Assembly (NCBI GenBank): GCA_038890815.1
Contig: JAWAFC010000007.1
Coordinates: forward strand, 8,370 to 72,369
Source of the DNA: Candidatus Micrarchaeia archaeon
GTDB lineage: Archaea; Micrarchaeota; Micrarchaeia; Burarchaeales; JACRGF01
Length of the DNA stretch: 64,000 bases
Direction of reading: 5' to 3'
Position 1 is the first letter of the stretch. The number at the start of each line of letters is the position of its first letter. The notes beneath the pieces were generated by a model, which worked only from the letters and a program-made list of their open reading frames with translations, had not been told where the DNA came from and ran no database searches. Positions 1 through 64,000 of this stretch are shown piece by piece. The translations under genes and the position numbers were made by a program.

Positions 1-875
1 TAAAAATTTTCCCTTCTTTTTTTATCACTGGACTCTTGACGGTTGAGCGCGAAAGAGCGGTCATCAACTGACATGAATTTTGCATTTATAGTAGTCTTCC
101 TTGAGTAGCCGGTTGCAGGCTCCCCGAAGGAGTCAATAAACGTTGACGCAGTTTTTTCATCTTCCTCAGACTTGTAAGTAACCTCTTCGCGCGAAGGCAG
201 AAGGACCAGCTGGAACTTAGCTTTTTTGTACTGCTTTTCTTTTGAAAGGCGGTCTTTGAGTTCTTGAGAAAAGCTTTTGATGGCGGCCTTAATTGCTTTC
301 GCAGATACAAAAAACTCTTTGCTTTTTTTACCTTTGCCTTTTTCGTAGACAATACCTTGTTGAATATAGGCATCAGAAAGTAGGGTTTTGCCAATGTAGT
401 ACTCAGAGCGCTTGAGATTTATCTTCACATCATCCTCTCGCTCGAACGATAACTCACTTTTTTCTATATCATAAGTGGCTTTGAAAGTGCTGTCCTTTTT
501 GTCTGCCTGGATAATTACTTTGCTTTTTTCCTTTTTTTCCTTTTTTTCCTTTTTTTCCTTTTTTTCCTTTTTTTCCTTTTTTTCCCAGTATACAGTAAGT
601 AGTACGTAAGGCTTACCAGACCTACTGCCGGTTTCTTTATATGGAAGGTTAAGATACTGGAACAGAGGCATTGATAAATCGCGTTGCAGTTGTTCAGATC
701 CCTTACTTGTCCTCCCACCATATTCATCTAGGGTGGTCTCATCTACCTCTGCACGAAAATCACCGCCACTTCGGAAAACAAATATTTTCTTGGTAGGAAG
801 GTTGATAGAATGGCCTTCAATTTCGGTATTCGCGGGTGCCTTTCTGTTTTTCAAATACAATTCATAAGCTAACAC
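1..875 (-). CDS. Partial CDS (runs off left edge), hypothetical, possibly Cas8b-like
   Basis: Hand translation, absent from the ORF track: open frame from GTG at 875 (MLAYELYLKNRK...) to base 1 with no stop. AT-rich. Contains FIDSFGEP...NAKFMSVDDRSFALN. The CDS is well supported; the product is speculative. Confidence 0.75.
   Translation of the reverse strand, partial: MLAYELYLKNRKAPANTEIEGHSINLPTKKIFVFRSGGDFRAEVDETTLDEYGGRTSKGSEQLQRDLSMPLFQYLNLPYKETGSRSGKPYVLLTVYWEKKEKKEKKEKKEKKEKKEKSKVIIQADKKDSTFKATYDIEKSELSFEREDDVKINLKRSEYYIGKTLLSDAYIQQGIVYEKGKGKKSKEFFVSAKAIKAAIKSFSQELKDRLSKEKQYKKAKFQLVLLPSREEVTYKSEEDEKTASTFIDSFGEPATGYSRKTTINAKFMSVDDRSFALNRQESSDKKRRENF
525..584 (-). repeat. In-frame 9-bp tandem repeat (GAAAAAAAG) x ~6.7 encoding (EKK)6EK
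   Basis: Directly visible as ctttttttc units on the + strand. Confidence 0.95.
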
Positions 876-898
876 AATATGCACACATTTTTAAACTT

Positions 899-1861
899 TT
901 ATAAGCCTTTTCCCCTTGGCAGGATAAGCAGCACGAGAACCTCGACCAACACGGCAAGCGCGAGCGCCCTCGGAGGCTCGGCGAAATCGGGAATCAAGCC
1001 GAGGCGCGCGGCCGCGTAGGGTAGGGCGAAGGCGAGCAGCGAGGCCGCCACCCCCCAGCCGGGCATGCTCCGCGCTTCCCTCAGGTAGAGCGCGAGCGCG
1101 GTTGCGAGCGCGAGACCGAGCAGCACAACTAGGAAAGAAAGCGTGAGCGCCCATATTATTGGGTTTGTTAAGGGAAAGTTGAGCGCCTCGAATGTATAGA
1201 ACAGCGCGGCGAGCACTATGAGCAGCACGAGCAGCGCGAAAGGCCTCCTCACCATATGCTCCAGCACATTCCTCACATCGCCCGCGCTCGGGCCTGCCGT
1301 GGGCGCGAGCACGATGAGGAAATAGAGGAGGGCGAGCGCGAGCGGATTTGTGAGGTCTGCCAGAGAGGATGAAATTGCGACTATGTTCGAGGCATGCGCG
1401 TTCGCGATGTCTTCGAATGTCATCCAGTTGAGCTCGAGCGCGTCGGGAAATGCATAGTGGAACGCGGCGAGGAAAAGCAGTGGGGGCAGGAAAGTGGGGG
1501 CAAGCGATGAGAGGGCGAGCGATAGCCAACCCAGCAGGCTCACCTCGGTCACGCTCTTCACATGCCCTCTCGTTGTGGTTATTTCCACCTCCTCAACTTT
1601 TGAGCCCGTAGCGGCGGCCACAATCGCATGACCGAACTCGTGTGTGGCGATGGCGACCCACCCTATCAGGTAGTTGGCGAGTGGGTTGCGTCTTATCTCA
1701 GGGTAAATGACCCGCCTATAGGCCCAGTAGGCCGCGGCTGTCTGGGCTATCCACACAACGAGTGCGGTCGCCAGCGCGAGCGCAAAAGGGAGGAAGAAGC
1801 CACCGAACCGATCTACCGAAGTAGCGATGTCGGAAGGAACGAGCTCGAAACCGTTCGGCAT
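899..1861 (-). CDS. M50-like membrane zinc metallopeptidase
   Basis: HEFGH (HExxH) within a hydrophobic segment, multiple TM helices, later PSAGD motif. Confidence 0.75.
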   Translation of the reverse strand: MPNGFELVPSDIATSVDRFGGFFLPFALALATALVVWIAQTAAAYWAYRRVIYPEIRRNPLANYLIGWVAIATHEFGHAIVAAATGSKVEEVEITTTRGHVKSVTEVSLLGWLSLALSSLAPTFLPPLLFLAAFHYAFPDALELNWMTFEDIANAHASNIVAISSSLADLTNPLALALLYFLIVLAPTAGPSAGDVRNVLEHMVRRPFALLVLLIVLAALFYTFEALNFPLTNPIIWALTLSFLVVLLGLALATALALYLREARSMPGWGVAASLLAFALPYAAARLGLIPDFAEPPRALALAVLVEVLVLLILPRGKGL

Positions 1862-1883
1862 GCCGACAGAATGCGCGCGGTGC

Positions 1884-3653
1884 TTAAAAAACTACTCTGC
1901 CGAGTATCCTGTTTATCCTCTCCAGCAGCGCGAGCTCGCTATCGGACAGGAGGTGCCTGTACCTCTCGCTGAGCAGGCGCGCGTGCTCCTTCGGCACGCT
2001 GCTGTAATAGACATCGTTTTCCTTCACGTGCCTGCCGTAGATGGGCTCATCCATGCTTATGGCAACCTGCATGCCGGCCGTGGCTTCGGCAAGGCTCTCC
2101 CTCTCCTTCTGAATTGCCTTCACCGTGCCCACCGGCGCGCCATTTTCCTTCACGAGCTCATAGCCAGGCTTGAGCCGCCCCTCCAGAACCTCAATGCCGA
2201 AAATCGCTGGATGGGAGGCATGGAAGCAGTAGCCCGGCAGCACCTTCAGCCTGCATGGCAGCACGAGCCTTTCGAACGCTTCGGCCTTCTCCCTCTCTTT
2301 CTCGGCATCCATCCACTTCTTGTAGTTTTCGAGCAGCTCGTAGATGATGCCGGAGGAGAAGATGGGCACGCCCGTCCTCTCAGCCTCCTCAACCGCATCG
2401 TCCGCGCTCTTCACATTGAATGCCAGAATGACGCCATAGTATTTTTCCTGCTCGCGCACTGAAGCCATCTCGACCACGTCCTTTTTTGTCACATGGCCGA
2501 TGCGCGCGGCGCGCACCGGAATGCCCTGAGAGGAGAGCAGCCTGGTGATGGCCTCAATGCTGCCCAGCGTGTCGGCCTTAAGCAGGACCCCCATCCCGCC
2601 TGCGCTGATCAGCACCTCCTCTATTTCTCGATGAATCTGGCGCCTGAGCTCGGCCTCGTTAGCCTCTGTGGCGACAAAGATGGGAGAGCCAGCGAGCGCG
2701 CTCTCCAGCCCGGGCGCGAAAATCTTCACCCCGGCCGCGGCATACACCTCATCGACATAGGAGAACTTCTCTCTCGGATCTCTCAGCTCATCGAGTGGCT
2801 TTGGCCTGAGCAGCGCGCGCACCTTTGTCGAGCTCGCTCCCTCGGCCGTGCCGAAGACTATGAGGTCGTTTTTCCTTATCCTCCCGTCATACAGAATCAC
2901 ATCAATCGTCGTGCCCAGCCCCCTCTCCTCCTTGACTTCGAGAATGCTGCCCTTTCCCGGCCCCTTCGCCTCAATTTTCAACGAGGCCTCGAGGAACTTC
3001 TGCGACAGCCCTGCTATGAACAGGAGTAGTTCGGCAATGCCCTCGCCGGTCAGCGCGCTGACTGGTATGAGCGCCACTTGTTTGGTGAAGTCGGTCACGC
3101 GGTCGAACCTCTCGCTCTCAAAGCCCAATGCGTGCAGTTTCCCCACGAACTCGTATATCCTCTCATCGAGCGTGGAGTGCACATCAGGCCTCTGGAAAGA
3201 GAGCGCCTCGAGGAAGCTCGCCCTTTTCGAGTCTATCCAGCCGCTCAAAAGGTCTATCTTGTTCACAGCCACGAGGAAAGGCGTCCTGTATTCCCGGAGA
3301 ATATCGATAGCCTCGAGCGTCTGGGGCTCGAAGCCCTGCGAGATGTCGATGACCAGCACGGCGATGTCGGCAATGCTCCCCCCACGCCTGCGGAGATTGG
3401 TGAAGGCCTCGTGGCCCGGGGTATCTATAAATAGTATGCCGGGAATGGTTATCCTGAGCTTCATCTTCTGAATGAGGCTGCCGCAAGTCCTCTCGATCAC
3501 CTCGCGGGGCACCTCGCTCGCCCCGATGTGCTGCGTGATCGCGCCCTTCTCCCTCTTCGCCACGCTGGTCCTGCGTATGCAGTCCAGCAGGCTGGTCTTT
3601 CCGTGGTCCACGTGGCCCATGACCACCACAATGGGCTGGCGGACTGCCTGCAT
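1884..3653 (-). CDS. infB: Translation initiation factor IF-2/aIF5B
   Basis: RQPIVVVMGHVDHGKTSLLD, GAITQHIGA, DTPGHEAF, NKID. Start set at MQAVRQP. Confidence 0.98.
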   Translation of the reverse strand: MQAVRQPIVVVMGHVDHGKTSLLDCIRRTSVAKREKGAITQHIGASEVPREVIERTCGSLIQKMKLRITIPGILFIDTPGHEAFTNLRRRGGSIADIAVLVIDISQGFEPQTLEAIDILREYRTPFLVAVNKIDLLSGWIDSKRASFLEALSFQRPDVHSTLDERIYEFVGKLHALGFESERFDRVTDFTKQVALIPVSALTGEGIAELLLFIAGLSQKFLEASLKIEAKGPGKGSILEVKEERGLGTTIDVILYDGRIRKNDLIVFGTAEGASSTKVRALLRPKPLDELRDPREKFSYVDEVYAAAGVKIFAPGLESALAGSPIFVATEANEAELRRQIHREIEEVLISAGGMGVLLKADTLGSIEAITRLLSSQGIPVRAARIGHVTKKDVVEMASVREQEKYYGVILAFNVKSADDAVEEAERTGVPIFSSGIIYELLENYKKWMDAEKEREKAEAFERLVLPCRLKVLPGYCFHASHPAIFGIEVLEGRLKPGYELVKENGAPVGTVKAIQKERESLAEATAGMQVAISMDEPIYGRHVKENDVYYSSVPKEHARLLSERYRHLLSDSELALLERINRILGRVVF

Positions 3654-3657
3654 ACCC

Positions 3658-4155
3658 TCACTCCAGATTTTCGTTATTGAACCTGCCCGCATAAACCTCA
3701 CGCGCGCGCTCGGTCAGCCTGAAGAATACAAGCTGCACCAGCCTCGCGCCTCTCTTGAGCTTCACGCCGTGCGGGTTTTCGACAACGAGCAGGCTCTCGC
3801 TCCTTCCCGTATAGCCAGGATCCCACACTGCGCAGTGCACATCGCATCCGCAGCGCAGCAGGGAGGAGCGCGGGAAGGCGAGGCCGGCGCAATCGGGCGG
3901 TATGGAGATTATCTCATTGTAAATTATTTTGTACGCGCCGGGCCCCAGCCGGAGCCACTCGCCCTCGAAAGGAATGGGCCTTGTTTCGCTGAGCTTCCTC
4001 TGTGAGTTATCGTGGTCTATGGCGCCCGCGCTGGTCAGCTCGAAAGCCTCCTTGAGGGTCAGGTCAACCCCGCATGGCTGGAACTGGCTTTCGCTCAAGA
4101 ACCCCGTTACGAGTTTTCTCTTTTCAATCTCGTGTTTCGGAAGTATCAAGCCCAC
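3658..4155 (-). CDS. dcd: dCTP deaminase / trimeric dUTPase family
   Basis: QPCGVDLTL, PRSSLLRCG, AVWDPGYTG, RLVQLVFF motifs. Confidence 0.85.
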   Translation of the reverse strand: MGLILPKHEIEKRKLVTGFLSESQFQPCGVDLTLKEAFELTSAGAIDHDNSQRKLSETRPIPFEGEWLRLGPGAYKIIYNEIISIPPDCAGLAFPRSSLLRCGCDVHCAVWDPGYTGRSESLLVVENPHGVKLKRGARLVQLVFFRLTERAREVYAGRFNNENLE

Positions 4156-4201
4156 ACCATCCGAAAAGCCGCCTTATAGAATAAGCGCATAGAAATAAAT
4201 G

Positions 4202-5932
4202 TTATATCCTGGCCGCAATTCCCCCTATCAGCACGGCAAGCACGATGGTGGAGAGCGCGATCGCCAGCGCCCCTTTCAAGCCGAATTCCCTTCTCAGTAT
4301 GGCTATGGTCGCGATGCAGGGGATATAGATTGTGGTTACGAGCGAGAAGACGAAGAGCTGCGCCGGCGTCATGAAAAGGGACAGATCGGTGCTCCCGCCC
4401 ACCACAGCAAGCAGCTCGAGCGCGAGCTCCTTCCTGAGCACCCCGAAGAGCAGCGTGATGCCCGCCGCGGGCGGCAGGCCGAGCCAGCCCGAAATTATCG
4501 GCTCAAATGGCCTGAGTGCGGGCTCAAGCAGGCCGAGCGCTCTGAGGCCTCCGAGAACGCCCGACCCCAGCACCACGAGCGGGAGAGCATCCAGCAAGAA
4601 GTGCTTTAGGCGCAGCCAAGTTTTGGCGAATACGTTTTTTGCAGATGGAATGCGGTAGGGCGGAAGCTCCATGATGAGGCCCGTGGGGCGCCCGGGCAGG
4701 GCCCTTCCCAGTATGAAACCGACTGCGAGGATAAGCAGCAAAACCACAGCGTATATCGCGAGCGCCCACTGCCACCCCAGAAATGTGCCGGCAGCGCCCA
4801 GTATCACGGCGGTCCTCGCTGAGCATGGAATGAGCACTATCAGCACTGCCGTGATTATTCGCTCGCGCGCGCTCGGGAGTATCCTCGTGGAAATCACTGC
4901 CGGCACGCTGCACCCAAAACCCAGCATCATGGGAATGATAGCCTTCCCATGCAGGCCCAATAGATGGAAAACCCTATCAAGCAGAAGCGCCATGCGTGGC
5001 AAATAGCCGCTGTCCTCGAGAAATGCGATGACAAAATAGAAAACGAGCACGTAGGGCACGGCGATCTGCAGGCCCGCGTTTACGCCATCCACGAGTGCCC
5101 ACCGCAGCGCCTCGCGCGCGGCCTCGTGCGGAACTGGAGCTATCAGCGCGGTCAGCACGGGCTCGGCATACCGCTCAAAGGCATCCCCAATAATCCTGCT
5201 CAGGCCTCCCCCCACCAGAAAAAGCGCGCCGAACAGCGCGCCGAGCACGAGGAGGAGGGTGAGCGAGCCGCTGATGGGATTGGTGGTGAGCTCGTCAAAA
5301 ACCTCCCCCCATTTTCTTCCTCTCTTTGCCGGAATTCTCGTTACCACACTCCGCGCTATCCTCCTGGCCTCGGCATGCAGTGCGCTGGCATTCGGCCTCC
5401 CCCGCGCCTTCCTCCTCCTGCATTTGAGCGCGGCGCGCACGAGCTCCTCAACGCCCCTCCCATGCAGGGCATTTATCTTCACCACAGGGCAGCCGAGCTG
5501 TGCGGCGAGCGCGCCCTCATCTATGCGCGCCCCTTTGGCTTCTGCCTCCTCCCAGAAGTTGAGCGCCACCACAAGGGGCAGGCCGAGCGAGCGCAGCGAG
5601 AGGGAGAGGAATAGGTTCCTTTCGAGCAGCGTGGCATCAACGATGTTTATGACAGCCTGCGGGCGCGTTTTCTGCAGGTAGGCGAGCGCTGCCCGCTCCT
5701 CATCCGAACCTCCGGTCAGCGAGTAGAGGCCGGGCAGGTCGGCCACGCGCACCTTCCTCTTCCCAATAAATGTATCCCCCTCGAGAATCTCCACCGTTGT
5801 GCCCGGATAGTTCGAGACGATAGCGCCCAGCCCGCACAGATGGTTGAACAGCAGACTTTTGCCTACATTGGGATTACCGACCAGCACGATGTCGGCGCCT
5901 CTGAGCTCTCCGCATCCGGCGCACTCCCTCAT
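4202..5932 (-). CDS. feoB: Ferrous iron transporter FeoB
   Basis: GNPNVGKS, NYPGTTVE, DLPGLYSL, LEDSGYLPR, GFGCSVPA, MELPPYRIP. Confidence 0.97.
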   Translation of the reverse strand: MRECAGCGELRGADIVLVGNPNVGKSLLFNHLCGLGAIVSNYPGTTVEILEGDTFIGKRKVRVADLPGLYSLTGGSDEERAALAYLQKTRPQAVINIVDATLLERNLFLSLSLRSLGLPLVVALNFWEEAEAKGARIDEGALAAQLGCPVVKINALHGRGVEELVRAALKCRRRKARGRPNASALHAEARRIARSVVTRIPAKRGRKWGEVFDELTTNPISGSLTLLLVLGALFGALFLVGGGLSRIIGDAFERYAEPVLTALIAPVPHEAAREALRWALVDGVNAGLQIAVPYVLVFYFVIAFLEDSGYLPRMALLLDRVFHLLGLHGKAIIPMMLGFGCSVPAVISTRILPSARERIITAVLIVLIPCSARTAVILGAAGTFLGWQWALAIYAVVLLLILAVGFILGRALPGRPTGLIMELPPYRIPSAKNVFAKTWLRLKHFLLDALPLVVLGSGVLGGLRALGLLEPALRPFEPIISGWLGLPPAAGITLLFGVLRKELALELLAVVGGSTDLSLFMTPAQLFVFSLVTTIYIPCIATIAILRREFGLKGALAIALSTIVLAVLIGGIAARI

Positions 5933-6566
5933 CCACAGCCTCCACAAAAATTTTCGCGCACACGTCCCTGCCGAGCGCGATGGGCGCGCCCTTCAGGCGA
6001 ATGATCAGCGGGCCCCCGCGTACCGCGCGCTCCACCCCCACCATCTCCCCAGGAAGCAGCCCCAGCGCGACGAGCCTGGCCGCATCCTCCTTCCGCTCCA
6101 GGCTTGAGAACACCATCCTATAGCTCCCGCCCGGACGCGCCCTGTCGAGCGTGAGCACGGTTGCCGATTGTGCGGGGATGATGTCGCCGTCAGGGCACCG
6201 CCTCGGGTTCCCCAGCAGGCGCGCCAGCCTCTCGCTGGCCTCCTCCGACAGCGCATGCTCGAGCGCGTGCGCCTCCCTGTGAAACTCTTTTTTCAAACCC
6301 AGTAGCCGCTCGAAAAACACCTCTAGAAGGCGGTGCTTGCGGACCATGCCGCCCGCCTTCTCAATGCCTTTGCCGGTCAGCGATACCGCGCCATACTTTT
6401 TTCTCTCAACCAGCCCCTCGCGCGCCAGCCTCCCCAGCATTTCTGATGCGCTGGCGACGCTCACGCCCAGCGCGGCCGCGACCTCGCTGACCCTCGCGCC
6501 CCTGTTCTGCCTCGACTGAATCTCGTAGATGGCTTTGAGGTAATCCTCCTCGCTCCTGCCCCGCAC
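5874..6566 (-). CDS. DtxR/MntR-family metal-dependent repressor with C-terminal FeoA domain
   Basis: SEEDYLKAIY, RKHRLLEVF, EAHALEHALS, CPDGDIIP; C-terminal FeoA-like RLVALGLLPG...GPLIIRLKG. Confidence 0.93.
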   Translation of the reverse strand: MRGRSEEDYLKAIYEIQSRQNRGARVSEVAAALGVSVASASEMLGRLAREGLVERKKYGAVSLTGKGIEKAGGMVRKHRLLEVFFERLLGLKKEFHREAHALEHALSEEASERLARLLGNPRRCPDGDIIPAQSATVLTLDRARPGGSYRMVFSSLERKEDAARLVALGLLPGEMVGVERAVRGGPLIIRLKGAPIALGRDVCAKIFVEAVDEGVRRMRRAQRRRHRAGR

Positions 6567-6572
6567 AAATAT

Positions 6573-6591
6573 TTAGGTTTGCCTAACTTTT
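6573..6591. promoter_or_regulatory. DtxR/IdeR-type operator between the TATA box and start codon of dtxR-feoB
   Basis: TTAGGtttgCCTAA palindrome (6573-6586), close to the DtxR consensus TTAGGTTAGCCTAA. TTTAAAAG on the minus strand at ~6587-6594. Confidence 0.8.
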
Positions 6592-6597
6592 AAAGTC

Positions 6598-7617
6598 TTA
6601 CCCACACGAGCTTGAGGGCGGCTGGGAAACAGAGGCAGGCAGGGTGGCATTGCAGCCCGCGGGCGGATTGTTGAAGGCTTGGCAGATTGCCTGCAGGAAT
6701 GCCTGCGGAGTGCGGCTGCCCTGATACTCCGCTCCATTAATGATGAGGGTAGGTGAGCCCTGCACACCATACCGCGCATTCAAATCCGCCTCAGCGCGCA
6801 GGATGGCCTCAGCCTCACTTGCCTGACAGTTCTCAATGGCAGCTTGATCTATGCCCGTGGCATTGGCTGCCTCGCGCCAGCAATGCGCGATGGTGTGCAG
6901 TGTGCAGTTGTTGTCCACGTACATCAGGTAGTCCCAGAACTTGGCGCGGGCGTATTTCCAGATGCACAGCTGCCTGACATCCTCGAGCAGCTCATCCAGC
7001 CCATGCATGGAGCACAGCGAGCCCTCTGCAATGCAGTACTCGGCGGGATTGCACCGGCCGCCCGCGCAGAAGTTTTCATAGATGACAAAGTGCGGCTCTA
7101 TCTCAGTGGCATTCCCGAGGGCCCGCACAACGGGCGCCATGGCCTTCTCGGCCATTATACCATAGGGGCAGAAGCTCATCACAAAAAGCATCACCGATGG
7201 CCTGTCCGACTTGGGGATGCTCGGGGGCTGAGCGGGCTGCTCTGGCTCGAGCGAGGGCTTTTGGCTCAGGTTGATGGCCTGGGGAAACAGCAGGGAGCCA
7301 TCCGGAGAGAGATAGGCCTGAGCAAGCTGGAGCAGCTGGCCAGCTCGCTCGATGCGGAAAGTTATCTTGTATAGACCTGCCTCCTCGCTCGCGTTTACGA
7401 GCGTTGCGCTCACCCCCTGCGGGGCGAGGAAATTCTGGTTGAGCAGCATCAGCGCTTTCGCGCTCGCGCTTTGGATGGGGAAGGATTCCTTTACTGGTTT
7501 CGGCGCGAGGTAGCCCGCTGCGAGCCAGCCTGCCGCCAGCCCCACAACGAGCGTGGCGAGGATGAGGATGTTCGTGTCCAGCGGCTTTTGCTGTGGGGCA
7601 TGCGCTTCGTGGGGCAT
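6598..7617 (-). CDS. Membrane-anchored thioredoxin-fold (DsbA/GILT-like) protein
   Basis: N-terminal TM, FVMSFCPYG, SMHG..E..ED, GVQGSPTLIING cis-Pro loop. Confidence 0.8.
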   Translation of the reverse strand: MPHEAHAPQQKPLDTNILILATLVVGLAAGWLAAGYLAPKPVKESFPIQSASAKALMLLNQNFLAPQGVSATLVNASEEAGLYKITFRIERAGQLLQLAQAYLSPDGSLLFPQAINLSQKPSLEPEQPAQPPSIPKSDRPSVMLFVMSFCPYGIMAEKAMAPVVRALGNATEIEPHFVIYENFCAGGRCNPAEYCIAEGSLCSMHGLDELLEDVRQLCIWKYARAKFWDYLMYVDNNCTLHTIAHCWREAANATGIDQAAIENCQASEAEAILRAEADLNARYGVQGSPTLIINGAEYQGSRTPQAFLQAICQAFNNPPAGCNATLPASVSQPPSSSCG

Positions 7618-8124
7618 CTAAGGCTCCTCCCTGTGCTTCTTGCGCGGAGGTACGAGCTCCCTGCGTTCGACGAGCTCATCCTCTGCGTACTGCACAAATG
7701 GCAGCTCGTAATCGAACAGCTCATCGGGCCTGAAGAAGCGCGCTATCTCGGCTTCGGCCATCTCAGGGGTGTCGCTGGCATGGATGATGTTTACCTGCGT
7801 GCTCAGCGAGTAGTCCCCTCTTATCGTGCCGGGCTCGGCCTCGCGCGCGTTCGTGGAACCGCACATCTTCCTGACAACCTCGATGGCCTGCTTTCCCTCC
7901 AGCACAAGGCAAACCACGGGCGTGGAGGTCATGAAGCGGATGAGGCTGGGGAAAAAGCTTTTGCCCGCATGATGCGCGTAGTGCGTCTTGCAAAGCTTCT
8001 CATCCATGCGTACCATTTTCATACCCACAATGCGCAGGCCCCGCCTCTCAAACCTGGCCACCACCTCGCCTATCAGTCCCCTTGTCACCGCATCCGGTTT
8101 TAGCATCACGAAAGTTCTCTGCAT
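7618..8124 (-). CDS. ndk: Nucleoside diphosphate kinase
   Basis: RTFVMLKPDAV, PGTIRGDY, NIIHASD. Confidence 0.98.
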   Translation of the reverse strand: MQRTFVMLKPDAVTRGLIGEVVARFERRGLRIVGMKMVRMDEKLCKTHYAHHAGKSFFPSLIRFMTSTPVVCLVLEGKQAIEVVRKMCGSTNAREAEPGTIRGDYSLSTQVNIIHASDTPEMAEAEIARFFRPDELFDYELPFVQYAEDELVERRELVPPRKKHREEP

Positions 8125-8128
8125 GCCA

Positions 8129-8332
8129 TCACCCAGCCTTCGCCTTCCCCTCCTCGGGCTTTTTTTGGGCCCTTGCCCATTTGAGTTTCCTGGGATTTCT
8201 GCCAAGCCGGAGAAGGTTCTTCCTGCATTTGCTTGAGCAGAAGGTCAGCACCGAGCCATCGCGCCGCACGAACATATAGCCTGTTCCTCTCCTCACCTCG
8301 TTGCCGCAGAATGAGCAGTTCACCGCGCGCAC
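8129..8332 (-). CDS. rpl24e: 50S ribosomal protein L24e
   Basis: CSFCG...[11 protein letters not shown]...FCSSKC...RNPRKLKW. Confidence 0.97.
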
Positions 8333-8333
8333 C

Positions 8334-8540
8334 TCACCTTGCCTTTATCACCTTCGCCTCGCGCTCGGTCTCCAGTAGTATTATTTTGTCACCGCGCCGC
8401 ACAGGCCCCTTGACATTTCGGCGAATGACCCTTCCCTTATCCTTCCCCTCAAGTATTTTGCACATCACTTGGTATACCTCACCGTAGATGCCCGTCTTTC
8501 CGAGCACTTCAACGACTTCAGCAGTTGCTGGCTCCGCCAT
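8334..8540 (-). CDS. rps28e: 30S ribosomal protein S28e
   Basis: [12 protein letters not shown]...[15 protein letters not shown]...LETEREA. Confidence 0.97.
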
Positions 8541-8545
8541 GTCAC

Positions 8546-9055
8546 TCACTGGGCCTTTGCCTCAGCCGTCTCTTTTTTCTCCTCCTTGGCCTTCTCGGCC
8601 TTCTTTCTCGGCTTCTTCTCTTTCTTCGGTTTCTCCTCTGGCTTGGCCTCTGCCGGCGCTGGCTCCGCCTCCTCTGCGGGCTTTTCCCTGAGCTTGCCGC
8701 TCGGAACTTTTGACACGATCTCGCTCACGAGCTCGCTCGCATTGCCAGCCTTTTCTATCGCAACCGCGGCACACGGCACTTCAAGGCCGGCCGCCTTTCC
8801 CAGCTCCCTCTTCCCGGGCACATACACGTACGGCACGCGCTTTTCCTCGCAGATGACCGGGAGGTGCATGACAACCTCCTCGGGCTCAACATCCTCAGCT
8901 ATGACTACGAGGTTGGCCTCGCCCCTTTCGATGGACTTTGTGGTCTCGTTCGTGCCCCTCCGTACCCTACCCGTATCCTTGGCTATCTCGACAGCCTGAT
9001 AGGTTTTGTCCGCAATCTCCTTGGGCGTGGAAAACCTCACATAACTCTTCGCCAT
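8546..9055 (-). CDS. rpl7ae: 50S ribosomal protein L7Ae with K/E-rich C-terminal tail
   Basis: [36 protein letters not shown]. Confidence 0.98.
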
Positions 9056-9185
9056 TCATCTCACCTCGGTCATCGAACAGCGTGGTTGAAAAACCAGCGC
9101 GACGCAGTTGTTGGGGAATCAAAAATTTATATAGTTTGCGCCGTGCGGCCTAAATGTTTAATAATTTGAGGAGAAAAAATGCGGT

Positions 9186-9530
9186 ATGGAAGCGGAAGCG
9201 GCGGCCGAGAAGGCGCTTGAGCGAAGCATCGCCGAGCTGCGTGCCGCAGAAGAGAAGGCCAAACTGATTCTGGAAAATGCACAGCGCGAGAGGGAAGCTA
9301 TCCTGCTGGATGCCAGAAAAAAAGCCGAGTACATAATCGATGAGGGCGAGAGGAAGGCGCGCGAGCTCAAGGACAGGATTTACAGGGAGGGCCATGCCGA
9401 CATCGAGAAAGAAGTCGAGCTCATCCTCGCCCAGGCCAGGAAGGATGCTGAGAAAATAAAAGAGAAGGCGAGGGGCAGGGTGAAAGCGGCCGCAGAGGCT
9501 GCGGTGGCCAAATTCTTCAAGGGTGAGTGA
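9186..9530 (+). CDS. atpH: A-type ATP synthase subunit H (G)
   Basis: A/E/K-rich coiled coil, first gene of the operon. Confidence 0.85.
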   Translation: MEAEAAAEKALERSIAELRAAEEKAKLILENAQREREAILLDARKKAEYIIDEGERKARELKDRIYREGHADIEKEVELILAQARKDAEKIKEKARGRVKAAAEAAVAKFFKGE

Positions 9531-11375
9531 TTGCTGAAGCCGGCCAGCATGGCTCGCGTCCGCATAATCGGCGCGAGGGAGCGCATCGACGATGTCATCC
9601 GCACCCTCCACAACCTCGGGGCCGTGCAGGTCGAGGATATTGGAGAGAGCCTTCCATCGTATGGCGGGATGCTGGTGCAGGCCGCGCCGCTTGAGCGGTT
9701 TGCCGAAATAAGCGAGCAACTTGTCAAACTCAGGGGGCTTGAGGCCATTCTCGGAAAGCACGAGCCTCCCAGCCCAAAGCACATTTCTTTTGAGGAGGCT
9801 ATGGCCAGAGCGCGCAGAATTAATGCGGACGACCGACCATTCCGGCTTGCCCGCGAGCTCGAGGCGGCGAGAGAGAAAGAGAACAGGTTGCGGGAGGAGC
9901 TCGCAGCGCTCAGGCCGCTCCAGCATTTTGAAATTGACTTCTCAAAGTTGGTCTGCCCGCGCGTGGAGGTTTTTGCCGGCACAACTCCAGCGCTCGCCAG
10001 GCTCGAGAGCGCGCTGAAAAGCGAGCTCGGGAAAGGCTACCAGCTCGTCCACCGACCGTTTGAGGGCAGGGAAGCCATCGTGCTGGTTGTGGATAGGGAG
10101 AAGAGCGCGGGGGCGCTCAAAGCGCTGGCCGCTGCCGGCTTTGTCAGGATTGACATTCCAGCCGGTATGAGCCGGTCCGCCTCTCGCATTGCCGAGCTTC
10201 GCGAGGAGCTTCTGGCCACTATAGAGAGGAGGACCGCGCTTGAGAAGGAAGCCCAGGCCCTCTACGCAAACCTCTGGCGCGAGCTCGTGCCCGTGCGCGA
10301 AGCGCTGGAGATAGAGGCGAGGCGGGCTGAGATCGCCGCGCGTTTCGGCAAGAGCGAAAACATTTTCGTCGTGGAGGGGTGGGTGAAGGAAAGCGACCTC
10401 GCGGCAGTGCAACGCGCGGTGGAGAAGGCCGCCAGGGGGAAGGCGTTCCTGGAGCGCATTCCGGGCAGGGGGCTGCCACCCACTGCGCTTGCCAATCCGG
10501 AACCGATACGGAATTTTGAGGACCTCGCCACCTTCGTCACGCTTCCAAAGAGCAATGAGTTCGACCCCACAGCTGTGTATGCAGTGATGTTCCCCATCCT
10601 CTACGGCCTCATGTTGGGTGATGTGGGATACGGCGCGCTCGTGCTGGCTCTCGGCCTGGCCGGCTACTGGAGGACGAGCGGCCTGCTGAAGAGATTCTCT
10701 TTCGTGCTCATCCCCGCCGGCTTCTGGAGCATTGTTTTCGGGCTGCTGTTCGGCGAGGTGCTTGGGTTTGAATGGCCTTCCCTCCTCTCGCGCATTGAGA
10801 ACATCACCATGCTGCTGCTCATCACCATAGGGTTCGGAGCGGTGCATCTCGCGGTTGGCTTTTTCCTCGGCTTCCTCAAGGCCTGGGAGCACCGGCATTA
10901 CACACATGCGGCCGCAAAGCTGGCCTGGATTGTGCTCGAGGTTGGTGGCGCGCTGCTCTTCTATGGCGTGGCTTACGGCGGGGGTAGCGCCGCGCTGGCC
11001 GCAGGAGGCCTCCTGGCAGCCCTAGCTGTCGTTGTCATACTTTTCGGCGAGGGGATGTATGGCGCGGTCGAGATTCCGGGTCTCATCGGCAACACGCTCT
11101 CCTATGCGCGGATGGCGGCTGTGGGGCTTTCCTCGCTGGCGCTCGCGTTGGTTTTAAATATTTTCAAGCCAGATTTAAGCCAAGGGCCACTCGTGCTGCT
11201 GTTCGCTGCGGTTTGGGTGGCCGGGCATCTCTTGAACCTCGCGCTCGGCGTATTCGAGCCCTTCGTGCAGGGCTCAAGGTTGCACTATGTGGAGCAATTC
11301 ACCAAATTCCTCGAGGGCGGCGGGGTGGCGTTCGCCCCCTTCAGGTGTGAAAGAAGATATACTGCTGAAAGGTAG
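9531..11375 (+). CDS. atpI: A-type ATP synthase subunit I (a)
   Basis: DPT..., MLGDVGYG, NTLSYARMAA, RLHYVEQFTKF. Confidence 0.97.
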   Translation: MLKPASMARVRIIGARERIDDVIRTLHNLGAVQVEDIGESLPSYGGMLVQAAPLERFAEISEQLVKLRGLEAILGKHEPPSPKHISFEEAMARARRINADDRPFRLARELEAAREKENRLREELAALRPLQHFEIDFSKLVCPRVEVFAGTTPALARLESALKSELGKGYQLVHRPFEGREAIVLVVDREKSAGALKALAAAGFVRIDIPAGMSRSASRIAELREELLATIERRTALEKEAQALYANLWRELVPVREALEIEARRAEIAARFGKSENIFVVEGWVKESDLAAVQRAVEKAARGKAFLERIPGRGLPPTALANPEPIRNFEDLATFVTLPKSNEFDPTAVYAVMFPILYGLMLGDVGYGALVLALGLAGYWRTSGLLKRFSFVLIPAGFWSIVFGLLFGEVLGFEWPSLLSRIENITMLLLITIGFGAVHLAVGFFLGFLKAWEHRHYTHAAAKLAWIVLEVGGALLFYGVAYGGGSAALAAGGLLAALAVVVILFGEGMYGAVEIPGLIGNTLSYARMAAVGLSSLALALVLNIFKPDLSQGPLVLLFAAVWVAGHLLNLALGVFEPFVQGSRLHYVEQFTKFLEGGGVAFAPFRCERRYTAER

Positions 11376-11388
11376 TGAGGTGGTTTGA

Positions 11389-11643
11389 GTGGTCGAAATA
11401 GGAATAGGAATAGGACTTGTGGCCATTGCCGCGGCCGTAGCCATGGCTGCTGGCGCTTTCGCCACGGCCATGGTGCAGAGTGCAATCGGAAGCGCGGGCG
11501 TCGGGGCGATAAGCGAGAAGCCCGAGGTTTCGGGAAACGTGCTGCTCTACCTCGTCATTCCCGAGACCATCGTGATCTTCTCGTTCGTCATCGCCATACT
11601 CACGCTGCTGTGGCTCGGCCAGGGAGCGCTCGCTGCAGAATAG
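11389..11643 (+). CDS. atpK: A-type ATP synthase subunit K (c), single hairpin
   Basis: Two TM helices; IPETIVIF carries the essential Glu. Confidence 0.95.
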   Translation: MVEIGIGIGLVAIAAAVAMAAGAFATAMVQSAIGSAGVGAISEKPEVSGNVLLYLVIPETIVIFSFVIAILTLLWLGQGALAAE

Positions 11644-11676
11644 GCGAGAGGCATCGCCTGTGTGCGAGGCGCCTGA

Positions 11677-12261
11677 ATGGGACTCGAAGAGCTAAAGCAG
11701 GGGATTCTGCGCAAGGCTGAGGAGGAAGCTCAGGCCATACGAAGGAAGGCCGAGGCTGAGGCCCGCGAGATCGTCTCGCAGGCCGAGAAAAGGCGGGAGG
11801 AGGCCATGGAGGCAGCGAGGAGGGAGGCAAACGAGACTCTCGAGAGGGAGAAAAGGGAGCGCCTCTCAACCGCAAGGCTCGAGTCAAGGCTCATCCTGGC
11901 GGCAGCACGCGAGGAGATGCTGAGTGCCGTGGAGGAGGAGATCTGGAAGGAGCTCGCTGCCTTCAGGAAGAAAAAGGAATACGCGGGCTTTCTCGAGCGC
12001 GCCATACGGGCGGGCGTGAGGGAAATTGGCGAGAATGCTGTGGTGTTTGTCTGCAAAGATGACCATCAGCTAGCCAAAAAAATCATCTCAGAGAAAAAGA
12101 TACCCGCCGCGCTCTCCCCCAAACCCGTCGATGTGCTGGGAGGGGCCATAGTGGCCTCCGAGGACGGGCGCGTGAGGTGCGATGCCTCCTTCGCTGCGCT
12201 CATGAACAATGCAAGGGAAGAAATCCGCAAGCTTGTCTTCGCCTCACTTTTCGGGCAGTGA
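11677..12261 (+). CDS. atpE: A-type ATP synthase subunit E
   Basis: MGLEELKQGIL, coiled coil, LGGAIVASEDG; operon position. Confidence 0.93.
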   Translation: MGLEELKQGILRKAEEEAQAIRRKAEAEAREIVSQAEKRREEAMEAARREANETLEREKRERLSTARLESRLILAAAREEMLSAVEEEIWKELAAFRKKKEYAGFLERAIRAGVREIGENAVVFVCKDDHQLAKKIISEKKIPAALSPKPVDVLGGAIVASEDGRVRCDASFAALMNNAREEIRKLVFASLFGQ

Positions 12262-12265
12262 TGCC

Positions 12266-13312
12266 ATGCTGTTGGTCAGGCGCGCGCTCGTGTATGGGTA
12301 TGCCAATGCCAGAACAAAAGCCATGAAAGCCCTGCTGCTTCCGGCCACCAGGATAAGGGAGATGGTGAGCGTGAGAACACCTGAGGAGGTTGCCGAACTC
12401 ATGCAGGAGACGCCCTACAAAGAGGACATCACCGCGCTGTCAGCCACCTATGCGGGCGCAGAGCTCGTGGAGAGGGCGCTCTCGCGCAATTTGCTCAGAA
12501 CAGCCAATAAACTGCTGCGCATCACCCCCCCGCAAGGTCGGGAAGTGCTGTGGAGGCTGCTGCGCAGGTGGGATGTGAGCGATCTGAAGATGCTTTTTGT
12601 GGCGAAGCATACCGGCCAGCCGAACACCGTGCTCGAAGGCCGCCTGGTGGGGCTTGGGCCCGCCGGTAGGCTCGCCCGCCTGCTCCAGGCGAAGGATGTG
12701 CCCTCACTTGTCGAGGAGCTCGAGCCAGACTATCGGAGCGAGCTCGCACCCATGCTCAAAGAATACGCCGCCTCGCACGACATCCTGCTCCTCATAAACG
12801 CGCTCGACAGGTTTTATTTCACCAACCTCGCCCAGAGCGCGGAGATCACTGATGAGCCAGCCGTGGCAGCGCTCATCAAAAACGAAATAGATGCAAAAAA
12901 CATCTCCACCATACTGCGCGCCAAATCGGCCGGCGTGCCGGCGCAGAAGATCGCCGAGCTGCTCATCCCCGGCGGGAACATAAAATTGAGCGCGCTCGAG
13001 GAGGCAGCCGCGGCGGCCGATGTCAAGGGCGCGGCCACGCTCCTGCAGAAAGCCGCACGGATCGACTTTTCGGATGCGCTTGCGAAATACACCGCAACGG
13101 GCTCCATCGCGCATTTCGAAATCGCTCTGGAGAAAACCATCATGCGGCGCGTCGTCAAAACCATGCGCCTCGCCGTGCTGTCGCTCGCGGCCATCCTCAG
13201 CTTCCTCTATCTGAAGGAGATGGAGGTGGGCAACATCCGCAAGATAGTCCGCGGCAAGGAGTACGAGCTGCCGCGCGAGAAAATTGAAGAAATGATATAC
13301 GTTGTGGGCTGA
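12266..13312 (+). CDS. atpC: A-type ATP synthase subunit C
   Basis: YGYANARTKAMK, EIDAKNI, KEMEVGNIRKIVRGK. Confidence 0.93.
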   Translation: MLLVRRALVYGYANARTKAMKALLLPATRIREMVSVRTPEEVAELMQETPYKEDITALSATYAGAELVERALSRNLLRTANKLLRITPPQGREVLWRLLRRWDVSDLKMLFVAKHTGQPNTVLEGRLVGLGPAGRLARLLQAKDVPSLVEELEPDYRSELAPMLKEYAASHDILLLINALDRFYFTNLAQSAEITDEPAVAALIKNEIDAKNISTILRAKSAGVPAQKIAELLIPGGNIKLSALEEAAAAADVKGAATLLQKAARIDFSDALAKYTATGSIAHFEIALEKTIMRRVVKTMRLAVLSLAAILSFLYLKEMEVGNIRKIVRGKEYELPREKIEEMIYVVG

Positions 13313-13316
13313 TGGC

Positions 13317-13637
13317 ATGGAAAGCGAGAAGATCGTCGTGGTGGGCGATGCGCCCACGGTCATGGGTTTCCGCCTTGCTGGCGTGAGCGAGGCCCACGTG
13401 GCGAGCGGGAAAGAGGCAGAGAGGAAGCTCGAGGAGCTGCTGGCCAGGCCCGATGTAGGTATAGTGATAATCAACGAGAACCTCCTCGCTGACATGGACT
13501 GGAAGCTCAGGAAACGCATCGAGACGCTGGCCAAGCCCACTGTCATCACAGTTCCGAACTACAAAGGGGAGGTTGTGGAGGCCGCCTCGCTCAAGGCGCT
13601 CGTCAGACGTGCGCTTGGCTTCGAGCTGATAAAATAG
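13317..13637 (+). CDS. atpF: A-type ATP synthase subunit F
   Basis: [19 protein letters not shown]...VRRALGFEL. Confidence 0.95.
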
Positions 13638-13645
13638 GTGATGCC

Positions 13646-15409
<1,764 letters not shown>

Positions 15410-15419
15410 AGGTGATGGC

Positions 15420-16937
<1,518 letters not shown>

Positions 16938-16942
16938 CTCAC

Positions 16943-17590
16943 ATGGCAGAGCAATTCAACCCAACGCGCATGGAGCTCCTCAAGGCCAAGGAGCGCATCA
17001 AGCTCGCTCTCAAAGGCCATCGGCTTCTCAAGCAGAAGCGCGATGCGCTCATCCTTGAGTTCTTCCGCATTCTCGAAAAGGCCAAGGACTTGAGGGGAGA
17101 GCTCAACCGGCGCATGGCCAGCGCCTTTCAATCGCTCGCCATCGCGCAGGCCTACCATGGTATATACGAGCTGGAGGCTGCCGCGCTCGCGGTCAAGCGC
17201 GCGCCTGCGGTCAGCGTGAGCGTTCGAAATGTCATGGGGGTGAAGATCCCCTCCGTGGCAGCCCAAGAAGTTCACAAGGGCTTTTTCGACAGGGGATACG
17301 GCGTGCTCGGCTCTTCCGCAAAGATCGATGAAGCTGTGGTCGGCTTTGAAAACGCGCTCGACATGGTCATCAAGCTCGCAGAGACTGAGAATGCGCTTAA
17401 GCGCCTCATCCGTGAAATCGAGAAAACAAAGAGGCGCGTGAATGCCCTGGAGTACATACTCATTCCCCGCCTCCAGGCACAGGCCAAGGCCATCCTCTTC
17501 CGCCTCGATGAGATGGAGAGGGAAAGCTTTTTCACGCTCAAAGTCATCAAGAAAAAGCTGGAGAAAAAAGCCGAAGCCGAAAGCGGTTGA
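16943..17590 (+). CDS. atpD: A-type ATP synthase subunit D
   Basis: PTRMELL, LLKQKRDAL, EIEKTKRRVNALE. Confidence 0.98.
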   Translation: MAEQFNPTRMELLKAKERIKLALKGHRLLKQKRDALILEFFRILEKAKDLRGELNRRMASAFQSLAIAQAYHGIYELEAAALAVKRAPAVSVSVRNVMGVKIPSVAAQEVHKGFFDRGYGVLGSSAKIDEAVVGFENALDMVIKLAETENALKRLIREIEKTKRRVNALEYILIPRLQAQAKAILFRLDEMERESFFTLKVIKKKLEKKAEAESG

Positions 17591-17898
17591 AACCCGCAGG
17601 TTTAAAAAAGAGGTTTCGTTATCACTACGTTCCTAGAGGCAAGCCACTGGGTCCGGCGCATCTCCCTGCTCTGCGCATTTCGGTTCATGCAAAAAAACCT
17701 GCTAAATGTGATATCAGTTTCAAACTCGGACATACAATAGCAAGATCGACCATTCCGATAAAAGTATTGTACGATAAGGAAAACTATGATTTGCCGGTAT
17801 TGCTTGGCCGCGCCGGATTTCCGGATCACTTCATACTGATATTAAACGAAGCTGAAAAAGAGTTTGCTCTCCAAAAGATAACCAGAAGAATGATCTGA
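17587..17898 (+). pseudogene. Probable internally deleted retropepsin-like aspartic protease remnant
   Basis: N-terminal F-R-Y and C-terminal VLLGRAGF.DHF.L.L.E resemble archaeal retropepsin-like proteins, but no D-[ST]-G motif; AT-rich. Confidence 0.45.
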
Positions 17899-17901
17899 AA
17901 G

Positions 17902-19290
17902 GTGAGATGGATGAACGCAAGGGCGGGATTATTCTCTGTAGCGTCGCTCGCCATTCTTTTCCTCGGCTGCCTAGCCCAGCCTCCGGCTCAGAACATAACC
18001 GCCAACATCACCCCGCAAAATGCTACCCCGCCCGCCAACCTCACGCCCGCCCCGCCCATCAACATAACCCTGCCTTCTCCGCCCGCCCCCGCCAACATCA
18101 CTCCCCACCCGCCCGCTCGGCCAGCCCCGCCGGCTGGCAATCTCACCTTTCACTTCATCGATGTGGGCCAGGGCGATGCAATCTTCGTCGTTCTCCCGAA
18201 CAACAAATCCTTCCTCGTTGATGCCGGGCCCAGTAAGGCAAAGAGCAAGCTCATCGATTACCTGCTCCTGCACGGCGGAGAGCGGCTTTCCTTCACGCTC
18301 GCCACCCATCCCGATGCCGACCACATCGGCGGAATGAAAGAAGTGATAGCAAACTTCCCCTCCCTCCTTCACTACTTCAACGGCCAGCTCAAGCAGACGA
18401 TAACCTTTGCCGAGCTCACCGCCTTTCTCGACAGGCGCGGCATTCCCGTGCGCACGGTGAGGGCGGGCGATGTGCTGGTGAATGAGAGCGGGGTGAGCGT
18501 GCTCGTGCTGAACCCGCCACAGCCCGCGCCCCAGCACATTCCGGATGCCGAGACAAATCGCTACAGCATTGTCCTCAAGGTCTCCTATGGCGATGTGTGC
18601 GCGCTGCTCGCCGGCGATGTCGATGAGGCTGGCGAGCTGGCCATCCTGCAGGGAGGCTTCCAAATAACCTGCCAGATTCTTAAAGTCGCCCACCACGGCT
18701 CGGCCTCCTCCTCGAGCGATGCCTTCCTCATCGCCGTGCAGCCGAAGATTGCGGTCATCTCTGTTGGCGCGAACAACTCTTACGGCCATCCGCACGAGCA
18801 GACCCTACGCAGGCTGGCCGGCCTGAATGCGAGCATCTATAGGACGGACCTGCAGGGAACAATCGTCATCACCACAGACGGCTCGACCTTCGCAGTATAC
18901 CCCGAGCGGCCTCTTCCAAACGCCTCTGCCGCTCCTCCCTCGCCTTCCTCCTCCTGCATCCGCCTCGCGCTCGCGCATTACGACGCCGCGGGCAACGATC
19001 TCACCAACCTGAATGACGAATACATTGTTTTCGAGAATGTCTGCGACCGAAATATCGAGCTGGCAGGCTGGCGCCTCGAGGATGCCGCCGGCAACCGCTA
19101 CAGCTTCCCTCCCTACTTGTTGCTCGCGCACTCTACGCTCTCAATTCACTCGGGCTGCGGCGAAGACAACACGCCCAATATCTATTGGTGCTCGCCCAAT
19201 CCAATCTGGAATAACGATGGTGATGTGATTTACCTGTTCGATAAGGATGGGGCGCTCGCGCTCAGGTACGCATACGGCGCGGCGAGCTAG
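17902..19290 (+). CDS. Lipoprotein: ComEC/Rec2-like metallo-beta-lactamase nuclease + lamin-tail domain
   Basis: LFLGC lipobox-like, DVGQGDA, THPDADHIGG, LKVAHHGS, YGHPH; C-terminal NDEYIVFEN...IWNNDGD. Confidence 0.9.
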   Translation: MRWMNARAGLFSVASLAILFLGCLAQPPAQNITANITPQNATPPANLTPAPPINITLPSPPAPANITPHPPARPAPPAGNLTFHFIDVGQGDAIFVVLPNNKSFLVDAGPSKAKSKLIDYLLLHGGERLSFTLATHPDADHIGGMKEVIANFPSLLHYFNGQLKQTITFAELTAFLDRRGIPVRTVRAGDVLVNESGVSVLVLNPPQPAPQHIPDAETNRYSIVLKVSYGDVCALLAGDVDEAGELAILQGGFQITCQILKVAHHGSASSSSDAFLIAVQPKIAVISVGANNSYGHPHEQTLRRLAGLNASIYRTDLQGTIVITTDGSTFAVYPERPLPNASAAPPSPSSSCIRLALAHYDAAGNDLTNLNDEYIVFENVCDRNIELAGWRLEDAAGNRYSFPPYLLLAHSTLSIHSGCGEDNTPNIYWCSPNPIWNNDGDVIYLFDKDGALALRYAYGAAS

Positions 19291-19729
19291 GCTTGGAGAC
19301 ACTGGCTATGGCCGCATCTATGCGCCTGTCGGTCTCGGGCGAGGGATGTAACCGCTTATAATACTCGAGCGCCTCGCGTGCGGCGAACGAGCTCTCCTCA
19401 TCATTAAGCTGCTCGATGAGGAAGGTCAGCGCCGCTTCACCGCCGATCTTAGCGAGCGCGTGGAAGGCATCGAGCTTGAACCGCGTTGTTTCCCTGGCAA
19501 CCTCGATGAGAAAATTCACAGTGCTTTCATCGCCGTGTGCGCCGAGGAACTTAAACGCACTCATTATGCGGTCCACGCGCCTCCCGTGCCGCGTGGCGAT
19601 GATGTACATCTCCCAAGCCAGCCTCGCGCGCATGACGCGCTCCTGCATGGCATCCCGCAGGCGCCTGAAGAAATCCCTCACCGGAGCCGGCCTGGGCGCG
19701 CCGGCCTCTGTCTTTTGCTTTGAGAGCAT
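19262..19729 (-). CDS. HEAT/PBS-lyase-repeat protein
   Basis: LGAHGDESTVNFLIE / ALAKIGGEAALTFLIEQLND repeats. Confidence 0.7.
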   Translation of the reverse strand: MLSKQKTEAGAPRPAPVRDFFRRLRDAMQERVMRARLAWEMYIIATRHGRRVDRIMSAFKFLGAHGDESTVNFLIEVARETTRFKLDAFHALAKIGGEAALTFLIEQLNDEESSFAAREALEYYKRLHPSPETDRRIDAAIASVSKPSSPRRMRT

Positions 19730-19800
19730 GCATTTATTTTGGCTTTCCGGATATAAAAACCCAGCTTACGCAAATTTTCTCGCCCACGAGCTCGCGCAAG

Positions 19801-19953
19801 TTATTCTCGCCCGAAAATCCGCTTGAGAAAACCGACTGCCCTCTCCCACAGCCCTTTCTTCCGCCTGAAGTCCTCGCTCGCATGCACCCTTTCTCTCTCG
19901 TACTTCTGCCAGTGCTCGCGGAGGGCGCGCCACGAGCGCTCATGTTCTGCCAT
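19801..19953 (-). CDS. Small protein (50 aa) with C-terminal amphipathic helix
   Basis: MAEHERSW...KKGLWERAVGFLKRIFGRE; TTTAAG ~25 nt upstream; fills an intergenic gap. Confidence 0.6.
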   Translation of the reverse strand: MAEHERSWRALREHWQKYERERVHASEDFRRKKGLWERAVGFLKRIFGRE

Positions 19954-20001
19954 GATACAATTTGTGATAACGAACTTAAAGCTTGAGCCGCCAATCCGCT
20001 C

Positions 20002-20682
20002 GTGCGCGTTGCCGTTCTCTTCTCCGGCGGTAAGGACTCCACGCTCGCGGCCTGGCTCGCGCTGAGCCAGGGGTGGGAGATCGCCTGCCTGCTGACCATG
20101 CTCCCCGCGCGGGCTGATTCCTTCATGTTCCACCACCCGAATGTGAAGTGGTGCGGGCTGCAGGCCGAGGCGATGGGTGTGGAGTGGGCGAGGGCGAAAA
20201 CGAGCGGCGAGAGGGAATTGGAGGTTGCGGAGCTAGGGCGAGTGCTGCAGAGGCTCAAGCCAGCACTGCGACTTGATGGGGTTGTTTCCGGCGCGCTGGC
20301 CAGCGAGTATCAGAAGGAAAAAATCGACAGCGTGTGCGAGGAGCTGGGGCTGAGGAGCTTCGCCCCTCTCTGGCATAAGGGAGGCGAGAGCGTTTTGCGC
20401 GAGCTCGTGGGCGCGGGGTGGGAGATATTTGTGAGCGCCGTGGCGGCCGAAGGCCTTGACAGGGAATGGCTGGGCAGAAAGCTCGATGACAAAGCCATCG
20501 AGGAGCTTGCAGCCATCAGCCGCGCCCGCGGCATTCACGTCGGTTTTGAGGGCGGCGAGGGCGAGACGTTCGTCGCATTCGCCCCCGGCTTATTCAGGCG
20601 ACGAGTGAAGGTAACGAGGGCTCGGGCCGTGTGGACCGGTAGCTCGGGCGCATGGCTCATCGAGCGCGCAGTGCTCGCCTAG
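20002..20682 (+). CDS. dph6: Diphthine--ammonia ligase
   Basis: LFSGGKDS PP-loop, SFMFH, GALASEYQ, FAPLW, EGGEGET. Confidence 0.93.
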   Translation: MRVAVLFSGGKDSTLAAWLALSQGWEIACLLTMLPARADSFMFHHPNVKWCGLQAEAMGVEWARAKTSGERELEVAELGRVLQRLKPALRLDGVVSGALASEYQKEKIDSVCEELGLRSFAPLWHKGGESVLRELVGAGWEIFVSAVAAEGLDREWLGRKLDDKAIEELAAISRARGIHVGFEGGEGETFVAFAPGLFRRRVKVTRARAVWTGSSGAWLIERAVLA

Positions 20683-21332
20683 CTGCCCACCGCCTCGAGC
20701 CTCTGTATTATTCTGTCGAGCTGCGGCCAGGCCTCACCCGGCTTTACTGTCGTGGTGAGTGTGGCGGTGAGTGGAGCGGTCTCGCGGACGGTCAGCTTGT
20801 AGGTGGGCGGAACACGCGTGAGGTCAGCCCGCAACGGCTGCTCGATGTGCGCGCTTCCATTAAACTTCACGTCGACCACTCCATAAAAGGGAAGGTTTGC
20901 CTTGCCCGTGCCCTCGATGGGCAACTCAGCGCGAAGCGGGATTTCGAACGACTCCCGCAGCGCCTGGTTCAGGGGCACATCGAACGATACAACCGCCTCC
21001 CCCCTCGCCTGCGAGGTGAAGGTTGCCGGAGCATCGCGCAGGGCTCGTAGCTCCTGTGCGATGGCTCTGGCCTCGGCCTTGAGCGCGCCCATCCCCGAGA
21101 AAGCAAGATAGGCGAGGACAAGCGCCGCGAACGCCACGACGAGCGCGAGGAGGGTCAGCTTGTTCTGCAGCTCGGCTTCGAGCGGCTGCGCAGCCCTCTC
21201 CTCCTTCGCCGGCCTTTCAGGCAATTCTTCTTCTTTAAAGAATGGCGTGGGAGGAGCTTTCTCTCCTTTCTCCTTCTCAATCTTCTTTCTGAACCCGCTA
21301 GGAAGTGTCGAAATTTTCTTTTCTTCAGCCAT
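20679..21332 (-). CDS. Hypothetical single-pass membrane protein
   Basis: Charged N-terminus, one TM, beta-rich C-terminal part. Confidence 0.7.
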   Translation of the reverse strand: MAEEKKISTLPSGFRKKIEKEKGEKAPPTPFFKEEELPERPAKEERAAQPLEAELQNKLTLLALVVAFAALVLAYLAFSGMGALKAEARAIAQELRALRDAPATFTSQARGEAVVSFDVPLNQALRESFEIPLRAELPIEGTGKANLPFYGVVDVKFNGSAHIEQPLRADLTRVPPTYKLTVRETAPLTATLTTTVKPGEAWPQLDRIIQRLEAVGS

Positions 21333-21341
21333 TTAATCACC

Positions 21342-22628
21342 TCATGTGCCTTCCCTCCACTCTTTTAAGTAAAGCTCCTGTTCCCTCGTCAGTGGCCTGA
21401 GCCTCACCCCCTGGCTCTCGAGGGCGAGTCGCGCCACCTCATCGTCAATCTCCTGCGGAACATCCAGAACGCTCGGCTTTTGCCTTTCCCCAGTTGCGAG
21501 CCTCTCCGCGCACAGCGCCTGTAGAGCGAAGCTCCCATCCATTATCTCGATTGGATGCCCCTGACCGCTGGGCCGGGCCAGGTTGACGAGCCTGCCTTCG
21601 GATAGGAGATAGAGGCGCCTGCCGTCTTTGAGCGTGTAGCAGGTGAGGTTTTCCTTGACTTTGGCAACGCGCCGGCTCATCTTCCTCATCGTTGGCTCGT
21701 CTATTTCAACGTTGAAATGGCCTGCGTTCGCAAGGATTGCGCCGTCCTTCATTCTGGCGAAATGCCTTTCTGCGATGACGTGCTTGTTGCCCGTGGCCGT
21801 GATGAAGATATCCCCCTGCGGCGCGGCCTCATCCAGCGACATCACGCGGAAGCCCGAATAGAGCGCCTCAAGCGCCTTGTGATAGCCCGATGGACCGCCA
21901 GCCTGCCTGCCGGCAGCCTCCACCACGATGACATTGGCGCCCAGCCCCCTCAGCCTTTCGGCGATGCCCCGCCCGCACGAGCCGAAGCCGATGACAACTG
22001 CTGTTTTCCCGGCGATGAGTATGTTGGTTGCGCGCATGATGGCATCCACCGTGCTCTGCCCGGTGCCGAATCGGTTGTCAAAAAGGAATTTCGAGTACGC
22101 GTTGTTCACCGCATAAACGGGGAAGGCGAGCCTGCCCGCTGCCTGCATGGCTCGCAGGCGGACCACCCCTGTGGTTGTTTCCTCGCATCCCCCGATCACA
22201 GCCGGCAATGCATCCCTTCTTCTTGTATGCAGCATGCCGATCAAGTCCATGCCATCGTCGATCACTATGTCAGGGCGAAAGCTTATCACTCTGTTTATGT
22301 TGTCGTAATACTCTCGCTCGCTCTCGCCTGCCCAGGCGAACACGGCGATGCGCGGATGGCGGGCGAGCGCTGCCGCCACCCTGTCATCGGTAGTCAGCGG
22401 GTTGCACGATGCCGCTGCCACCCTCGCCCCACCAGCAGCCAGCGTCTCCAACAGAATGCCAGTTTTCTTTTCCAGATGGAGGCACACGCCGATGGTCAGT
22501 CCTCTGAAAGGCCTCTCGTGCTCGAAGCGCGTGCGGATGCGCGCCAGTATGGGCATGTTGGCGCGGGCCCATGCGAGCTCTCTGCTGCCCTCGGCGGCGA
22601 GCTTTGGCTCCTTCACGACGCTTTTCAT
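21342..22628 (-). CDS. ahcY: Adenosylhomocysteinase
   Basis: SCNPLTT, EETTTGV, KFLFDNRFGTGQS, EGRLVNLA, GHPIEIMD. Confidence 0.98.
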   Translation of the reverse strand: MKSVVKEPKLAAEGSRELAWARANMPILARIRTRFEHERPFRGLTIGVCLHLEKKTGILLETLAAGGARVAAASCNPLTTDDRVAAALARHPRIAVFAWAGESEREYYDNINRVISFRPDIVIDDGMDLIGMLHTRRRDALPAVIGGCEETTTGVVRLRAMQAAGRLAFPVYAVNNAYSKFLFDNRFGTGQSTVDAIMRATNILIAGKTAVVIGFGSCGRGIAERLRGLGANVIVVEAAGRQAGGPSGYHKALEALYSGFRVMSLDEAAPQGDIFITATGNKHVIAERHFARMKDGAILANAGHFNVEIDEPTMRKMSRRVAKVKENLTCYTLKDGRRLYLLSEGRLVNLARPSGQGHPIEIMDGSFALQALCAERLATGERQKPSVLDVPQEIDDEVARLALESQGVRLRPLTREQELYLKEWREGT

Positions 22629-23344
22629 CTCCCCACCATCGCGACCGCGTGCGCCAGCAGCCGCTTCACCGCGCCCTCCTTCTCTCTCATCGTCGCCAGA
22701 ACCTCCTCGTGTGAAAGTGGCTTTTTGGCCAGCCCGCACGCCCAATTTGTGGCGATGGCGATTGTGGCAAAGCGGAGGCCCAGCTCGTGCGCGAGGATGG
22801 CCTCGTGCGCGTTGGTCATGTTCACGAGGTTGGCCCCCATCTTCGCCATCGCCCTTATCTCCGCCTTCGTCTCATACCGCGGGCCGAACGTGTTGAAGAT
22901 CACGCCGCCGTCCTTGAGGGGAACGCGCGCCTTCTTCGCCGCTCGCTTGAGGACATCGCAGAGCTCGCTCGAGTAGGGCTCGGTGAAATCCGTGTGCCGC
23001 ATTCCTTCCCGAAAGGAATCAAAAAATGTTTCGAGTATGTGAAAGGCGATGAAGTCGCGCGCGAGGATGATGTCGCCCGGCTTGAAGCGCGAGAGCACGC
23101 CCGCCGCGCACACCGAGAAAATGCTTTGGCAGCCGAGCCTGTGTAGCTCGAAAATGTTCGCCTTATAATTCACTGTGTGTGGCGGATGCTCATGGCGTAG
23201 CCCGTGTCTGGGAATGAAAACGACATCAACGCCGTTCATGCGCCCCCTGACAACCGTCGTCATCCCGTGCGGAGTTTCAACAATATCGGGCCTTCCCTCC
23301 ACAATCCCATACAGGCCCGAGCCGCCTATTATCCCGATGGGCAT
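22625..23344 (-). CDS. mtnP: MTAP / purine nucleoside phosphorylase
   Basis: IGIIGGSG, PRHG, VNYKANI, GPRYETKAE, VNMT. Confidence 0.92.
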   Translation of the reverse strand: MPIGIIGGSGLYGIVEGRPDIVETPHGMTTVVRGRMNGVDVVFIPRHGLRHEHPPHTVNYKANIFELHRLGCQSIFSVCAAGVLSRFKPGDIILARDFIAFHILETFFDSFREGMRHTDFTEPYSSELCDVLKRAAKKARVPLKDGGVIFNTFGPRYETKAEIRAMAKMGANLVNMTNAHEAILAHELGLRFATIAIATNWACGLAKKPLSHEEVLATMREKEGAVKRLLAHAVAMVGR

Positions 23345-23402
23345 GCAGAAGGCTTGACATCCCAGGTATTTAAATACTCCGAGCGCCTAAAACTGATGCC
23401 GG

Positions 23403-24356
23403 ATGCAGCCTGCCTCCAGAACGCCCGCGCAGGCCCGGGCGGAAAAGAAAACCGTTCGCGTCTTCACCCCTCGCTTTTTGAGGGAAGGATTGCTCAGCGC
23501 AAAAGAGGTGGTGGAAGAGCATTTTTGCATTGAGGCTCCGTGCACTGCAAAGTCGCTCATACTTGGGAATTATGATGGCAGGAGTGCCGCGGAGTTGCAG
23601 AAAATCGCAGCCAAGCTTTCCGCGCTCGGAGCCGACATACAGCTGACGCGCAGGAAATGGCCCAGGGATTGTTTCCTCCGCCTCGACGACGCGCTCATCA
23701 TCGCGTTCGAGCCCGGCCTGTGGCAGTGCCTGGCCGCGGCCTTCTCCAAATCGCCCATGCCTATGAGCGCGGGCGAGGGGGGCGCGCTCGTTGCGGGCAG
23801 GGACTTCATTCTGGCAAGCCAGGCCCTCCCGCAGCATGCGCTTGACCAGCTACGTGCATGCTTTGGCAACAAGCGCATCCACGTGATCCCCACGCTCTAC
23901 GGCATGCCACACATCGACTGCTTCATAGGCGTCATTCCATCCCGAGGCGTTCTGCTCGCCGACCCGCAGTATGCAAAAATTCACAGAAGTGTGATAAATT
24001 TCCTGAGAGCGAAAGAAGGGCTCGAGCCCGTTGTCATACCGGAAGAGGAGGCGGGAGCAAACGCTGCCAACTTTCTTCTCGTCGAAAACGGCAGGGAGAC
24101 CGTTCTGCTCAACCACGCCCCGCGCACCGCCGAGGCTCTGGCCAAGCGTGGCGTGGATGTTGTGTTGCTCGGCGCGCCACTGGAGAAACTCAACAAGCCA
24201 TTTGAGCACGGGCTTCGGTGCGCCTCGAACGAAGCGGAAAAAGGACTTCTGGAAATTGTCGTGGCGAGGGCGAAAGAGCTCTTCGGCGAAATCGAAAAAG
24301 ACCCACGATTCAGGCGGCTTTCAGAGCTGGTCTCGGGATTTGTCACGCGGAGTTAG
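23403..24356 (+). CDS. Pentein-fold (amidinotransferase/deiminase-like) enzyme
   Basis: WPRD, GEGG, HID and GLRC in the order of the Asp/His/Cys pentein active site. Confidence 0.7.
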   Translation: MQPASRTPAQARAEKKTVRVFTPRFLREGLLSAKEVVEEHFCIEAPCTAKSLILGNYDGRSAAELQKIAAKLSALGADIQLTRRKWPRDCFLRLDDALIIAFEPGLWQCLAAAFSKSPMPMSAGEGGALVAGRDFILASQALPQHALDQLRACFGNKRIHVIPTLYGMPHIDCFIGVIPSRGVLLADPQYAKIHRSVINFLRAKEGLEPVVIPEEEAGANAANFLLVENGRETVLLNHAPRTAEALAKRGVDVVLLGAPLEKLNKPFEHGLRCASNEAEKGLLEIVVARAKELFGEIEKDPRFRRLSELVSGFVTRS

Positions 24357-24377
24357 ATTTATTATTATTCTTGCTTC

Positions 24378-25076
24378 ATGCATTTGGCAGGTGACCAGGA
24401 AATGCCTCTACCCTTCCTCTCACCCCCGCCCGAGCCCGAGCTTCCGATAACCATCGAGGAAGGGAAATACCTTGTCAGGCTCGCGCGCGATGCCATCCTG
24501 CTCTTCCTGCGCGAGAAGAAAATATTGAAGCCGGAAAACCCGCCAAAGGCAGTGCTCCAGAAGAAGGGGGTTTTTGTCGGACTCGAAAAGGCGGCCAACC
24601 GTGAGCTGCGGGGCCTCATCGGCTATCCCCAACCGCTGAAGGAACTCGCGACCGGCACGGTCGAGTGCGCCATCAGCGCGGCGGTCAGCGACCCCCGTTT
24701 TCCCCCTCTCACGGAAGCCGAGCTGGGGGATGTGACAATCGAGGTGAGCGTGCTGTCAAAGCCCGAGCCGCTACGGGCGCCCTCGTTGGCAGAGCTGCCA
24801 AACGCCATTCAGGTCGGCAGGGATGGGCTTCTCGTCGAGCACGACATTTACTCGAGCCTGCTGCTGCCGCAGGTCGCCGTTGAAAAGGGATGGAACGCAG
24901 AGGAGTTCCTGTGCAATGTGTGCGACAAGGCGGGCCTGCCCAAAGATTGCTGGAAGGAAAAGGAGATCAAGCTCTACCACTTTACCGCGCAGGTATTTCG
25001 GGAGAGCTCGCCCGGCGGCGAGGTCATTCAGCTTGAGTTTCCAAAACGTACGGATCCGATAACAACGGGATTTTAA
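24378..25076 (+). CDS. AMMECR1-domain protein
   Basis: GVFV.L, LRGLIG, DPRFPP, IEVSVLS, LLLPQVA, KAGL, FTAQVF. Confidence 0.93.
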   Translation: MHLAGDQEMPLPFLSPPPEPELPITIEEGKYLVRLARDAILLFLREKKILKPENPPKAVLQKKGVFVGLEKAANRELRGLIGYPQPLKELATGTVECAISAAVSDPRFPPLTEAELGDVTIEVSVLSKPEPLRAPSLAELPNAIQVGRDGLLVEHDIYSSLLLPQVAVEKGWNAEEFLCNVCDKAGLPKDCWKEKEIKLYHFTAQVFRESSPGGEVIQLEFPKRTDPITTGF

Positions 25077-26022
25077 ACTCCTTCACAACTCTACCTTCGT
25101 CATATAATACTATCTTTTCTGTGGTCTTATTATAGAAAAGGACCGGCTTCCAAAGAGACTTTTCAAGAAAAATCAAAATGCTGGCAAAGTTTTCATCTTT
25201 CCATGAAACTCTGAAGGTAGGAGTAATCTTCGTGAGCTCCTTGAATTTCTGGAGAGCCCCTGCTTTTTCTTCGGTAACCACCACAACCATAGCAGGCCGT
25301 AACCTCCCTTTTTCATCATAGCCATATAGGTTTTTGGCGGCCACCACTATTTCAAGGAAAGGAGTGACCACCATTGTGAAATTCGTTGGCGGGCTCTTGT
25401 AGTGGTATATCAGATCCCATTCGCGAGTAGTCATGAAAGGGATGCTCCTCACAAATCTAGCACCTTTTTTCTCTGTATCTTCCGTTACGCAGAAGCTGTC
25501 TTTTATGCGTTTTTTAGACGGGCGCGGATAGTCCACCACAGTTAAACATCTCGCTGACAGCACTGGCACAATGGCATAGAAAAACACTTCGGAAAAATGG
25601 TCGCCCACCATAAGAACTACTTTTTTCAGCTCTTCATCGCAGCCTGCGTAATTTTGACATACACGCGCTGTAACGTAGTCCAAAGATTCTTTTTTCAAAG
25701 CATCAAACAGAAGGGTAATATCTGCACTTTTCCAGAGTGGTTCGGCCTCCGTTGCCCATGAAGAAGCGACATACCCAGATGCGTCTGTGGTTGTAGATTC
25801 AACAGCAGCATATATGGTATCGCGGGCAATTCTATTCTTATTTTTGAGAAAAATATGAGTAGTATACGTTGTGGTTGTTTCCCGATTGGAGAACAACCCA
25901 AAGCAGCTTTCAACTAACGGCAGACCAAACAGAGCAACTCCTGCCCTCACCGCTTTGCGCAAAAACTCGCGTCTGGTTTGGTTTTGCTGAGGAAAAGGCC
26001 GGGCTTGTTTTGCCAGTTGCAT
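25024..26022 (-). CDS. Hypothetical putative Tat-exported lipoprotein
   Basis: TRREFL twin-arginine motif, hydrophobic stretch, then Cys (LVESC); AT-rich. Confidence 0.65.
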   Translation of the reverse strand: MQLAKQARPFPQQNQTRREFLRKAVRAGVALFGLPLVESCFGLFSNRETTTTYTTHIFLKNKNRIARDTIYAAVESTTTDASGYVASSWATEAEPLWKSADITLLFDALKKESLDYVTARVCQNYAGCDEELKKVVLMVGDHFSEVFFYAIVPVLSARCLTVVDYPRPSKKRIKDSFCVTEDTEKKGARFVRSIPFMTTREWDLIYHYKSPPTNFTMVVTPFLEIVVAAKNLYGYDEKGRLRPAMVVVVTEEKAGALQKFKELTKITPTFRVSWKDENFASILIFLEKSLWKPVLFYNKTTEKIVLYDEGRVVKEFKIPLLSDPYVLETQAE

Positions 26023-26074
26023 CGATTATTTTTTTTCTCATCCCTATATTTAAAAATTGTGCTCAAATAGCTAC

Positions 26075-26851
26075 ATGGCAAAGCTGCTCAAGCTTGAGCA
26101 TGGTATCGGCGTGGTGCTCCCTAAAGAAATTCTTGCCGCGCTGGCGGTTGAGGAAGGCGATGAGCTGGAATTCAGCATCGCAAAGCCGGGCATCGTGGTG
26201 TTGACGAAAGCAGAGAGGCCAAAGGAAGAATCGGAGTCTATGCGCGCTCTGCAGCCCCTCTCGCCCGAAGAGCTCGCCCTGCTCAGAAAGCTCGATGCCA
26301 TCCGTTTCGCCGAGCGCGTGCCCGCAGAGGTCAACAAGGGCTTAACCGTTGGCGAGCAAAAAATCCTCGACGGGCTACTCAAAAAGCGTGTTGTGACCAT
26401 CTATAAGGGAGGGCGATATCCGAGAGGGGTCTATAACATTCCCAGGGAATATTATCCGCTTGTAAAGCAGGCAGGGGCCGGGCCAGCCCCACCAGCGCCA
26501 TCCGGCTCCGTGCCTCTCGCCAGCATCGAGCACCTGGAGAAATTCGGCTTCATGGTTGTGCCAAGCGAGGCCGAGGCCAAGAGGATTTCTGAGCAGCTTG
26601 AAAAGAGAATAAAGGCGGGCGAAATCCTCGGCACGCGCAGTTTCGACAGGAAATTCTATGTCGCCACGAGGGAGATGTTTCTGAAAATGGGCAGTGCCAT
26701 CAAGAAAATCCTCAAGAGCGGCGAGCGGAGCGTTGCCGAGATAGCGGAGGCGCTCGGCTGCAGCGAGGAGGCCGCGCGCACAGTTCTCGAGTTGCTGAGC
26801 GAGCAGGGCGATGTGATAGAAAAGAGGCGTGGGGTCTACCGCCTCAGCTAG
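26075..26851 (+). CDS. AbrB/MazE-type N-terminal domain + C-terminal winged-HTH protein
   Basis: GIGVVLPKEILAALAVEEGDELEF; C-terminal SVAEIAEALGCSEEAARTVLELL...GVYRL. Confidence 0.8.
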   Translation: MAKLLKLEHGIGVVLPKEILAALAVEEGDELEFSIAKPGIVVLTKAERPKEESESMRALQPLSPEELALLRKLDAIRFAERVPAEVNKGLTVGEQKILDGLLKKRVVTIYKGGRYPRGVYNIPREYYPLVKQAGAGPAPPAPSGSVPLASIEHLEKFGFMVVPSEAEAKRISEQLEKRIKAGEILGTRSFDRKFYVATREMFLKMGSAIKKILKSGERSVAEIAEALGCSEEAARTVLELLSEQGDVIEKRRGVYRLS

Positions 26852-26859
26852 GTGGCCGA

Positions 26860-28014
26860 ATGCTCGTTGTGAAGGACACTTTGCACGGCGGCATCCGCCT
26901 CTCAGAGGCCGAGACCGCCCTACTCGACTCGGGGCCACTTCAGCGCCTGCGCGGAGTGCGACAGCTGGCCCTTACAGCCCTCGTCTACCCGGGCGCAAAC
27001 CACACGCGCTTCGAGCACTCGCTGGGCACCATGCACCTCGCCGGCAGGCTGTGCGAGCAGCTCGGCCTGCGTTCCGACGCTCCGGCAGTGCGCGCCGCCG
27101 CACTGCTTCACGATGCCGGCCATCCCGCCTTCTCGCACGAGCTCGAGGAACTCGCGGTTCGGTATGCAGGAAAGGGACATGAGGAAATGGGGAGAGAGCA
27201 AATAGTGAAGGGTGAGGTTGCCGAAATTCTGGCAGAAAATGGGCTTTCACCCAAAGAAATCGCCGCCTTGGCGCTCGGCGAAGGCCTTGGCTGCCTGATT
27301 GCGGGCGATCTGGGCAGCGACAGGATGGACTACTTGGCCAGGGATGCCTATTACACGGGCGTGGCCTTCGGGATGGTGGATAGCGACCGCATCATAGAGT
27401 GCACGCTCCTCAGACGGGGAAAGCTCGTGGTGGATGAGGGAGGCCTGGCCGCAGCCGAAGCGCTTCTGGCAGCACGCTTCCTCATGTTCTCGGCAGTCTA
27501 TCTGCACCACACTGTGCGCATCGCCAGCGCCATGCTCTACAAGGCTGCTGAATGCGCGCTCGAGGATGGGGCGGTGAGCGCGAACGAGCTGTGGCTAAAG
27601 GATGCCGAGTTTTTCGCGCTGCTGAAAAATGCGCCCTCCAGCCGCGCCCTCGCGCTCGCGATCGAAGGAAGAAGGCTGTTCAAACGTGCTTTCGAAATTC
27701 ACCCCTCGGCGCTCACGGAAAGCCTCCGAAAGGCGCTGCGGAGCCCGCGCGGGCTCAAGAAAGTTGAAGAAGCGCTCGCGGCGGCCGCCGGGCTGAGCGC
27801 GCGCGATGTCATCATCGACTTTCCGCTTCTGGCTTGGGAAAAGGGCGTCAGCGTGCGCGTGCTGAAGGATGGGAAGGAGAGGCCGCTGGAAGAGCTTTCC
27901 GAGCTCGTCGCCTCATTGAAGAGGGTCGAGGCCAGCAGGGCGAGGATAATCGTGGCCTGCCCAAAAGAGAGCGTTGAAAGGGTGAGGCGCGCGTGCAGGA
28001 GAATGTTTGTGTAG
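26860..28014 (+). CDS. HD-domain phosphohydrolase (dNTPase/SAMHD1-like family)
   Basis: QRLRGVRQL, HTRFEHSLG, LLHDAGHPAFSH, DRMDYLARD, VYLHHT. Confidence 0.93.
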   Translation: MLVVKDTLHGGIRLSEAETALLDSGPLQRLRGVRQLALTALVYPGANHTRFEHSLGTMHLAGRLCEQLGLRSDAPAVRAAALLHDAGHPAFSHELEELAVRYAGKGHEEMGREQIVKGEVAEILAENGLSPKEIAALALGEGLGCLIAGDLGSDRMDYLARDAYYTGVAFGMVDSDRIIECTLLRRGKLVVDEGGLAAAEALLAARFLMFSAVYLHHTVRIASAMLYKAAECALEDGAVSANELWLKDAEFFALLKNAPSSRALALAIEGRRLFKRAFEIHPSALTESLRKALRSPRGLKKVEEALAAAAGLSARDVIIDFPLLAWEKGVSVRVLKDGKERPLEELSELVASLKRVEASRARIIVACPKESVERVRRACRRMFV

Positions 28015-28017
28015 TTG

Positions 28018-28176
28018 CTAGCGCACTATGAGGCTCGCTATCTTGACGAGCGCGATAAAAGCTATGCTCGCCGCAACAACCGCCCTGGGATCGAGCTGCG
28101 GCCCTCCTGTGGCGATGTCGTAGAAGCGCAATATGCCGGCCATGCTTGTTGGGCCGGTTATCTTTTCTTGAGCCAT
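28018..28176 (-). CDS. secG: Preprotein translocase subunit Sec61beta (52 aa; below ORF-track cutoff)
   Basis: Hand translation MAQEKITGPTSMAGILRFYDIATGGPQLDPRAVVAASIAFIALVKIASLIVR: AG.LRFY...DP plus TM signature. Confidence 0.93.
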   Translation of the reverse strand: MAQEKITGPTSMAGILRFYDIATGGPQLDPRAVVAASIAFIALVKIASLIVR

Positions 28177-28199
28177 CATCTCCCATTTCAGCGATTTGT

Positions 28200-28772
28200 T
28201 TAAAATAGCTTTATCTTTTTTTCTAATAGCTTTGCCATTTCGGAGTGCTCAAAAATTATAGCCCAATCGAGCGCCGTTTTCCCATCCCTGTCCTGTGCTT
28301 TGGGATCCGCTCCCTTTTCGAGGAGCAGCTCGGCTATTTTCAGCTGGTTATTCCAAGCAGCAGCCATGAGCGGTGTCCTTCCCATCGCGTCTTGTATTTC
28401 TAAATCCGCTCCGCGCTCAACCAACAGCTCAACCATTTCCCGGTAGCCCTCTACCACAGCGCATACGAGCGGCGTCCATCCGAGCTTATCTTTGGCATTC
28501 GGGTCTGCCCCTTTATCAAGTAACATCCTGGCTATTTCCAACCAATTTTTTGTTGCAGCCCAATGGAGCGGCGTCTTTCCATACGTGTCCCGCGCATTCA
28601 CGTTCACTCCTTGTTCGAGGCGCCTGCGCACTCCCTCAACATCGCCTTCCTTGCAAAGCCTGTGCAGCGATATGCGCTTAAAGATCTGCTCGGCCTTTGG
28701 TGGCTTGAAGAACACGTTTCGTTTTTGTAAAGGCTGGTCGGCAACGCGCTGTTTCTCCATTGCCTTTCTCAT
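28200..28772 (-). CDS. Ankyrin-repeat protein
   Basis: About 4-5 repeats of G.TPLH.A...LL.KGADPNA.D; AT-richer than neighbours. Confidence 0.95.
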   Translation of the reverse strand: MRKAMEKQRVADQPLQKRNVFFKPPKAEQIFKRISLHRLCKEGDVEGVRRRLEQGVNVNARDTYGKTPLHWAATKNWLEIARMLLDKGADPNAKDKLGWTPLVCAVVEGYREMVELLVERGADLEIQDAMGRTPLMAAAWNNQLKIAELLLEKGADPKAQDRDGKTALDWAIIFEHSEMAKLLEKKIKLF

Positions 28773-28776
28773 TTAT

Positions 28777-31161
28777 TCAGCCCGCTTCGCGCCTGCGTTT
28801 TCTGAGCCTCTCGAGCCTTTCCTCGAGCTCGCGCGTGAGGCTCTCAAGGTCCTCTTCTTCCCCGCCCGCTGGCCGCTCCTCCTCTTTCTCTTCGGACACG
28901 GGCGCCTCCTCTTCCTTCCTGGCCTCAAACGTCAGGCTGGCGAGGTCCTTTTCGGTCACCCCCTCGCTCGTCTCGGCGATGATGGCTCCCTCGCCTTCGC
29001 CGTAGTCAGGCGGCTGCGCTCCCTTCGCCCTCTGGGCCTGTTCGCTTCTCTTTATGCCATAGAGCACCATGTACACGACAATCAGCAGTAGCGCGGCGAA
29101 CAGCACCGTGCCCACCACTATCCACATGGGCAGGCTCGTGCTCATGGCATTCACGAGGCTGTTCGCGCTGCTTCTGAGCGCATTGAGCAGTGCAGTGGCG
29201 AAGTCAGCCGGAGGAGTGACGACCGTGACGTTGGAGACGTTCTCGACCGGCGCGGGCGGGCTCACATTGATTGGTGGCGCGGGCGGGCTCACCGTGATGG
29301 CTCTCGTGGTCACATTGCTTTTGAGGTTGTAGTCCGGTGTTGCGAACGAGTAGATTCCCTCGCGGAGGGCCGTGAATGAAGCCATGCCGCTCGCGTTGGT
29401 CAGCAGGGTGAAGCTCGGGTCGATGGGTGGCATGACCACGATGCGCGCGCCCGCAATGGGCCGCCCGTCGAGAGTCAGGAGCGTAAGCACGACTTCCTCG
29501 CCTTTCTCCACCACCTGTGGGGCGAGCAGCTGCACCGTCTCCTTCGGCGGCGTGATGTTGGCCGCGGGCGGGGTCACCGAGACATTCTCCTCGCCGGTCG
29601 GGCCGCCGATCTCAGGCACTTTGCATATGAAGTTGATACACTGGCCGTAGAAGCAGTCATCGCTCGTCCTGCACGGCTGGCCCAGATAGGATTTGTTTTG
29701 GCTCTCGCCACCGCTGCCTCCACCGCCTCCGCCAGCTCCCCCACCGCCCGCCTGCTGCGCCTGCACCGTAACGCTGGCAGTCCCGTTTATCGAAGTGTTG
29801 GTCTTATAGCGCGCCATGACCGTGCCACTGCCGACCGTTGTGGCCGTGAACACTCCACCCGCATCAATCGTTCCCACGCCTCCGCTCACGCTCCACTCGA
29901 GCTCGGCATCACTGATGGTCCCGAGCGAGTTGTCATAGTAATCAAGCCCGCTCGCCGTGAAATGCTGCGTGTAGCCGACGGTCACTGTGGCCGAGGCCGG
30001 GCTGACCGCAAGCCTGTACAGCGGGCCTGGCGTGACTGTCACGCTCGAGGAGTTGCTGACATTCTGATAGGTAGCCACCACACTGCCGCTACCTGCCCTC
30101 GTGGCCGTGAACACTCCGCTTGCATTAATTGTGCCGATGCCGCCCGTCACGCTCCAGTTTGCCAGGCTGGTCACATCCTGCGAGCTCGTGTCGCTGTAGT
30201 AGGCGGTCGCGGTGAATGCCTGCTGAGCGCCTGCCGCGAGGCTCGCGCTCGCGGGCGTGACAACGAGGTAGGAGAGCGTGGCGCTCGGCGGAATTGGGTT
30301 GATGACGAAATCGACTTGCGCGCTGACGCCAACGTTCGTCACCGTCTGGCTCGTGTAGTTCGTTTTCGTGGCAGTGACGTTGTATATGCCGGGCTCGAGC
30401 GAAATGCTGTAGGCGCCCGTAACCGCGTCGCTGACTGCGCTTCCACGCACCACCGCGCCCTGCAGCGCTTGAACGATCGCCCCTCCGACCGGCGCGCCCG
30501 TGCCGTTCCTCACCGTGCCGTAAATGCTTCCATTCGTCGGAGAGCCGAACAGCGTGAGGTTCAGGTAATTCGTCTGGCCGAATTGAACTGCCACCGTTGT
30601 GTTGGCGGGGAGGTAGTTTGCGGGCGGGATCACCCGCACCTCATAGGCAGGCAGGGTGAGCCCGCTGATGGAGTAGAAGCCATTTCCGTCCGTTGCATCG
30701 CTCGCCTTAAACTCCCCATTATAGTAGAGCGCCACCGAGGCGCCTGGTATTCCCTGCCCGCTCGTGTTGAATATGTATCCCTCCAGCGTTGCGGGATTCA
30801 CCGGCCTGAGCGTGAAATTGTAATAAGCTGGGTTGAAGTAAATATCGGTCCTGCTGGGATTGCTGTTGTTCACGAATGTCGTGCCAGGTGGTCCATTCAG
30901 CTCCCTCACGAGCTCGTAGTAGCCGGGCGCATAGATGGACAGGTTGTAGTTCCCATCCGGTAGCCCGCTGACGTTGAAGAACCCATTGGCATCGGTGAGT
31001 GTGCTGTTTATCTCAGCACCACCAGGCAGGAGGAACGCCCTGACGGTTGCGCCGCTAACGTAAGCCGTGCCGTTGCTCACATGACCGGCTATGCTGCCTG
31101 CCCAGACAAAGCTGGCGAAAACGGCCAGCACGCCGATGACCGCAAACAATCTCGCTTTCAT
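28777..31161 (-). CDS. Surface glycoprotein (794 aa): carboxypeptidase-regulatory-like and Ig-like domains, C-terminal TM
   Basis: Signal peptide, TD.NGFY/GxY repeats, many N-x-S/T sequons, Gly linker, Cys-rich module, TM, acidic tail. Confidence 0.85.
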   Translation of the reverse strand: MKARLFAVIGVLAVFASFVWAGSIAGHVSNGTAYVSGATVRAFLLPGGAEINSTLTDANGFFNVSGLPDGNYNLSIYAPGYYELVRELNGPPGTTFVNNSNPSRTDIYFNPAYYNFTLRPVNPATLEGYIFNTSGQGIPGASVALYYNGEFKASDATDGNGFYSISGLTLPAYEVRVIPPANYLPANTTVAVQFGQTNYLNLTLFGSPTNGSIYGTVRNGTGAPVGGAIVQALQGAVVRGSAVSDAVTGAYSISLEPGIYNVTATKTNYTSQTVTNVGVSAQVDFVINPIPPSATLSYLVVTPASASLAAGAQQAFTATAYYSDTSSQDVTSLANWSVTGGIGTINASGVFTATRAGSGSVVATYQNVSNSSSVTVTPGPLYRLAVSPASATVTVGYTQHFTASGLDYYDNSLGTISDAELEWSVSGGVGTIDAGGVFTATTVGSGTVMARYKTNTSINGTASVTVQAQQAGGGGAGGGGGGSGGESQNKSYLGQPCRTSDDCFYGQCINFICKVPEIGGPTGEENVSVTPPAANITPPKETVQLLAPQVVEKGEEVVLTLLTLDGRPIAGARIVVMPPIDPSFTLLTNASGMASFTALREGIYSFATPDYNLKSNVTTRAITVSPPAPPINVSPPAPVENVSNVTVVTPPADFATALLNALRSSANSLVNAMSTSLPMWIVVGTVLFAALLLIVVYMVLYGIKRSEQAQRAKGAQPPDYGEGEGAIIAETSEGVTEKDLASLTFEARKEEEAPVSEEKEEERPAGGEEEDLESLTRELEERLERLRKRRREAG

Positions 31162-31170
31162 TTTTCTCCC

Positions 31171-34100
31171 CTATATGAATGCAAAGTTCACCGTTGTGTT
31201 CTGGCCCGCGACAATCATCTCGTTGAACGAAGTCTGGTTCTGTCCGATCGGAGTGGTTGCCCTCACATCGTACAAGCCAGCGGGAAGGTTCGGGATGTAA
31301 TAGTGGCCCGCAGCATTCGTCGTGTCGCTGCCCACGATGATGCCTCCCTGAATGGCCTCCACGAGCGTGCCCGGAATTGGGGCGCCTGTGATGCCATCGA
31401 TGACTATCCCGATGAAGCCTCCGAGCCTGTACATTATCATATCCGCATCGCTGACCCCGCCGGCGGTGACAATCACGCCCGTCCTCCTCTGCGTGGCATA
31501 GCCTGCCTTTGTGGCCGTCAGGCTGTACGTGCCCGGCTCAACCTGGATGGCGTAGTTTCCGCTGCCGTCAGTGAGCGCCCAGCGGCCCGTGCCGTCAACG
31601 CTCACATTCACGCCGGCGATTGGCGTGCCATCGCTTTCGGTGACCGTGCCGCTGATAGTTCCAAGCTGCGTCAGCGTGAAGTTCAGCCACGTGGTCTGGC
31701 CGGCCTGCACGCTCACGCCCGTGACAGTCTGGCCGAGATAGCCCGCCGCGCTGGCCGTCACGGCATACGAGTTGCTCGGCGCCACTCCGGTGATGATGTA
31801 GTAGCCGCTGGCGTTGGTTGTCGCGCCGTAGCCCGTGCCCTCAATGACCACGCTCGCACCGTTGATGGGCGTGCCGTCATTGCTCCTCACGTATCCCTCG
31901 AGGTTTCCGAGCGTGCCTGTTGCAGTGACATTCACGCTCGCGTTCAGGCTGCCGTAGCGCGCCTGCACAGTGTGAACGCCTCCCGAGACATTGGTGGAGG
32001 TCGTCAGCAGCACCTGCGCCTGCCCGCTCGCGTTTGTTGTGGCGCTCGATGCGTTGAGGCTTCCGGCAGGAAGCGGGGTGAGCGTGAGGTTGAAGTCAAT
32101 CGTCGCGCCGGCAATTGCATTGCCGAATGCATCGGTGAGCGTGGCTGTTATCGTGCTGTTTTCGCCGGGCGCGACGACAGGCGGCGCTGCAATCACGGTG
32201 AGGTTGGCCGCTGCGGCCGGCGTGACGTTCGCCGTGGCCGTGCCGTTTATCTGCGTCGTGCCGTTGTCGCCCGTTGCGGTGATCGTGTAGAGGCCAACAA
32301 CCGCCGCAGTGAAGTTGCCCTGCGCATCGATGCTCCCGCCGCTCGCGCTCCAGGTAAACGTCACCCCTCCGATGGGCTGCATGTACTGGTCGAGCGCGGT
32401 GGCGTTGAAGTCAATGCTCTCGCCTGCCCGCATTTCAGCATATGCCGGCTCCACGACCACATAGGTGAAGACTGGCGGCGCGCTCGTGTTGACATTGACA
32501 TTTCTGACCTCAGTGCCGTTGGTGGTGAATATGCCGTTCGCCACAACCTGGAAGCTCAGCGGGCCGTCACCAAAGTAAGTGGTGTTAATCATGAAGGAGT
32601 CTGTCACGCTCGGCTGCAGGCCGTAGGTGATTGTGGCATTGAGCGCATCATTTATCCACAGCTGGGCGCTCGTGATGCCAGGCTCGTCGCTTGCAGTGAA
32701 GTCAATGTATATGACTCCGCTGACATTGCTGTTGTTGGCGGGCGTGCGCGGCTCGACGAAGGCGACTGCCGGGGGAATGTTATCCACTGTCAGCGTGCGT
32801 GTGCCGCTCACTCCAATGTTTCCGAATGTGTCATTTGCCCTCGCGCTCAGCGCGAGCGTTCCGAGCCCATCCGGATAGGCCGCGGTGTTGACGATGGCCG
32901 TGCACACTGTCGTGCCGGTGCAACTCGCCACAACAGCGCCGTTGGCGAGCAGCTCAATCGTGTCAAGGTTTGGATCGCTGGCCGTGGCGTTCAGCACAAT
33001 GGTGCCAGTGACATTTGCGCCGTCGGCAGGCGTGTCGGGCACGAGCTGCACGACGGGCGGCGTGGTGTCATTGTAGACGAGGCTGAAGTTCTGCGTTGTG
33101 TTCGCCCCGGGCTGCACCACGACATTCAGCGCGCTGGCCGAGAGGTAGTTCTGTGCCGTGACCGTGAGGTTGTAAATGCCTGCCACGAGGTCGGACAGGA
33201 AGTAGAAGCCGAATGAGTCAGTGAGAGTTTCCTGAATGAGCGCGAGGCCCTGCCAGGCGCTCACATTGGCGCCCGCAATGGCGCTGCCGTTGCCCGCATC
33301 CGTGACATAACCGATGATGCCACCGTGCTGCTGCATGGTGATGTTCGCCTGCGTTGTGGAACCGGCGACCACGACCACCCCGCTGGCCGTGCCAGGCTCG
33401 AAGCCAGCCCTCGTTGCGGTCAGCGAGTAGGTGCCTTCGGCGAGGCCGCCGATGAAGTAGTAGCCCGTTCCATCCGTGGTGTCGTTGAAGCTCGTGCCAT
33501 CCACCACAACCAGCGCGCCAGCCACCGGCAGCCCCGTTGTGCTCAACACATACCCATCGATGTTGCCCACTGTGGCGAGCGTCTCGACGCGCGTGGAGTT
33601 GCTAATGCCATCCACGCTCGCGTTGATGGTGTGATTGCCGGGCGTGGGGCTCGTCCACAGCGTGATGCCCGCGATGCCCGCCACATCGGTGAGCGCCGTT
33701 ACCACAGAGCCCGTGTCGGTTCCGTTGGATAGGTTGCCCTCGGGCAATGGGCTCTCGGTGAGATTGAACACAACAACCGCATCGGGCACGGCATTTCCGA
33801 ACTGGTCAAAAACTTCCGCAGTGACTGGCACGGTTGTGTCCGGTGTGGTGAGCGAGGGCGCCGTTATAATTATAGTATACGGCGCGCCCGCCGTTATCTC
33901 GATCGGCGCGCTGCCCACAATTCCAGAGTCGTTGGCCGTTATAATCCAGCTTCCGACAACCTGAGCAGTGAAGGTTGTGGTGGGGCCAGTGAGCGGGTTG
34001 AATGTGCCCGCATTGCCAGTAACGCTCCAACTCGGGTTGGTGGCTACTGGGTTGCCCCAAGCATCAAAGCCGCTTGCAGTGACCTGTGTGCTGTCGCCCG

Positions 34101-36522
34101 CCCGGAGCGGCGAGTTGGCAACCTGCACATCGATGCTCGCCAGCGGGCCGGGCGTTATGGTGAGCGTGGTTGCGTTCTGTGCGCTGCCGCTCGTGACATT
34201 CACCACGGCATCGGGCGGGCTGCTCCGATTTCTCGAGTAGAATGTCGCGCGCGCCTGCCCTCCGGCCGTCGTGTCCGAGGCCGTGTCGACAAAGCCGTCG
34301 GGGTGGGTGAGCTGGAAAGACACGGGCACGCCATCAGCCACCGGGAAGCCGTTGGCATCGTACACGGCCACAACGATGTCGATGGCGCTGCCATTCACAG
34401 GCACGCTGGCAGGCACCGAGACAAACTCTATGCGCGCGGGAACGCTGCTCCCGGTTACAACAACATCTGTCTGGTTGAAAACGCTCGTGGCGGTGTCATT
34501 CACGACAACCCTGTCAGTGCCCGGCGCCATCGCGCTGTAAGTTGTTGTCGGGCCGGTTGTGGGGTTTACCGTGCCCGCCCCGATCACATACCAAACGGGG
34601 TTGAAGGCGGTTATCTCGTTGCCCCAGGCATCGAACGCGCGCGCGGTGAAGACGATCTGCTGGCCCACCTCAATGGGGGCGGGATTGAACGGCTCGAGCG
34701 TGATGTAGGCTATGGGCCCGGGTGTGTAATCGACTGTTGTGGCGCTCTGCACGGCCGGGTTGTCGGTCACATAGGCGGTCACGGTCTCGGTGCCGGTCTG
34801 GTTGGCCGAGTAGAATGTCACGCTCGCCATTCCATTTACTGTCAGCGCGCTCGAGGCATTTGGCGGGTTGGTGAGCGTGAAGCTGATGTTCGTGCCGTCG
34901 GCCACTGCATTGCCATAGGCATCGCGCACCTCCGCAGTTACCGAGAAGGGAACTCCTCCAACCTGCACGCTCGGAGGCACAACGCTCAGCGTGATGCTCG
35001 CCGCCGCGCCTGGATTGACCTGAATGTTCACTATATTGGAATCGACGCCGCTCTCGGTCGCATAGACCGTCCCGCTTCCGACCGTCGTCGCCGTGAATGT
35101 CGTGCTCGCGCCCGTTGCCGGATTCACCGTGCCGATGCCGCCCGTCACAACCCAGGTGGGATTCACCGCCACCGCGTTCCCGTAAGCATCGGTGCCCGTA
35201 GCGACAAAGTCGATCGTCTCGCCCACCGTAACGCTCTGGTCCGCCGAGGGCGTGATGTAGAGGCTCGCCAGCGGGCCCGCAATGTAATCTATTGTGGCGA
35301 AATCCTGCACGCTCGGATTGCTCGTGACGTAGGCGCGAATGCTCGCGCTGCCAGTCGAGGTGGCCGCGGTGAAAGTGACGCTCGCCACACCGTTTGTGGT
35401 GGCCGCGCTCTGCGAGCCCGCGGGATTGGTGAGCTCGAAAGTCACGCCCGTGCCGTCAGCCACCGGATTGCCGTATGCATCGGTGAGCGTGGCGTTCACG
35501 ACAAATTGGGTGCCCACGGTAGCGCTCTGTGGGGCGGAGAGCACGAGGCTGGCCGGTGCGCCGGGCACGACAGTGATTGGCGTGGCGGGCGAGGTTATGC
35601 TTCCCTGCGAGGCACTGATCGTCCCGCTTCCGACCGTCGTCGCCGTGAATGTCGTGCTCGCGCCCGTTGCCGGATTCACCGTGCCGATGCCGCCCGTCAC
35701 GCTCCAGGTTGGATTGATCGGAACGACGTTGCCCGCGGCATCGTATCCCGTCGCGGTGAAAGCGAGCGTCTCCCCGGCCGCCACGGTCTGGGCAGCTGAG
35801 GGACTTATAATAATATAGGCAAGCTGGCCTGCAGTGACCGTTATAGTTGCAGTGGTCTGAACCGACCTGCCGTTGGCTGTGGCGGTTGCCGTCACCCTAT
35901 AAGTTCCGGGCGTTGCGGGCGCGGTGTAAGTGACGCTCCTTCCAGTTGAGGGACTTACACTCCCGCCATCCGCGCTCCACGAGATCTGCGCATTCACAGC
36001 GGTTCCTGTCTCATCGTATGCGGTCGCTGTCAGCGAAACTGTTCCGCCCACCTGCACAGTAGCCGAAGGCGGGCTGATGGCAACGCTGGTGAGCGTGTGC
36101 TGACTCCACGCGTATGGGTTGGCATTCGCATTGCAGTAATTGAGCGAGCCCTGGCTTTCTCTCACACCATCGCGATAGGGAGCCCCGCCTATCCAGCACG
36201 CTGGACAGCCCGCTCCGCCCATAATTGTGAATGACCTGGTTATAGTCGTGCCGGACTTCTTTGCCGTATAGGGCCCCACGCCCTTGCCCGCCATGTTAAG
36301 ATAACAATAGCCGTTGCTGCCTATGGTGCACTGCACCCCTGTGAACGAGCCCGCTGCCGTGTAAACCTTAATCAACGAGCCGGCGCTCTCGCTCACAATG
36401 ACCGGGCAGGTATTCGGATAAGTCGGGTTGCTCGCGCTGGGGAAGAAATCAAGCGCGCTGGCCGTCGCTGCCAAAAACAGCAGGCCAAGCCCGACCAATG
36501 CACCATCAATCCTTCCGCCCAT
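31171..36522 (-). CDS. Very large secreted protein (1783 aa) with invasin/intimin-like Ig and carboxypeptidase-regulatory-like repeats
   Basis: Signal peptide; repeated DAYGN(P/A)V.DG..V.F and WSVTGGIGT units; T/A/V/G-rich; no C-terminal TM. Confidence 0.85.
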   Translation of the reverse strand: MGGRIDGALVGLGLLFLAATASALDFFPSASNPTYPNTCPVIVSESAGSLIKVYTAAGSFTGVQCTIGSNGYCYLNMAGKGVGPYTAKKSGTTITRSFTIMGGAGCPACWIGGAPYRDGVRESQGSLNYCNANANPYAWSQHTLTSVAISPPSATVQVGGTVSLTATAYDETGTAVNAQISWSADGGSVSPSTGRSVTYTAPATPGTYRVTATATANGRSVQTTATITVTAGQLAYIIISPSAAQTVAAGETLAFTATGYDAAGNVVPINPTWSVTGGIGTVNPATGASTTFTATTVGSGTISASQGSITSPATPITVVPGAPASLVLSAPQSATVGTQFVVNATLTDAYGNPVADGTGVTFELTNPAGSQSAATTNGVASVTFTAATSTGSASIRAYVTSNPSVQDFATIDYIAGPLASLYITPSADQSVTVGETIDFVATGTDAYGNAVAVNPTWVVTGGIGTVNPATGASTTFTATTVGSGTVYATESGVDSNIVNIQVNPGAAASITLSVVPPSVQVGGVPFSVTAEVRDAYGNAVADGTNISFTLTNPPNASSALTVNGMASVTFYSANQTGTETVTAYVTDNPAVQSATTVDYTPGPIAYITLEPFNPAPIEVGQQIVFTARAFDAWGNEITAFNPVWYVIGAGTVNPTTGPTTTYSAMAPGTDRVVVNDTATSVFNQTDVVVTGSSVPARIEFVSVPASVPVNGSAIDIVVAVYDANGFPVADGVPVSFQLTHPDGFVDTASDTTAGGQARATFYSRNRSSPPDAVVNVTSGSAQNATTLTITPGPLASIDVQVANSPLRAGDSTQVTASGFDAWGNPVATNPSWSVTGNAGTFNPLTGPTTTFTAQVVGSWIITANDSGIVGSAPIEITAGAPYTIIITAPSLTTPDTTVPVTAEVFDQFGNAVPDAVVVFNLTESPLPEGNLSNGTDTGSVVTALTDVAGIAGITLWTSPTPGNHTINASVDGISNSTRVETLATVGNIDGYVLSTTGLPVAGALVVVDGTSFNDTTDGTGYYFIGGLAEGTYSLTATRAGFEPGTASGVVVVAGSTTQANITMQQHGGIIGYVTDAGNGSAIAGANVSAWQGLALIQETLTDSFGFYFLSDLVAGIYNLTVTAQNYLSASALNVVVQPGANTTQNFSLVYNDTTPPVVQLVPDTPADGANVTGTIVLNATASDPNLDTIELLANGAVVASCTGTTVCTAIVNTAAYPDGLGTLALSARANDTFGNIGVSGTRTLTVDNIPPAVAFVEPRTPANNSNVSGVIYIDFTASDEPGITSAQLWINDALNATITYGLQPSVTDSFMINTTYFGDGPLSFQVVANGIFTTNGTEVRNVNVNTSAPPVFTYVVVEPAYAEMRAGESIDFNATALDQYMQPIGGVTFTWSASGGSIDAQGNFTAAVVGLYTITATGDNGTTQINGTATANVTPAAAANLTVIAAPPVVAPGENSTITATLTDAFGNAIAGATIDFNLTLTPLPAGSLNASSATTNASGQAQVLLTTSTNVSGGVHTVQARYGSLNASVNVTATGTLGNLEGYVRSNDGTPINGASVVIEGTGYGATTNASGYYIITGVAPSNSYAVTASAAGYLGQTVTGVSVQAGQTTWLNFTLTQLGTISGTVTESDGTPIAGVNVSVDGTGRWALTDGSGNYAIQVEPGTYSLTATKAGYATQRRTGVIVTAGGVSDADMIMYRLGGFIGIVIDGITGAPIPGTLVEAIQGGIIVGSDTTNAAGHYYIPNLPAGLYDVRATTPIGQNQTSFNEMIVAGQNTTVNFAFI
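35068..35700. repeat. Perfect 81-bp direct repeat (35068-35148 and 35620-35700)
   Basis: Identical cgtcccgcttcc...gcccgtcac copies 552 bp apart, encoding VTGGIGTVNPATGASTTFTATTVGSGT. Confidence 0.92.
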
Positions 36523-36530
36523 TTACACCC

Positions 36531-38684
36531 TCAGAACTTTCCCTCAATAGTGATGAAGAAGGTCTTCAGCGGGTGCTCGGCTCCGTTTTCCACATTGAAT
36601 TTTTCGTTTATTCCTTCATAACTCCCGCCTATGCGGAATTCGCCTTTCTTAATCGGAATCAACACCAACCCTTTCAATCGCCAGCCGTAGTAATTTCCAT
36701 TTTGGATTATACTGACGGGATCATCTTCGAATCTAAACTCCTGTTCTATCCTGCCTTGCAGATACTCGCCCTCTACCACAATATACTTGCTTATCCCAAG
36801 CTCGCCTCCAACGCTGAAGCCCTCTCTCACTTTTTTATTCAGGCCATAGCCAATGCGGTATCTTTCATAAGAGCCCTTCGGTCCAAGCCAGAAAGCCGGT
36901 TTTCCGCCGATCTTCCCAATCCCAAACAGCCCAAAACTCAGCCCCGAGTTGCCACCCTCTTTGGTGAGCTCATTGCCAAAAATTGGGTCTGGCCTGGAAA
37001 TTTTGGAGTAGTCCACATTTAGGTTCGGGTTCCCGAGCAAGGAGAATTTTCCTAGATAGAGCCATTTATCAGTGTGAAAGCGAACATCGACAGCGCCGCA
37101 GTCCTCCTTATCAGTTGAGTATTGTCCGGAGAGCTCGGAAAATTCTTCTCCTTTCAGCGTGAAGCGCACCCATCCATCAACTGAATTATCCTTAACTGGC
37201 GCGGTAGTTCCACTGATGTCCTGGCGGACATTTGCATCCATGTCCTTATAGGTCACCCATGCAGCAAGTTCAGTAATCAGCCCGGGAACAGCAGCAATAA
37301 TTGTGACTCCAGCCCCAAACCTGTTCCTGGCATCCTCAGCAAGCTTTGTCAGGTCCTCCCCGAGATAAACATGCACGGAATTGACCCTGTGGTCATAGAC
37401 AAGAATTCCACCGAGCGAGACTTTGCTATCCTTCGATTTCAATTGGTAAATCGGGAAGTGGATTTCAACAGGCGTGTCGCTCGAGAAAAAGCGCATCGGC
37501 GCTGGCCCTTCGCCCAGCACGGCGCTTCCAGGGGTCCACTCAACCCATTCTCCGTGACCCGCATAAATCCGCCAAGGCTGAATTGAAGGCACAGGAAGCA
37601 ATTGTTCCTGTTCCTGAGCTGCTTTAACTCTGTTCGCTATATCCTCAAGCGTTTTTTTCTCCTCACCGGACAGAGCTCCTTTCTTGTCACGCAATTCCTC
37701 AAGCGTTTTCCTGTCTCTCTCAAAATCCTTCTTTTTCTCTTCCGGAAGTTTGTCAATCTCTTCAATTATCTGTTCCGCCTGGATTATCTGGCCAACCCTC
37801 TTACTTTCCTCACCCGAAATTTCCTCTTTAGGTGCGGGCTTTCCTTTTGCCTCTCCTGTTTTTTTCCCAGCAACCTCCTTCTGTTGAGGTGCAGGTGTTT
37901 CCCTTTTCCCCTGTTCACCAGTCGGTTTTCCTTTCTCTTTCGTTTCTTTTCCAGTAATCTTTTTACCAGTCGGTTTTCCTTTCTCTTCCTTCGTTTCTTT
38001 TCCAGTTGTTTCAGGAGTTTTTTGTGTTTCAGAAGTTTTGGATTTCTCGGCTGGCTCTTTGCCAAGCAGGCTTTTGACTTTTTCATATGCTTTTTTGTAC
38101 CAGGGCTTGTTAGCCTCCTCAATCTCGTTTCTTAATTCCTCGATCTCCTTGCGAATTTTTTCTTGTTCTTTGGCGCTCGCAGTTTTCTTTAGCAGTGCTT
38201 CAAGCTCGGCCACTCTTTTTTCAAGCTGCGTTACTCTCTCATCAAGTTGATCAACACGCTGTTCAAGTTTGGGCTGCTTGGCATACGTAGGTGCCACCGT
38301 TGTCAAGCCAAGAATTCCGGCAAGCACATAGGGGAGCACACCACGCCCAAGAGTTGCGCCAAGAGTTGCGCCGAGTGTTGCGAGGACGCCGGGTTTGTGC
38401 TCCTCAGGGCGCTCACCACTCACAATGCGCTCATCGGATGCCCGCTCATAAACAGGTATTATTTGAAAGTTCTTGAGCAGTCTCTTGGAAATATAAACAT
38501 GGCCATCTCCGATTGCGATAACACCTAGCTGCTTCCAGCGCTCAAACAGGTCATAGAGGGGCGTTTGTTTTTGAAAAGTTTGCATTTGCCTGCACAACGA
38601 GTTCTGATAGGGTCGGAATAGATGGTCGCCTCTGAGGTATGGCGGCAGATTTGTATATCCACTTCTCACGGCATCTCCTCCCAC
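36531..38684 (-). CDS. Hypothetical protein: hydrophobic segment, coiled coil, K/E/T/G low-complexity region, beta-rich C-terminus
   Basis: 717-aa ORF, AT-richer. Start uncertain (GTG 38684 or ATG 38585). Internal 12-bp repeats (38347-38382) and ~48-bp-period repeats (37917-38006). Confidence 0.8.
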   Translation of the reverse strand: MGGDAVRSGYTNLPPYLRGDHLFRPYQNSLCRQMQTFQKQTPLYDLFERWKQLGVIAIGDGHVYISKRLLKNFQIIPVYERASDERIVSGERPEEHKPGVLATLGATLGATLGRGVLPYVLAGILGLTTVAPTYAKQPKLEQRVDQLDERVTQLEKRVAELEALLKKTASAKEQEKIRKEIEELRNEIEEANKPWYKKAYEKVKSLLGKEPAEKSKTSETQKTPETTGKETKEEKGKPTGKKITGKETKEKGKPTGEQGKRETPAPQQKEVAGKKTGEAKGKPAPKEEISGEESKRVGQIIQAEQIIEEIDKLPEEKKKDFERDRKTLEELRDKKGALSGEEKKTLEDIANRVKAAQEQEQLLPVPSIQPWRIYAGHGEWVEWTPGSAVLGEGPAPMRFFSSDTPVEIHFPIYQLKSKDSKVSLGGILVYDHRVNSVHVYLGEDLTKLAEDARNRFGAGVTIIAAVPGLITELAAWVTYKDMDANVRQDISGTTAPVKDNSVDGWVRFTLKGEEFSELSGQYSTDKEDCGAVDVRFHTDKWLYLGKFSLLGNPNLNVDYSKISRPDPIFGNELTKEGGNSGLSFGLFGIGKIGGKPAFWLGPKGSYERYRIGYGLNKKVREGFSVGGELGISKYIVVEGEYLQGRIEQEFRFEDDPVSIIQNGNYYGWRLKGLVLIPIKKGEFRIGGSYEGINEKFNVENGAEHPLKTFFITIEGKF

Positions 38685-38861
38685 GAGAACGAGTTGTTTA
38701 TTACATACTTTTTAGTATTTAAAGCTATTCCCTGGCAAAATAAGGGCTTCTTTGCTTGCTGTTAAATATTTTCAAGAAAAAGAACATTCCTTCGTTTAAA
38801 AATACTTTTCGTTAGGAAATTTCAGCACACAATTAAATATCTTGCGGAGATAAAACATTTT

Positions 38862-39170
38862 ATGGCTGAATTCTCCCCTCTTAAGCGCCTTGCACGCTCG
38901 CTGACGACCGAGAACCAGTGGCTTTATGTGCTTTCGCTATTAAACCACTCAAACATCTATGCCTATGCCATGCGAGGGGAGATTGAAAAGGAGTTCGGCT
39001 GGAAACCCAGTCTCATAACCTGCTACCTTATCCTGTACAAGCTTGAGAAAGAGGGCTTTATCACCGGAAAGTATGAAGGGAGGCGCAAGTACTACTCAAT
39101 CACCGATAAAGGAAAGAAAGCGCTTGCGAGCGCAAAGCGCTATCTTCAGGCTCTTGCGGAGAACCTGTAG
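38862..39170 (+). CDS. PadR-family transcriptional regulator
   Basis: YVLSLL...YAY...Y.ILYKLEKEGFI...RRKYYSITDKGK. Confidence 0.9.
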   Translation: MAEFSPLKRLARSLTTENQWLYVLSLLNHSNIYAYAMRGEIEKEFGWKPSLITCYLILYKLEKEGFITGKYEGRRKYYSITDKGKKALASAKRYLQALAENL

Positions 39171-39457
39171 CCTTCCCGCTCCAACAACTTTTTCTTCTTG
39201 GCACTTCCGCCCTTTCCGCTGTATCCTCCCGCGCTTCCATCACTCCTGATAACTCTGTGGCATGGGATGAGCAATGGGAAGGGGTTCTTAGCGAGCGCAT
39301 TCCCCACCGCCCTTGCTGCTTTTGGCCTTCCAACCCTTTTTGCGATCTCCGCGTAGCTTGCAGTTTTTCCTTTCGGGATTTTCGCCGTTTCGAGTAGCAC
39401 GCGCGTCTCAAATGCTGTGAGTCCGCACCCCGCCAATTTTTTTCTTAACAATCTCAA
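39146..39457 (-). CDS. ogt: Methylated-DNA--protein-cysteine methyltransferase (C-terminal domain only)
   Basis: IPKGKTASY, ARAVGNAL, NP, IPCHRV. Start uncertain (TTG inside the upstream gene). Confidence 0.92.
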   Translation of the reverse strand: MRLLRKKLAGCGLTAFETRVLLETAKIPKGKTASYAEIAKRVGRPKAARAVGNALAKNPFPLLIPCHRVIRSDGSAGGYSGKGGSAKKKKLLEREGYRFSARA

Positions 39458-40373
39458 CGCACCGCGCGAGCGCTGCCTCGAGCTTCCCTTTCTCAATGCC
39501 GTTCGCCCCCGCGGCGTTCGCGTGTCCGCCGCCGCTCCCGCCAAATTCTCTGCCCACCTCAGCCATAACCTCTGCCAGATTAACTTCGACCCTGTGCGCG
39601 CTTTTCTGTCTCGCCGAAATTCGGCCGCCTCCCTCGGCCTCGCACCCCACGAAAGCGAAATCGGCCCCGAGCTCCACGAGCGCGGTGGCAGCGCCGGCTT
39701 CAAAGGCTCCCACCACGGAGGTTACAGCGAGCACGTCGCCTTGTTCGCCCAACCTCTCTATCTTCGCCCTCTGCGCCGCTTTAAGCATCGCGAGCCTCTG
39801 CGACAGGTCGGCCGGCACATCGAGCATGGCGAGCGCTTGGGGGTATGCCAGGCCACTTCTCTCAAGCAGCTCGCCAGCATATTTCAATGTGCGTGCGCTC
39901 GCGCTTTTGAAACCCGCCGAATCTGCCAGAATGCCCGCGAGCAACAGGGTGGAGGTTTGTCTATCAAGCCTTTGTTTCCTCAGCGCGTGGTATATCAGCT
40001 CGCAAGTGGCATTGAAGGAATTGTCGCAGAACCACCGCCTCGCGCGCACCGAGTCCTTATGCCGAGAGTGGTGATCGATGACTGCCGTGAAAACCGCCGA
40101 GCGGAATTTCTGGGCGAGCATGCTTTTTGCATTGGCATCGACTGCAATGACTGCATCGTACTCGGGCGGAAGCTCGTCAACAGCTAGGCCAAGAGTGGTC
40201 AGCAAGTGCCTCGCGGGCGAGGTCAGGGTATCCGATGCCACCGCGCGCGCTCCATCCCCAAGAAATCTTTTGAGCGCGAGCGCAGCAGCGACCGCATCCA
40301 CATCGGCGAGGCTGTGCATGAGGAGGACAACTTTCTTCTTCCTCAGGCTTTTCAGGAAGGTGAGCAGGTTCAA
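39408..40373 (-). CDS. DHH/DHHA1-family phosphoesterase
   Basis: H..ADVDA, VIDHH, GILADS, GGGHANAAG. Confidence 0.93.
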   Translation of the reverse strand: MNLLTFLKSLRKKKVVLLMHSLADVDAVAAALALKRFLGDGARAVASDTLTSPARHLLTTLGLAVDELPPEYDAVIAVDANAKSMLAQKFRSAVFTAVIDHHSRHKDSVRARRWFCDNSFNATCELIYHALRKQRLDRQTSTLLLAGILADSAGFKSASARTLKYAGELLERSGLAYPQALAMLDVPADLSQRLAMLKAAQRAKIERLGEQGDVLAVTSVVGAFEAGAATALVELGADFAFVGCEAEGGGRISARQKSAHRVEVNLAEVMAEVGREFGGSGGGHANAAGANGIEKGKLEAALARCVEIVKKKIGGVRTHSI

Positions 40374-40717
40374 CCCGCAGCACCGCTGCCCAGCGCCTGT
40401 TCTATTTCTGCCCTGAGCTCGTTGAGGCGCTCTCTCAGCTTTTCCTCCTGTCGCGTGAGCGCGTTGAGGCGCACTCCCAGCAGCTCCTTTTTTTCAGCTA
40501 GGTCCTTTTCGGCCTCTTCCTTTGTTGAGGCCACAAGCAGCGTTCCAACCGAGCGATAGATCGGGCCCTTGGTTTTCTTGAGCTCCTCGCCGGCCTCGGC
40601 GATCTCATCGAGCTGTGCCTGCACGCTCTGCTTCTGTAGCAGTGTCATCTGAAGCTGATTCTGCAGATTCCGGAATTCTCCAATCCGCTGCTCCATCTCC
40701 TTCGAAACCTGCACCAA
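40370..40717 (-). CDS. pfdB: Prefoldin beta subunit
   Basis: Coiled coils flanking IYRSVGTLLV; superoperon position. Confidence 0.93.
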   Translation of the reverse strand: MVQVSKEMEQRIGEFRNLQNQLQMTLLQKQSVQAQLDEIAEAGEELKKTKGPIYRSVGTLLVASTKEEAEKDLAEKKELLGVRLNALTRQEEKLRERLNELRAEIEQALGSGAAG

Positions 40718-40721
40718 ACAA

Positions 40722-40964
40722 TCACCTCTTTGCAACCATGATGGCTGCGCGCGCAACCTGCAGGAGCCTCATGGCCGCATTCGTGCTTGCCCGCAGCGAG
40801 GCCAAGTCGCTCGCGCTTAACCTCACGATGAGCATGTGCCCTTTGGTCTCAGCGCTGCCCTCGCTTTTGGCGCGAAAGCCGAGCTCCTTCCTCAGCGATT
40901 TTGCGGCGATCTCGGCCTCCCGCTCGCTCGCAAACGGCACGCGCATCTCCACCTCAAACTCCAT
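40722..40964 (-). CDS. pcc1: KEOPS complex subunit Pcc1
   Basis: F.SEREAEI...SASDLASLRASTN..MRLL; position. Confidence 0.88.
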   Translation of the reverse strand: MEFEVEMRVPFASEREAEIAAKSLRKELGFRAKSEGSAETKGHMLIVRLSASDLASLRASTNAAMRLLQVARAAIMVAKR

Positions 40965-41421
40965 GTGCCTTTCTATAAACAACTTTCATTAAAAGGATTT
41001 GTTTTCCCCTCCATTCGAATGAGAGCGTTTCCCCATCTGCGGTCACAGTGAGCACATCTTCCTCGCACTCCACGGGTTCAAAATCGAACAGCTCGGCAAG
41101 CTCGCCAGCCATTTTGCCCGCCAATATCGCACCCTCTGCGCTGACCTTCTTCCCCTTTCCGCTCAGCCCAACGATTTCAATCTCGGGATGGAGCCACCTC
41201 CACACGCGCCCGGTGCTCATGAAAACGAGCCTGCGAGGCTTTCCCCCCTCTTCGTACACTAACAGCGCGCGCGTTTTCCCCAGCTGTCTGGCCCTTTTCG
41301 CCACTTCCTCTATCCCCTTCCTCCCTCTATTTTCGTGAATGGAGTTCGGCAGAATGCTCGCGAGTAGCTTGCAGAAGCGCCTTGTTTCGATAGAGGGGTT
41401 CCGGCTTGTGGTGATGTACAT
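40954..41421 (-). CDS. Brix-domain ribosome biogenesis protein
   Basis: MYITTSRNPS..TRRF...NRGRK; position. Confidence 0.88.
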   Translation of the reverse strand: MYITTSRNPSIETRRFCKLLASILPNSIHENRGRKGIEEVAKRARQLGKTRALLVYEEGGKPRRLVFMSTGRVWRWLHPEIEIVGLSGKGKKVSAEGAILAGKMAGELAELFDFEPVECEEDVLTVTADGETLSFEWRGKQILLMKVVYRKAHGV

Positions 41422-41434
41422 AGAGAGTGAACGG

Positions 41435-41566
41435 CTAGTCAGTTTTGACTTCCTTCGCAATCGGCGGGCGGGTCTTGAACAGCACACGGCAGGCGCAGTA
41501 AGGGCAGCGCACGAAGTTTGGGTCGAGCTCCTTGACTTCCTTCTTGCATTTCCAGCAGCGGTACAT
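41435..41566 (-). CDS. rpoP: RNA polymerase subunit Rpo12 (P)
   Basis: MYRCWKC...VRCPYCACRVLFKTRPP. Confidence 0.95.
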   Translation of the reverse strand: MYRCWKCKKEVKELDPNFVRCPYCACRVLFKTRPPIAKEVKTD

Positions 41567-41574
41567 CCCACCAC

Positions 41575-41817
41575 CTACTTCTTGGGCGCCTGCTCTTCGA
41601 TCAGGCGCCGCGCGGCCTCGCCAACAGGCGTGCTCGCGGCGTAGGCTCCGCCGGCAAATCTCGTTCCGCATGCCCTGCATTCCCATATGGCGTAGCCCTG
41701 CCTGCGCACCTTCTTTTTCCCACAGGTTGGGCAGACATAGCGCGCCCGCTTTGCAGCGTTGGCAGCGGCCGCAAGTTTTCTTATCTCAGCGCCGAAACGA
41801 ACGTGAGCCTTGGCCAT
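41575..41817 (-). CDS. rpl37ae: 50S ribosomal protein L37Ae
   Basis: RFGA.IRK, CPTCG, IWECRACG.RFAGGAY. Confidence 0.95.
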   Translation of the reverse strand: MAKAHVRFGAEIRKLAAAANAAKRARYVCPTCGKKKVRRQGYAIWECRACGTRFAGGAYAASTPVGEAARRLIEEQAPKK

Positions 41818-41847
41818 GTCATCATCTTTCGCAGACTATTATTAAAT

Positions 41848-42618
41848 TTATATCAGCGCGCGGAGCTCGTTGCCCTTGGCAAGCGCCAGATCGAACAGGT
41901 AGTCCAGCTCGGCCCGTGTGAACCCGCCCTTCCCTCCCTTCTGTATGGCACACACGCTTTTCTCCGTTGTCGCTATGGTGATGCGACCGTCCATGGCCGT
42001 CTCTTCATCGAGGTTTGGATCCAGCAGCAGCGCATTGCCGATTTTGGCAAAAGTCGTAGTGACGACCTTGTTACCGAGCTTGAGCTCCCCGCTGTACTCC
42101 CCCCGCACAATCTCTCCTCCCTCGATCTTTGGAAATTTCGTGTTGGCAAGCGCAGCCATGGCAGCGAGCGCGCTTGCATCGATGAAATTCCCATCATGGT
42201 CGAGCACATACAGGTCGATGTAAAGCGCGAGCACTTTCCCCTCATCCAGGTAAAAAGACTTAAGGTCGATGACATTGGCACTTCTTATCCCCCTATCCAC
42301 CACCCGCGCGAGCTCGATGCTCCTCTCATCTGGGGGGCCGGGCTCGAACGTCGGCGAGGCGAGGGGGAGCAGCTCGCTGTTCGTCGACAGCACGCCCTCA
42401 TCGGGCCTGTCCTTAAATGGCGTGGTGACATCGAACTTTATTCCCGCCAGCACCTGTGTTTTTCCCCATTTCACTCTCGCGGAGCCTTCTGTGGAGGTCA
42501 GCACGCCCTTCTCCACTGTGATGGGCCTGAAAGCATCAAACGCCCTGTCATCCACGCGCTTTCCGGCTTTCACGAGGTCGCGCACATAGTCCTTTTTCAG
42601 TTCATCCAGTATCTCCAT
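41848..42618 (-). CDS. rrp42: Exosome complex component Rrp42
   Basis: EGSARV..G.TQV, FEPGPPDE..IELARVVDRGIR, DHDGN. Confidence 0.97.
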   Translation of the reverse strand: MEILDELKKDYVRDLVKAGKRVDDRAFDAFRPITVEKGVLTSTEGSARVKWGKTQVLAGIKFDVTTPFKDRPDEGVLSTNSELLPLASPTFEPGPPDERSIELARVVDRGIRSANVIDLKSFYLDEGKVLALYIDLYVLDHDGNFIDASALAAMAALANTKFPKIEGGEIVRGEYSGELKLGNKVVTTTFAKIGNALLLDPNLDEETAMDGRITIATTEKSVCAIQKGGKGGFTRAELDYLFDLALAKGNELRALI

Positions 42619-43334
42619 CAGATCACTCTCTCATAAACACGCTTGAGCGCAGCGACCTGGAGGCTATTGATATATTTGGCCGCGGCCATTCCCATGTCGA
42701 TGGCTTTCGTGAGCTCCTCTTTTGTCATCTCGCCATCCATCTGCAGCAGCAGCACCTCGTTGTTGCGCGCTGCAATCGCCATGGGCACATCGGCCTCGCC
42801 ATAGTTGTCCTCCATTTTGTTGCAGTCTATGACGATCTGCCCATCTATCTTCCCAGCGGCTACCGCCGCCACCATATCCTTCATCGGGATGCCGGCGTTG
42901 GCGAGCGCCACACTCGCCGCAGTTATGCCCGCACACCGCGTGCCGCCATCGGCCTGCAGCACCTCGATGAAGATGTTTATCTCGGTTTTCGGAAAATGCT
43001 CCGTCATGATGACGTTTTCGAAAACTTCGCGGATGACCTTTGATAGCTCGGTGCTGCGCCTGTTTGGTCCCGGCTTGCCGTGCTCCTCGAGGGAGGCGAA
43101 CGGGCTCATCATATATCTGCATCTCACTACAGCTCTATATGGATTCGTCTCGTGCCTGGGCACGCACTCCTTAGGCCCATACACAGCTGCCAGCACCTTG
43201 TTGGTCCCCCACTCAATGTAGCACGAGCCTTCGGCCTTGTGCAGCACGCCCGCCTCTATCTTCAATGGCCTGAGCTCGTCCGGCTTCCGCCCATCAACGC
43301 GCCTTCCATCAACGATGAGCTTTGGCTTTTCCAT
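42618..43334 (-). CDS. rrp41: Exosome complex exonuclease Rrp41
   Basis: RVDGRKPDELRP, VYGP, QADGGTR, EDNYGEADVP. Confidence 0.97.
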   Translation of the reverse strand: MEKPKLIVDGRRVDGRKPDELRPLKIEAGVLHKAEGSCYIEWGTNKVLAAVYGPKECVPRHETNPYRAVVRCRYMMSPFASLEEHGKPGPNRRSTELSKVIREVFENVIMTEHFPKTEINIFIEVLQADGGTRCAGITAASVALANAGIPMKDMVAAVAAGKIDGQIVIDCNKMEDNYGEADVPMAIAARNNEVLLLQMDGEMTKEELTKAIDMGMAAAKYINSLQVAALKRVYERVI

Positions 43335-43950
43335 GCATCTCACCCTCTTGCCTCAGAAACTCGGCCATTCTGTCGGTGAGTCCTTTCGTGTGCGCTTCCT
43401 TCTCTATTTTTAGGAGCGCTTGAGTGGCAAGCGATGTGTTGCCCCCCTTTATCCACGCGCGTCCGTTATTTCCGATAATAATCTCGCTCTTCGTCGCCTC
43501 ACGGATGAGGTTGAGCATTGAGCGCTTCCTCCCTATCACCCTCGGCACCTTGGCCGCGGTGATCTCAACAATCTCCCCCCCGACAAGTTTTCTGGCCTCG
43601 ACCAGCTGCACGTTATTGACCTCATCCACCCCTTTCACGCGCGCTACGATGACATCCCCAAGTCGGAACTCGTCTCGCGTCTCCTTCGTGGACAGGAAGC
43701 CGCGGTAGGCGCTCTTGATCTCCACGGTATAGCCCGCGAACTTCACTTCCTCCACAACGCCCACCACAATGTCATCGATGGCAGGGATGTACGGTCCACA
43801 CAGGGGCACGAGCCGTAGCTCCTCCTCATTAAACAGCGCGAGGATGCTCGAGTAGGTCTTGCCTCCCTCAACGTATGCGCCTGGGATATATTTGGGCGCG
43901 TCGAATAGCTTCTCGCCCGGCACGACTATTTTGGCGACGAGTTCAGCCAA
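43309..43950 (-). CDS. rrp4: Exosome RNA-binding protein Rrp4
   Basis: IVVPGE, S1 domain, KVPRVIGRKRSM KH, EAHTKGLTDR. Confidence 0.96.
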   Translation of the reverse strand: MAELVAKIVVPGEKLFDAPKYIPGAYVEGGKTYSSILALFNEEELRLVPLCGPYIPAIDDIVVGVVEEVKFAGYTVEIKSAYRGFLSTKETRDEFRLGDVIVARVKGVDEVNNVQLVEARKLVGGEIVEITAAKVPRVIGRKRSMLNLIREATKSEIIIGNNGRAWIKGGNTSLATQALLKIEKEAHTKGLTDRMAEFLRQEGEMHGKAKAHR

Positions 43951-43962
43951 ACGATCACCTTT

Positions 43963-44655
43963 TCATTTCACCACTTTTGTTTCGGCCCGCCCGCCCGTCA
44001 GCTTGTTTATCCTGTCATAAAACTCCCCTTGCACGCCTGCCGGCATTTCGAGCAGAGCGATGAGGTCGCCGCTCGGTTGCCACTCCTCCTTCTGCAGTCC
44101 GTATGCCTTGAGCATGCCGTATGCTTTCTGAGCGAACTCGGCTGGCACCTTCACCGCAATGCGCGTTTTCTCGAACCGCAGGGGCAGGACGAGGCGCAAT
44201 GCCTTCAGCACTTCCTCGACCTGTGCCTCTGCGTCCTTGAACGGGTCGATGCGCACGCGCGCCTCCTCCATCGCTTTCTCTATCCTATGGGGAGGGTGTG
44301 GCGCGCCCGTGCGCGGATCGATGCACTCCCGCGCGAGTATCGCAACGATTTTTTTCCTCTTCTCCTCCAGCATTTCCCTTCTCTGCTCGGTGGTCAGCTG
44401 AAGCTCGCCCTTTTTGAGGATCACCTCCGCGATCTTGTAGATGTCGGTGGTGCCAAACGCCTTTTTCACCTCCTCGGCTTTGTGCCTCTCCCCCTTTCTC
44501 GCATTCTCGAACACTTCCTCAGCAACGAGCACGTTGGTCAGATCGGGCTTCCTCCCCGTCCTGTAGAGGAAGGCGAGGTTTGGGTCCACGAGGAGCTCAA
44601 ACCTCTTCCCATGGTGCTCGATGTGGGCCACCACGGCCCCCTCGAGAGTTGTCAT
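43963..44655 (-). CDS. Ribosome maturation factor SBDS/Sdo1
   Basis: [34 protein letters not shown]. Confidence 0.96.
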
Positions 44656-44690
44656 ACAGCCACTCAATCCGCGAAAATGCGTGAGCGGAA

Positions 44691-45404
44691 TCAAACCTTT
44701 GCGATGTATCTCGCGATCTCCTCGCCCGACAGCGCCGTGAATGCCTTTGTCTCCATTGTGGCAACCGAAATGTCAACTGTGTCGGGCCTCAGCTTCACAT
44801 CGCCGCTTTTCTTAAGTGCCTTGAGCGCGAGCATTATCCCCTCATCGATCTCCATCCCTTCCTTGTATTCCTTCTCAAAATACTCATCAACTTCCTTTTT
44901 CCCCGCACCTATGCTGTCGGCCTTGTAGCCCGTGAGCGCGCCGCTGGGCTCGGCCTCAAACAGGCGTGGCGCATCATCCACGCCAGCGATCAGCAGCGAC
45001 ACGCCGAACGGCCTTATCCCCCCATACTGCGTGTAAATCTGCATGAGGTCGGACAGGCTCTTGCCTATGTGCTCGACTGTCACGGGCTCGTTGTAGGCCA
45101 GGCGGTGCCTCTGGGCTTCAAGCCTCGCCGTATCCACGAGCCTTCGCGCGTCGGCCACGAGGCCGCTGGCAGTCGCCGCTATGTGCTTATCGATGGCGAA
45201 TATCTTTCGCATGCTCTCAGGCACGAGAAGGCGGGACAGCAAGCTCTTGTAGGCCACGAGGATGACGCCGTTCTGGCACACCAGGCCGATGGCCGTGGCT
45301 CCGCGTCTGACCGCCTCCTTGGCATACTCGACCTGAAACAGTCGGCCATCCGGCGAAAACACCGTTATTGCTCGGTCATATGCTTGAGGAGAAACAGGGT
45401 ACAA
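44691..45404 (-). CDS. psmA: Proteasome alpha subunit
   Basis: [31 protein letters not shown]. Confidence 0.98.
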
Positions 45405-45511
45405 ACAAACCCCTCTCTCTATTTTTCTCTGCTACGCATCTGTTTTTGACATTCAGTTTTAAATAGATTGCTTCGCGCATTCGCGCTTAAGTTTTTATAC
45501 CAATTTCGCTA

Positions 45512-46630
45512 ATGAACTCTTGCATTATGGTTCCGCTTCCAGCGGAGAAAACAAAGGCACCCCAACCATCGGAGCGTAGGGAGCGCCGCTCCTGGTATGC
45601 GCGGTTTTTCGACTTTTTGCCTTCTGCGAAATTGCAATTCAAAACAGCTTGGCAAGAGGCGATACCAGACCTTGTGAACCTATACAACTCCTCCTGGATC
45701 AATCCTCAGGAGTTGGAAAAATTCCCGGAAGAGATGAGGCAGCGGGCAGAGTTGCTGCGCATCACGCGTGAGCAGCTTGCGAGTCAGCTCAAGCATTTCC
45801 CTGAAGGACAGATCGTGGGCATAGTGCGCCAGCAAGGCCAATTGAAATTAGCCACCATGCTCAATACGCTCGTCTGGCCCGTCGGCTCGATCGCAGACAT
45901 TCCGGGAAGCTACAGAGAGATAACCGCGGAGAGAACTTTTGCGGCGCATGTCCCGCCCGCCCGCATTCCTCCTGGAAAACAAGGCGTGCTTTTCTGCGTT
46001 TCCATCGCCGCGGGACCCGAGTTCCGTGGGCTGACATATGCTCAGCAGACTATCGAGCATGGGGTGAAGTTTGCCGAAAGGCGCGGCCTGCTGGCGGTTC
46101 CCTACTCAGCACCACGCGGGTTTGGCGTGTACAAGCTCGCACACCCGAATATGAGCATAGAGGAATATCTCCTTATCACTCGGCCGCCGAGAAGCAGCGA
46201 TGCCTATAGGGATTATTGCGCACACCTGAAGAGGCTGAACCACGCTCGCCGGAACCTCTTTCGCGCAACTTATCGGGGAGCACTGCGTCCGCTCAGCCAC
46301 GATGAGTGGCAGAAGGAGGCCTTCGCTGATGCCGGGAGTGAGCCGAGCCGAGAGGCATTCCTCTCTTTTCTTGAGAGGCGCGGTGTGTGGTTCGAAAAAA
46401 TGTACGGCAAACTGCCCACTGTGGTGGATTACATACGCCTGACAGGCAGACATCACATCGATCCGGTGATGAATTTTCACATCCAGAATGGCGCGGATTT
46501 CATCTACGATGGAAATGGTGACATAGCCTGCATTTTCGCCAACTCTCGACCAGAGGACATTTTTGCGGCTGGCTACAATATCTGCCTAACCTACTCGCCC
46601 AGCCCGCTCTTCAGGCCGAAAGGCGTGTGA
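45512..46630 (+). CDS. GNAT acetyltransferase-like protein (YkwB-like) with insertion
   Basis: QL..QL.HFPEGQ, PEFRGL, MSIEEYL, DPVMNFHIQNG match the pattern I recall for YkwB-type GNATs. Confidence 0.6.
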   Translation: MNSCIMVPLPAEKTKAPQPSERRERRSWYARFFDFLPSAKLQFKTAWQEAIPDLVNLYNSSWINPQELEKFPEEMRQRAELLRITREQLASQLKHFPEGQIVGIVRQQGQLKLATMLNTLVWPVGSIADIPGSYREITAERTFAAHVPPARIPPGKQGVLFCVSIAAGPEFRGLTYAQQTIEHGVKFAERRGLLAVPYSAPRGFGVYKLAHPNMSIEEYLLITRPPRSSDAYRDYCAHLKRLNHARRNLFRATYRGALRPLSHDEWQKEAFADAGSEPSREAFLSFLERRGVWFEKMYGKLPTVVDYIRLTGRHHIDPVMNFHIQNGADFIYDGNGDIACIFANSRPEDIFAAGYNICLTYSPSPLFRPKGV

Positions 46631-48609
46631 ATATGCCCGACAGATTGCTCATTCAGACAAGCGCGGGAAACTTCTTTGTCTCCCCACACGAGATCGTCAA
46701 GGTGGCTGTGGGCGAGGGGCGCTACGCCGAGAAATATGCCTATGACCTCAACGAGGGCGACATGGTGCTCGTTTCGAAAGAGTACATCAAGTTGCCCGTT
46801 ACGCTCGAGCAGGTGGATGCCATCCTGTACGACAACCTGCCGCGGTACAGGGACACCTTTGCCGTTCTGTTCGAGTTGAACAGGAATGGTGAGCGCATTC
46901 CCCGTCTGAGATGCGAGCTCATCAGGGGACTAGGGGCCAAGCAGATCGTGCGGGAAGAGAGGGCTAAAACGCTGAAGGAAGAGGGCGATTACGAGCCTGC
47001 CGAATATGCCGTGATGACCGACAAGATTAAGGAGTTCATCGGAGGAGCTAGAACACCCGAGACCATTCGAGCCTGGTTGCGGGGAGAAGTCATCGCGCCC
47101 AGCGAGGCCGAAATATTAGCCGCATTGAGCGCTGTCAATCCTGTATTCGAGGAAATGGCGCGCGATGGGAGCCCATTTGCCGAGAGCTATGCTGTGTATG
47201 TCACCATAAGGCGGGGAGTGATGAGATGCATCGCGCAGATAAAGGCTGCGGGCACCGGCCAGCCGAGCGCTCACCGTGAGCCCACAGGAAAGGTGCGCAT
47301 TAAGGATGCGCTGAGCATCGTGCGCAACCACTTCCTTTCCGACATAGACGAACAGATTGCGGCAGCAAGCATCGGGAAAATTACTGAGGTTAATGGAAAA
47401 GGTGAGAAATGCGCGCCAACGGGCGAGGGCGTTTTTCCCAAAAAGATCATCAGCGCTAAGCTGGAGCACACTCGGATGGAGGAAGTTTATGCGCTTTATC
47501 TGATTTCCAATGAGATGATGCAGAAGCTGATTGAGAAGTACTATAATGTGGATTTCATCACAGCAAATCTTATACTCTGCCTTTTGTGTGAGCGGCTCGG
47601 CATCAAGCATCCGGATTCGAATGAGTTCATAGAATTCTATAACCAGCTGCCTGAAAAAGCGCAGAGCACCTTTAAGGAGATTGCGGCCGACCTGATGGGC
47701 GAAATTGAAAGAGGCAGCGAGCTCGTGCCTGGTCAGCAAGCCCAGAACCTACTGAATGCGTTTGAGCGCTCGCTGAGAGTTTTACCGAAGCTCTACTTCA
47801 CATCCCACGAGGTGTTTAGAGATTGGGCAAGGGCGAAATTCACCGGACAAGCCGACAGGAAAGAAAGAAAGGAGCTTGAAAGAAAGCTCGAGAAAATTGA
47901 AGACAAACTAAAGAGAAAATACAACATTGACAAGAATTACTCGAAGAAGCTGCTTTTGGAGGCCTATCGCGGTCTCAGGCGTATCATGCTCATGATGGGG
48001 ATACCGTTGGTGATGGACCCCTATCGGTATAAAGAAGAGGCCGAAAAGATAGGCATGAAATTCTTTACCCGCGACGAAGCGGCCGCGATCGCGAGAAAAT
48101 TCGGTATAGAGTGGTTCATCCCGCTCATAGAAAAAAACTTTCTTTCAGAAGAGCCTTTCCTGCTTGCAGGGTTCAGGGAGAGAAATAAGGCTAACGAGGA
48201 AGCAGCCGCCAAACTTTCCGCAGTTGATGCGTTGGAGAGAAGGCAAGCCATCGAGGCGCTTGTGAGAAAAGGGGAGGCATGTTATCATGTGCTCACCACC
48301 ATAGCGCTCTCGCCGCGCGTGCCGGATGACACCCTCAACAGCATTCTTGATGTTTTCGCGAGCGTGGCGAGCCCGCGCTGCTTGGAGGCGCTCATATTGC
48401 TTGAGAGAAAGCATAGGCCCGAGAAGACAAGAGACAAAATAGCCGAGGTTTTCGGGCGCATTGCCAGTAACGAGAAAAACCATCCGCTCATCCGCCAGTT
48501 GGCACAGAACTTTTTTGAGCATGCCACAAGGCATTCGAAGGTGATTGAGCTTCCGGCGCGCTCCCTCCAGCCCGCCACAAACAAAAAGCCGACGCCTATC
48601 CCCCGCTAG
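46627..48609 (+). CDS. Hypothetical protein (660 aa)
   Basis: Long ORF coupled to the upstream gene (GTGA overlap); helical; HEAT-like near the C-terminus. Confidence 0.8.
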   Translation: MNMPDRLLIQTSAGNFFVSPHEIVKVAVGEGRYAEKYAYDLNEGDMVLVSKEYIKLPVTLEQVDAILYDNLPRYRDTFAVLFELNRNGERIPRLRCELIRGLGAKQIVREERAKTLKEEGDYEPAEYAVMTDKIKEFIGGARTPETIRAWLRGEVIAPSEAEILAALSAVNPVFEEMARDGSPFAESYAVYVTIRRGVMRCIAQIKAAGTGQPSAHREPTGKVRIKDALSIVRNHFLSDIDEQIAAASIGKITEVNGKGEKCAPTGEGVFPKKIISAKLEHTRMEEVYALYLISNEMMQKLIEKYYNVDFITANLILCLLCERLGIKHPDSNEFIEFYNQLPEKAQSTFKEIAADLMGEIERGSELVPGQQAQNLLNAFERSLRVLPKLYFTSHEVFRDWARAKFTGQADRKERKELERKLEKIEDKLKRKYNIDKNYSKKLLLEAYRGLRRIMLMMGIPLVMDPYRYKEEAEKIGMKFFTRDEAAAIARKFGIEWFIPLIEKNFLSEEPFLLAGFRERNKANEEAAAKLSAVDALERRQAIEALVRKGEACYHVLTTIALSPRVPDDTLNSILDVFASVASPRCLEALILLERKHRPEKTRDKIAEVFGRIASNEKNHPLIRQLAQNFFEHATRHSKVIELPARSLQPATNKKPTPIPR

Positions 48610-48934
48610 CGAGTTTTGCCCTCAGCTTTCTGAGCGTGCCCGAGACGGCCAGCGTGCGCAGCGCGGCCCTCTTTTTGCCTATCTCATCGAGAAGAAAAAG
48701 TGCGGCCCTCACTGATAGCACCTCGGCGGCATTGCACTGCAGCACGCATATGCCCCTCTTTGCATCGAACTCGACAAAGCGCACGCCTGCCCTCGCAACC
48801 CCCAACTGACCGAGGAAGGCGAGCGCGGCGCGTTCCACGGCCTCGCTCACTTCCCTCTCGCTCACCTCGCCCTCGCTGGCGACCTCGAGCGCGAGCCACC
48901 GGTCCTTTTCCCTCATCGTCGGTTTGAGTGCCAT
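48596..48934 (-). CDS. rnp2: RNase P protein component Pop5/Rpp14
   Basis: PTMREKDRW, FLGQLG, LAVSGTLRK. Confidence 0.93.
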   Translation of the reverse strand: MALKPTMREKDRWLALEVASEGEVSEREVSEAVERAALAFLGQLGVARAGVRFVEFDAKRGICVLQCNAAEVLSVRAALFLLDEIGKKRAALRTLAVSGTLRKLRAKLASGG

Positions 48935-49470
48935 CACACCCCCTCCAACACAGCGCGCGGCTCGGCGCTCAGCGCGCAGAGCGCCTGGCTTCGGCTTACA
49001 CCGAGCGCCACTTCGGCAAATGCGGCGATGTCGAGCGGCCTCCTCATCTCGAACTCGTTCCTTGCTCTGCTGGTGATGACATAACTCGCGCCGAACTTGA
49101 TGCAGAGCTTTAGGAAAAAGGCCATCCTCGCGATAACCTTCGCCCTCTCGCTCCCTTTTGCCGCGAGCACAAAGGCGATCGGGATTTCAAATGGCTTTTC
49201 CTCCTCGGCAGCCTTTCTGAGCATGCCCGTATCCGGAACAAAATTCGTCGAGCACAGCACATCGAACCTGCGCGCGCCCTGCGCCAGCGCCGCGGGGTCG
49301 GGCGAGGAGAGGATGTTCACCTTGCCCTTCTCGGGTTTTATCCTGCCGAGCTCGCCAGCCCTCCTCACAAACCGCTCGAGCACTTCAGCTCCTTCGGCGC
49401 ACACCCTCGCGTATCCGAACCTCTCGGGCTTCTCGCATCTGAAACGCGCGTGCAGGTCGATGAACTCCAT
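48934..49470 (-). CDS. rnp3: RNase P protein component Rpp30 (short)
   Basis: FIDLH, YVITSRA...EMRRP.D; position between rpl15e and rnp2. Confidence 0.85.
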   Translation of the reverse strand: MEFIDLHARFRCEKPERFGYARVCAEGAEVLERFVRRAGELGRIKPEKGKVNILSSPDPAALAQGARRFDVLCSTNFVPDTGMLRKAAEEEKPFEIPIAFVLAAKGSERAKVIARMAFFLKLCIKFGASYVITSRARNEFEMRRPLDIAAFAEVALGVSRSQALCALSAEPRAVLEGV

Positions 49471-49536
49471 ACAGAGAATTTGGGCAGAACATTTATATAT
49501 CGGAAGCAGACAAAAAATAACCGCTGGTGGTGTGTG

Positions 49537-50022
49537 GTGCGTGGCGGGCATGCCAACGTGAGGGGCAACAGAGAGCAGAGCGACACCCCTGCTGAGAGCA
49601 CGATCAGAGGCCGCGATCCGGTTTCAAAGCGTGGCTCAAGCGCAGGGGCTTCGGGCGCATTCGTCTCACAGCGTCCACTTGTGGATGCCGCTGAGAAAAA
49701 ATCGCTTCTCGTTGTTTATACCGATGGCGAGCCGGAGAAAAAGGATGCATACTTCATGCTAGCTTTCAAACACGGCGCCATCACCCTCGCCAAGCCGGAG
49801 GCCGCGCTACGGCAGGCGGAGCTTATGAGCTTTGGCATCATCATTTTTGACAACTGCCCGCTTGAAGCTGAGTACATCGTGGAGGAGCTTCGCAAAAATG
49901 GGAGATGGAAATTCATCTCGGTGGACAGCCGGGTTGCCGATGCCTTCAAAGAGCTCGGAGAGGATTGGATCTGCGTGAATTCGCACGAGCTGCTTGAGGA
50001 AGCGCTCAATAGACTTAAGTGA
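49537..50022 (+). CDS. Hypothetical protein with degenerate receiver (CheY-like) domain
   Basis: LLVVYTD ... FGIIIFD ... KFISV beta-strand pattern; start uncertain. Confidence 0.55.
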   Translation: MRGGHANVRGNREQSDTPAESTIRGRDPVSKRGSSAGASGAFVSQRPLVDAAEKKSLLVVYTDGEPEKKDAYFMLAFKHGAITLAKPEAALRQAELMSFGIIIFDNCPLEAEYIVEELRKNGRWKFISVDSRVADAFKELGEDWICVNSHELLEEALNRLK

Positions 50023-50026
50023 GAAA

Positions 50027-50458
50027 ATGCACGGCGAGAAAAATGCACGGGCGCAAAGGGAGCAGCACGGCACGCGCATCCGCGGCAAACAGCCCATGGC
50101 TGAGAGCATTCAGGAAAAACCGTTCGGCCATGCGCGCGTGCTCGTGGTATTCAGAAATAAGGAGGTGCTCAAGAAAAATCATAAAGAATACAAAAGGCTC
50201 AAGGAAAAAGTTGGCTCACTCCAGTTCGCAACCCTTGAGGAAGCCCGCCTGGGGAGCGCGAATGTCATTGTGTATGATGGCGTCATGGCCAGCTCCGCCA
50301 TGCCTGCCGTGCTGGAGCAGATAGCAAGGCTGCGCGCCGAAGCTCCGGAGACAAAAATAATTGTTATCGGAAGCGGCCTCTCGGAGGCCGTGGGGAATGG
50401 CGGCGCCATTGTGAAAAACCGGAAAGACATCGAGCACGCGCTCGCTGAGCTGTGCTAG
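50027..50458 (+). CDS. Hypothetical protein with degenerate receiver (CheY-like) domain
   Basis: RVLVV ... NVIVYD ... LRAEAPETKIIVIGS. Confidence 0.6.
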   Translation: MHGEKNARAQREQHGTRIRGKQPMAESIQEKPFGHARVLVVFRNKEVLKKNHKEYKRLKEKVGSLQFATLEEARLGSANVIVYDGVMASSAMPAVLEQIARLRAEAPETKIIVIGSGLSEAVGNGGAIVKNRKDIEHALAELC

Positions 50459-50937
50459 AGCAGTCCCCTTGCCTTCCTGCCGGCTGCGGTAAGCCCTCTG
50501 AAAGCCCTCCCTTTCTGAAGAGGCAGGCCCGTTGCCTTTGGGTCTGCAAGGATCACTTCGAAATAGTCATTGCTTCCGTCTCCGCCAACCCAGTAAGAAT
50601 TGAGCACCTCAAGATTCCTGTATGCCCTCGCGGCTCTTTGCTCGGCGATGGCCTGGTTGCTGAGCTTGGGTGAGAAAAACCTCCCATACCTTGATGGTTT
50701 CCTTCCCTTTCGTGGCTTTTCCCTCTTCCTTCTCCCCTTGAGCACGCGTACCCTCACCACAACAAATCCTTTCTTTGCCTTGTAGCCGAGCTCCCTCGCC
50801 CGCGCTATATTCAGTGGCCGCTCAACCCTCACGAGCGTGGGGCCTTTGTTCCACGCCGCAATGCGCTTCTTGTACTCCGGAGAACGAGCAGCATACTCTC
50901 GCTGGAAAGCCTCCTTCATGTATTTGTAAAAACCCAT
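50455..50937 (-). CDS. rpl15e: 50S ribosomal protein L15e (C-terminally short)
   Basis: ARELGYKAKKG, IAEQRA, NLEVLNSYWVG, FEVILADP, GRAFRGLT.AG. Confidence 0.97.
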   Translation of the reverse strand: MGFYKYMKEAFQREYAARSPEYKKRIAAWNKGPTLVRVERPLNIARARELGYKAKKGFVVVRVRVLKGRRKREKPRKGRKPSRYGRFFSPKLSNQAIAEQRAARAYRNLEVLNSYWVGGDGSNDYFEVILADPKATGLPLQKGRAFRGLTAAGRKARGLL

Positions 50938-51022
50938 CCGCTCACCCGCTCGTTCAGGCTGCAGAACGCAGTCTCCTACATTCGAGCGCATTCTTTCAAT
51001 CGGACAAATTATATTAAGATAA

Positions 51023-51159
51023 CGCCGGGGAGGAGATTCGAACTCCTAACCCCACGAGGGGACCAGATTCGGAACCGCAGGAGAGCCGAGTCCCCTTCAG
51101 TTTATCCCGATTAGTTTTCGACTCGAGTCTGGCGCGATACCAGGTTCCGCCACCCCGGC
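51023..51159 (-). tRNA. tRNA-Ser(CGA) with 53 nt of intron sequence in the anticodon loop
   Basis: GCCGGGG/CCCCGGC acceptor stem, G discriminator, CCAGA-CT-CGA-G..A-TCTGG, long variable arm, AGGAG-TTCGAAT-CTCCT T-arm. Confidence 0.93.
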
Positions 51160-51202
51160 AGAGATATTCTGCAAAAACAAGCTATTAAATGTGGCCCTGG
51201 AG

Positions 51203-51694
51203 CTATGCGGGCACCTTTTCTGCCCCGCGCTTTTCCTCTCCTTTTCGGATTTCTGGTCCCTTGGGCGGCTCTTTCTCCCTCTTTCTTTCCCCTCTCCCCT
51301 TTTTCAGGCTTGGAAACATTTTGAGTATGGAGTCCTCGCTCCTCCCTTTCTCCCTGGCTAGCTCTGCGTATCGTTGAATCATCTGCTCGGCAATACCGCC
51401 CGGATATGCGGCCGCCACATTCTCCAGATGTTTCCTCTCTTCTTCCCCGAGTCGCTCAACCATTTCGAAGAACACATTGTTCGCTGTCCTGAAGTTCCTC
51501 CGTATGATGAAATCAAGCCCGCTCCATTTCATGAAACGCTCGAACCATCCTTTGGGATTATCAAGCCTGTCAAACGCTTCCTGCGGTATAAACACCTTCA
51601 ACAGCTCAGCAAGTGAGCTGTAAATCGAAATGAGCTGCTTCTCCTCTTTTTCCCTAAGCTCACGCTCATATTTTTTCCATTCTTCTCCATCCAT
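51203..51694 (-). CDS. Hypothetical protein between two tRNA genes
   Basis: 163-aa charged helical ORF with TTTAAA upstream. Confidence 0.7.
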   Translation of the reverse strand: MDGEEWKKYERELREKEEKQLISIYSSLAELLKVFIPQEAFDRLDNPKGWFERFMKWSGLDFIIRRNFRTANNVFFEMVERLGEEERKHLENVAAAYPGGIAEQMIQRYAELAREKGRSEDSILKMFPSLKKGRGERKREKEPPKGPEIRKGEEKRGAEKVPA

Positions 51695-51743
51695 GTGGGC
51701 TTTTTGCAAACCGAATTTAAAAGCTTTGGTGCAAAAATATACA

Positions 51744-51869
51744 GCCTCCGTAGCTCAGCGGTCAACCTTTTTCCCTCACCCGCTCCAAAAGCGTTGGCGG
51801 AAAAGTGGTTAGCTAGAGAGCGACCGCCTCGTAAGCGGTAGGTCGAGGGTTCAAATCCCTCCGGGGGCT
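51744..51869 (+). tRNA. tRNA-Thr(CGT) with 54-nt D-loop intron (51763-51816)
   Basis: GCCTCCG/CGGGGGC acceptor stem, ACCGC-CT-CGT-AA-GCGGT, GAGGG-TTCAAAT-CCCTC. Intron removal gives the D-arm GCTC-AGCGGTA-GAGC. Confidence 0.95.
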
Positions 51870-51920
51870 CTTGCAAGCAGCGACCTAATTTATTATAATC
51901 TTTAGCCGAGAAACTTCCCC

Positions 51921-52238
51921 ATGGAAAAACGCGTTTATGAGTGTCCGGCTGCAGATTTCGGCAGGCTCAAGGCACTGCTCGGAAAAGACCCTTATGCGCC
52001 AGTAAGTTTTGCTCGCCAAGGCTACATTCTCAAGGAGGGCAAGGCAGTGGGCGGCGAGGCCGACAAGTGCTATGTGCAGCTGAAGGGGGAGAGCGATTTT
52101 TTCAAGTGGGCTGAGGATAGGTTCCGCGAACTGCCGAGCGTGAAGCGCGCGCCAAAGGAGATGGAGGAAAAAATCAACAAAGCGATTGAGGAGGAGGAGA
52201 GCGCAGCTGAAAGCGGGTTCGGCTCGCTGTTCGGTTAA
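51921..52238 (+). CDS. Hypothetical protein
   Basis: 105-aa ORF with typical codon usage, ends ESGFGSLFG. Confidence 0.8.
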   Translation: MEKRVYECPAADFGRLKALLGKDPYAPVSFARQGYILKEGKAVGGEADKCYVQLKGESDFFKWAEDRFRELPSVKRAPKEMEEKINKAIEEEESAAESGFGSLFG

Positions 52239-53821
52239 CTCGGTCCTGCCCTTTTCTCCGCGAGCCTCCTCTTGTAATTCACGGCATCGTTGATGGCGCG
52301 GATGAGGGCCAGCACGCTGGCCATGACGATGTCCCCGCTCACAGCGTTCGCCGCAAACACATTGCCCTTTTCATCCACCACTTTTATGGTCACGTCAGCC
52401 AGCGCGTCAGTTCCGCCCGTAATCGCCCTCAGGTTGTACTCGGTGAGCTTGATTTTGGCCTCCGGCCCCAGCACGCTCTGGATGGCATTGCTGGCTGCAT
52501 CCACAGGGCCCACGCCCTGACTTGCGCCCTTGAGAAGCTCGTCGCCGTATTTGACCACGATGCTCGCGGTCGGAGTGATCTTGTTCCCGGTGACCACGGT
52601 CACCTCCTCGAGCGTGACGACGGGCTTTCTGGCGACCGCATGCCCTATTACATCTTCAGCTATCGCGATGATGTCCTCGTTGTAAATCCTTTTCTTGGCT
52701 TCGGCCAGCTCTTTTATCCTGTTCGTGATGTCAACGATGAGTTCCTTCGCCACATTTTTGTACCCGAGCTCGGCCAGCGCGGCCTCTATCGCGGCTTTCC
52801 CGGTATCCTTACCTATGACTATGCGCCTTTTCTGCCCCACGAGCTCGGGCGGGAATGGCTCGAAGGTCATTGCCTGCTTGAGCACGGCATGCGTATGTAT
52901 GCCGCTCTCGTGCGCGAAGGCCGTGGAGCCGACGATCGGGTAGTTGGGCATGAGATATACCTCGCTGTATTTCTCCACGAGCCGTGACACCTCGGTCAAT
53001 TTTTCTGTCTTAATACCGGTCTTCACTCCATACAGCGCGTGCAGGGACATCACGACCTGCTCAAGGCTCGCATTGCCCGCGCGCTCTCCGAGCTGGTTTA
53101 TTGTGACATGCACCTCATCTGCGCCTGCCTCGCACGCGGCCAGCGTGTTGGCCACCGCCAGGCCGAAGTCGTTGTGGCAGTGCACTTGGATGTCGCAGCG
53201 CAGCTTTGGCCTCAGCCGCGCGATGAGCTCTCTCATCGCGCTCGGGTGCATCACCCCCACCGTATCGGGGATGTTTATGGCATCGGCCTTCGCCTTTTCA
53301 ACGGCCTTGCAAACTTTCAGAAGGTAGGGAAATGGCGTTCTTGTGGCATCCATGGGCGAGAAAATGCAGGGCAGGCCGTGAGCCTTGACCAGCTCAACGG
53401 CCTCGACCGCCATCTGCAGCACTTCCTCCTGCGTCTTGCCCATCTGCCACTTCAGGTGGATGGGCGAGGTGGAGATGAAAGTATGCACGATGTCGACATC
53501 GGCCGCGATGCACGCTTCGAGATCGGGCTTGAGCACGCGCGCCAGCCCGCACACGCGGCTGCTCAGGCCGAGCCCGGCTATTTTCTTTACAGTCTCAAAT
53601 TCCGGTTTTGAGTTGATGGGGAAGCCGGCCTCAATGGTGTCGACGCCGAGCTCGTCCAGCGCCTTTGCTATCGCGACTTTTTCCTCGCTTTTGAATGTGA
53701 CGCCGGGCAGCTGCTCGCCGTCCCTCAGCGTGGTGTCAAATATTTTTATCCTCTTGCGCATGTTGCGGAAACGCCTGTTGACTTCCTTGTTGTACTCGCT
53801 GACATAGAACTTGGCCCGCAT
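52235..53821 (-). CDS. leuA: 2-isopropylmalate/citramalate synthase family (DRE-TIM + regulatory domain)
   Basis: DTTLRDGEQ, HCHNDFGLA, GERAGN, AFAHESGIH, G.GPVDA. Exact specificity not determinable. Confidence 0.88.
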   Translation of the reverse strand: MRAKFYVSEYNKEVNRRFRNMRKRIKIFDTTLRDGEQLPGVTFKSEEKVAIAKALDELGVDTIEAGFPINSKPEFETVKKIAGLGLSSRVCGLARVLKPDLEACIAADVDIVHTFISTSPIHLKWQMGKTQEEVLQMAVEAVELVKAHGLPCIFSPMDATRTPFPYLLKVCKAVEKAKADAINIPDTVGVMHPSAMRELIARLRPKLRCDIQVHCHNDFGLAVANTLAACEAGADEVHVTINQLGERAGNASLEQVVMSLHALYGVKTGIKTEKLTEVSRLVEKYSEVYLMPNYPIVGSTAFAHESGIHTHAVLKQAMTFEPFPPELVGQKRRIVIGKDTGKAAIEAALAELGYKNVAKELIVDITNRIKELAEAKKRIYNEDIIAIAEDVIGHAVARKPVVTLEEVTVVTGNKITPTASIVVKYGDELLKGASQGVGPVDAASNAIQSVLGPEAKIKLTEYNLRAITGGTDALADVTIKVVDEKGNVFAANAVSGDIVMASVLALIRAINDAVNYKRRLAEKRAGPS

Positions 53822-53872
53822 GTGTACACATTGCCATCTCATATTTATAAACTTCCCGCGCGAAGCATCTCC

Positions 53873-55069
53873 ATGCCCTACTGGCTCGAGTGCATTGCCT
53901 GCCGCAGGAGATATGAGGCGGGCGACATCGTGTATGCCTGCACCGAATGCGGCGACCTGCTGGACATTCGCTACGAGCACAAGAGGCCACCGCGCATCCG
54001 TGAGAGAATACCGGGCGTGTGGCGGTATGGCGATTTCCTCCCGTTCGATGACCCGAAGCACATAATTTCGCTCGGCGAAGGCGACACGGGCTTGTACGCC
54101 TGCCCGAGCCTTTCCAGCGAGCTGGGCCTTTCCCGGCCCCTCTATGTTAAGAACGAGGGCGAGAACCCCACCGGCTCTTTCAAGGATAGGGGCATGACTG
54201 TCGGCATAACAAAGGCGCGCGCGCTCGGCGCCAAATGCGTCGGGTGTGCCAGCACAGGCAACACGAGCGCCTCGCTCGCAGCCTATGCCGCACGCGGCGG
54301 CTTGCGCTGCATCGTATTCGTGCCAGCGGGCAAAATAGCAATGGGCAAGCTGGCCCAAGCCCTTGTCTACGGCGCAGAAGTCTTCGCGCTCGAGGGGAAT
54401 TTCGACGATGCCATGCGCGCCGTGCTCGAGCTCAGCGCGCAGGGCAAGATCTACCTTCTCAACTCCATCAACCCCTACAGGGGCGAGGGTCAGAAGACTA
54501 TTGCTTTTGAGATCGCAGAGCAGCTCGACTTTAACTTGCCGGAATACATTTTCGTTCCGGTCGGCAATGCCGCCAACATCAGCGCAATCTGGAAGGGCTT
54601 CAAGGAATTCCGCGAGGCGGGCCTCATCGAGGCCCTCCCGAAAATGGTCGGCGTGCAGGCAGAGGGTGCGGCTCCGCTTGCCCGCCTCTTCGCCAGCGGT
54701 TCGGATGACTTCAGGCCGGAACCAAATCCGAGGACTGTGGCGAGCGCTATCCAGATAGGCAATCCGGTTTCGTGGAAAAAAGCGATCCGCGCGGCCAGGG
54801 AAAGCAGAGGCAGAATCATCGCAGTGAGCGATGAGGAAATCCTCCGCGCGCAGTCCCTGCTCGCCTCTCGGGAGGGCATTTTCGTTGAGCCTGCCAGCGC
54901 AGCGAGCATCGCGGGGGTAAAGAAACTGCGGGAAAAGGGCGAGCTTTCAGAAGACGCCTCTGTCGCGTGCGTCTGCACGGGCAATGGCCTCAAAGACCCC
55001 GATGCGGTTATCGGCCGCTACCAAGGCGCGATAAAGAGGATAAAGAACCTGAAGGAGGCGAGGCTTTAG
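53873..55069 (+). CDS. thrC: Threonine synthase
   Basis: SLGEGDT, NPTGSFKDRG, ASTGNTSAS, PVGNAAN, TGNGLKD. Confidence 0.97.
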   Translation: MPYWLECIACRRRYEAGDIVYACTECGDLLDIRYEHKRPPRIRERIPGVWRYGDFLPFDDPKHIISLGEGDTGLYACPSLSSELGLSRPLYVKNEGENPTGSFKDRGMTVGITKARALGAKCVGCASTGNTSASLAAYAARGGLRCIVFVPAGKIAMGKLAQALVYGAEVFALEGNFDDAMRAVLELSAQGKIYLLNSINPYRGEGQKTIAFEIAEQLDFNLPEYIFVPVGNAANISAIWKGFKEFREAGLIEALPKMVGVQAEGAAPLARLFASGSDDFRPEPNPRTVASAIQIGNPVSWKKAIRAARESRGRIIAVSDEEILRAQSLLASREGIFVEPASAASIAGVKKLREKGELSEDASVACVCTGNGLKDPDAVIGRYQGAIKRIKNLKEARL

Positions 55070-55070
55070 C

Positions 55071-57941
55071 CTACAGCGCCCTGTCTTTCGTGTAGTACCA
55101 CTGCACTTGTCCTTTCGCAGCCTCTTCATCGATATTCTCTTCTTCGATTATTGAGCGCGTGCGCGCTGGCGGGACAACCTCAACCAACATCCACTCCCCG
55201 TTTTGTTTCCTGAAACTCCAGTATTCCTCCCAGGGGGTGACGTACTCGTCTTTCCTCGTAATTTTTTCCCCTTTGTACTCTATTCTCTGCGCATGCGCGC
55301 TTATGCGCGCGGTGAACTCATCCCTATTCTTGTCGTTGTAGTTCTTGACGAGGACGATGTCGACTTTCCTCACGCACATATTCCTGTACTCCACCTTTCT
55401 GTTCTCCTTCTTCATTGCATCAATCTGGCTACGGAAATGCGAAGCGGCTTCGGGCAGTAGGAAAGGCTCGACGGCAGTCAGGTCCCTTTTTTCGAATGCT
55501 GTGAGCACGCGCACGAAAATTTCTCTCGCGCGCATTTTCATGAAATCCTCGTCCCAGCTCTTGTCCGTAGAGGAAAGAAAGTTCAGCATGCGGTGAACCC
55601 TGTCCGCCTTTTTTCTGAGCGCCTCATCGAGCCAAGGCGCTTTTTCAATGGGGGGTGCCGCGAGCGCACCGTAAATGTTTTTCAGCTGCCAGGGCGTCAG
55701 CTCCTCCACAAAATTTTCTTCAGCGAGCGCATCCGACTCGCGCGTCTGATTTATTTCCCGCAAAAGCCAGTTGTTTCCCTGCCTCTGGAATACCCAGAAT
55801 TCTTGGAAAACCGCTGGCTCGGAGTCGCCCCTCAAGAACCTTCCATCCCTGTCATCCACGTAGTAATCCCTCGCGCTCGCTTCCACAAGGACGGTGAACT
55901 CTTGCTGGTCTTTCTTTGCATAGTGCCTGAGGTGCACGATTTCCAGCTTCCTCAACTGGAGGTCATCCAGCTTGTTTATCTCGTGGTTCCTCTTAAGCGA
56001 TTCAAGCTGGCTGACGTGCTGCGCATAGAGGTTAGGCATGAGCAACGGCTGCATGGGGGCGTACTCGCGCGATTGCCAGCACTCTTGAAGTTTGAAAAAA
56101 GTAGTTCTCGCGATCCTCTTCAGCTCATCGGGATCCCACCGCGGGTCTATGCTTTTGAGGTAAGCCAAGAGCTTTGCGGTTTTGGCTGCCTTTGCATCCA
56201 CTTGTGAAGAGGGATAACAATAATCGAGGTCTGCGCTTAGGCGGCTTTTCCGGCGTATTATCCAGAAAAGGCCACACGTCACTACTCCGAACATCAGCAG
56301 CGAAATGGCCATCCCACAAAGTTGCTCCTCCAGCGAAGGGGGCACGACGATTTTCACCATTCCGATTCCGGATACATTCATCTCGCTGTAGCCCAGGCAC
56401 TCCTCGCGCGTCGCGCATTCGAACCGAAGCTCCCTCGATATTGCAAAATTGGTTAGGTTTGCACAGCGCCATGCCTCCTGTGTTGCCTTCACGCAGTTTT
56501 CAAGCGTGCGCGCGCTGTTTATGTTGGTTTTCAGGAAATACACATAGATGCACTGGGTTCCGTTCGCGTAAGAGCCGTTGGCCAACCTCAGGCGCGTGGG
56601 CAGGCCGCACATCGTCGCATGCGTGTAAGGCGTGCTTCCGCTGCCTCCTCCGCCTCCCTTGTTGTGCACAACAAAACCGTTTGCAATAAACGTGAACGGC
56701 TCCCCAATCTCCAAATTATACACACGCTCCTCCCCAAGATAGGTTGCGGAAACTATCCTCTCCTCCCGCAATTCTCCGTTCTCGCCAATCACCATCACCA
56801 CATCGCCGGCAGAAAGCTCAGACGCCTCCTTAAAACTCCCGCCCGGAGTGAGGAAAGGATGCTCGGCTGTCGTGTTTACCGCTCTTCTCTCCGTGCGGAG
56901 CTGGAGCACGCGCGTTCTGGTCGTGAACACGCCGCGCACAACCGCCTTTTTCACAGAGCCGTCAGGCGCCACCGCGGTCACCATGTTCCCCGCCTTTACC
57001 GCCTCAATGTGCCGCTCGCCCTCAGGCGTAGCTATCCGTGTCCCTGCTGCAAAACACCCGCCGCCCTTGTTGTGCACCGCGATGAAGTTTGCGAAATACG
57101 TGTTCGGCCATTCCGTCCTCGGGTTGTACGTTGTTACGTTCGCAAGCACCGTCTCCTTTGAAACAACCCTCTCCGGAGAGAGGCCGCTTCCATTGAAAAC
57201 GAATATTCTGTCGCCGGGCTCCAGCCGCTCGGCAGTCACGAACACGCCGTCGCCCAAGTAAAACGGGTGCTCTGCAGTGACGTTCACCTCATAACTCTCC
57301 GTCCTGATTACGTAATACTCACGCGCGCTCGCCGTATACACTTCGATCACGCTCGCGTTGATCACCTCGCCCTCGTAAGTGAAAGCCTTCAGCACGTCAC
57401 CCGGCTTCACCTCGCTTATCCTCTTCCACGAGCCGTCAGCTGTCAGCACGAGCGTGTCCGGCAGGAAAGAGCCCTTGTTGTGTGCGATGATGGAATTCGC
57501 GAGGAAAATGCCCCTGCTGTCCACAAGCAGGTTGTACGCTTCAGTCTCCTTTTTGTGTGGAACAATGGAAACAACGCGGTCAAGCTTGGCAGTGTTGTTG
57601 GAATAGACCACCACTGTGTCGCCTGCCGCGAGCTTTGCCGCCTCCTTAAACCTGCCATCCCCTATGTACAAGAGGTGCTCTCCGGTCACATTCACCGATG
57701 TGGTCGCAGTGGTTATCTCGTAGTATTTTGATGCGTTAGTGGCATACAGCACAACGACGCGCGCGATCCCATCCGGCGTGACAACCTCTTCTCCAGCAGA
57801 AACCGATTTGATGGGCTTTTCCCCGCTTGTTGTCAGCACGAGCGTGTCCGGCAGGAAGCACCCGCCGCCTCCTCTTGCCGCCGCCAGGGACGAGAGTGCG
57901 AGGATGAGAAAAAGGCGTTGCAAAACGCCGGGCCGGAGCAT
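55071..57941 (-). CDS. Secreted/membrane protein: signal peptide + 3 tandem Hint domains + TM + 2 Tim44-like domains
   Basis: Hint domains at aa 28-155, 158-291 and 296-427: C/S-F..(D/G)T starts, TxEH block B, YN block F, HN ends. TM GMAISLLMFGVVTCGLFWII. Two D..WD...E(F/Y)W.F.(R/K)....W.L domains. Confidence 0.9.
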   Translation of the reverse strand: MLRPGVLQRLFLILALSSLAAARGGGGCFLPDTLVLTTSGEKPIKSVSAGEEVVTPDGIARVVVLYATNASKYYEITTATTSVNVTGEHLLYIGDGRFKEAAKLAAGDTVVVYSNNTAKLDRVVSIVPHKKETEAYNLLVDSRGIFLANSIIAHNKGSFLPDTLVLTADGSWKRISEVKPGDVLKAFTYEGEVINASVIEVYTASAREYYVIRTESYEVNVTAEHPFYLGDGVFVTAERLEPGDRIFVFNGSGLSPERVVSKETVLANVTTYNPRTEWPNTYFANFIAVHNKGGGCFAAGTRIATPEGERHIEAVKAGNMVTAVAPDGSVKKAVVRGVFTTRTRVLQLRTERRAVNTTAEHPFLTPGGSFKEASELSAGDVVMVIGENGELREERIVSATYLGEERVYNLEIGEPFTFIANGFVVHNKGGGGGSGSTPYTHATMCGLPTRLRLANGSYANGTQCIYVYFLKTNINSARTLENCVKATQEAWRCANLTNFAISRELRFECATREECLGYSEMNVSGIGMVKIVVPPSLEEQLCGMAISLLMFGVVTCGLFWIIRRKSRLSADLDYCYPSSQVDAKAAKTAKLLAYLKSIDPRWDPDELKRIARTTFFKLQECWQSREYAPMQPLLMPNLYAQHVSQLESLKRNHEINKLDDLQLRKLEIVHLRHYAKKDQQEFTVLVEASARDYYVDDRDGRFLRGDSEPAVFQEFWVFQRQGNNWLLREINQTRESDALAEENFVEELTPWQLKNIYGALAAPPIEKAPWLDEALRKKADRVHRMLNFLSSTDKSWDEDFMKMRAREIFVRVLTAFEKRDLTAVEPFLLPEAASHFRSQIDAMKKENRKVEYRNMCVRKVDIVLVKNYNDKNRDEFTARISAHAQRIEYKGEKITRKDEYVTPWEEYWSFRKQNGEWMLVEVVPPARTRSIIEEENIDEEAAKGQVQWYYTKDRAL

Positions 57942-57953
57942 TCGTCTGCCCCT

Positions 57954-58220
57954 TCAGAATATTCCGGATATTATCGCAGCTGCGATGATTATGCTTATCC
58001 CCAATATGACTGCCTGCGTTATCTGCCCCACATAACTTGCCACTGCAAGGTTTCCCCGCGCGAGCTCTCTCTCGTCGTTTATTCTCGGGGTGAGCCTGTC
58101 CACTATCTTCGGCACGATGAAGGTCGCAATGCCTATCAAAAAGATTCCCAGAATTCCTCCCAGCAGTGTGTACAGCACTGCAAGGGTCATGTTTTCGGTC
58201 ACTGTAGCGCTCAACACCAT
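57954..58220 (-). CDS. DUF350-like small membrane protein
   Basis: Two TM helices with DRLTP.I...EL..GNLAVA...GISIIIAAAI. Confidence 0.85.
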   Translation of the reverse strand: MVLSATVTENMTLAVLYTLLGGILGIFLIGIATFIVPKIVDRLTPRINDERELARGNLAVASYVGQITQAVILGISIIIAAAIISGIF

Positions 58221-58261
58221 CAGACCACCTTAAATTGCGCTTTGTGTCGCGCTTTAAATAT

Positions 58262-59248
58262 TTACTCCTCGGCCTCCGGCTTGAGGCTCTGCCACCAACG
58301 CAGCATCCATATTGCGGGAATCACCGTGGTGAGGAATATCACCAGCACGATGATGTGCCATGAGAAAACAGAAAAGCCTGCGAGCGTCGCGAGCGCCTTG
58401 TCGCTTTGGATTGGGAAGTACGGGATGCCGAAAATGGTGGCCACAGTATTCGGCACCACGCTGGCGGTCGCGAGTATGGTGAGCAGGATGGTTATGGCGG
58501 TCAGTTTTTTTATCTTCTCGTTTATCCTGTTGCTTATCGCTGTGTGGTACACGCTGAGGCTGTCCGTCAGCACATCCCGGTAGGTCGCGTTCAAGTCGAT
58601 GAGGTAAATCAACGCATGATTGATATCATCAAGCGCATGTCCGAGCATTTCATCCACCTTCAGGAACTTCACCCTGTGCACCTTCAGATCGAAAGCGAAT
58701 TCCCTTGTGTGCCAGAAGACCTTGTTCGCGAGAAGGAGGGCGCGCTTCAGGTCGAGCAGTGTCACGATCGCGTCGCTGCCCACCTCCTTGATCACTCTCT
58801 CCTCGATGACCTCTACCTCATCCTCCAGCCTGTCCACAAGGTACTCGAATTTCTTTGTGAGCTCCTGAAGGATGTAGACGATGATAATCTCTTTTTTCAC
58901 AGCCCGCATGCGCTTTTCCATGGCAGTCTTTATGAAAGAGGCGAGGATCTCGTCTGCGCCAACTGTTACGAGCATGCGTTCGTTGAAGAAAGCGTACATG
59001 CGCCGCTTCTTTATTCCCTCTTTGTAATCGAGCCCGATGAAGACCACGCCCGTCCAATCCTCAAGCTCCTCATATGAAGGGTATTCGGCCTCCTCAAGCC
59101 TCTCGAAGGCATCGAGCGGGATGCCGAAAGAAGCCAATCCCTCCCGCGCCTCTTCCTCTGAAAAATCGGCCCAAACCGCCCTGCCCTTACATTCTTTTGC
59201 GCTCGGCTGGGGGACTTCGGCGCATTTCCCCAAGTCAAGCACGCGCAT
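58262..59248 (-). CDS. corA: CorA/ZntB-family divalent cation transporter
   Basis: Helical stalk, SNRINEKIKKLT, two C-terminal TMs; GIP in place of GMN. Confidence 0.85.
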   Translation of the reverse strand: MRVLDLGKCAEVPQPSAKECKGRAVWADFSEEEAREGLASFGIPLDAFERLEEAEYPSYEELEDWTGVVFIGLDYKEGIKKRRMYAFFNERMLVTVGADEILASFIKTAMEKRMRAVKKEIIIVYILQELTKKFEYLVDRLEDEVEVIEERVIKEVGSDAIVTLLDLKRALLLANKVFWHTREFAFDLKVHRVKFLKVDEMLGHALDDINHALIYLIDLNATYRDVLTDSLSVYHTAISNRINEKIKKLTAITILLTILATASVVPNTVATIFGIPYFPIQSDKALATLAGFSVFSWHIIVLVIFLTTVIPAIWMLRWWQSLKPEAEE

Positions 59249-59305
59249 GTCTGCCCATCCGATTCCCCATTTAAAAACTTGACCCGTGGCCGCATCCGCC
59301 CTTGT

Positions 59306-59318
59306 TGAACATTGTTCA
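59306..59318. promoter_or_regulatory. Palindrome TGAACA-T-TGTTCA in the divergent corA/glnA intergenic region
   Basis: Perfect 6-bp inverted repeat; function inferred only. Confidence 0.4.
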
Positions 59319-59413
59319 TTTTTTTAGCAGATTTTACTTTATTCATCGAACATTTGCACGCTTGGGATAAACTATATTAATATGTTTTCCAGAAATAGAA
59401 AACGGGTGGTCTA

Positions 59414-60751
59414 ATGGCGGGAGAGGAAACAAAACAGAAGATTTTGAAGGACGTGAAGGAAAAGGGCGTGAATTTCTTCCAGCTTCGTTTCGTTGATATT
59501 TTTGGAATACCCAAGACATGTGAGATTCCCATCAAGAGGCTGGATGAGGCGCTCGAGGAGGGCTTCTGGTTCGATGGCTCCTCCATTGAGGGCTTTGTGC
59601 GCATTTTTGAAAGCGACATGTTCCTTAAGCCAGACCTTTCCACCTATGCCACGCTCCCCTGGACTGGCCACAAGGTCGCGCGCTTCATCTGTGATGTTTA
59701 TGTTGATGAGAAGACGCCATTTGAGGGCGATCCGCGCTATGTGCTGAAGCGCGCGCTCGCCAGGGCGGCCGAGCTTGGCTTTGACTACAAGGTGGGGCCA
59801 GAGCTCGAGTTCTTCATTTTTAGGGAACAAAATGGTGCAGCAAGCCCCAGCCTCGTTTCGGATGCCGCAGGCTATTTCGACCTCGACCCGGTCGACCTGT
59901 CCGCGGACTTCAGAAGGGAGGTGATCATCCAGCTGGAGGCCATGGGCCTAACCGTCGAGATGGGTCACCACGAAGTCGCGCCGGGCCAGCACGAGATTGA
60001 CTTCAGGTATGGCAATGCGCTGAATATCGCCGACCAGGTGATCACCTATAAGCACACGCTGAAGACAATGGCGAAGAAATATGGCCTCTACGCTTCCTTC
60101 ATGCCCAAACCCATCTTCGGGGTCAACGGCTCGGGCATGCACGTGCACCAGAGCCTGTGGAAAGGGGGGAAGAACGCCTTTTTCGATGCGAATGACAAGT
60201 ACAAGCTCTCCAAGGTCGCCCGCTCCTTCATAGCCGGCCAGCTCAAGCACGCGCGCGAGTTCTGTGCGGTCACCTCGCCCACCGTGAATTCATACAAGCG
60301 CCTTGTGCCGGGCTACGAAGCACCCGTCTATATCTGCTGGGGGCAGATAAACCGCTCCGCGCTCATCCGCGTTCCGCGCCACATCGCCGGCAGGGACTCC
60401 TCGACGCGCGCCGAGCTGCGCTGCCCCGACCCGAGCGCAAATCCCTACCTCGCATTCGCAGTCATGCTGGCAGCAGGGCTTGACGGCGTGAAGAACAACC
60501 TCACACCGCCCGAGCCCGTCGAAGAGGATGTGTATCATTTTGATGAGGCTAAGCTCAAGGCGCTCAACATTCCATGCCTTCCAGGCTCGCTCGAGGAGGC
60601 GGTTGAGGAGCTCGAGAACAGCAAGCTTATGCGCGACGCTCTTGGCGAGCATGTGTTCGCCAAGCTCATCGAAGCTCAGCGAGAGCAGTACAACGATTAC
60701 AGGTTGCGCGTGACGCCGTGGGAGCACGAGAAGTACTTCACCGTGCTGTGA
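59414..60751 (+). CDS. glnA: Glutamine synthetase type I
   Basis: FDGSSIEGF, GPELEFF, HHEVAPGQHE, FMPKP..G.NGSGMH, NSYKRLVPGYEAP, ELRCPDP. Confidence 0.99.
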   Translation: MAGEETKQKILKDVKEKGVNFFQLRFVDIFGIPKTCEIPIKRLDEALEEGFWFDGSSIEGFVRIFESDMFLKPDLSTYATLPWTGHKVARFICDVYVDEKTPFEGDPRYVLKRALARAAELGFDYKVGPELEFFIFREQNGAASPSLVSDAAGYFDLDPVDLSADFRREVIIQLEAMGLTVEMGHHEVAPGQHEIDFRYGNALNIADQVITYKHTLKTMAKKYGLYASFMPKPIFGVNGSGMHVHQSLWKGGKNAFFDANDKYKLSKVARSFIAGQLKHAREFCAVTSPTVNSYKRLVPGYEAPVYICWGQINRSALIRVPRHIAGRDSSTRAELRCPDPSANPYLAFAVMLAAGLDGVKNNLTPPEPVEEDVYHFDEAKLKALNIPCLPGSLEEAVEELENSKLMRDALGEHVFAKLIEAQREQYNDYRLRVTPWEHEKYFTVL

Positions 60752-60828
60752 CCACGCAGCGCTTTTCAGAAACTCCGCGCAAGGTATAAAAAGAGGAAGG
60801 AGGGCGCAACCGCGCCCTTTCAAAACAG

Positions 60829-61044
60829 CTATGCGTTCTTCAGCCTCGCGCGCGCCACATAGCCGGCCTTGTCTATGTAGTACATCCAGCCGGGTTCTTT
60901 TGTGATTTTCTCTGTGCCCACCCTCTTTTTTGTTCCTCTGGGGTTGTTCCTCATCGGCGCGCGCCAGACATAGCCGTCCTTTCCAACATAGTAGAGGTAC
61001 CCTTCCTCCCTCTCAATCTTTTCTTTTCCTATTCTCTGTCCCAT
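60829..61044 (-). CDS. Small basic protein with an internal two-fold repeat
   Basis: EKIEREEGYLYYVGKDGYVWRA / EKITKEPGWMYYIDKAGYVARA; GAGGTG SD-like site upstream. Confidence 0.85.
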   Translation of the reverse strand: MGQRIGKEKIEREEGYLYYVGKDGYVWRAPMRNNPRGTKKRVGTEKITKEPGWMYYIDKAGYVARARLKNA

Positions 61045-61154
61045 CCAATCCACCTCACACGGCGCGTGGGCGCCCTCGGAGGTGGTTTACATCCCTGATT
61101 TAAATACATTTCGCCCGACGATAACGCCTTTAAATACCCCGGAAAAATCGTGTC

Positions 61155-62558
61155 ATGCGCCCCATCGCCGCGCTCTTGCTTCTCGCCTTGGCGGCCAGCG
61201 CGGCCTCTCTCGACGAGCTCATCGCCGCCTACATGGATTTCAACGAGAGCGCACGGGCGCTTGCACTCGATGGCAATGCCTCTCTCGTTCTCATCAACGG
61301 CATTCCCTCGTTCATCGCATTCACCGACGCAGAGGGGAACGCCTCGCTCCTCACGGAAGAAAATGAAATCCGCGCGCGCCTGTCCGCCTACGCGCACGCA
61401 GCCAACCGCTCGCCCTCGCTTCTCCTTCCCGCGCCCGCGCAGTCCGCGCGCCTCGCCGCCCTCCTGCTGGCTTTTAATGCCTCGCGCGAGCCTGCCGAGA
61501 GCGAGTGCCGGCGGCTCATCGGCATAGACAGGTATCCCTGTAGCGACTTCGAGAGCTGCCTGGCTTCGTGCTATACGCCGATCTGTCGCGGGCTCGCGCT
61601 CGATGCAGGTCCGCCTTTCGTTCATAGCATTGTGGATTACTCGCGCGCGCTCGCGGCCATGGATGCAGAGCTCAATGCCGCGCTCGATGCCATCCGTAAC
61701 CTCCCCAACGCCACGACGCCCGCTTCCCACCAGCTTGAGCGCGCGCTCTCCTCCCTTGCCTCCCTGCGCGCGCTCGCGCTGAAGAGCATCTCTCTCAACC
61801 CGCTTTTCCTGGCCACCGGCTACTACTTCTGCCCCCTGCCGGCATTCAACTATTCCGCGCTCGCCGAAGCCGAGCAGGAGGTTGGGCTGGCTCGGACAAA
61901 GCTTCTTCTCATTCTCGCGCCCGAAAACGTGAGCGCACAGGTCTATGCCGAAACTGAAAGGAGGGAAGGCTGGCGAGCGCGCCTGCTGGCCTGCGCCAAC
62001 AACACAGAGGCCGCAATAGCCAACATATCCGCCTTTGCCACGCGCTTCGCTTCCCTCCAAAGATTTTCCGAAATCCGGAACTTCACCGACCAGCTCGAGC
62101 AGGCCGCCGACAAAATTGACGGCTCGTGCAGACAGCATGCGTTCGATGCCTCTGACCAGGCTTTTGTCGACTTCGCTCTGCTCTATGCGAACGCCACACA
62201 AGCCGCAGACGCCCTCCTTCAGCGCCTGGCCGCAGCCGAGGCGCGCATCGCCGCTGTGCGCGATGCGGTCGCGGCGCGTGCCTCGCTCGGTGAAAATGCG
62301 ACCGAACTCAACACAACTCTCCTTCTCATAACACACGATCTCGACAAAGCCACCAGCTCCTTCGAGCTCGACGCGGTGGAGAATGCCCTTGCGACGCTCG
62401 AGTCTGCCCTGTCTGCCGGCCAGCCCGCGCCCGCAGGCCCGCCATCGAGCTACATCCCCGAAAGACGGAAGAAAAGCGGTTTTGACTGGTGCGCGTGGGT
62501 GGCGGCAGGCGCTGCGCTCGCCGCGCTTGCCTGGCTCTTGCTGCACCGGAAAAGATAA
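61155..62558 (+). CDS. Hypothetical secreted, C-terminally anchored helical protein
   Basis: Signal peptide, Cys cluster, N-x-S/T sequons, C-terminal TM followed by HRKR. Confidence 0.8.
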   Translation: MRPIAALLLLALAASAASLDELIAAYMDFNESARALALDGNASLVLINGIPSFIAFTDAEGNASLLTEENEIRARLSAYAHAANRSPSLLLPAPAQSARLAALLLAFNASREPAESECRRLIGIDRYPCSDFESCLASCYTPICRGLALDAGPPFVHSIVDYSRALAAMDAELNAALDAIRNLPNATTPASHQLERALSSLASLRALALKSISLNPLFLATGYYFCPLPAFNYSALAEAEQEVGLARTKLLLILAPENVSAQVYAETERREGWRARLLACANNTEAAIANISAFATRFASLQRFSEIRNFTDQLEQAADKIDGSCRQHAFDASDQAFVDFALLYANATQAADALLQRLAAAEARIAAVRDAVAARASLGENATELNTTLLLITHDLDKATSSFELDAVENALATLESALSAGQPAPAGPPSSYIPERRKKSGFDWCAWVAAGAALAALAWLLLHRKR

Positions 62559-62583
62559 AAAAAGCCGATTACAAGAACTGCTT

Positions 62584-62859
62584 GTGGATGAATTCGAGCA
62601 GAGGGTTAGTGAGCTGGAAGTGGCTGCCCGCGCGCAGGCCGACCACGCCTTGAAACTCATAAAGCTCACCATACAGGCCTGGGAGGGTGATGCGAAGCTC
62701 GCTGACAGAGTGCGCCAACTCATGACATGGCAGAATGAGCTCAAAGCCTGGAAGAAAAAACACTCCGAAACGCACGATGTCTATGAGCGGTATGCGCGCA
62801 TCCTCGAATTCATCAAGCTCTGCAACAGATTGGGTGGCATAGAGTGGGAAACCAAATAG
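62584..62859 (+). CDS. Hypothetical protein (91 aa)
   Basis: GTG start MDEFEQRVSE...; 3' part of track ORF 62383-62859. Confidence 0.65.
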   Translation: MDEFEQRVSELEVAARAQADHALKLIKLTIQAWEGDAKLADRVRQLMTWQNELKAWKKKHSETHDVYERYARILEFIKLCNRLGGIEWETK

Positions 62860-64000
62860 AAAAAAGGCAGCAGCAGCTTCCTCCTCCGCTATTAGATGTA
62901 GATAAACTTATCATAAAAATACTTGAAAACTTGCGCAGGGCCCTTGGCACCGAAGGCCTGCAGTCCCGTCTGCCCTCGCGGGAGATCATCACACAGCTCC
63001 TCACTGATGCGCTCAATGGGAAAAAAGAGGCAGTGCAGCTTCTAACCGAATCACTGCTCGCTTACAATTATTTGAGCTTTTCAGTCCCAAAGGAGCTAAA
63101 GAAATATATCGAGGACAGGCTTGCGGCGGACATCGGGCAAATCAACAACAGCATCGGGAAGGCTGTTGAGATGGCCAACGCGCTGAAGGAGGGGTTTGCG
63201 CCGCAGAGCAATCTGCCCGAGCCGCTCGTGAGATATGAAAAAACCGAGCATGAGAAAATATTGGCCTCCCTCGGTTACAAGCTCGAAATACATATAGGGT
63301 TAAATGCGGCAGGCGAGGCGTTCCGCCATCGCGTGTGGGTGAATACGCAGAACGGCGAGGTCGTGGTGGAAGCGCTGCTTGCTGGAGTTCCCGCGGACAA
63401 GCTTGAACAGGCTGTGGCAGAGAAAGCTGTCTCATTCGGCGAATATTCTGCATTTTTCAATGTCATGTTTGTGGGCGAACCTGCTGGCTATCACAGATAT
63501 GCAGTGCGCGTGAGTGATGCTTTTTCATTTGCATCACCTTTCCTGGCGAGTGAGCTGAAAGCCATTAAGGAGATATCAACAAATTATAGAATGGCCCAAA
63601 GCCTTCTCCCGTACTCCGCTCAGCTCGCAAAACAACTTGAAAAAAATATAATGCAGCAAAGAGGGGATTTGTTAAACGATGCGCGTGCGCTCGCCCCTCC
63701 CGGCTCACAGCCTCGTACTCTCTTCTTGATATCCGAGAGTGGCGGTTTTGCTTCCATATTGTACTATCACAGTAAAGACGAGGAGGGGAGAGAAAGGCTC
63801 GTGGTTGTGGAAACGGTGCCCAGAGGTTTCAAAAAGCCTGCCGTGCGCGTGTATAGGGGGTGGGAAGATTTTTTTGAGCACACCATCCTCCCGAACGGCA
63901 TTGTCGTTGCCGAGGGGGTTGAGCCGGAGAGGGCATTCATAAAATTCCCGGAAAGTTCTGTCGAAAAAATCATGTCGCTGCTCGGCTTCGCTGCTATGGG
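62844..64000 (+). CDS. Partial hypothetical CDS (runs off right edge)
   Basis: Hand translation, absent from the ORF track: MGNQIEKRQQQLPPPLL... open to base 64000. Confidence 0.8.
   Translation, partial: MGNQIEKRQQQLPPPLLDVDKLIIKILENLRRALGTEGLQSRLPSREIITQLLTDALNGKKEAVQLLTESLLAYNYLSFSVPKELKKYIEDRLAADIGQINNSIGKAVEMANALKEGFAPQSNLPEPLVRYEKTEHEKILASLGYKLEIHIGLNAAGEAFRHRVWVNTQNGEVVVEALLAGVPADKLEQAVAEKAVSFGEYSAFFNVMFVGEPAGYHRYAVRVSDAFSFASPFLASELKAIKEISTNYRMAQSLLPYSAQLAKQLEKNIMQQRGDLLNDARALAPPGSQPRTLFLISESGGFASILYYHSKDEEGRERLVVVETVPRGFKKPAVRVYRGWEDFFEHTILPNGIVVAEGVEPERAFIKFPESSVEKIMSLLGFAAM

What the first reader, a model, noticed from the sequence alone, without database searches (positions are those of the whole stretch)
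55071..57941. Triple-Hint / double-Tim44 membrane protein: candidate self-processing surface system
Seen: signal peptide, RGGGG, Hint1 (C...HN), KG, Hint2 (S...HN), KGGG, Hint3 (C...HN), KGGGGGSGS, small Cys-rich domain, TM, two Tim44-like domains. All three Hints keep the N-terminal nucleophile, TxEH and terminal HN, lack an endonuclease, and are followed by Lys rather than Cys/Ser/Thr. Many N-x-S/T sequons support an extracellular location. Established: such BIL-type Hints cleave at both ends and can ligate by aminolysis. Inference: processing either rebuilds a Gly-rich leader (RGGGGKGKGGGKGGGGGSGS), or Gly-(thio)esters are attacked by the invariant Lys, a lipid or another surface protein, giving isopeptide cross-links or covalent tagging coupled to a cytoplasmic Tim44 module. 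I know of no described archaeal system with this architecture.
Basis: partly seen in the sequence, partly recalled or inferred. Interest (0 to 1): 0.9.

Follow-up and report, generated by a model that had tools for sequence, protein, structure and literature searches.

The report
Tandem self-cleaving Hint array on Tim44 protein
A small archaeon's membrane protein carries three intein-like self-processing domains outside the cell and two Tim44-like domains inside, and belongs to a large, undescribed family whose cut sites are always flanked by glycine and lysine.

Summary
Window 55071-57941 (-) encodes a 956-aa protein: signal peptide, RGGGG, three 128-134-aa Hint domains joined by KG and KGGG, a Cys-rich domain, one TM helix and two Tim44-like domains.

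It is not an assembly artefact and not unique to archaea. 246 species-level genomes encode relatives, nearly all bacterial. They carry 1-6 tandem Hints.

The junction signature G|C...HN|K-G is invariant in 417 of 417 and 192 of 192 units (G-1 191 of 192; first residue Ser in 2 of the 417). A DUF350 membrane-protein gene lies directly upstream in 68 of 73 loci, and LemA one gene further up in 37 of 66.

The Hints are closest to bacterial intein-like (BIL) domains (2LWY, E 3e-24). BIL domains cleave at both ends, and one (Tetrahymena BIL2) forms Lys-epsilon isopeptide bonds.

Best reading: the Hints process themselves outside the cytoplasm. Each turns the preceding Gly into a (thio)ester that the invariant Lys probably captures, leaving a short Gly/Lys tail on a Tim44 membrane protein that works with DUF350 in envelope homeostasis. 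The chemistry and the biological role are inferred, not shown.

I found no description of this family in print. Rating: a new variant of a known kind, of high interest.

The parts
55071..57941 (-). Whole gene, 956 codons plus stop: signal peptide, RGGGG, 3 Hints, Cys-rich domain, TM, 2 Tim44-like domains
57876..57941 (-). aa 1-22, Sec-type signal peptide ending AAA before R23. Cleavage is inferred from the small residues seen at -3/-1 (A, S or G) in the 16 members whose N-termini were printed
   Evidence: N-termini of 16 members printed, 15 ending xxA/G-RGGGGC; helix 3-15 in the model
57861..57875 (-). aa 23-27, RGGGG, the whole N-extein of Hint 1
   Evidence: RGGGG precedes the first Hint in 64 of 79 loci; R23-G27 are at least 90% conserved
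57477..57860 (-). Hint 1 (type A), aa 28-155, C28 ... TGEH ... HN155, 13.7 kDa
57471..57476 (-). aa 156-157, linker K-G (+1 Lys of Hint 1, -1 Gly of Hint 2)
   Evidence: The linker between units 1 and 2 is KG in 103 of the 104 cases tabulated
57069..57470 (-). Hint 2 (type B, the most conserved), aa 158-291, S158 ... TAEH ... HN291, 15.0 kDa. The nucleophile is Ser here, Cys in nearly all relatives
57057..57068 (-). aa 292-295, linker K-G-G-G
56661..57056 (-). Hint 3 (type C), aa 296-427, C296 ... TAEH ... HN427, 14.3 kDa
56628..56660 (-). aa 428-438, K-GGGGG-SGSTP linker after the last Hint (pLDDT below 50 for 430-439)
56346..56627 (-). aa 439-532, Cys-rich alpha/beta domain with six invariant Cys (445, 464, 483, 493, 509, 515). 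Seen in archaeal members; the 10 bacterial members printed have only a Gly/Ser-rich linker here
   Evidence: pLDDT 90, pTM 0.79; no PDB match at E<=0.001; Atlas TM below 0.5
56256..56324 (-). aa 540-562, single transmembrane helix, followed by RRKSR on the cytoplasmic side
   Evidence: helix 537-565
56214..56231 (-). aa 571-576, DLDYCY, the juxtamembrane motif (consensus ENLDYxY) conserved across the family
   Evidence: L572 and D573 invariant, Y576 at least 90% conserved
55737..56210 (-). Tim44-like domain 1, aa 578-735
   Evidence: (3qk9_B yeast Tim44 C-terminal domain)
55167..55631 (-). Tim44-like domain 2, aa 771-925
55074..55166 (-). aa 926-956, conserved C-terminal tail with invariant W948 Y949 Y950 R954
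57954..58220 (-). Upstream partner gene, 88-aa two-TM DUF350 protein with a conserved loop TPxIDExKEIxRGNxAVxxY. Its stop lies 12 nt before the start of the Hint-Tim44 gene
   Evidence: Pfam DUF350 E 4.1e-6, 27.3 bits against a cut-off of 26; 68 of 73 loci

Best explanation
The gene encodes a type I membrane protein. A Sec signal peptide sends the N-terminal half outside the cytoplasm. There, three bacterial-intein-like (BIL-type) Hint domains are strung together by nothing but Lys-Gly(n) linkers. One TM helix follows, then two Tim44-like (NTF2-fold, membrane-associating) domains stay in the cytoplasm.

Shown: the architecture, its topology signals, and membership of a family found in at least 246 species genomes. 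Also shown are 1-6 Hints per protein, three positional Hint types, invariant G(-1), Cys/Ser(1), T-x-E-H, H-N, K(+1) and G(+2), and a tightly linked DUF350 gene (often preceded by LemA).

Inferred: each Hint is catalytically active after export. Its first residue performs an N-S (in Hint 2, N-O) acyl shift that turns the preceding Gly into a (thio)ester, and its terminal Asn cyclises to cut the bond before Lys.

The most economical reading of the invariant Gly/Lys pair is that the Lys amine captures the Gly (thio)ester. This could be the epsilon-amine in place of the Cys/Ser/Thr of true inteins, or the alpha-amine once it is freed. Either way the Hints are excised as free 14-15 kDa periplasmic proteins. 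The 105-kDa precursor becomes a 62-kDa protein with a short tail (RGGGG-K-G-K-GGG-K-GGGGG...), possibly linked through Lys side chains.

The mature Tim44 protein, together with the two-TM DUF350 partner, most likely serves membrane or envelope homeostasis. The excision may work as an irreversible maturation or sensing step that depends on a free thiol outside the cell.
For: Architecture and domains: and 39 (AF2 mean pLDDT 85, each domain confident).

Hint fold: Foldseek gives TM-scores (by target) of 0.83-0.89 to the best-matching mini-inteins and 0.83 to BIL 2lwy.

Closest solved relative by sequence: the C. thermocellum BIL domain 2lwy at E 3e-24, against about 1e-15 for true inteins; Tetrahymena BIL2 (6y75) scores 6e-15.

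Junction invariance:
- 417 of 417 units have G-1, HN and K+1; 415 begin with C and 2 with S.
- An independent census of 78 genome loci gives C1, HN, K+1 and G+2 in 192 of 192 units, and G-1 in 191 of 192, the exception being an ambiguous base.
- The block B Thr and His are conserved (T at least 90%, H invariant).

A lone thiol: 335 of 417 units have no Cys other than the nucleophile. Cys frequency is 0.20% in Hint bodies against 0.68% in the cytoplasmic part.

Purifying selection on every unit: there are three positional types. Mean pairwise identity is 0.49 (A), 0.62 (B) and 0.48 (C), against 0.66-0.68 for the Tim44 domains.

Extracytoplasmic location: the signal peptide, RRKSR after the TM, and sequon excess in archaeal members.

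Precedents read here: BIL domains lack the +1 nucleophile and give N- and C-cleaved products, and a cited title describes BIL ligation without nucleophilic side chains (PMC7664689 passages). BIL2 forms a K(epsilon-NH2)-C-terminus isopeptide without ATP (PMC8616854 section 2.4).

Partner genes: DUF350 lies directly upstream on the same strand in 68 of 73 loci, and LemA in 37 of 66. DUF350/YjfL recurs in PspA envelope-stress operons with polyamine genes (PMC11237479 passages).

Tim44-like fold matches: yeast Tim44 C-terminal domain with a detergent (3qk9_B) and mitoribosomal chain 9hch_d.
Against: - No experiment and no proteomic or RNA data bear on processing.
- The review passages say BIL domains give predominantly cleaved, not ligated, products. 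One review states that A-type BILs cannot ligate their flanks (PMC7765530).
- Ligation alone gives no reason to keep 3-6 Hints, because the resulting tail could be encoded directly.
- K+1 also occurs in related tandem Hints whose -1 residue is S, T, A, P or W. Lys may therefore serve Asn cyclisation rather than act as the acceptor.
- The number of Gly in the linkers varies.
- The role in envelope homeostasis rests only on gene neighbourhood and on what is written about DUF350 and Tim44-like domains.
- I had no model coordinates, so the distance between Lys and the scissile Gly could not be measured.
Confidence: 0.5

Rival explanations
1. Cleavage only. The Hints are self-removing pro-domains. 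Each cuts at both ends by hydrolysis of the (thio)ester and by Asn cyclisation. This releases RGGGG, KG and KGGG peptides and free Hints, and leaves a mature protein that starts at K428. Nothing is ligated. Lys and Gly are kept because they favour fast cleavage.
For: Passages state that BIL domains predominantly give N- and C-cleaved products and that A-type BILs cleave but cannot ligate (PMC7765530). K+1 occurs in related Hints whose -1 residue is not Gly. Tandem arrays make sense if the aim is to separate or release parts.
Against: Strict invariance of both G-1 and K+1 is more than cleavage is known to need (my inference). BIL ligation without a nucleophilic side chain, and BIL2 isopeptide formation, are reported. 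The invariant N-terminal RGGGG (64 of 79 loci) would be discarded.
Confidence: 0.25
2. Transfer to an outside acceptor. Each Gly (thio)ester is attacked by another amine, such as a polyamine, a lipid head group or a Lys of another envelope protein. The array would then be a multi-shot, ATP-independent tagging or cross-linking device, like Hedgehog cholesterol transfer or BUBL ubiquitin-like conjugation.
For: BIL2 conjugates its upstream domain to Lys of other proteins. The DUF350 partner family recurs next to polyamine-metabolism genes. Several units per protein fit single-turnover reagents. The same K-G(n)-linked cassette occurs in giant surface proteins and in a phage tape-measure-type protein.
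Against: What would be transferred is only RGGGG, or an upstream Hint with a KG tail. No acceptor is known. No polyamine gene was seen among the conserved neighbours (one search lists only DUF350 and LemA as common). If an outside amine were the acceptor, there would be no need for an invariant in-cis Lys.
Confidence: 0.12
3. No processing. The Hints are a stable extracellular beta-rich stalk or binding module, and the catalytic-looking residues are relics.
For: Hint folds can be structural. AF2 models them as compact beads on a string.
Against: Relics would not stay invariant across phyla and two domains of life. The linkers are only K+Gly. Cys other than the nucleophile is depleted.
Confidence: 0.05
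4. Selfish mini-inteins, or a polymorphic-toxin (PT-HINT) release module, as some database names suggest.
For: Pfam PT-HINT and intein models match. Some sources name relatives 'polymorphic toxin-type HINT domain-containing protein'.
Against: There is no +1 Cys/Ser/Thr, no endonuclease, and no conserved host protein interrupted, since the exteins are Gly linkers. The units are positional orthologues under purifying selection. What follows is a TM helix and cytoplasmic Tim44 domains, not a C-terminal toxin, and there is no PADLOC match. The conserved neighbours are DUF350 and LemA, not an immunity gene.
Confidence: 0.03

Closest known systems
A-type bacterial intein-like (BIL) domains, e.g. Clostridium thermocellum BIL (PDB 2LWY)
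   Same: Best sequence match among solved structures (E 3e-24), with a fold match of TM 0.83 by target. Both have an N-terminal Cys, T-x-x-H, a C-terminal His-Asn, no +1 Cys/Ser/Thr, no endonuclease, and a location in non-housekeeping secreted or surface proteins.
   Different: Here 1-6 units are joined head to tail by K-G(n) only. G-1, K+1 and G+2 are invariant. The units are positional orthologues in a conserved family, not inserts in hypervariable proteins, and they sit on a TM-Tim44x2 protein. I could not check whether the original BIL papers noted tandem units or a +1 Lys, because they are not held.
BUBL loci of ciliates (BIL domains flanking ubiquitin-like domains; Tetrahymena BIL2, PDB 6Y75/6TMM)
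   Same: A BIL-type Hint (profile E 6e-15) converts the C-terminus of what precedes it into a thioester that a Lys epsilon-amine captures, without ATP (PMC8616854 section 2.4).
   Different: No ubiquitin-like domains. The piece that would be transferred is a Gly linker or a neighbouring Hint. The Lys is the in-cis +1 residue. The setting is extracytoplasmic and prokaryotic.
Canonical class 1 mini-inteins (e.g. Npu DnaB, Mtu RecA, gp41-1)
   Same: The same fold (TM by target 0.87-0.89 for several) and the same block A, B and G residues.
   Different: Lys replaces the +1 nucleophile. No essential host protein is interrupted. The units are tandem, exported, conserved as orthologues and show no homing.
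Hedgehog C-terminal autoprocessing domain (PDB 1AT0)
   Same: A Hint fold acting outside the cytoplasm on a Gly-Cys bond, transferring the upstream part to a nucleophile other than a +1 residue.
   Different: Hedgehog has no terminal His-Asn cleavage and needs a sterol-recognition region (recalled, no call). Here HN is invariant and no such region exists.
Tim44 C-terminal domain / bacterial Tim44-like proteins (PF04280; mitoribosomal mL45)
   Same: Pfam score 121.6 bits against a cut-off of 29.6, in two stretches. Fold matches to yeast Tim44 3qk9_B and to mitoribosomal chain 9hch_d, which I take from recall to be mL45.
   Different: The domain is duplicated, C-terminal to a TM helix with an ENLDYxY motif, and fused to a Hint array. 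It scores below the NCBIfam cut-offs for the TimA and Tim44/TimA adaptor families (71.5 against 80, and 20.8 against 200).
DUF350 / YjfL membrane proteins of PspA-polyamine operons
   Same: The upstream partner matches Pfam DUF350. The family is described as a recurrent component of envelope-stress operons (PMC11237479).
   Different: This is a two-TM subfamily with its own conserved loop. It is paired with Hint-Tim44 and often LemA, and no PspA or polyamine genes are among the conserved neighbours.

Membership tests
Hint superfamily, BIL type | Hint (Hedgehog/intein) fold | tested here: met
   AF2 domains have high pLDDT. Foldseek gives probability 1.00 and TM by target of 0.83-0.89 to the best-matching mini-inteins and 0.83 to 2lwy.
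Hint superfamily, BIL type | N-terminal Cys/Ser nucleophile, block B T-x-x-H, C-terminal His-Asn | tested here: met
   C28/S158/C296, TGEH/TAEH/TAEH and HN155/291/427. These are conserved across 417 and 192 units.
Hint superfamily, BIL type | No Cys/Ser/Thr at +1 (separates BIL from inteins) | tested here: met
   +1 is Lys in 417 of 417 and 192 of 192 units.
Hint superfamily, BIL type | Closer in sequence to BIL domains than to inteins | tested here: met
   2lwy scores E 3e-24; the best intein scores 3.8e-15.
Hint superfamily, BIL type | Autocatalytic cleavage at the N and/or C end | not testable with these tools
   Needs expression and mass spectrometry. No RNA or protein data were available.
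Canonical intein | +1 Cys/Ser/Thr, and insertion in a conserved site of a host protein that is restored by splicing | tested here: not met
   +1 is Lys. The exteins are RGGGG, KG and KGGG.
Canonical intein | Homing endonuclease, or sporadic presence/absence among alleles | tested here: not met
   The units are 128-134 aa. They are positional orthologues kept in the family.
Polymorphic toxin with PT-HINT | A Hint followed by a C-terminal toxin domain, with an immunity gene downstream | tested here: not met
   A TM helix and two Tim44 domains follow the Hints. The downstream gene is a convergent PALP-family enzyme, which I read as threonine synthase. No PADLOC match.
BUBL (BIL-ubiquitin-like) | Ubiquitin-like domains between the BIL domains | tested here: not met
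   The linkers are 2-4 residues and there is no Ubl match in Pfam.
Tim44-like domain (PF04280) | Pfam score above the gathering cut-off, and a Tim44 C-terminal (NTF2-like) fold | tested here: met
   121.6 bits against 29.6, in two stretches. 3qk9_B scores E 1.4e-5.
TimA / Tim44-TimA adaptor (NCBIfam NF033778, NF033779) | Score above the curated cut-off | tested here: not met
   71.5 against 80, and 20.8 against 200.
DUF350 (partner gene) | Pfam score above the cut-off | tested here: met
   27.3 bits against 26, E 4.1e-6, which is marginal. A family-specific HMM finds it in 68 of 73 loci.

The most novel reading that the evidence does not exclude
The tandem BIL array is a ribosomally encoded, ATP-independent acyl-transfer device that works outside the cytoplasm. 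Every Hint activates the Gly before it as a (thio)ester, and the epsilon-amine of the invariant +1 Lys captures it.

In cis, this would leave the mature protein's backbone running through Lys side chains ('iso-splicing'). In trans, it would give Gly-Lys cross-links, or tags on envelope proteins, lipids or polyamines handled by the DUF350 partner.

That would be a prokaryotic, extracellular counterpart of ubiquitin-like conjugation without E1-E3 enzymes. The same K-G(n)-linked cassette would do the same job in giant surface proteins and phage tape-measure proteins.
Probability: 0.2. Interest if true: 0.9.

Novelty: new variant of a known kind. Interest (0 to 1): 0.75.

Why it matters
Hint domains are known as inteins, as Hedgehog processing domains and as scattered BIL domains in variable bacterial proteins. 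This is a conserved gene family, present in at least 246 species genomes across two domains of life. In it, one to six BIL-type Hints are strung on Lys-Gly linkers outside the cell and fused to cytoplasmic Tim44-like domains, with cut-site flanks that never vary.

That invariance gives a sharp, cheap test. Express the ectodomain and read the products by mass spectrometry. The result would show whether prokaryotes use Hint chemistry for Gly-to-Lys (iso)peptide formation outside the cytoplasm.

The finding also gives the first functional handle on bacterial Tim44-like proteins and on a DUF350 subfamily. The cassette could serve as a self-contained protein-ligation or tagging tool. The wider K-G(n)-linked tandem cassette in tape-measure and surface proteins suggests the chemistry is more general.

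Tried and rejected
**Assembly artefact or recent duplication: rejected.** The Hints share 37-40% protein identity and have no long DNA repeats. L001 has the same architecture. The contigs of X2 are colinear. X1 may be the source sample and is not counted as independent support.

**Hint-less parent form: mostly rejected.** 160 shorter proteins matched the C-terminal part. I looked at the N-termini of 16. Most of them begin inside the TM helix or the cytoplasmic part, and one begins at the last HNK, so I read these as truncated gene calls. P0172 (462 aa, multi-TM N-terminus, 44% identical) may be a real Hint-less form. P0223 and P0234 have other N-termini. None of these was followed up.

**Defence system: no support.** There was no PADLOC match for the Hint-Tim44 protein, the DUF350 protein or a LemA.

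**Binding of DUF350 to the TM-Tim44 part.** Complex prediction gave no verdict (score 0.00). This is neither for nor against binding.

**Expression.** No RNA holder was listed, so there is no evidence either way.

**Cys-rich domain.** No fold relative was found. Foldseek against the PDB gave 0 matches at E<=0.001. Atlas structure rows all had TM below 0.5 and there was no usable feature hit.

**Literature.**
- 'Tim44' + 'Hint domain': 0 papers.
- 'Tim44' + 'intein': 3 papers, unrelated by title and abstract start.
- 'bacterial intein-like' + 'tandem': 6 papers. Judged from titles and abstract starts none looked relevant to tandem arrays; only PMC7664689 was read further, and only for BIL passages.
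- 'DUF350' + 'LemA', and the four-term search: unrelated papers only.
- The primary BIL papers are not held, and supplements are closed. I therefore cannot exclude that tandem BILs or a +1 Lys were noted there.

**Tree.** Only the quick tree finished. It has 74 rows, because 6 of the 79 locus genes were dropped by a length/X filter, among them the archaeal L007 and L058. No root or direction of transfer was tested.

Full report
The minus strand of window 55071-57941 carries an uninterrupted 956-codon ORF.
- Pfam finds a Tim44-like domain twice (E 3.7e-35) and several Hint-family models. PT-HINT matches in three stretches.
- NCBIfam's intein N-terminal splicing model matches three times and the C-terminal model once.
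- Read directly, the protein runs as follows: a hydrophobic leader ending AAA; RGGGG; Hint 1 (C28...TGEH...HN155); KG; Hint 2 (S158...TAEH...HN291); KGGG; Hint 3 (C296...TAEH...HN427); KGGGGGSGS; a stretch with six Cys; one hydrophobic span (540-564) followed by RRKSR; two Tim44-like stretches (578-735 and 771-925).
- The units are 128-134 residues long and have no room for an endonuclease.
- 12 of the 13 N-x-S/T sequons lie before the membrane span: 12 of 29 Asn against 1 of 16 (p 0.017). Pooled over eight archaeal members this is 62 of 231 against 9 of 128 (p 3e-6). Bacterial members show no excess. This fits N-glycosylation of an archaeal ectodomain.

**It is not an artefact.**
- The three Hints are 37-40% identical to each other as proteins.
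- At DNA level they share only one exact 27-nt stretch and a few 72-75% matches of at most 51 nt. There is nothing for an assembler to collapse or expand.
- A second assembly (L001, a 16.7-kb contig of another MAG) has the same gene with 18 synonymous and 10 non-synonymous codon differences and the same layout.
- Contigs of a second sample of one study (X2, labelled hot springs metagenome) cover the whole stretch in three overlapping pieces with 36 substitutions in those pieces. There are no indels and no joints, and one piece (56938-58297) spans both Hint-Hint junctions.
- X1 may be the source sample and is not counted. No long-read run was on offer.

**It is a member of a large family.**
- A word-indexed search found 558 relatives at E<=1e-3 among 8000 scored candidates. 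The 120 listed all carry Hint models, and all but one partial protein carry PF04280.
- With HMMs built from the window protein, 120 of 121 proteins have two Tim44-like stretches.
- The number of Hints per protein is 1 in 1 protein, 2 in 1, 3 in 46, 4 in 71, 5 in 1 and 6 in 1. That list favours long proteins. Among 79 genes called in genome loci the numbers were 1 in 7, 2 in 22, 3 in 40 and 4 in 10, some of them cut by contig ends or frameshifts.
- A scan of one genome per species found 246 genomes encoding a relative. Of the 80 best, 5 are archaeal (four Micrarchaeia and one 'uncultured archaeon').
- The rest are bacterial MAGs of Thermodesulfobacteriota (Syntrophales, Desulfarculales, Smithellaceae), Verrucomicrobiota, Planctomycetota, Lentisphaerota and Kiritimatiellota. 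There are single MAGs labelled Gammaproteobacteria, Terriglobia, Anaerolineales and Auribacterota.
- In a sample of 301 genomes of the window organism's phylum only 4 have the gene, all in its own order.
- In a quick maximum-likelihood tree of the C-terminal part (74 rows; 6 of 79 locus genes dropped by a length filter, among them L007 and L058), the four archaeal rows form one clade (SH-aLRT 100) beside two Planctomycetota rows (97).
- My inference is one transfer between the domains, most simply from bacteria into this archaeal order. No root was tested.
- The window's genome is small (1.16 Mb in 17 contigs, 95.8% complete) and has one copy.

**The junctions never vary.**
- In 417 full Hint units of 120 proteins, the residue before the unit is Gly in 417, the unit ends His-Asn in 417 and the next residue is Lys in 417. 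The first residue is Cys in 415 and Ser in 2.
- In an independent census of 192 units from 78 genome loci, C1, HN, K+1 and G+2 are each 192 of 192. G-1 is 191 of 192, the exception being an ambiguous base.
- All linkers between units are Lys followed by one to five Gly; a single one reads KGGGSG. Between units 1 and 2 the linker is KG in 103 of 104 cases.
- Before the first unit stands RGGGG in 64 of 79 loci, preceded by a signal-peptidase-like x-x-A/G.
- After the last unit come K-G-G and a Gly/Ser/Arg/His-rich stretch, then the TM helix and a conserved ENLDYxY motif.
- In an alignment of 48 units the block B His is invariant and the Thr, Glu and Pro around it are at least 90% conserved.
- 335 of 417 units hold no Cys other than the nucleophile. 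Cys frequency is 0.20% against 0.68% in the cytoplasmic part. This is what one expects for a thiol that must stay free outside the cytoplasm.
- A Ser nucleophile in unit 2 is a peculiarity of the window protein, its 99% twin and P0010.

**The units are old and individually constrained.**
- They fall into three positional types: A (unit 1), B (unit 2, beginning CFLPD) and C (units 3 and 4, beginning CFPAGT).
- The window's unit 2 scores about 125 bits against unit 2 of other proteins and about 50-60 bits against units at positions 1, 3 and 4. Its unit 3 scores about 91-103 bits against other units 3 and 4.
- The five- and six-unit proteins read A-B-C-B-C and A-B-A-B-A-B by their first residues.
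- Over 100 proteins, mean pairwise identity is 0.49 (A), 0.62 (B) and 0.48 (C), against 0.675 and 0.657 for the two Tim44 domains.
- Type B is thus almost as constrained as the cytoplasmic domains. That is more than self-excision alone should need, and it suggests that the released or resident Hints do something further. This last point is inference.

**What kind of Hint.**
- The profile of the units matches the C. thermocellum bacterial intein-like domain 2LWY best (E 3e-24, 89 bits). True mini-inteins follow at about 1e-15, the Tetrahymena BUBL BIL2 domain at 6e-15 and Hedgehog at 1e-8.
- The full-length AlphaFold2 model (72-row alignment) has mean pLDDT 85 with confident domains and floppy linkers (pTM 0.38; pLDDT below 50 at 290-295, 430-439, 564-571 and 759-771).
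- Foldseek matches its Hints to mini-inteins, 2LWY, BIL2 and Hedgehog. It matches its C-terminal domains to the yeast Tim44 C-terminal domain bound to a detergent (3qk9_B) and to mitoribosomal chain 9hch_d, which I take from recall to be mL45.
- Passages of PMC7664689 state that BIL domains lack the +1 nucleophile and give predominantly N- and C-cleaved products. A single mutation turns them into efficient splicers. The paper cites a study whose title names ligation 'without nucleophilic side chains'.
- PMC7765530 states that A-type BILs cleave with Asn but cannot ligate.
[quoted passage not shown] It says BIL2 conjugates the upstream ubiquitin-like domain to other proteins without ATP.
- I read passages of these papers, not the whole texts. 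The primary BIL papers are not held.

**A wider cassette.**
- The Hint profile finds 75,161 proteins at E<=1e-3 in 1.84 billion representatives, and 620 at E<=1e-30.
- Of the 150 best, 55 have Tim44-like domains and 95 do not. Many of the 95 are fragments of the family.
- Others are different proteins with the same head-to-tail arrangement, HN-K-G(n)-(S)-C:
  - a 3411-aa protein with a phage minor-tail (tape-measure type) domain and three units (P0353);
  - proteins of 4119 and 1757 aa with five units (P0319, P0320);
  - a Cys-rich-repeat protein with four units (P0300);
  - a TadE-like protein and a Big_9/cadherin-like protein with two C-terminal units (P0356, P0339);
  - Ser-rich proteins with a C-terminal TM (P0289, P0305, P0382).
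- In these proteins the -1 residue may be S, T, A, P or W, while +1 is still often Lys. The profile itself contains the Lys, which gives a small bias.
- P0383 and P0365 have a signal peptide, ARGG, two units, a TM and a tail. For P0383, hhalign relates that tail to the first Tim44 domain (probability 93%, E 3.5e-7).

**Conserved partners.**
- The gene directly upstream in the window (57954-58220, same strand, 12 nt away) encodes an 88-aa two-TM protein that matches Pfam DUF350 (E 4.1e-6).
- With a family-specific HMM, such a gene lies directly upstream on the same strand in 68 of the 73 loci that have at least 500 nt before the first Hint.
- A LemA gene (Pfam E 6e-58 for the one tested) lies one gene further up in 37 of the 66 loci with enough flank. 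Both are present in 35 of those 66.
- No other neighbour is shared by more than 7 loci, apart from two antisense ORF artefacts.
- The archaeal loci have DUF350 but no adjacent LemA. The window genome's LemA is on another contig.
- The DUF350 partners are well conserved, with an invariant loop T-P-x-I-D-E-x-K-E-I-x-R-G-N-x-A-V-x-x-Y between the two helices.
- PMC11237479 describes DUF350 (YjfL) proteins as recurrent members of PspA envelope-stress operons that also hold polyamine-metabolism genes.
- I did not see PspA or polyamine genes among the conserved neighbours here.

**How it most likely works.**

Shown: a Sec-type leader; an ectodomain made only of catalytically complete BIL-type Hints and K-G(n) linkers; a TM helix; cytoplasmic Tim44-like domains; a linked DUF350 gene.

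Inferred:
- After export each Hint folds. Its Cys (Ser in unit 2 here) attacks the preceding Gly carbonyl to give a (thio)ester, and its terminal Asn cyclises to break the bond before Lys.
- Because Gly(-1) and Lys(+1) are both invariant while the number of spacer Gly varies, the simplest chemistry is capture of the Gly (thio)ester by the Lys. One route uses the epsilon-amine, which sits where inteins have their +1 nucleophile; the amide so formed cannot rearrange, so the chain would continue through the side chain and leave a free alpha-amine. The other route uses the alpha-amine after Asn cyclisation, as reported for BIL ligation.
- The products would be three free Hints of 13.7, 15.0 and 14.3 kDa, and a 62.4-kDa membrane protein in place of the 105.4-kDa precursor.
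- If only cleavage occurs, the protein would begin at K428 (61.6 kDa).

What the array is for is open. Ligation alone does not explain three to six units. The positional conservation of the units suggests that the freed Hints, or the timing of their loss, matter. A step that needs a free thiol outside the cell would be sensitive to oxidation, and most of the named bacterial lineages are ones I recall as anaerobes.

The cytoplasmic half, by its fold relatives and its partners, points to membrane or envelope homeostasis. That is context, not evidence of function.

**Rivals.** These are cleavage only (0.25), transfer of the activated Gly to an outside amine (0.12), a non-processing structural stalk (0.05), and selfish inteins or a toxin-release module (0.03). 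The evidence for each is set out in the Rival explanations section.

**Novelty.** Databases name these proteins 'Hint domain-containing', 'polymorphic toxin-type HINT domain-containing' or 'TIM44-like domain-containing'. I found no paper that joins Tim44 with Hint domains or inteins in this sense, and none on a DUF350-LemA-Tim44 module. The supplements and the older BIL papers that I could not read may hold relevant remarks. Against what is known, this is a new, conserved variant of BIL-type Hint autoprocessing. Its new features are a tandem array, extracytoplasmic location, invariant Gly/Lys flanks, fusion to Tim44-like domains, and a fixed membrane partner.

**Archaeal insert.** The Cys-rich domain (aa 439-532) is present in the archaeal members, while the 10 bacterial members whose mid-regions were printed have only a Gly/Ser-rich linker there. 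All six Cys are invariant in eight sequences. It models with pLDDT 90 and pTM 0.79. It has no significant structural relative in the PDB (best E 0.25) or in the Atlas (TM below 0.5).

Noticed in passing
window 56346-56627 (-), aa 439-532: Archaeal members carry an extra about 95-residue alpha/beta domain with six invariant Cys between the last Hint and the TM helix. It models confidently (pLDDT 90, pTM 0.79) but has no structural relative in the PDB at E<=0.001 or in the Atlas (TM below 0.5). The 10 bacterial members whose mid-regions were printed have only a Gly/Ser-rich linker there.
   Followed up: yes
window 57441-57467 and 57831-57857: An exact 27-nt direct repeat encodes FLPDTLVLT at the start of Hint 1 and Hint 2, although the two units are otherwise about 40% identical. 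This suggests a short gene conversion. It fits the archaeal unit 1 beginning CFLP like unit 2, whereas bacterial unit 1 begins C[LIV]xE.
   Followed up: partly
window 57468-57470 (codon 158): The nucleophile of Hint 2 is Ser in the window protein, its 99% twin and P0010. It is Cys in all other unit-2 copies seen (117 of 119). This implies N-O rather than N-S acyl shift chemistry in this lineage.
   Followed up: partly
P0353 (3411 aa), P0319 (4119 aa), P0320, P0300, P0356, P0339: The same head-to-tail HN-K-G(n)-C Hint cassette (2-5 units) occurs in unrelated proteins. These include one with a phage minor-tail (tape-measure type) domain, giant proteins, a TadE-like protein and a Big_9/cadherin-like protein.
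   Followed up: partly
P0172 (462 aa, on a 27.9-kb contig): A Planctomycetes protein is 44% identical to the TM-Tim44x2 part but has a multi-TM N-terminus and no Hints. It may be a real Hint-less form. P0010 also has several TM segments after its two Hints.
   Followed up: partly
window 51810-51861 (+): Rfam tRNA match (34.2 bits against a gathering score of 29) covering model positions 8-63 only, with anticodon loop CUCGUAA (anticodon CGU, Thr). ARAGORN calls no tRNA anywhere in the window. It may be an unusual or split tRNA gene.
   Followed up: partly
own genome G000:C13:18514-18960 (-), locus L083: The single LemA gene of the window's genome lies on another contig, not beside the DUF350/Hint-Tim44 pair as in many bacteria. 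Its neighbours were listed as ORFs but not annotated.
   Followed up: no
window 1-2000, 24001-26000, 36001-40000: Stretches with G+C of about 0.51, against 0.57-0.63 in most of the window. Not examined.
   Followed up: no
L075 (5899-6996 and 6993-8213) and several short proteins: In some MAGs the gene is split between the Hint part and the Tim44 part, or gene calls start inside the TM helix. The cause could be frameshifts, assembly breaks or real pseudogenes; which was not resolved.
   Followed up: no
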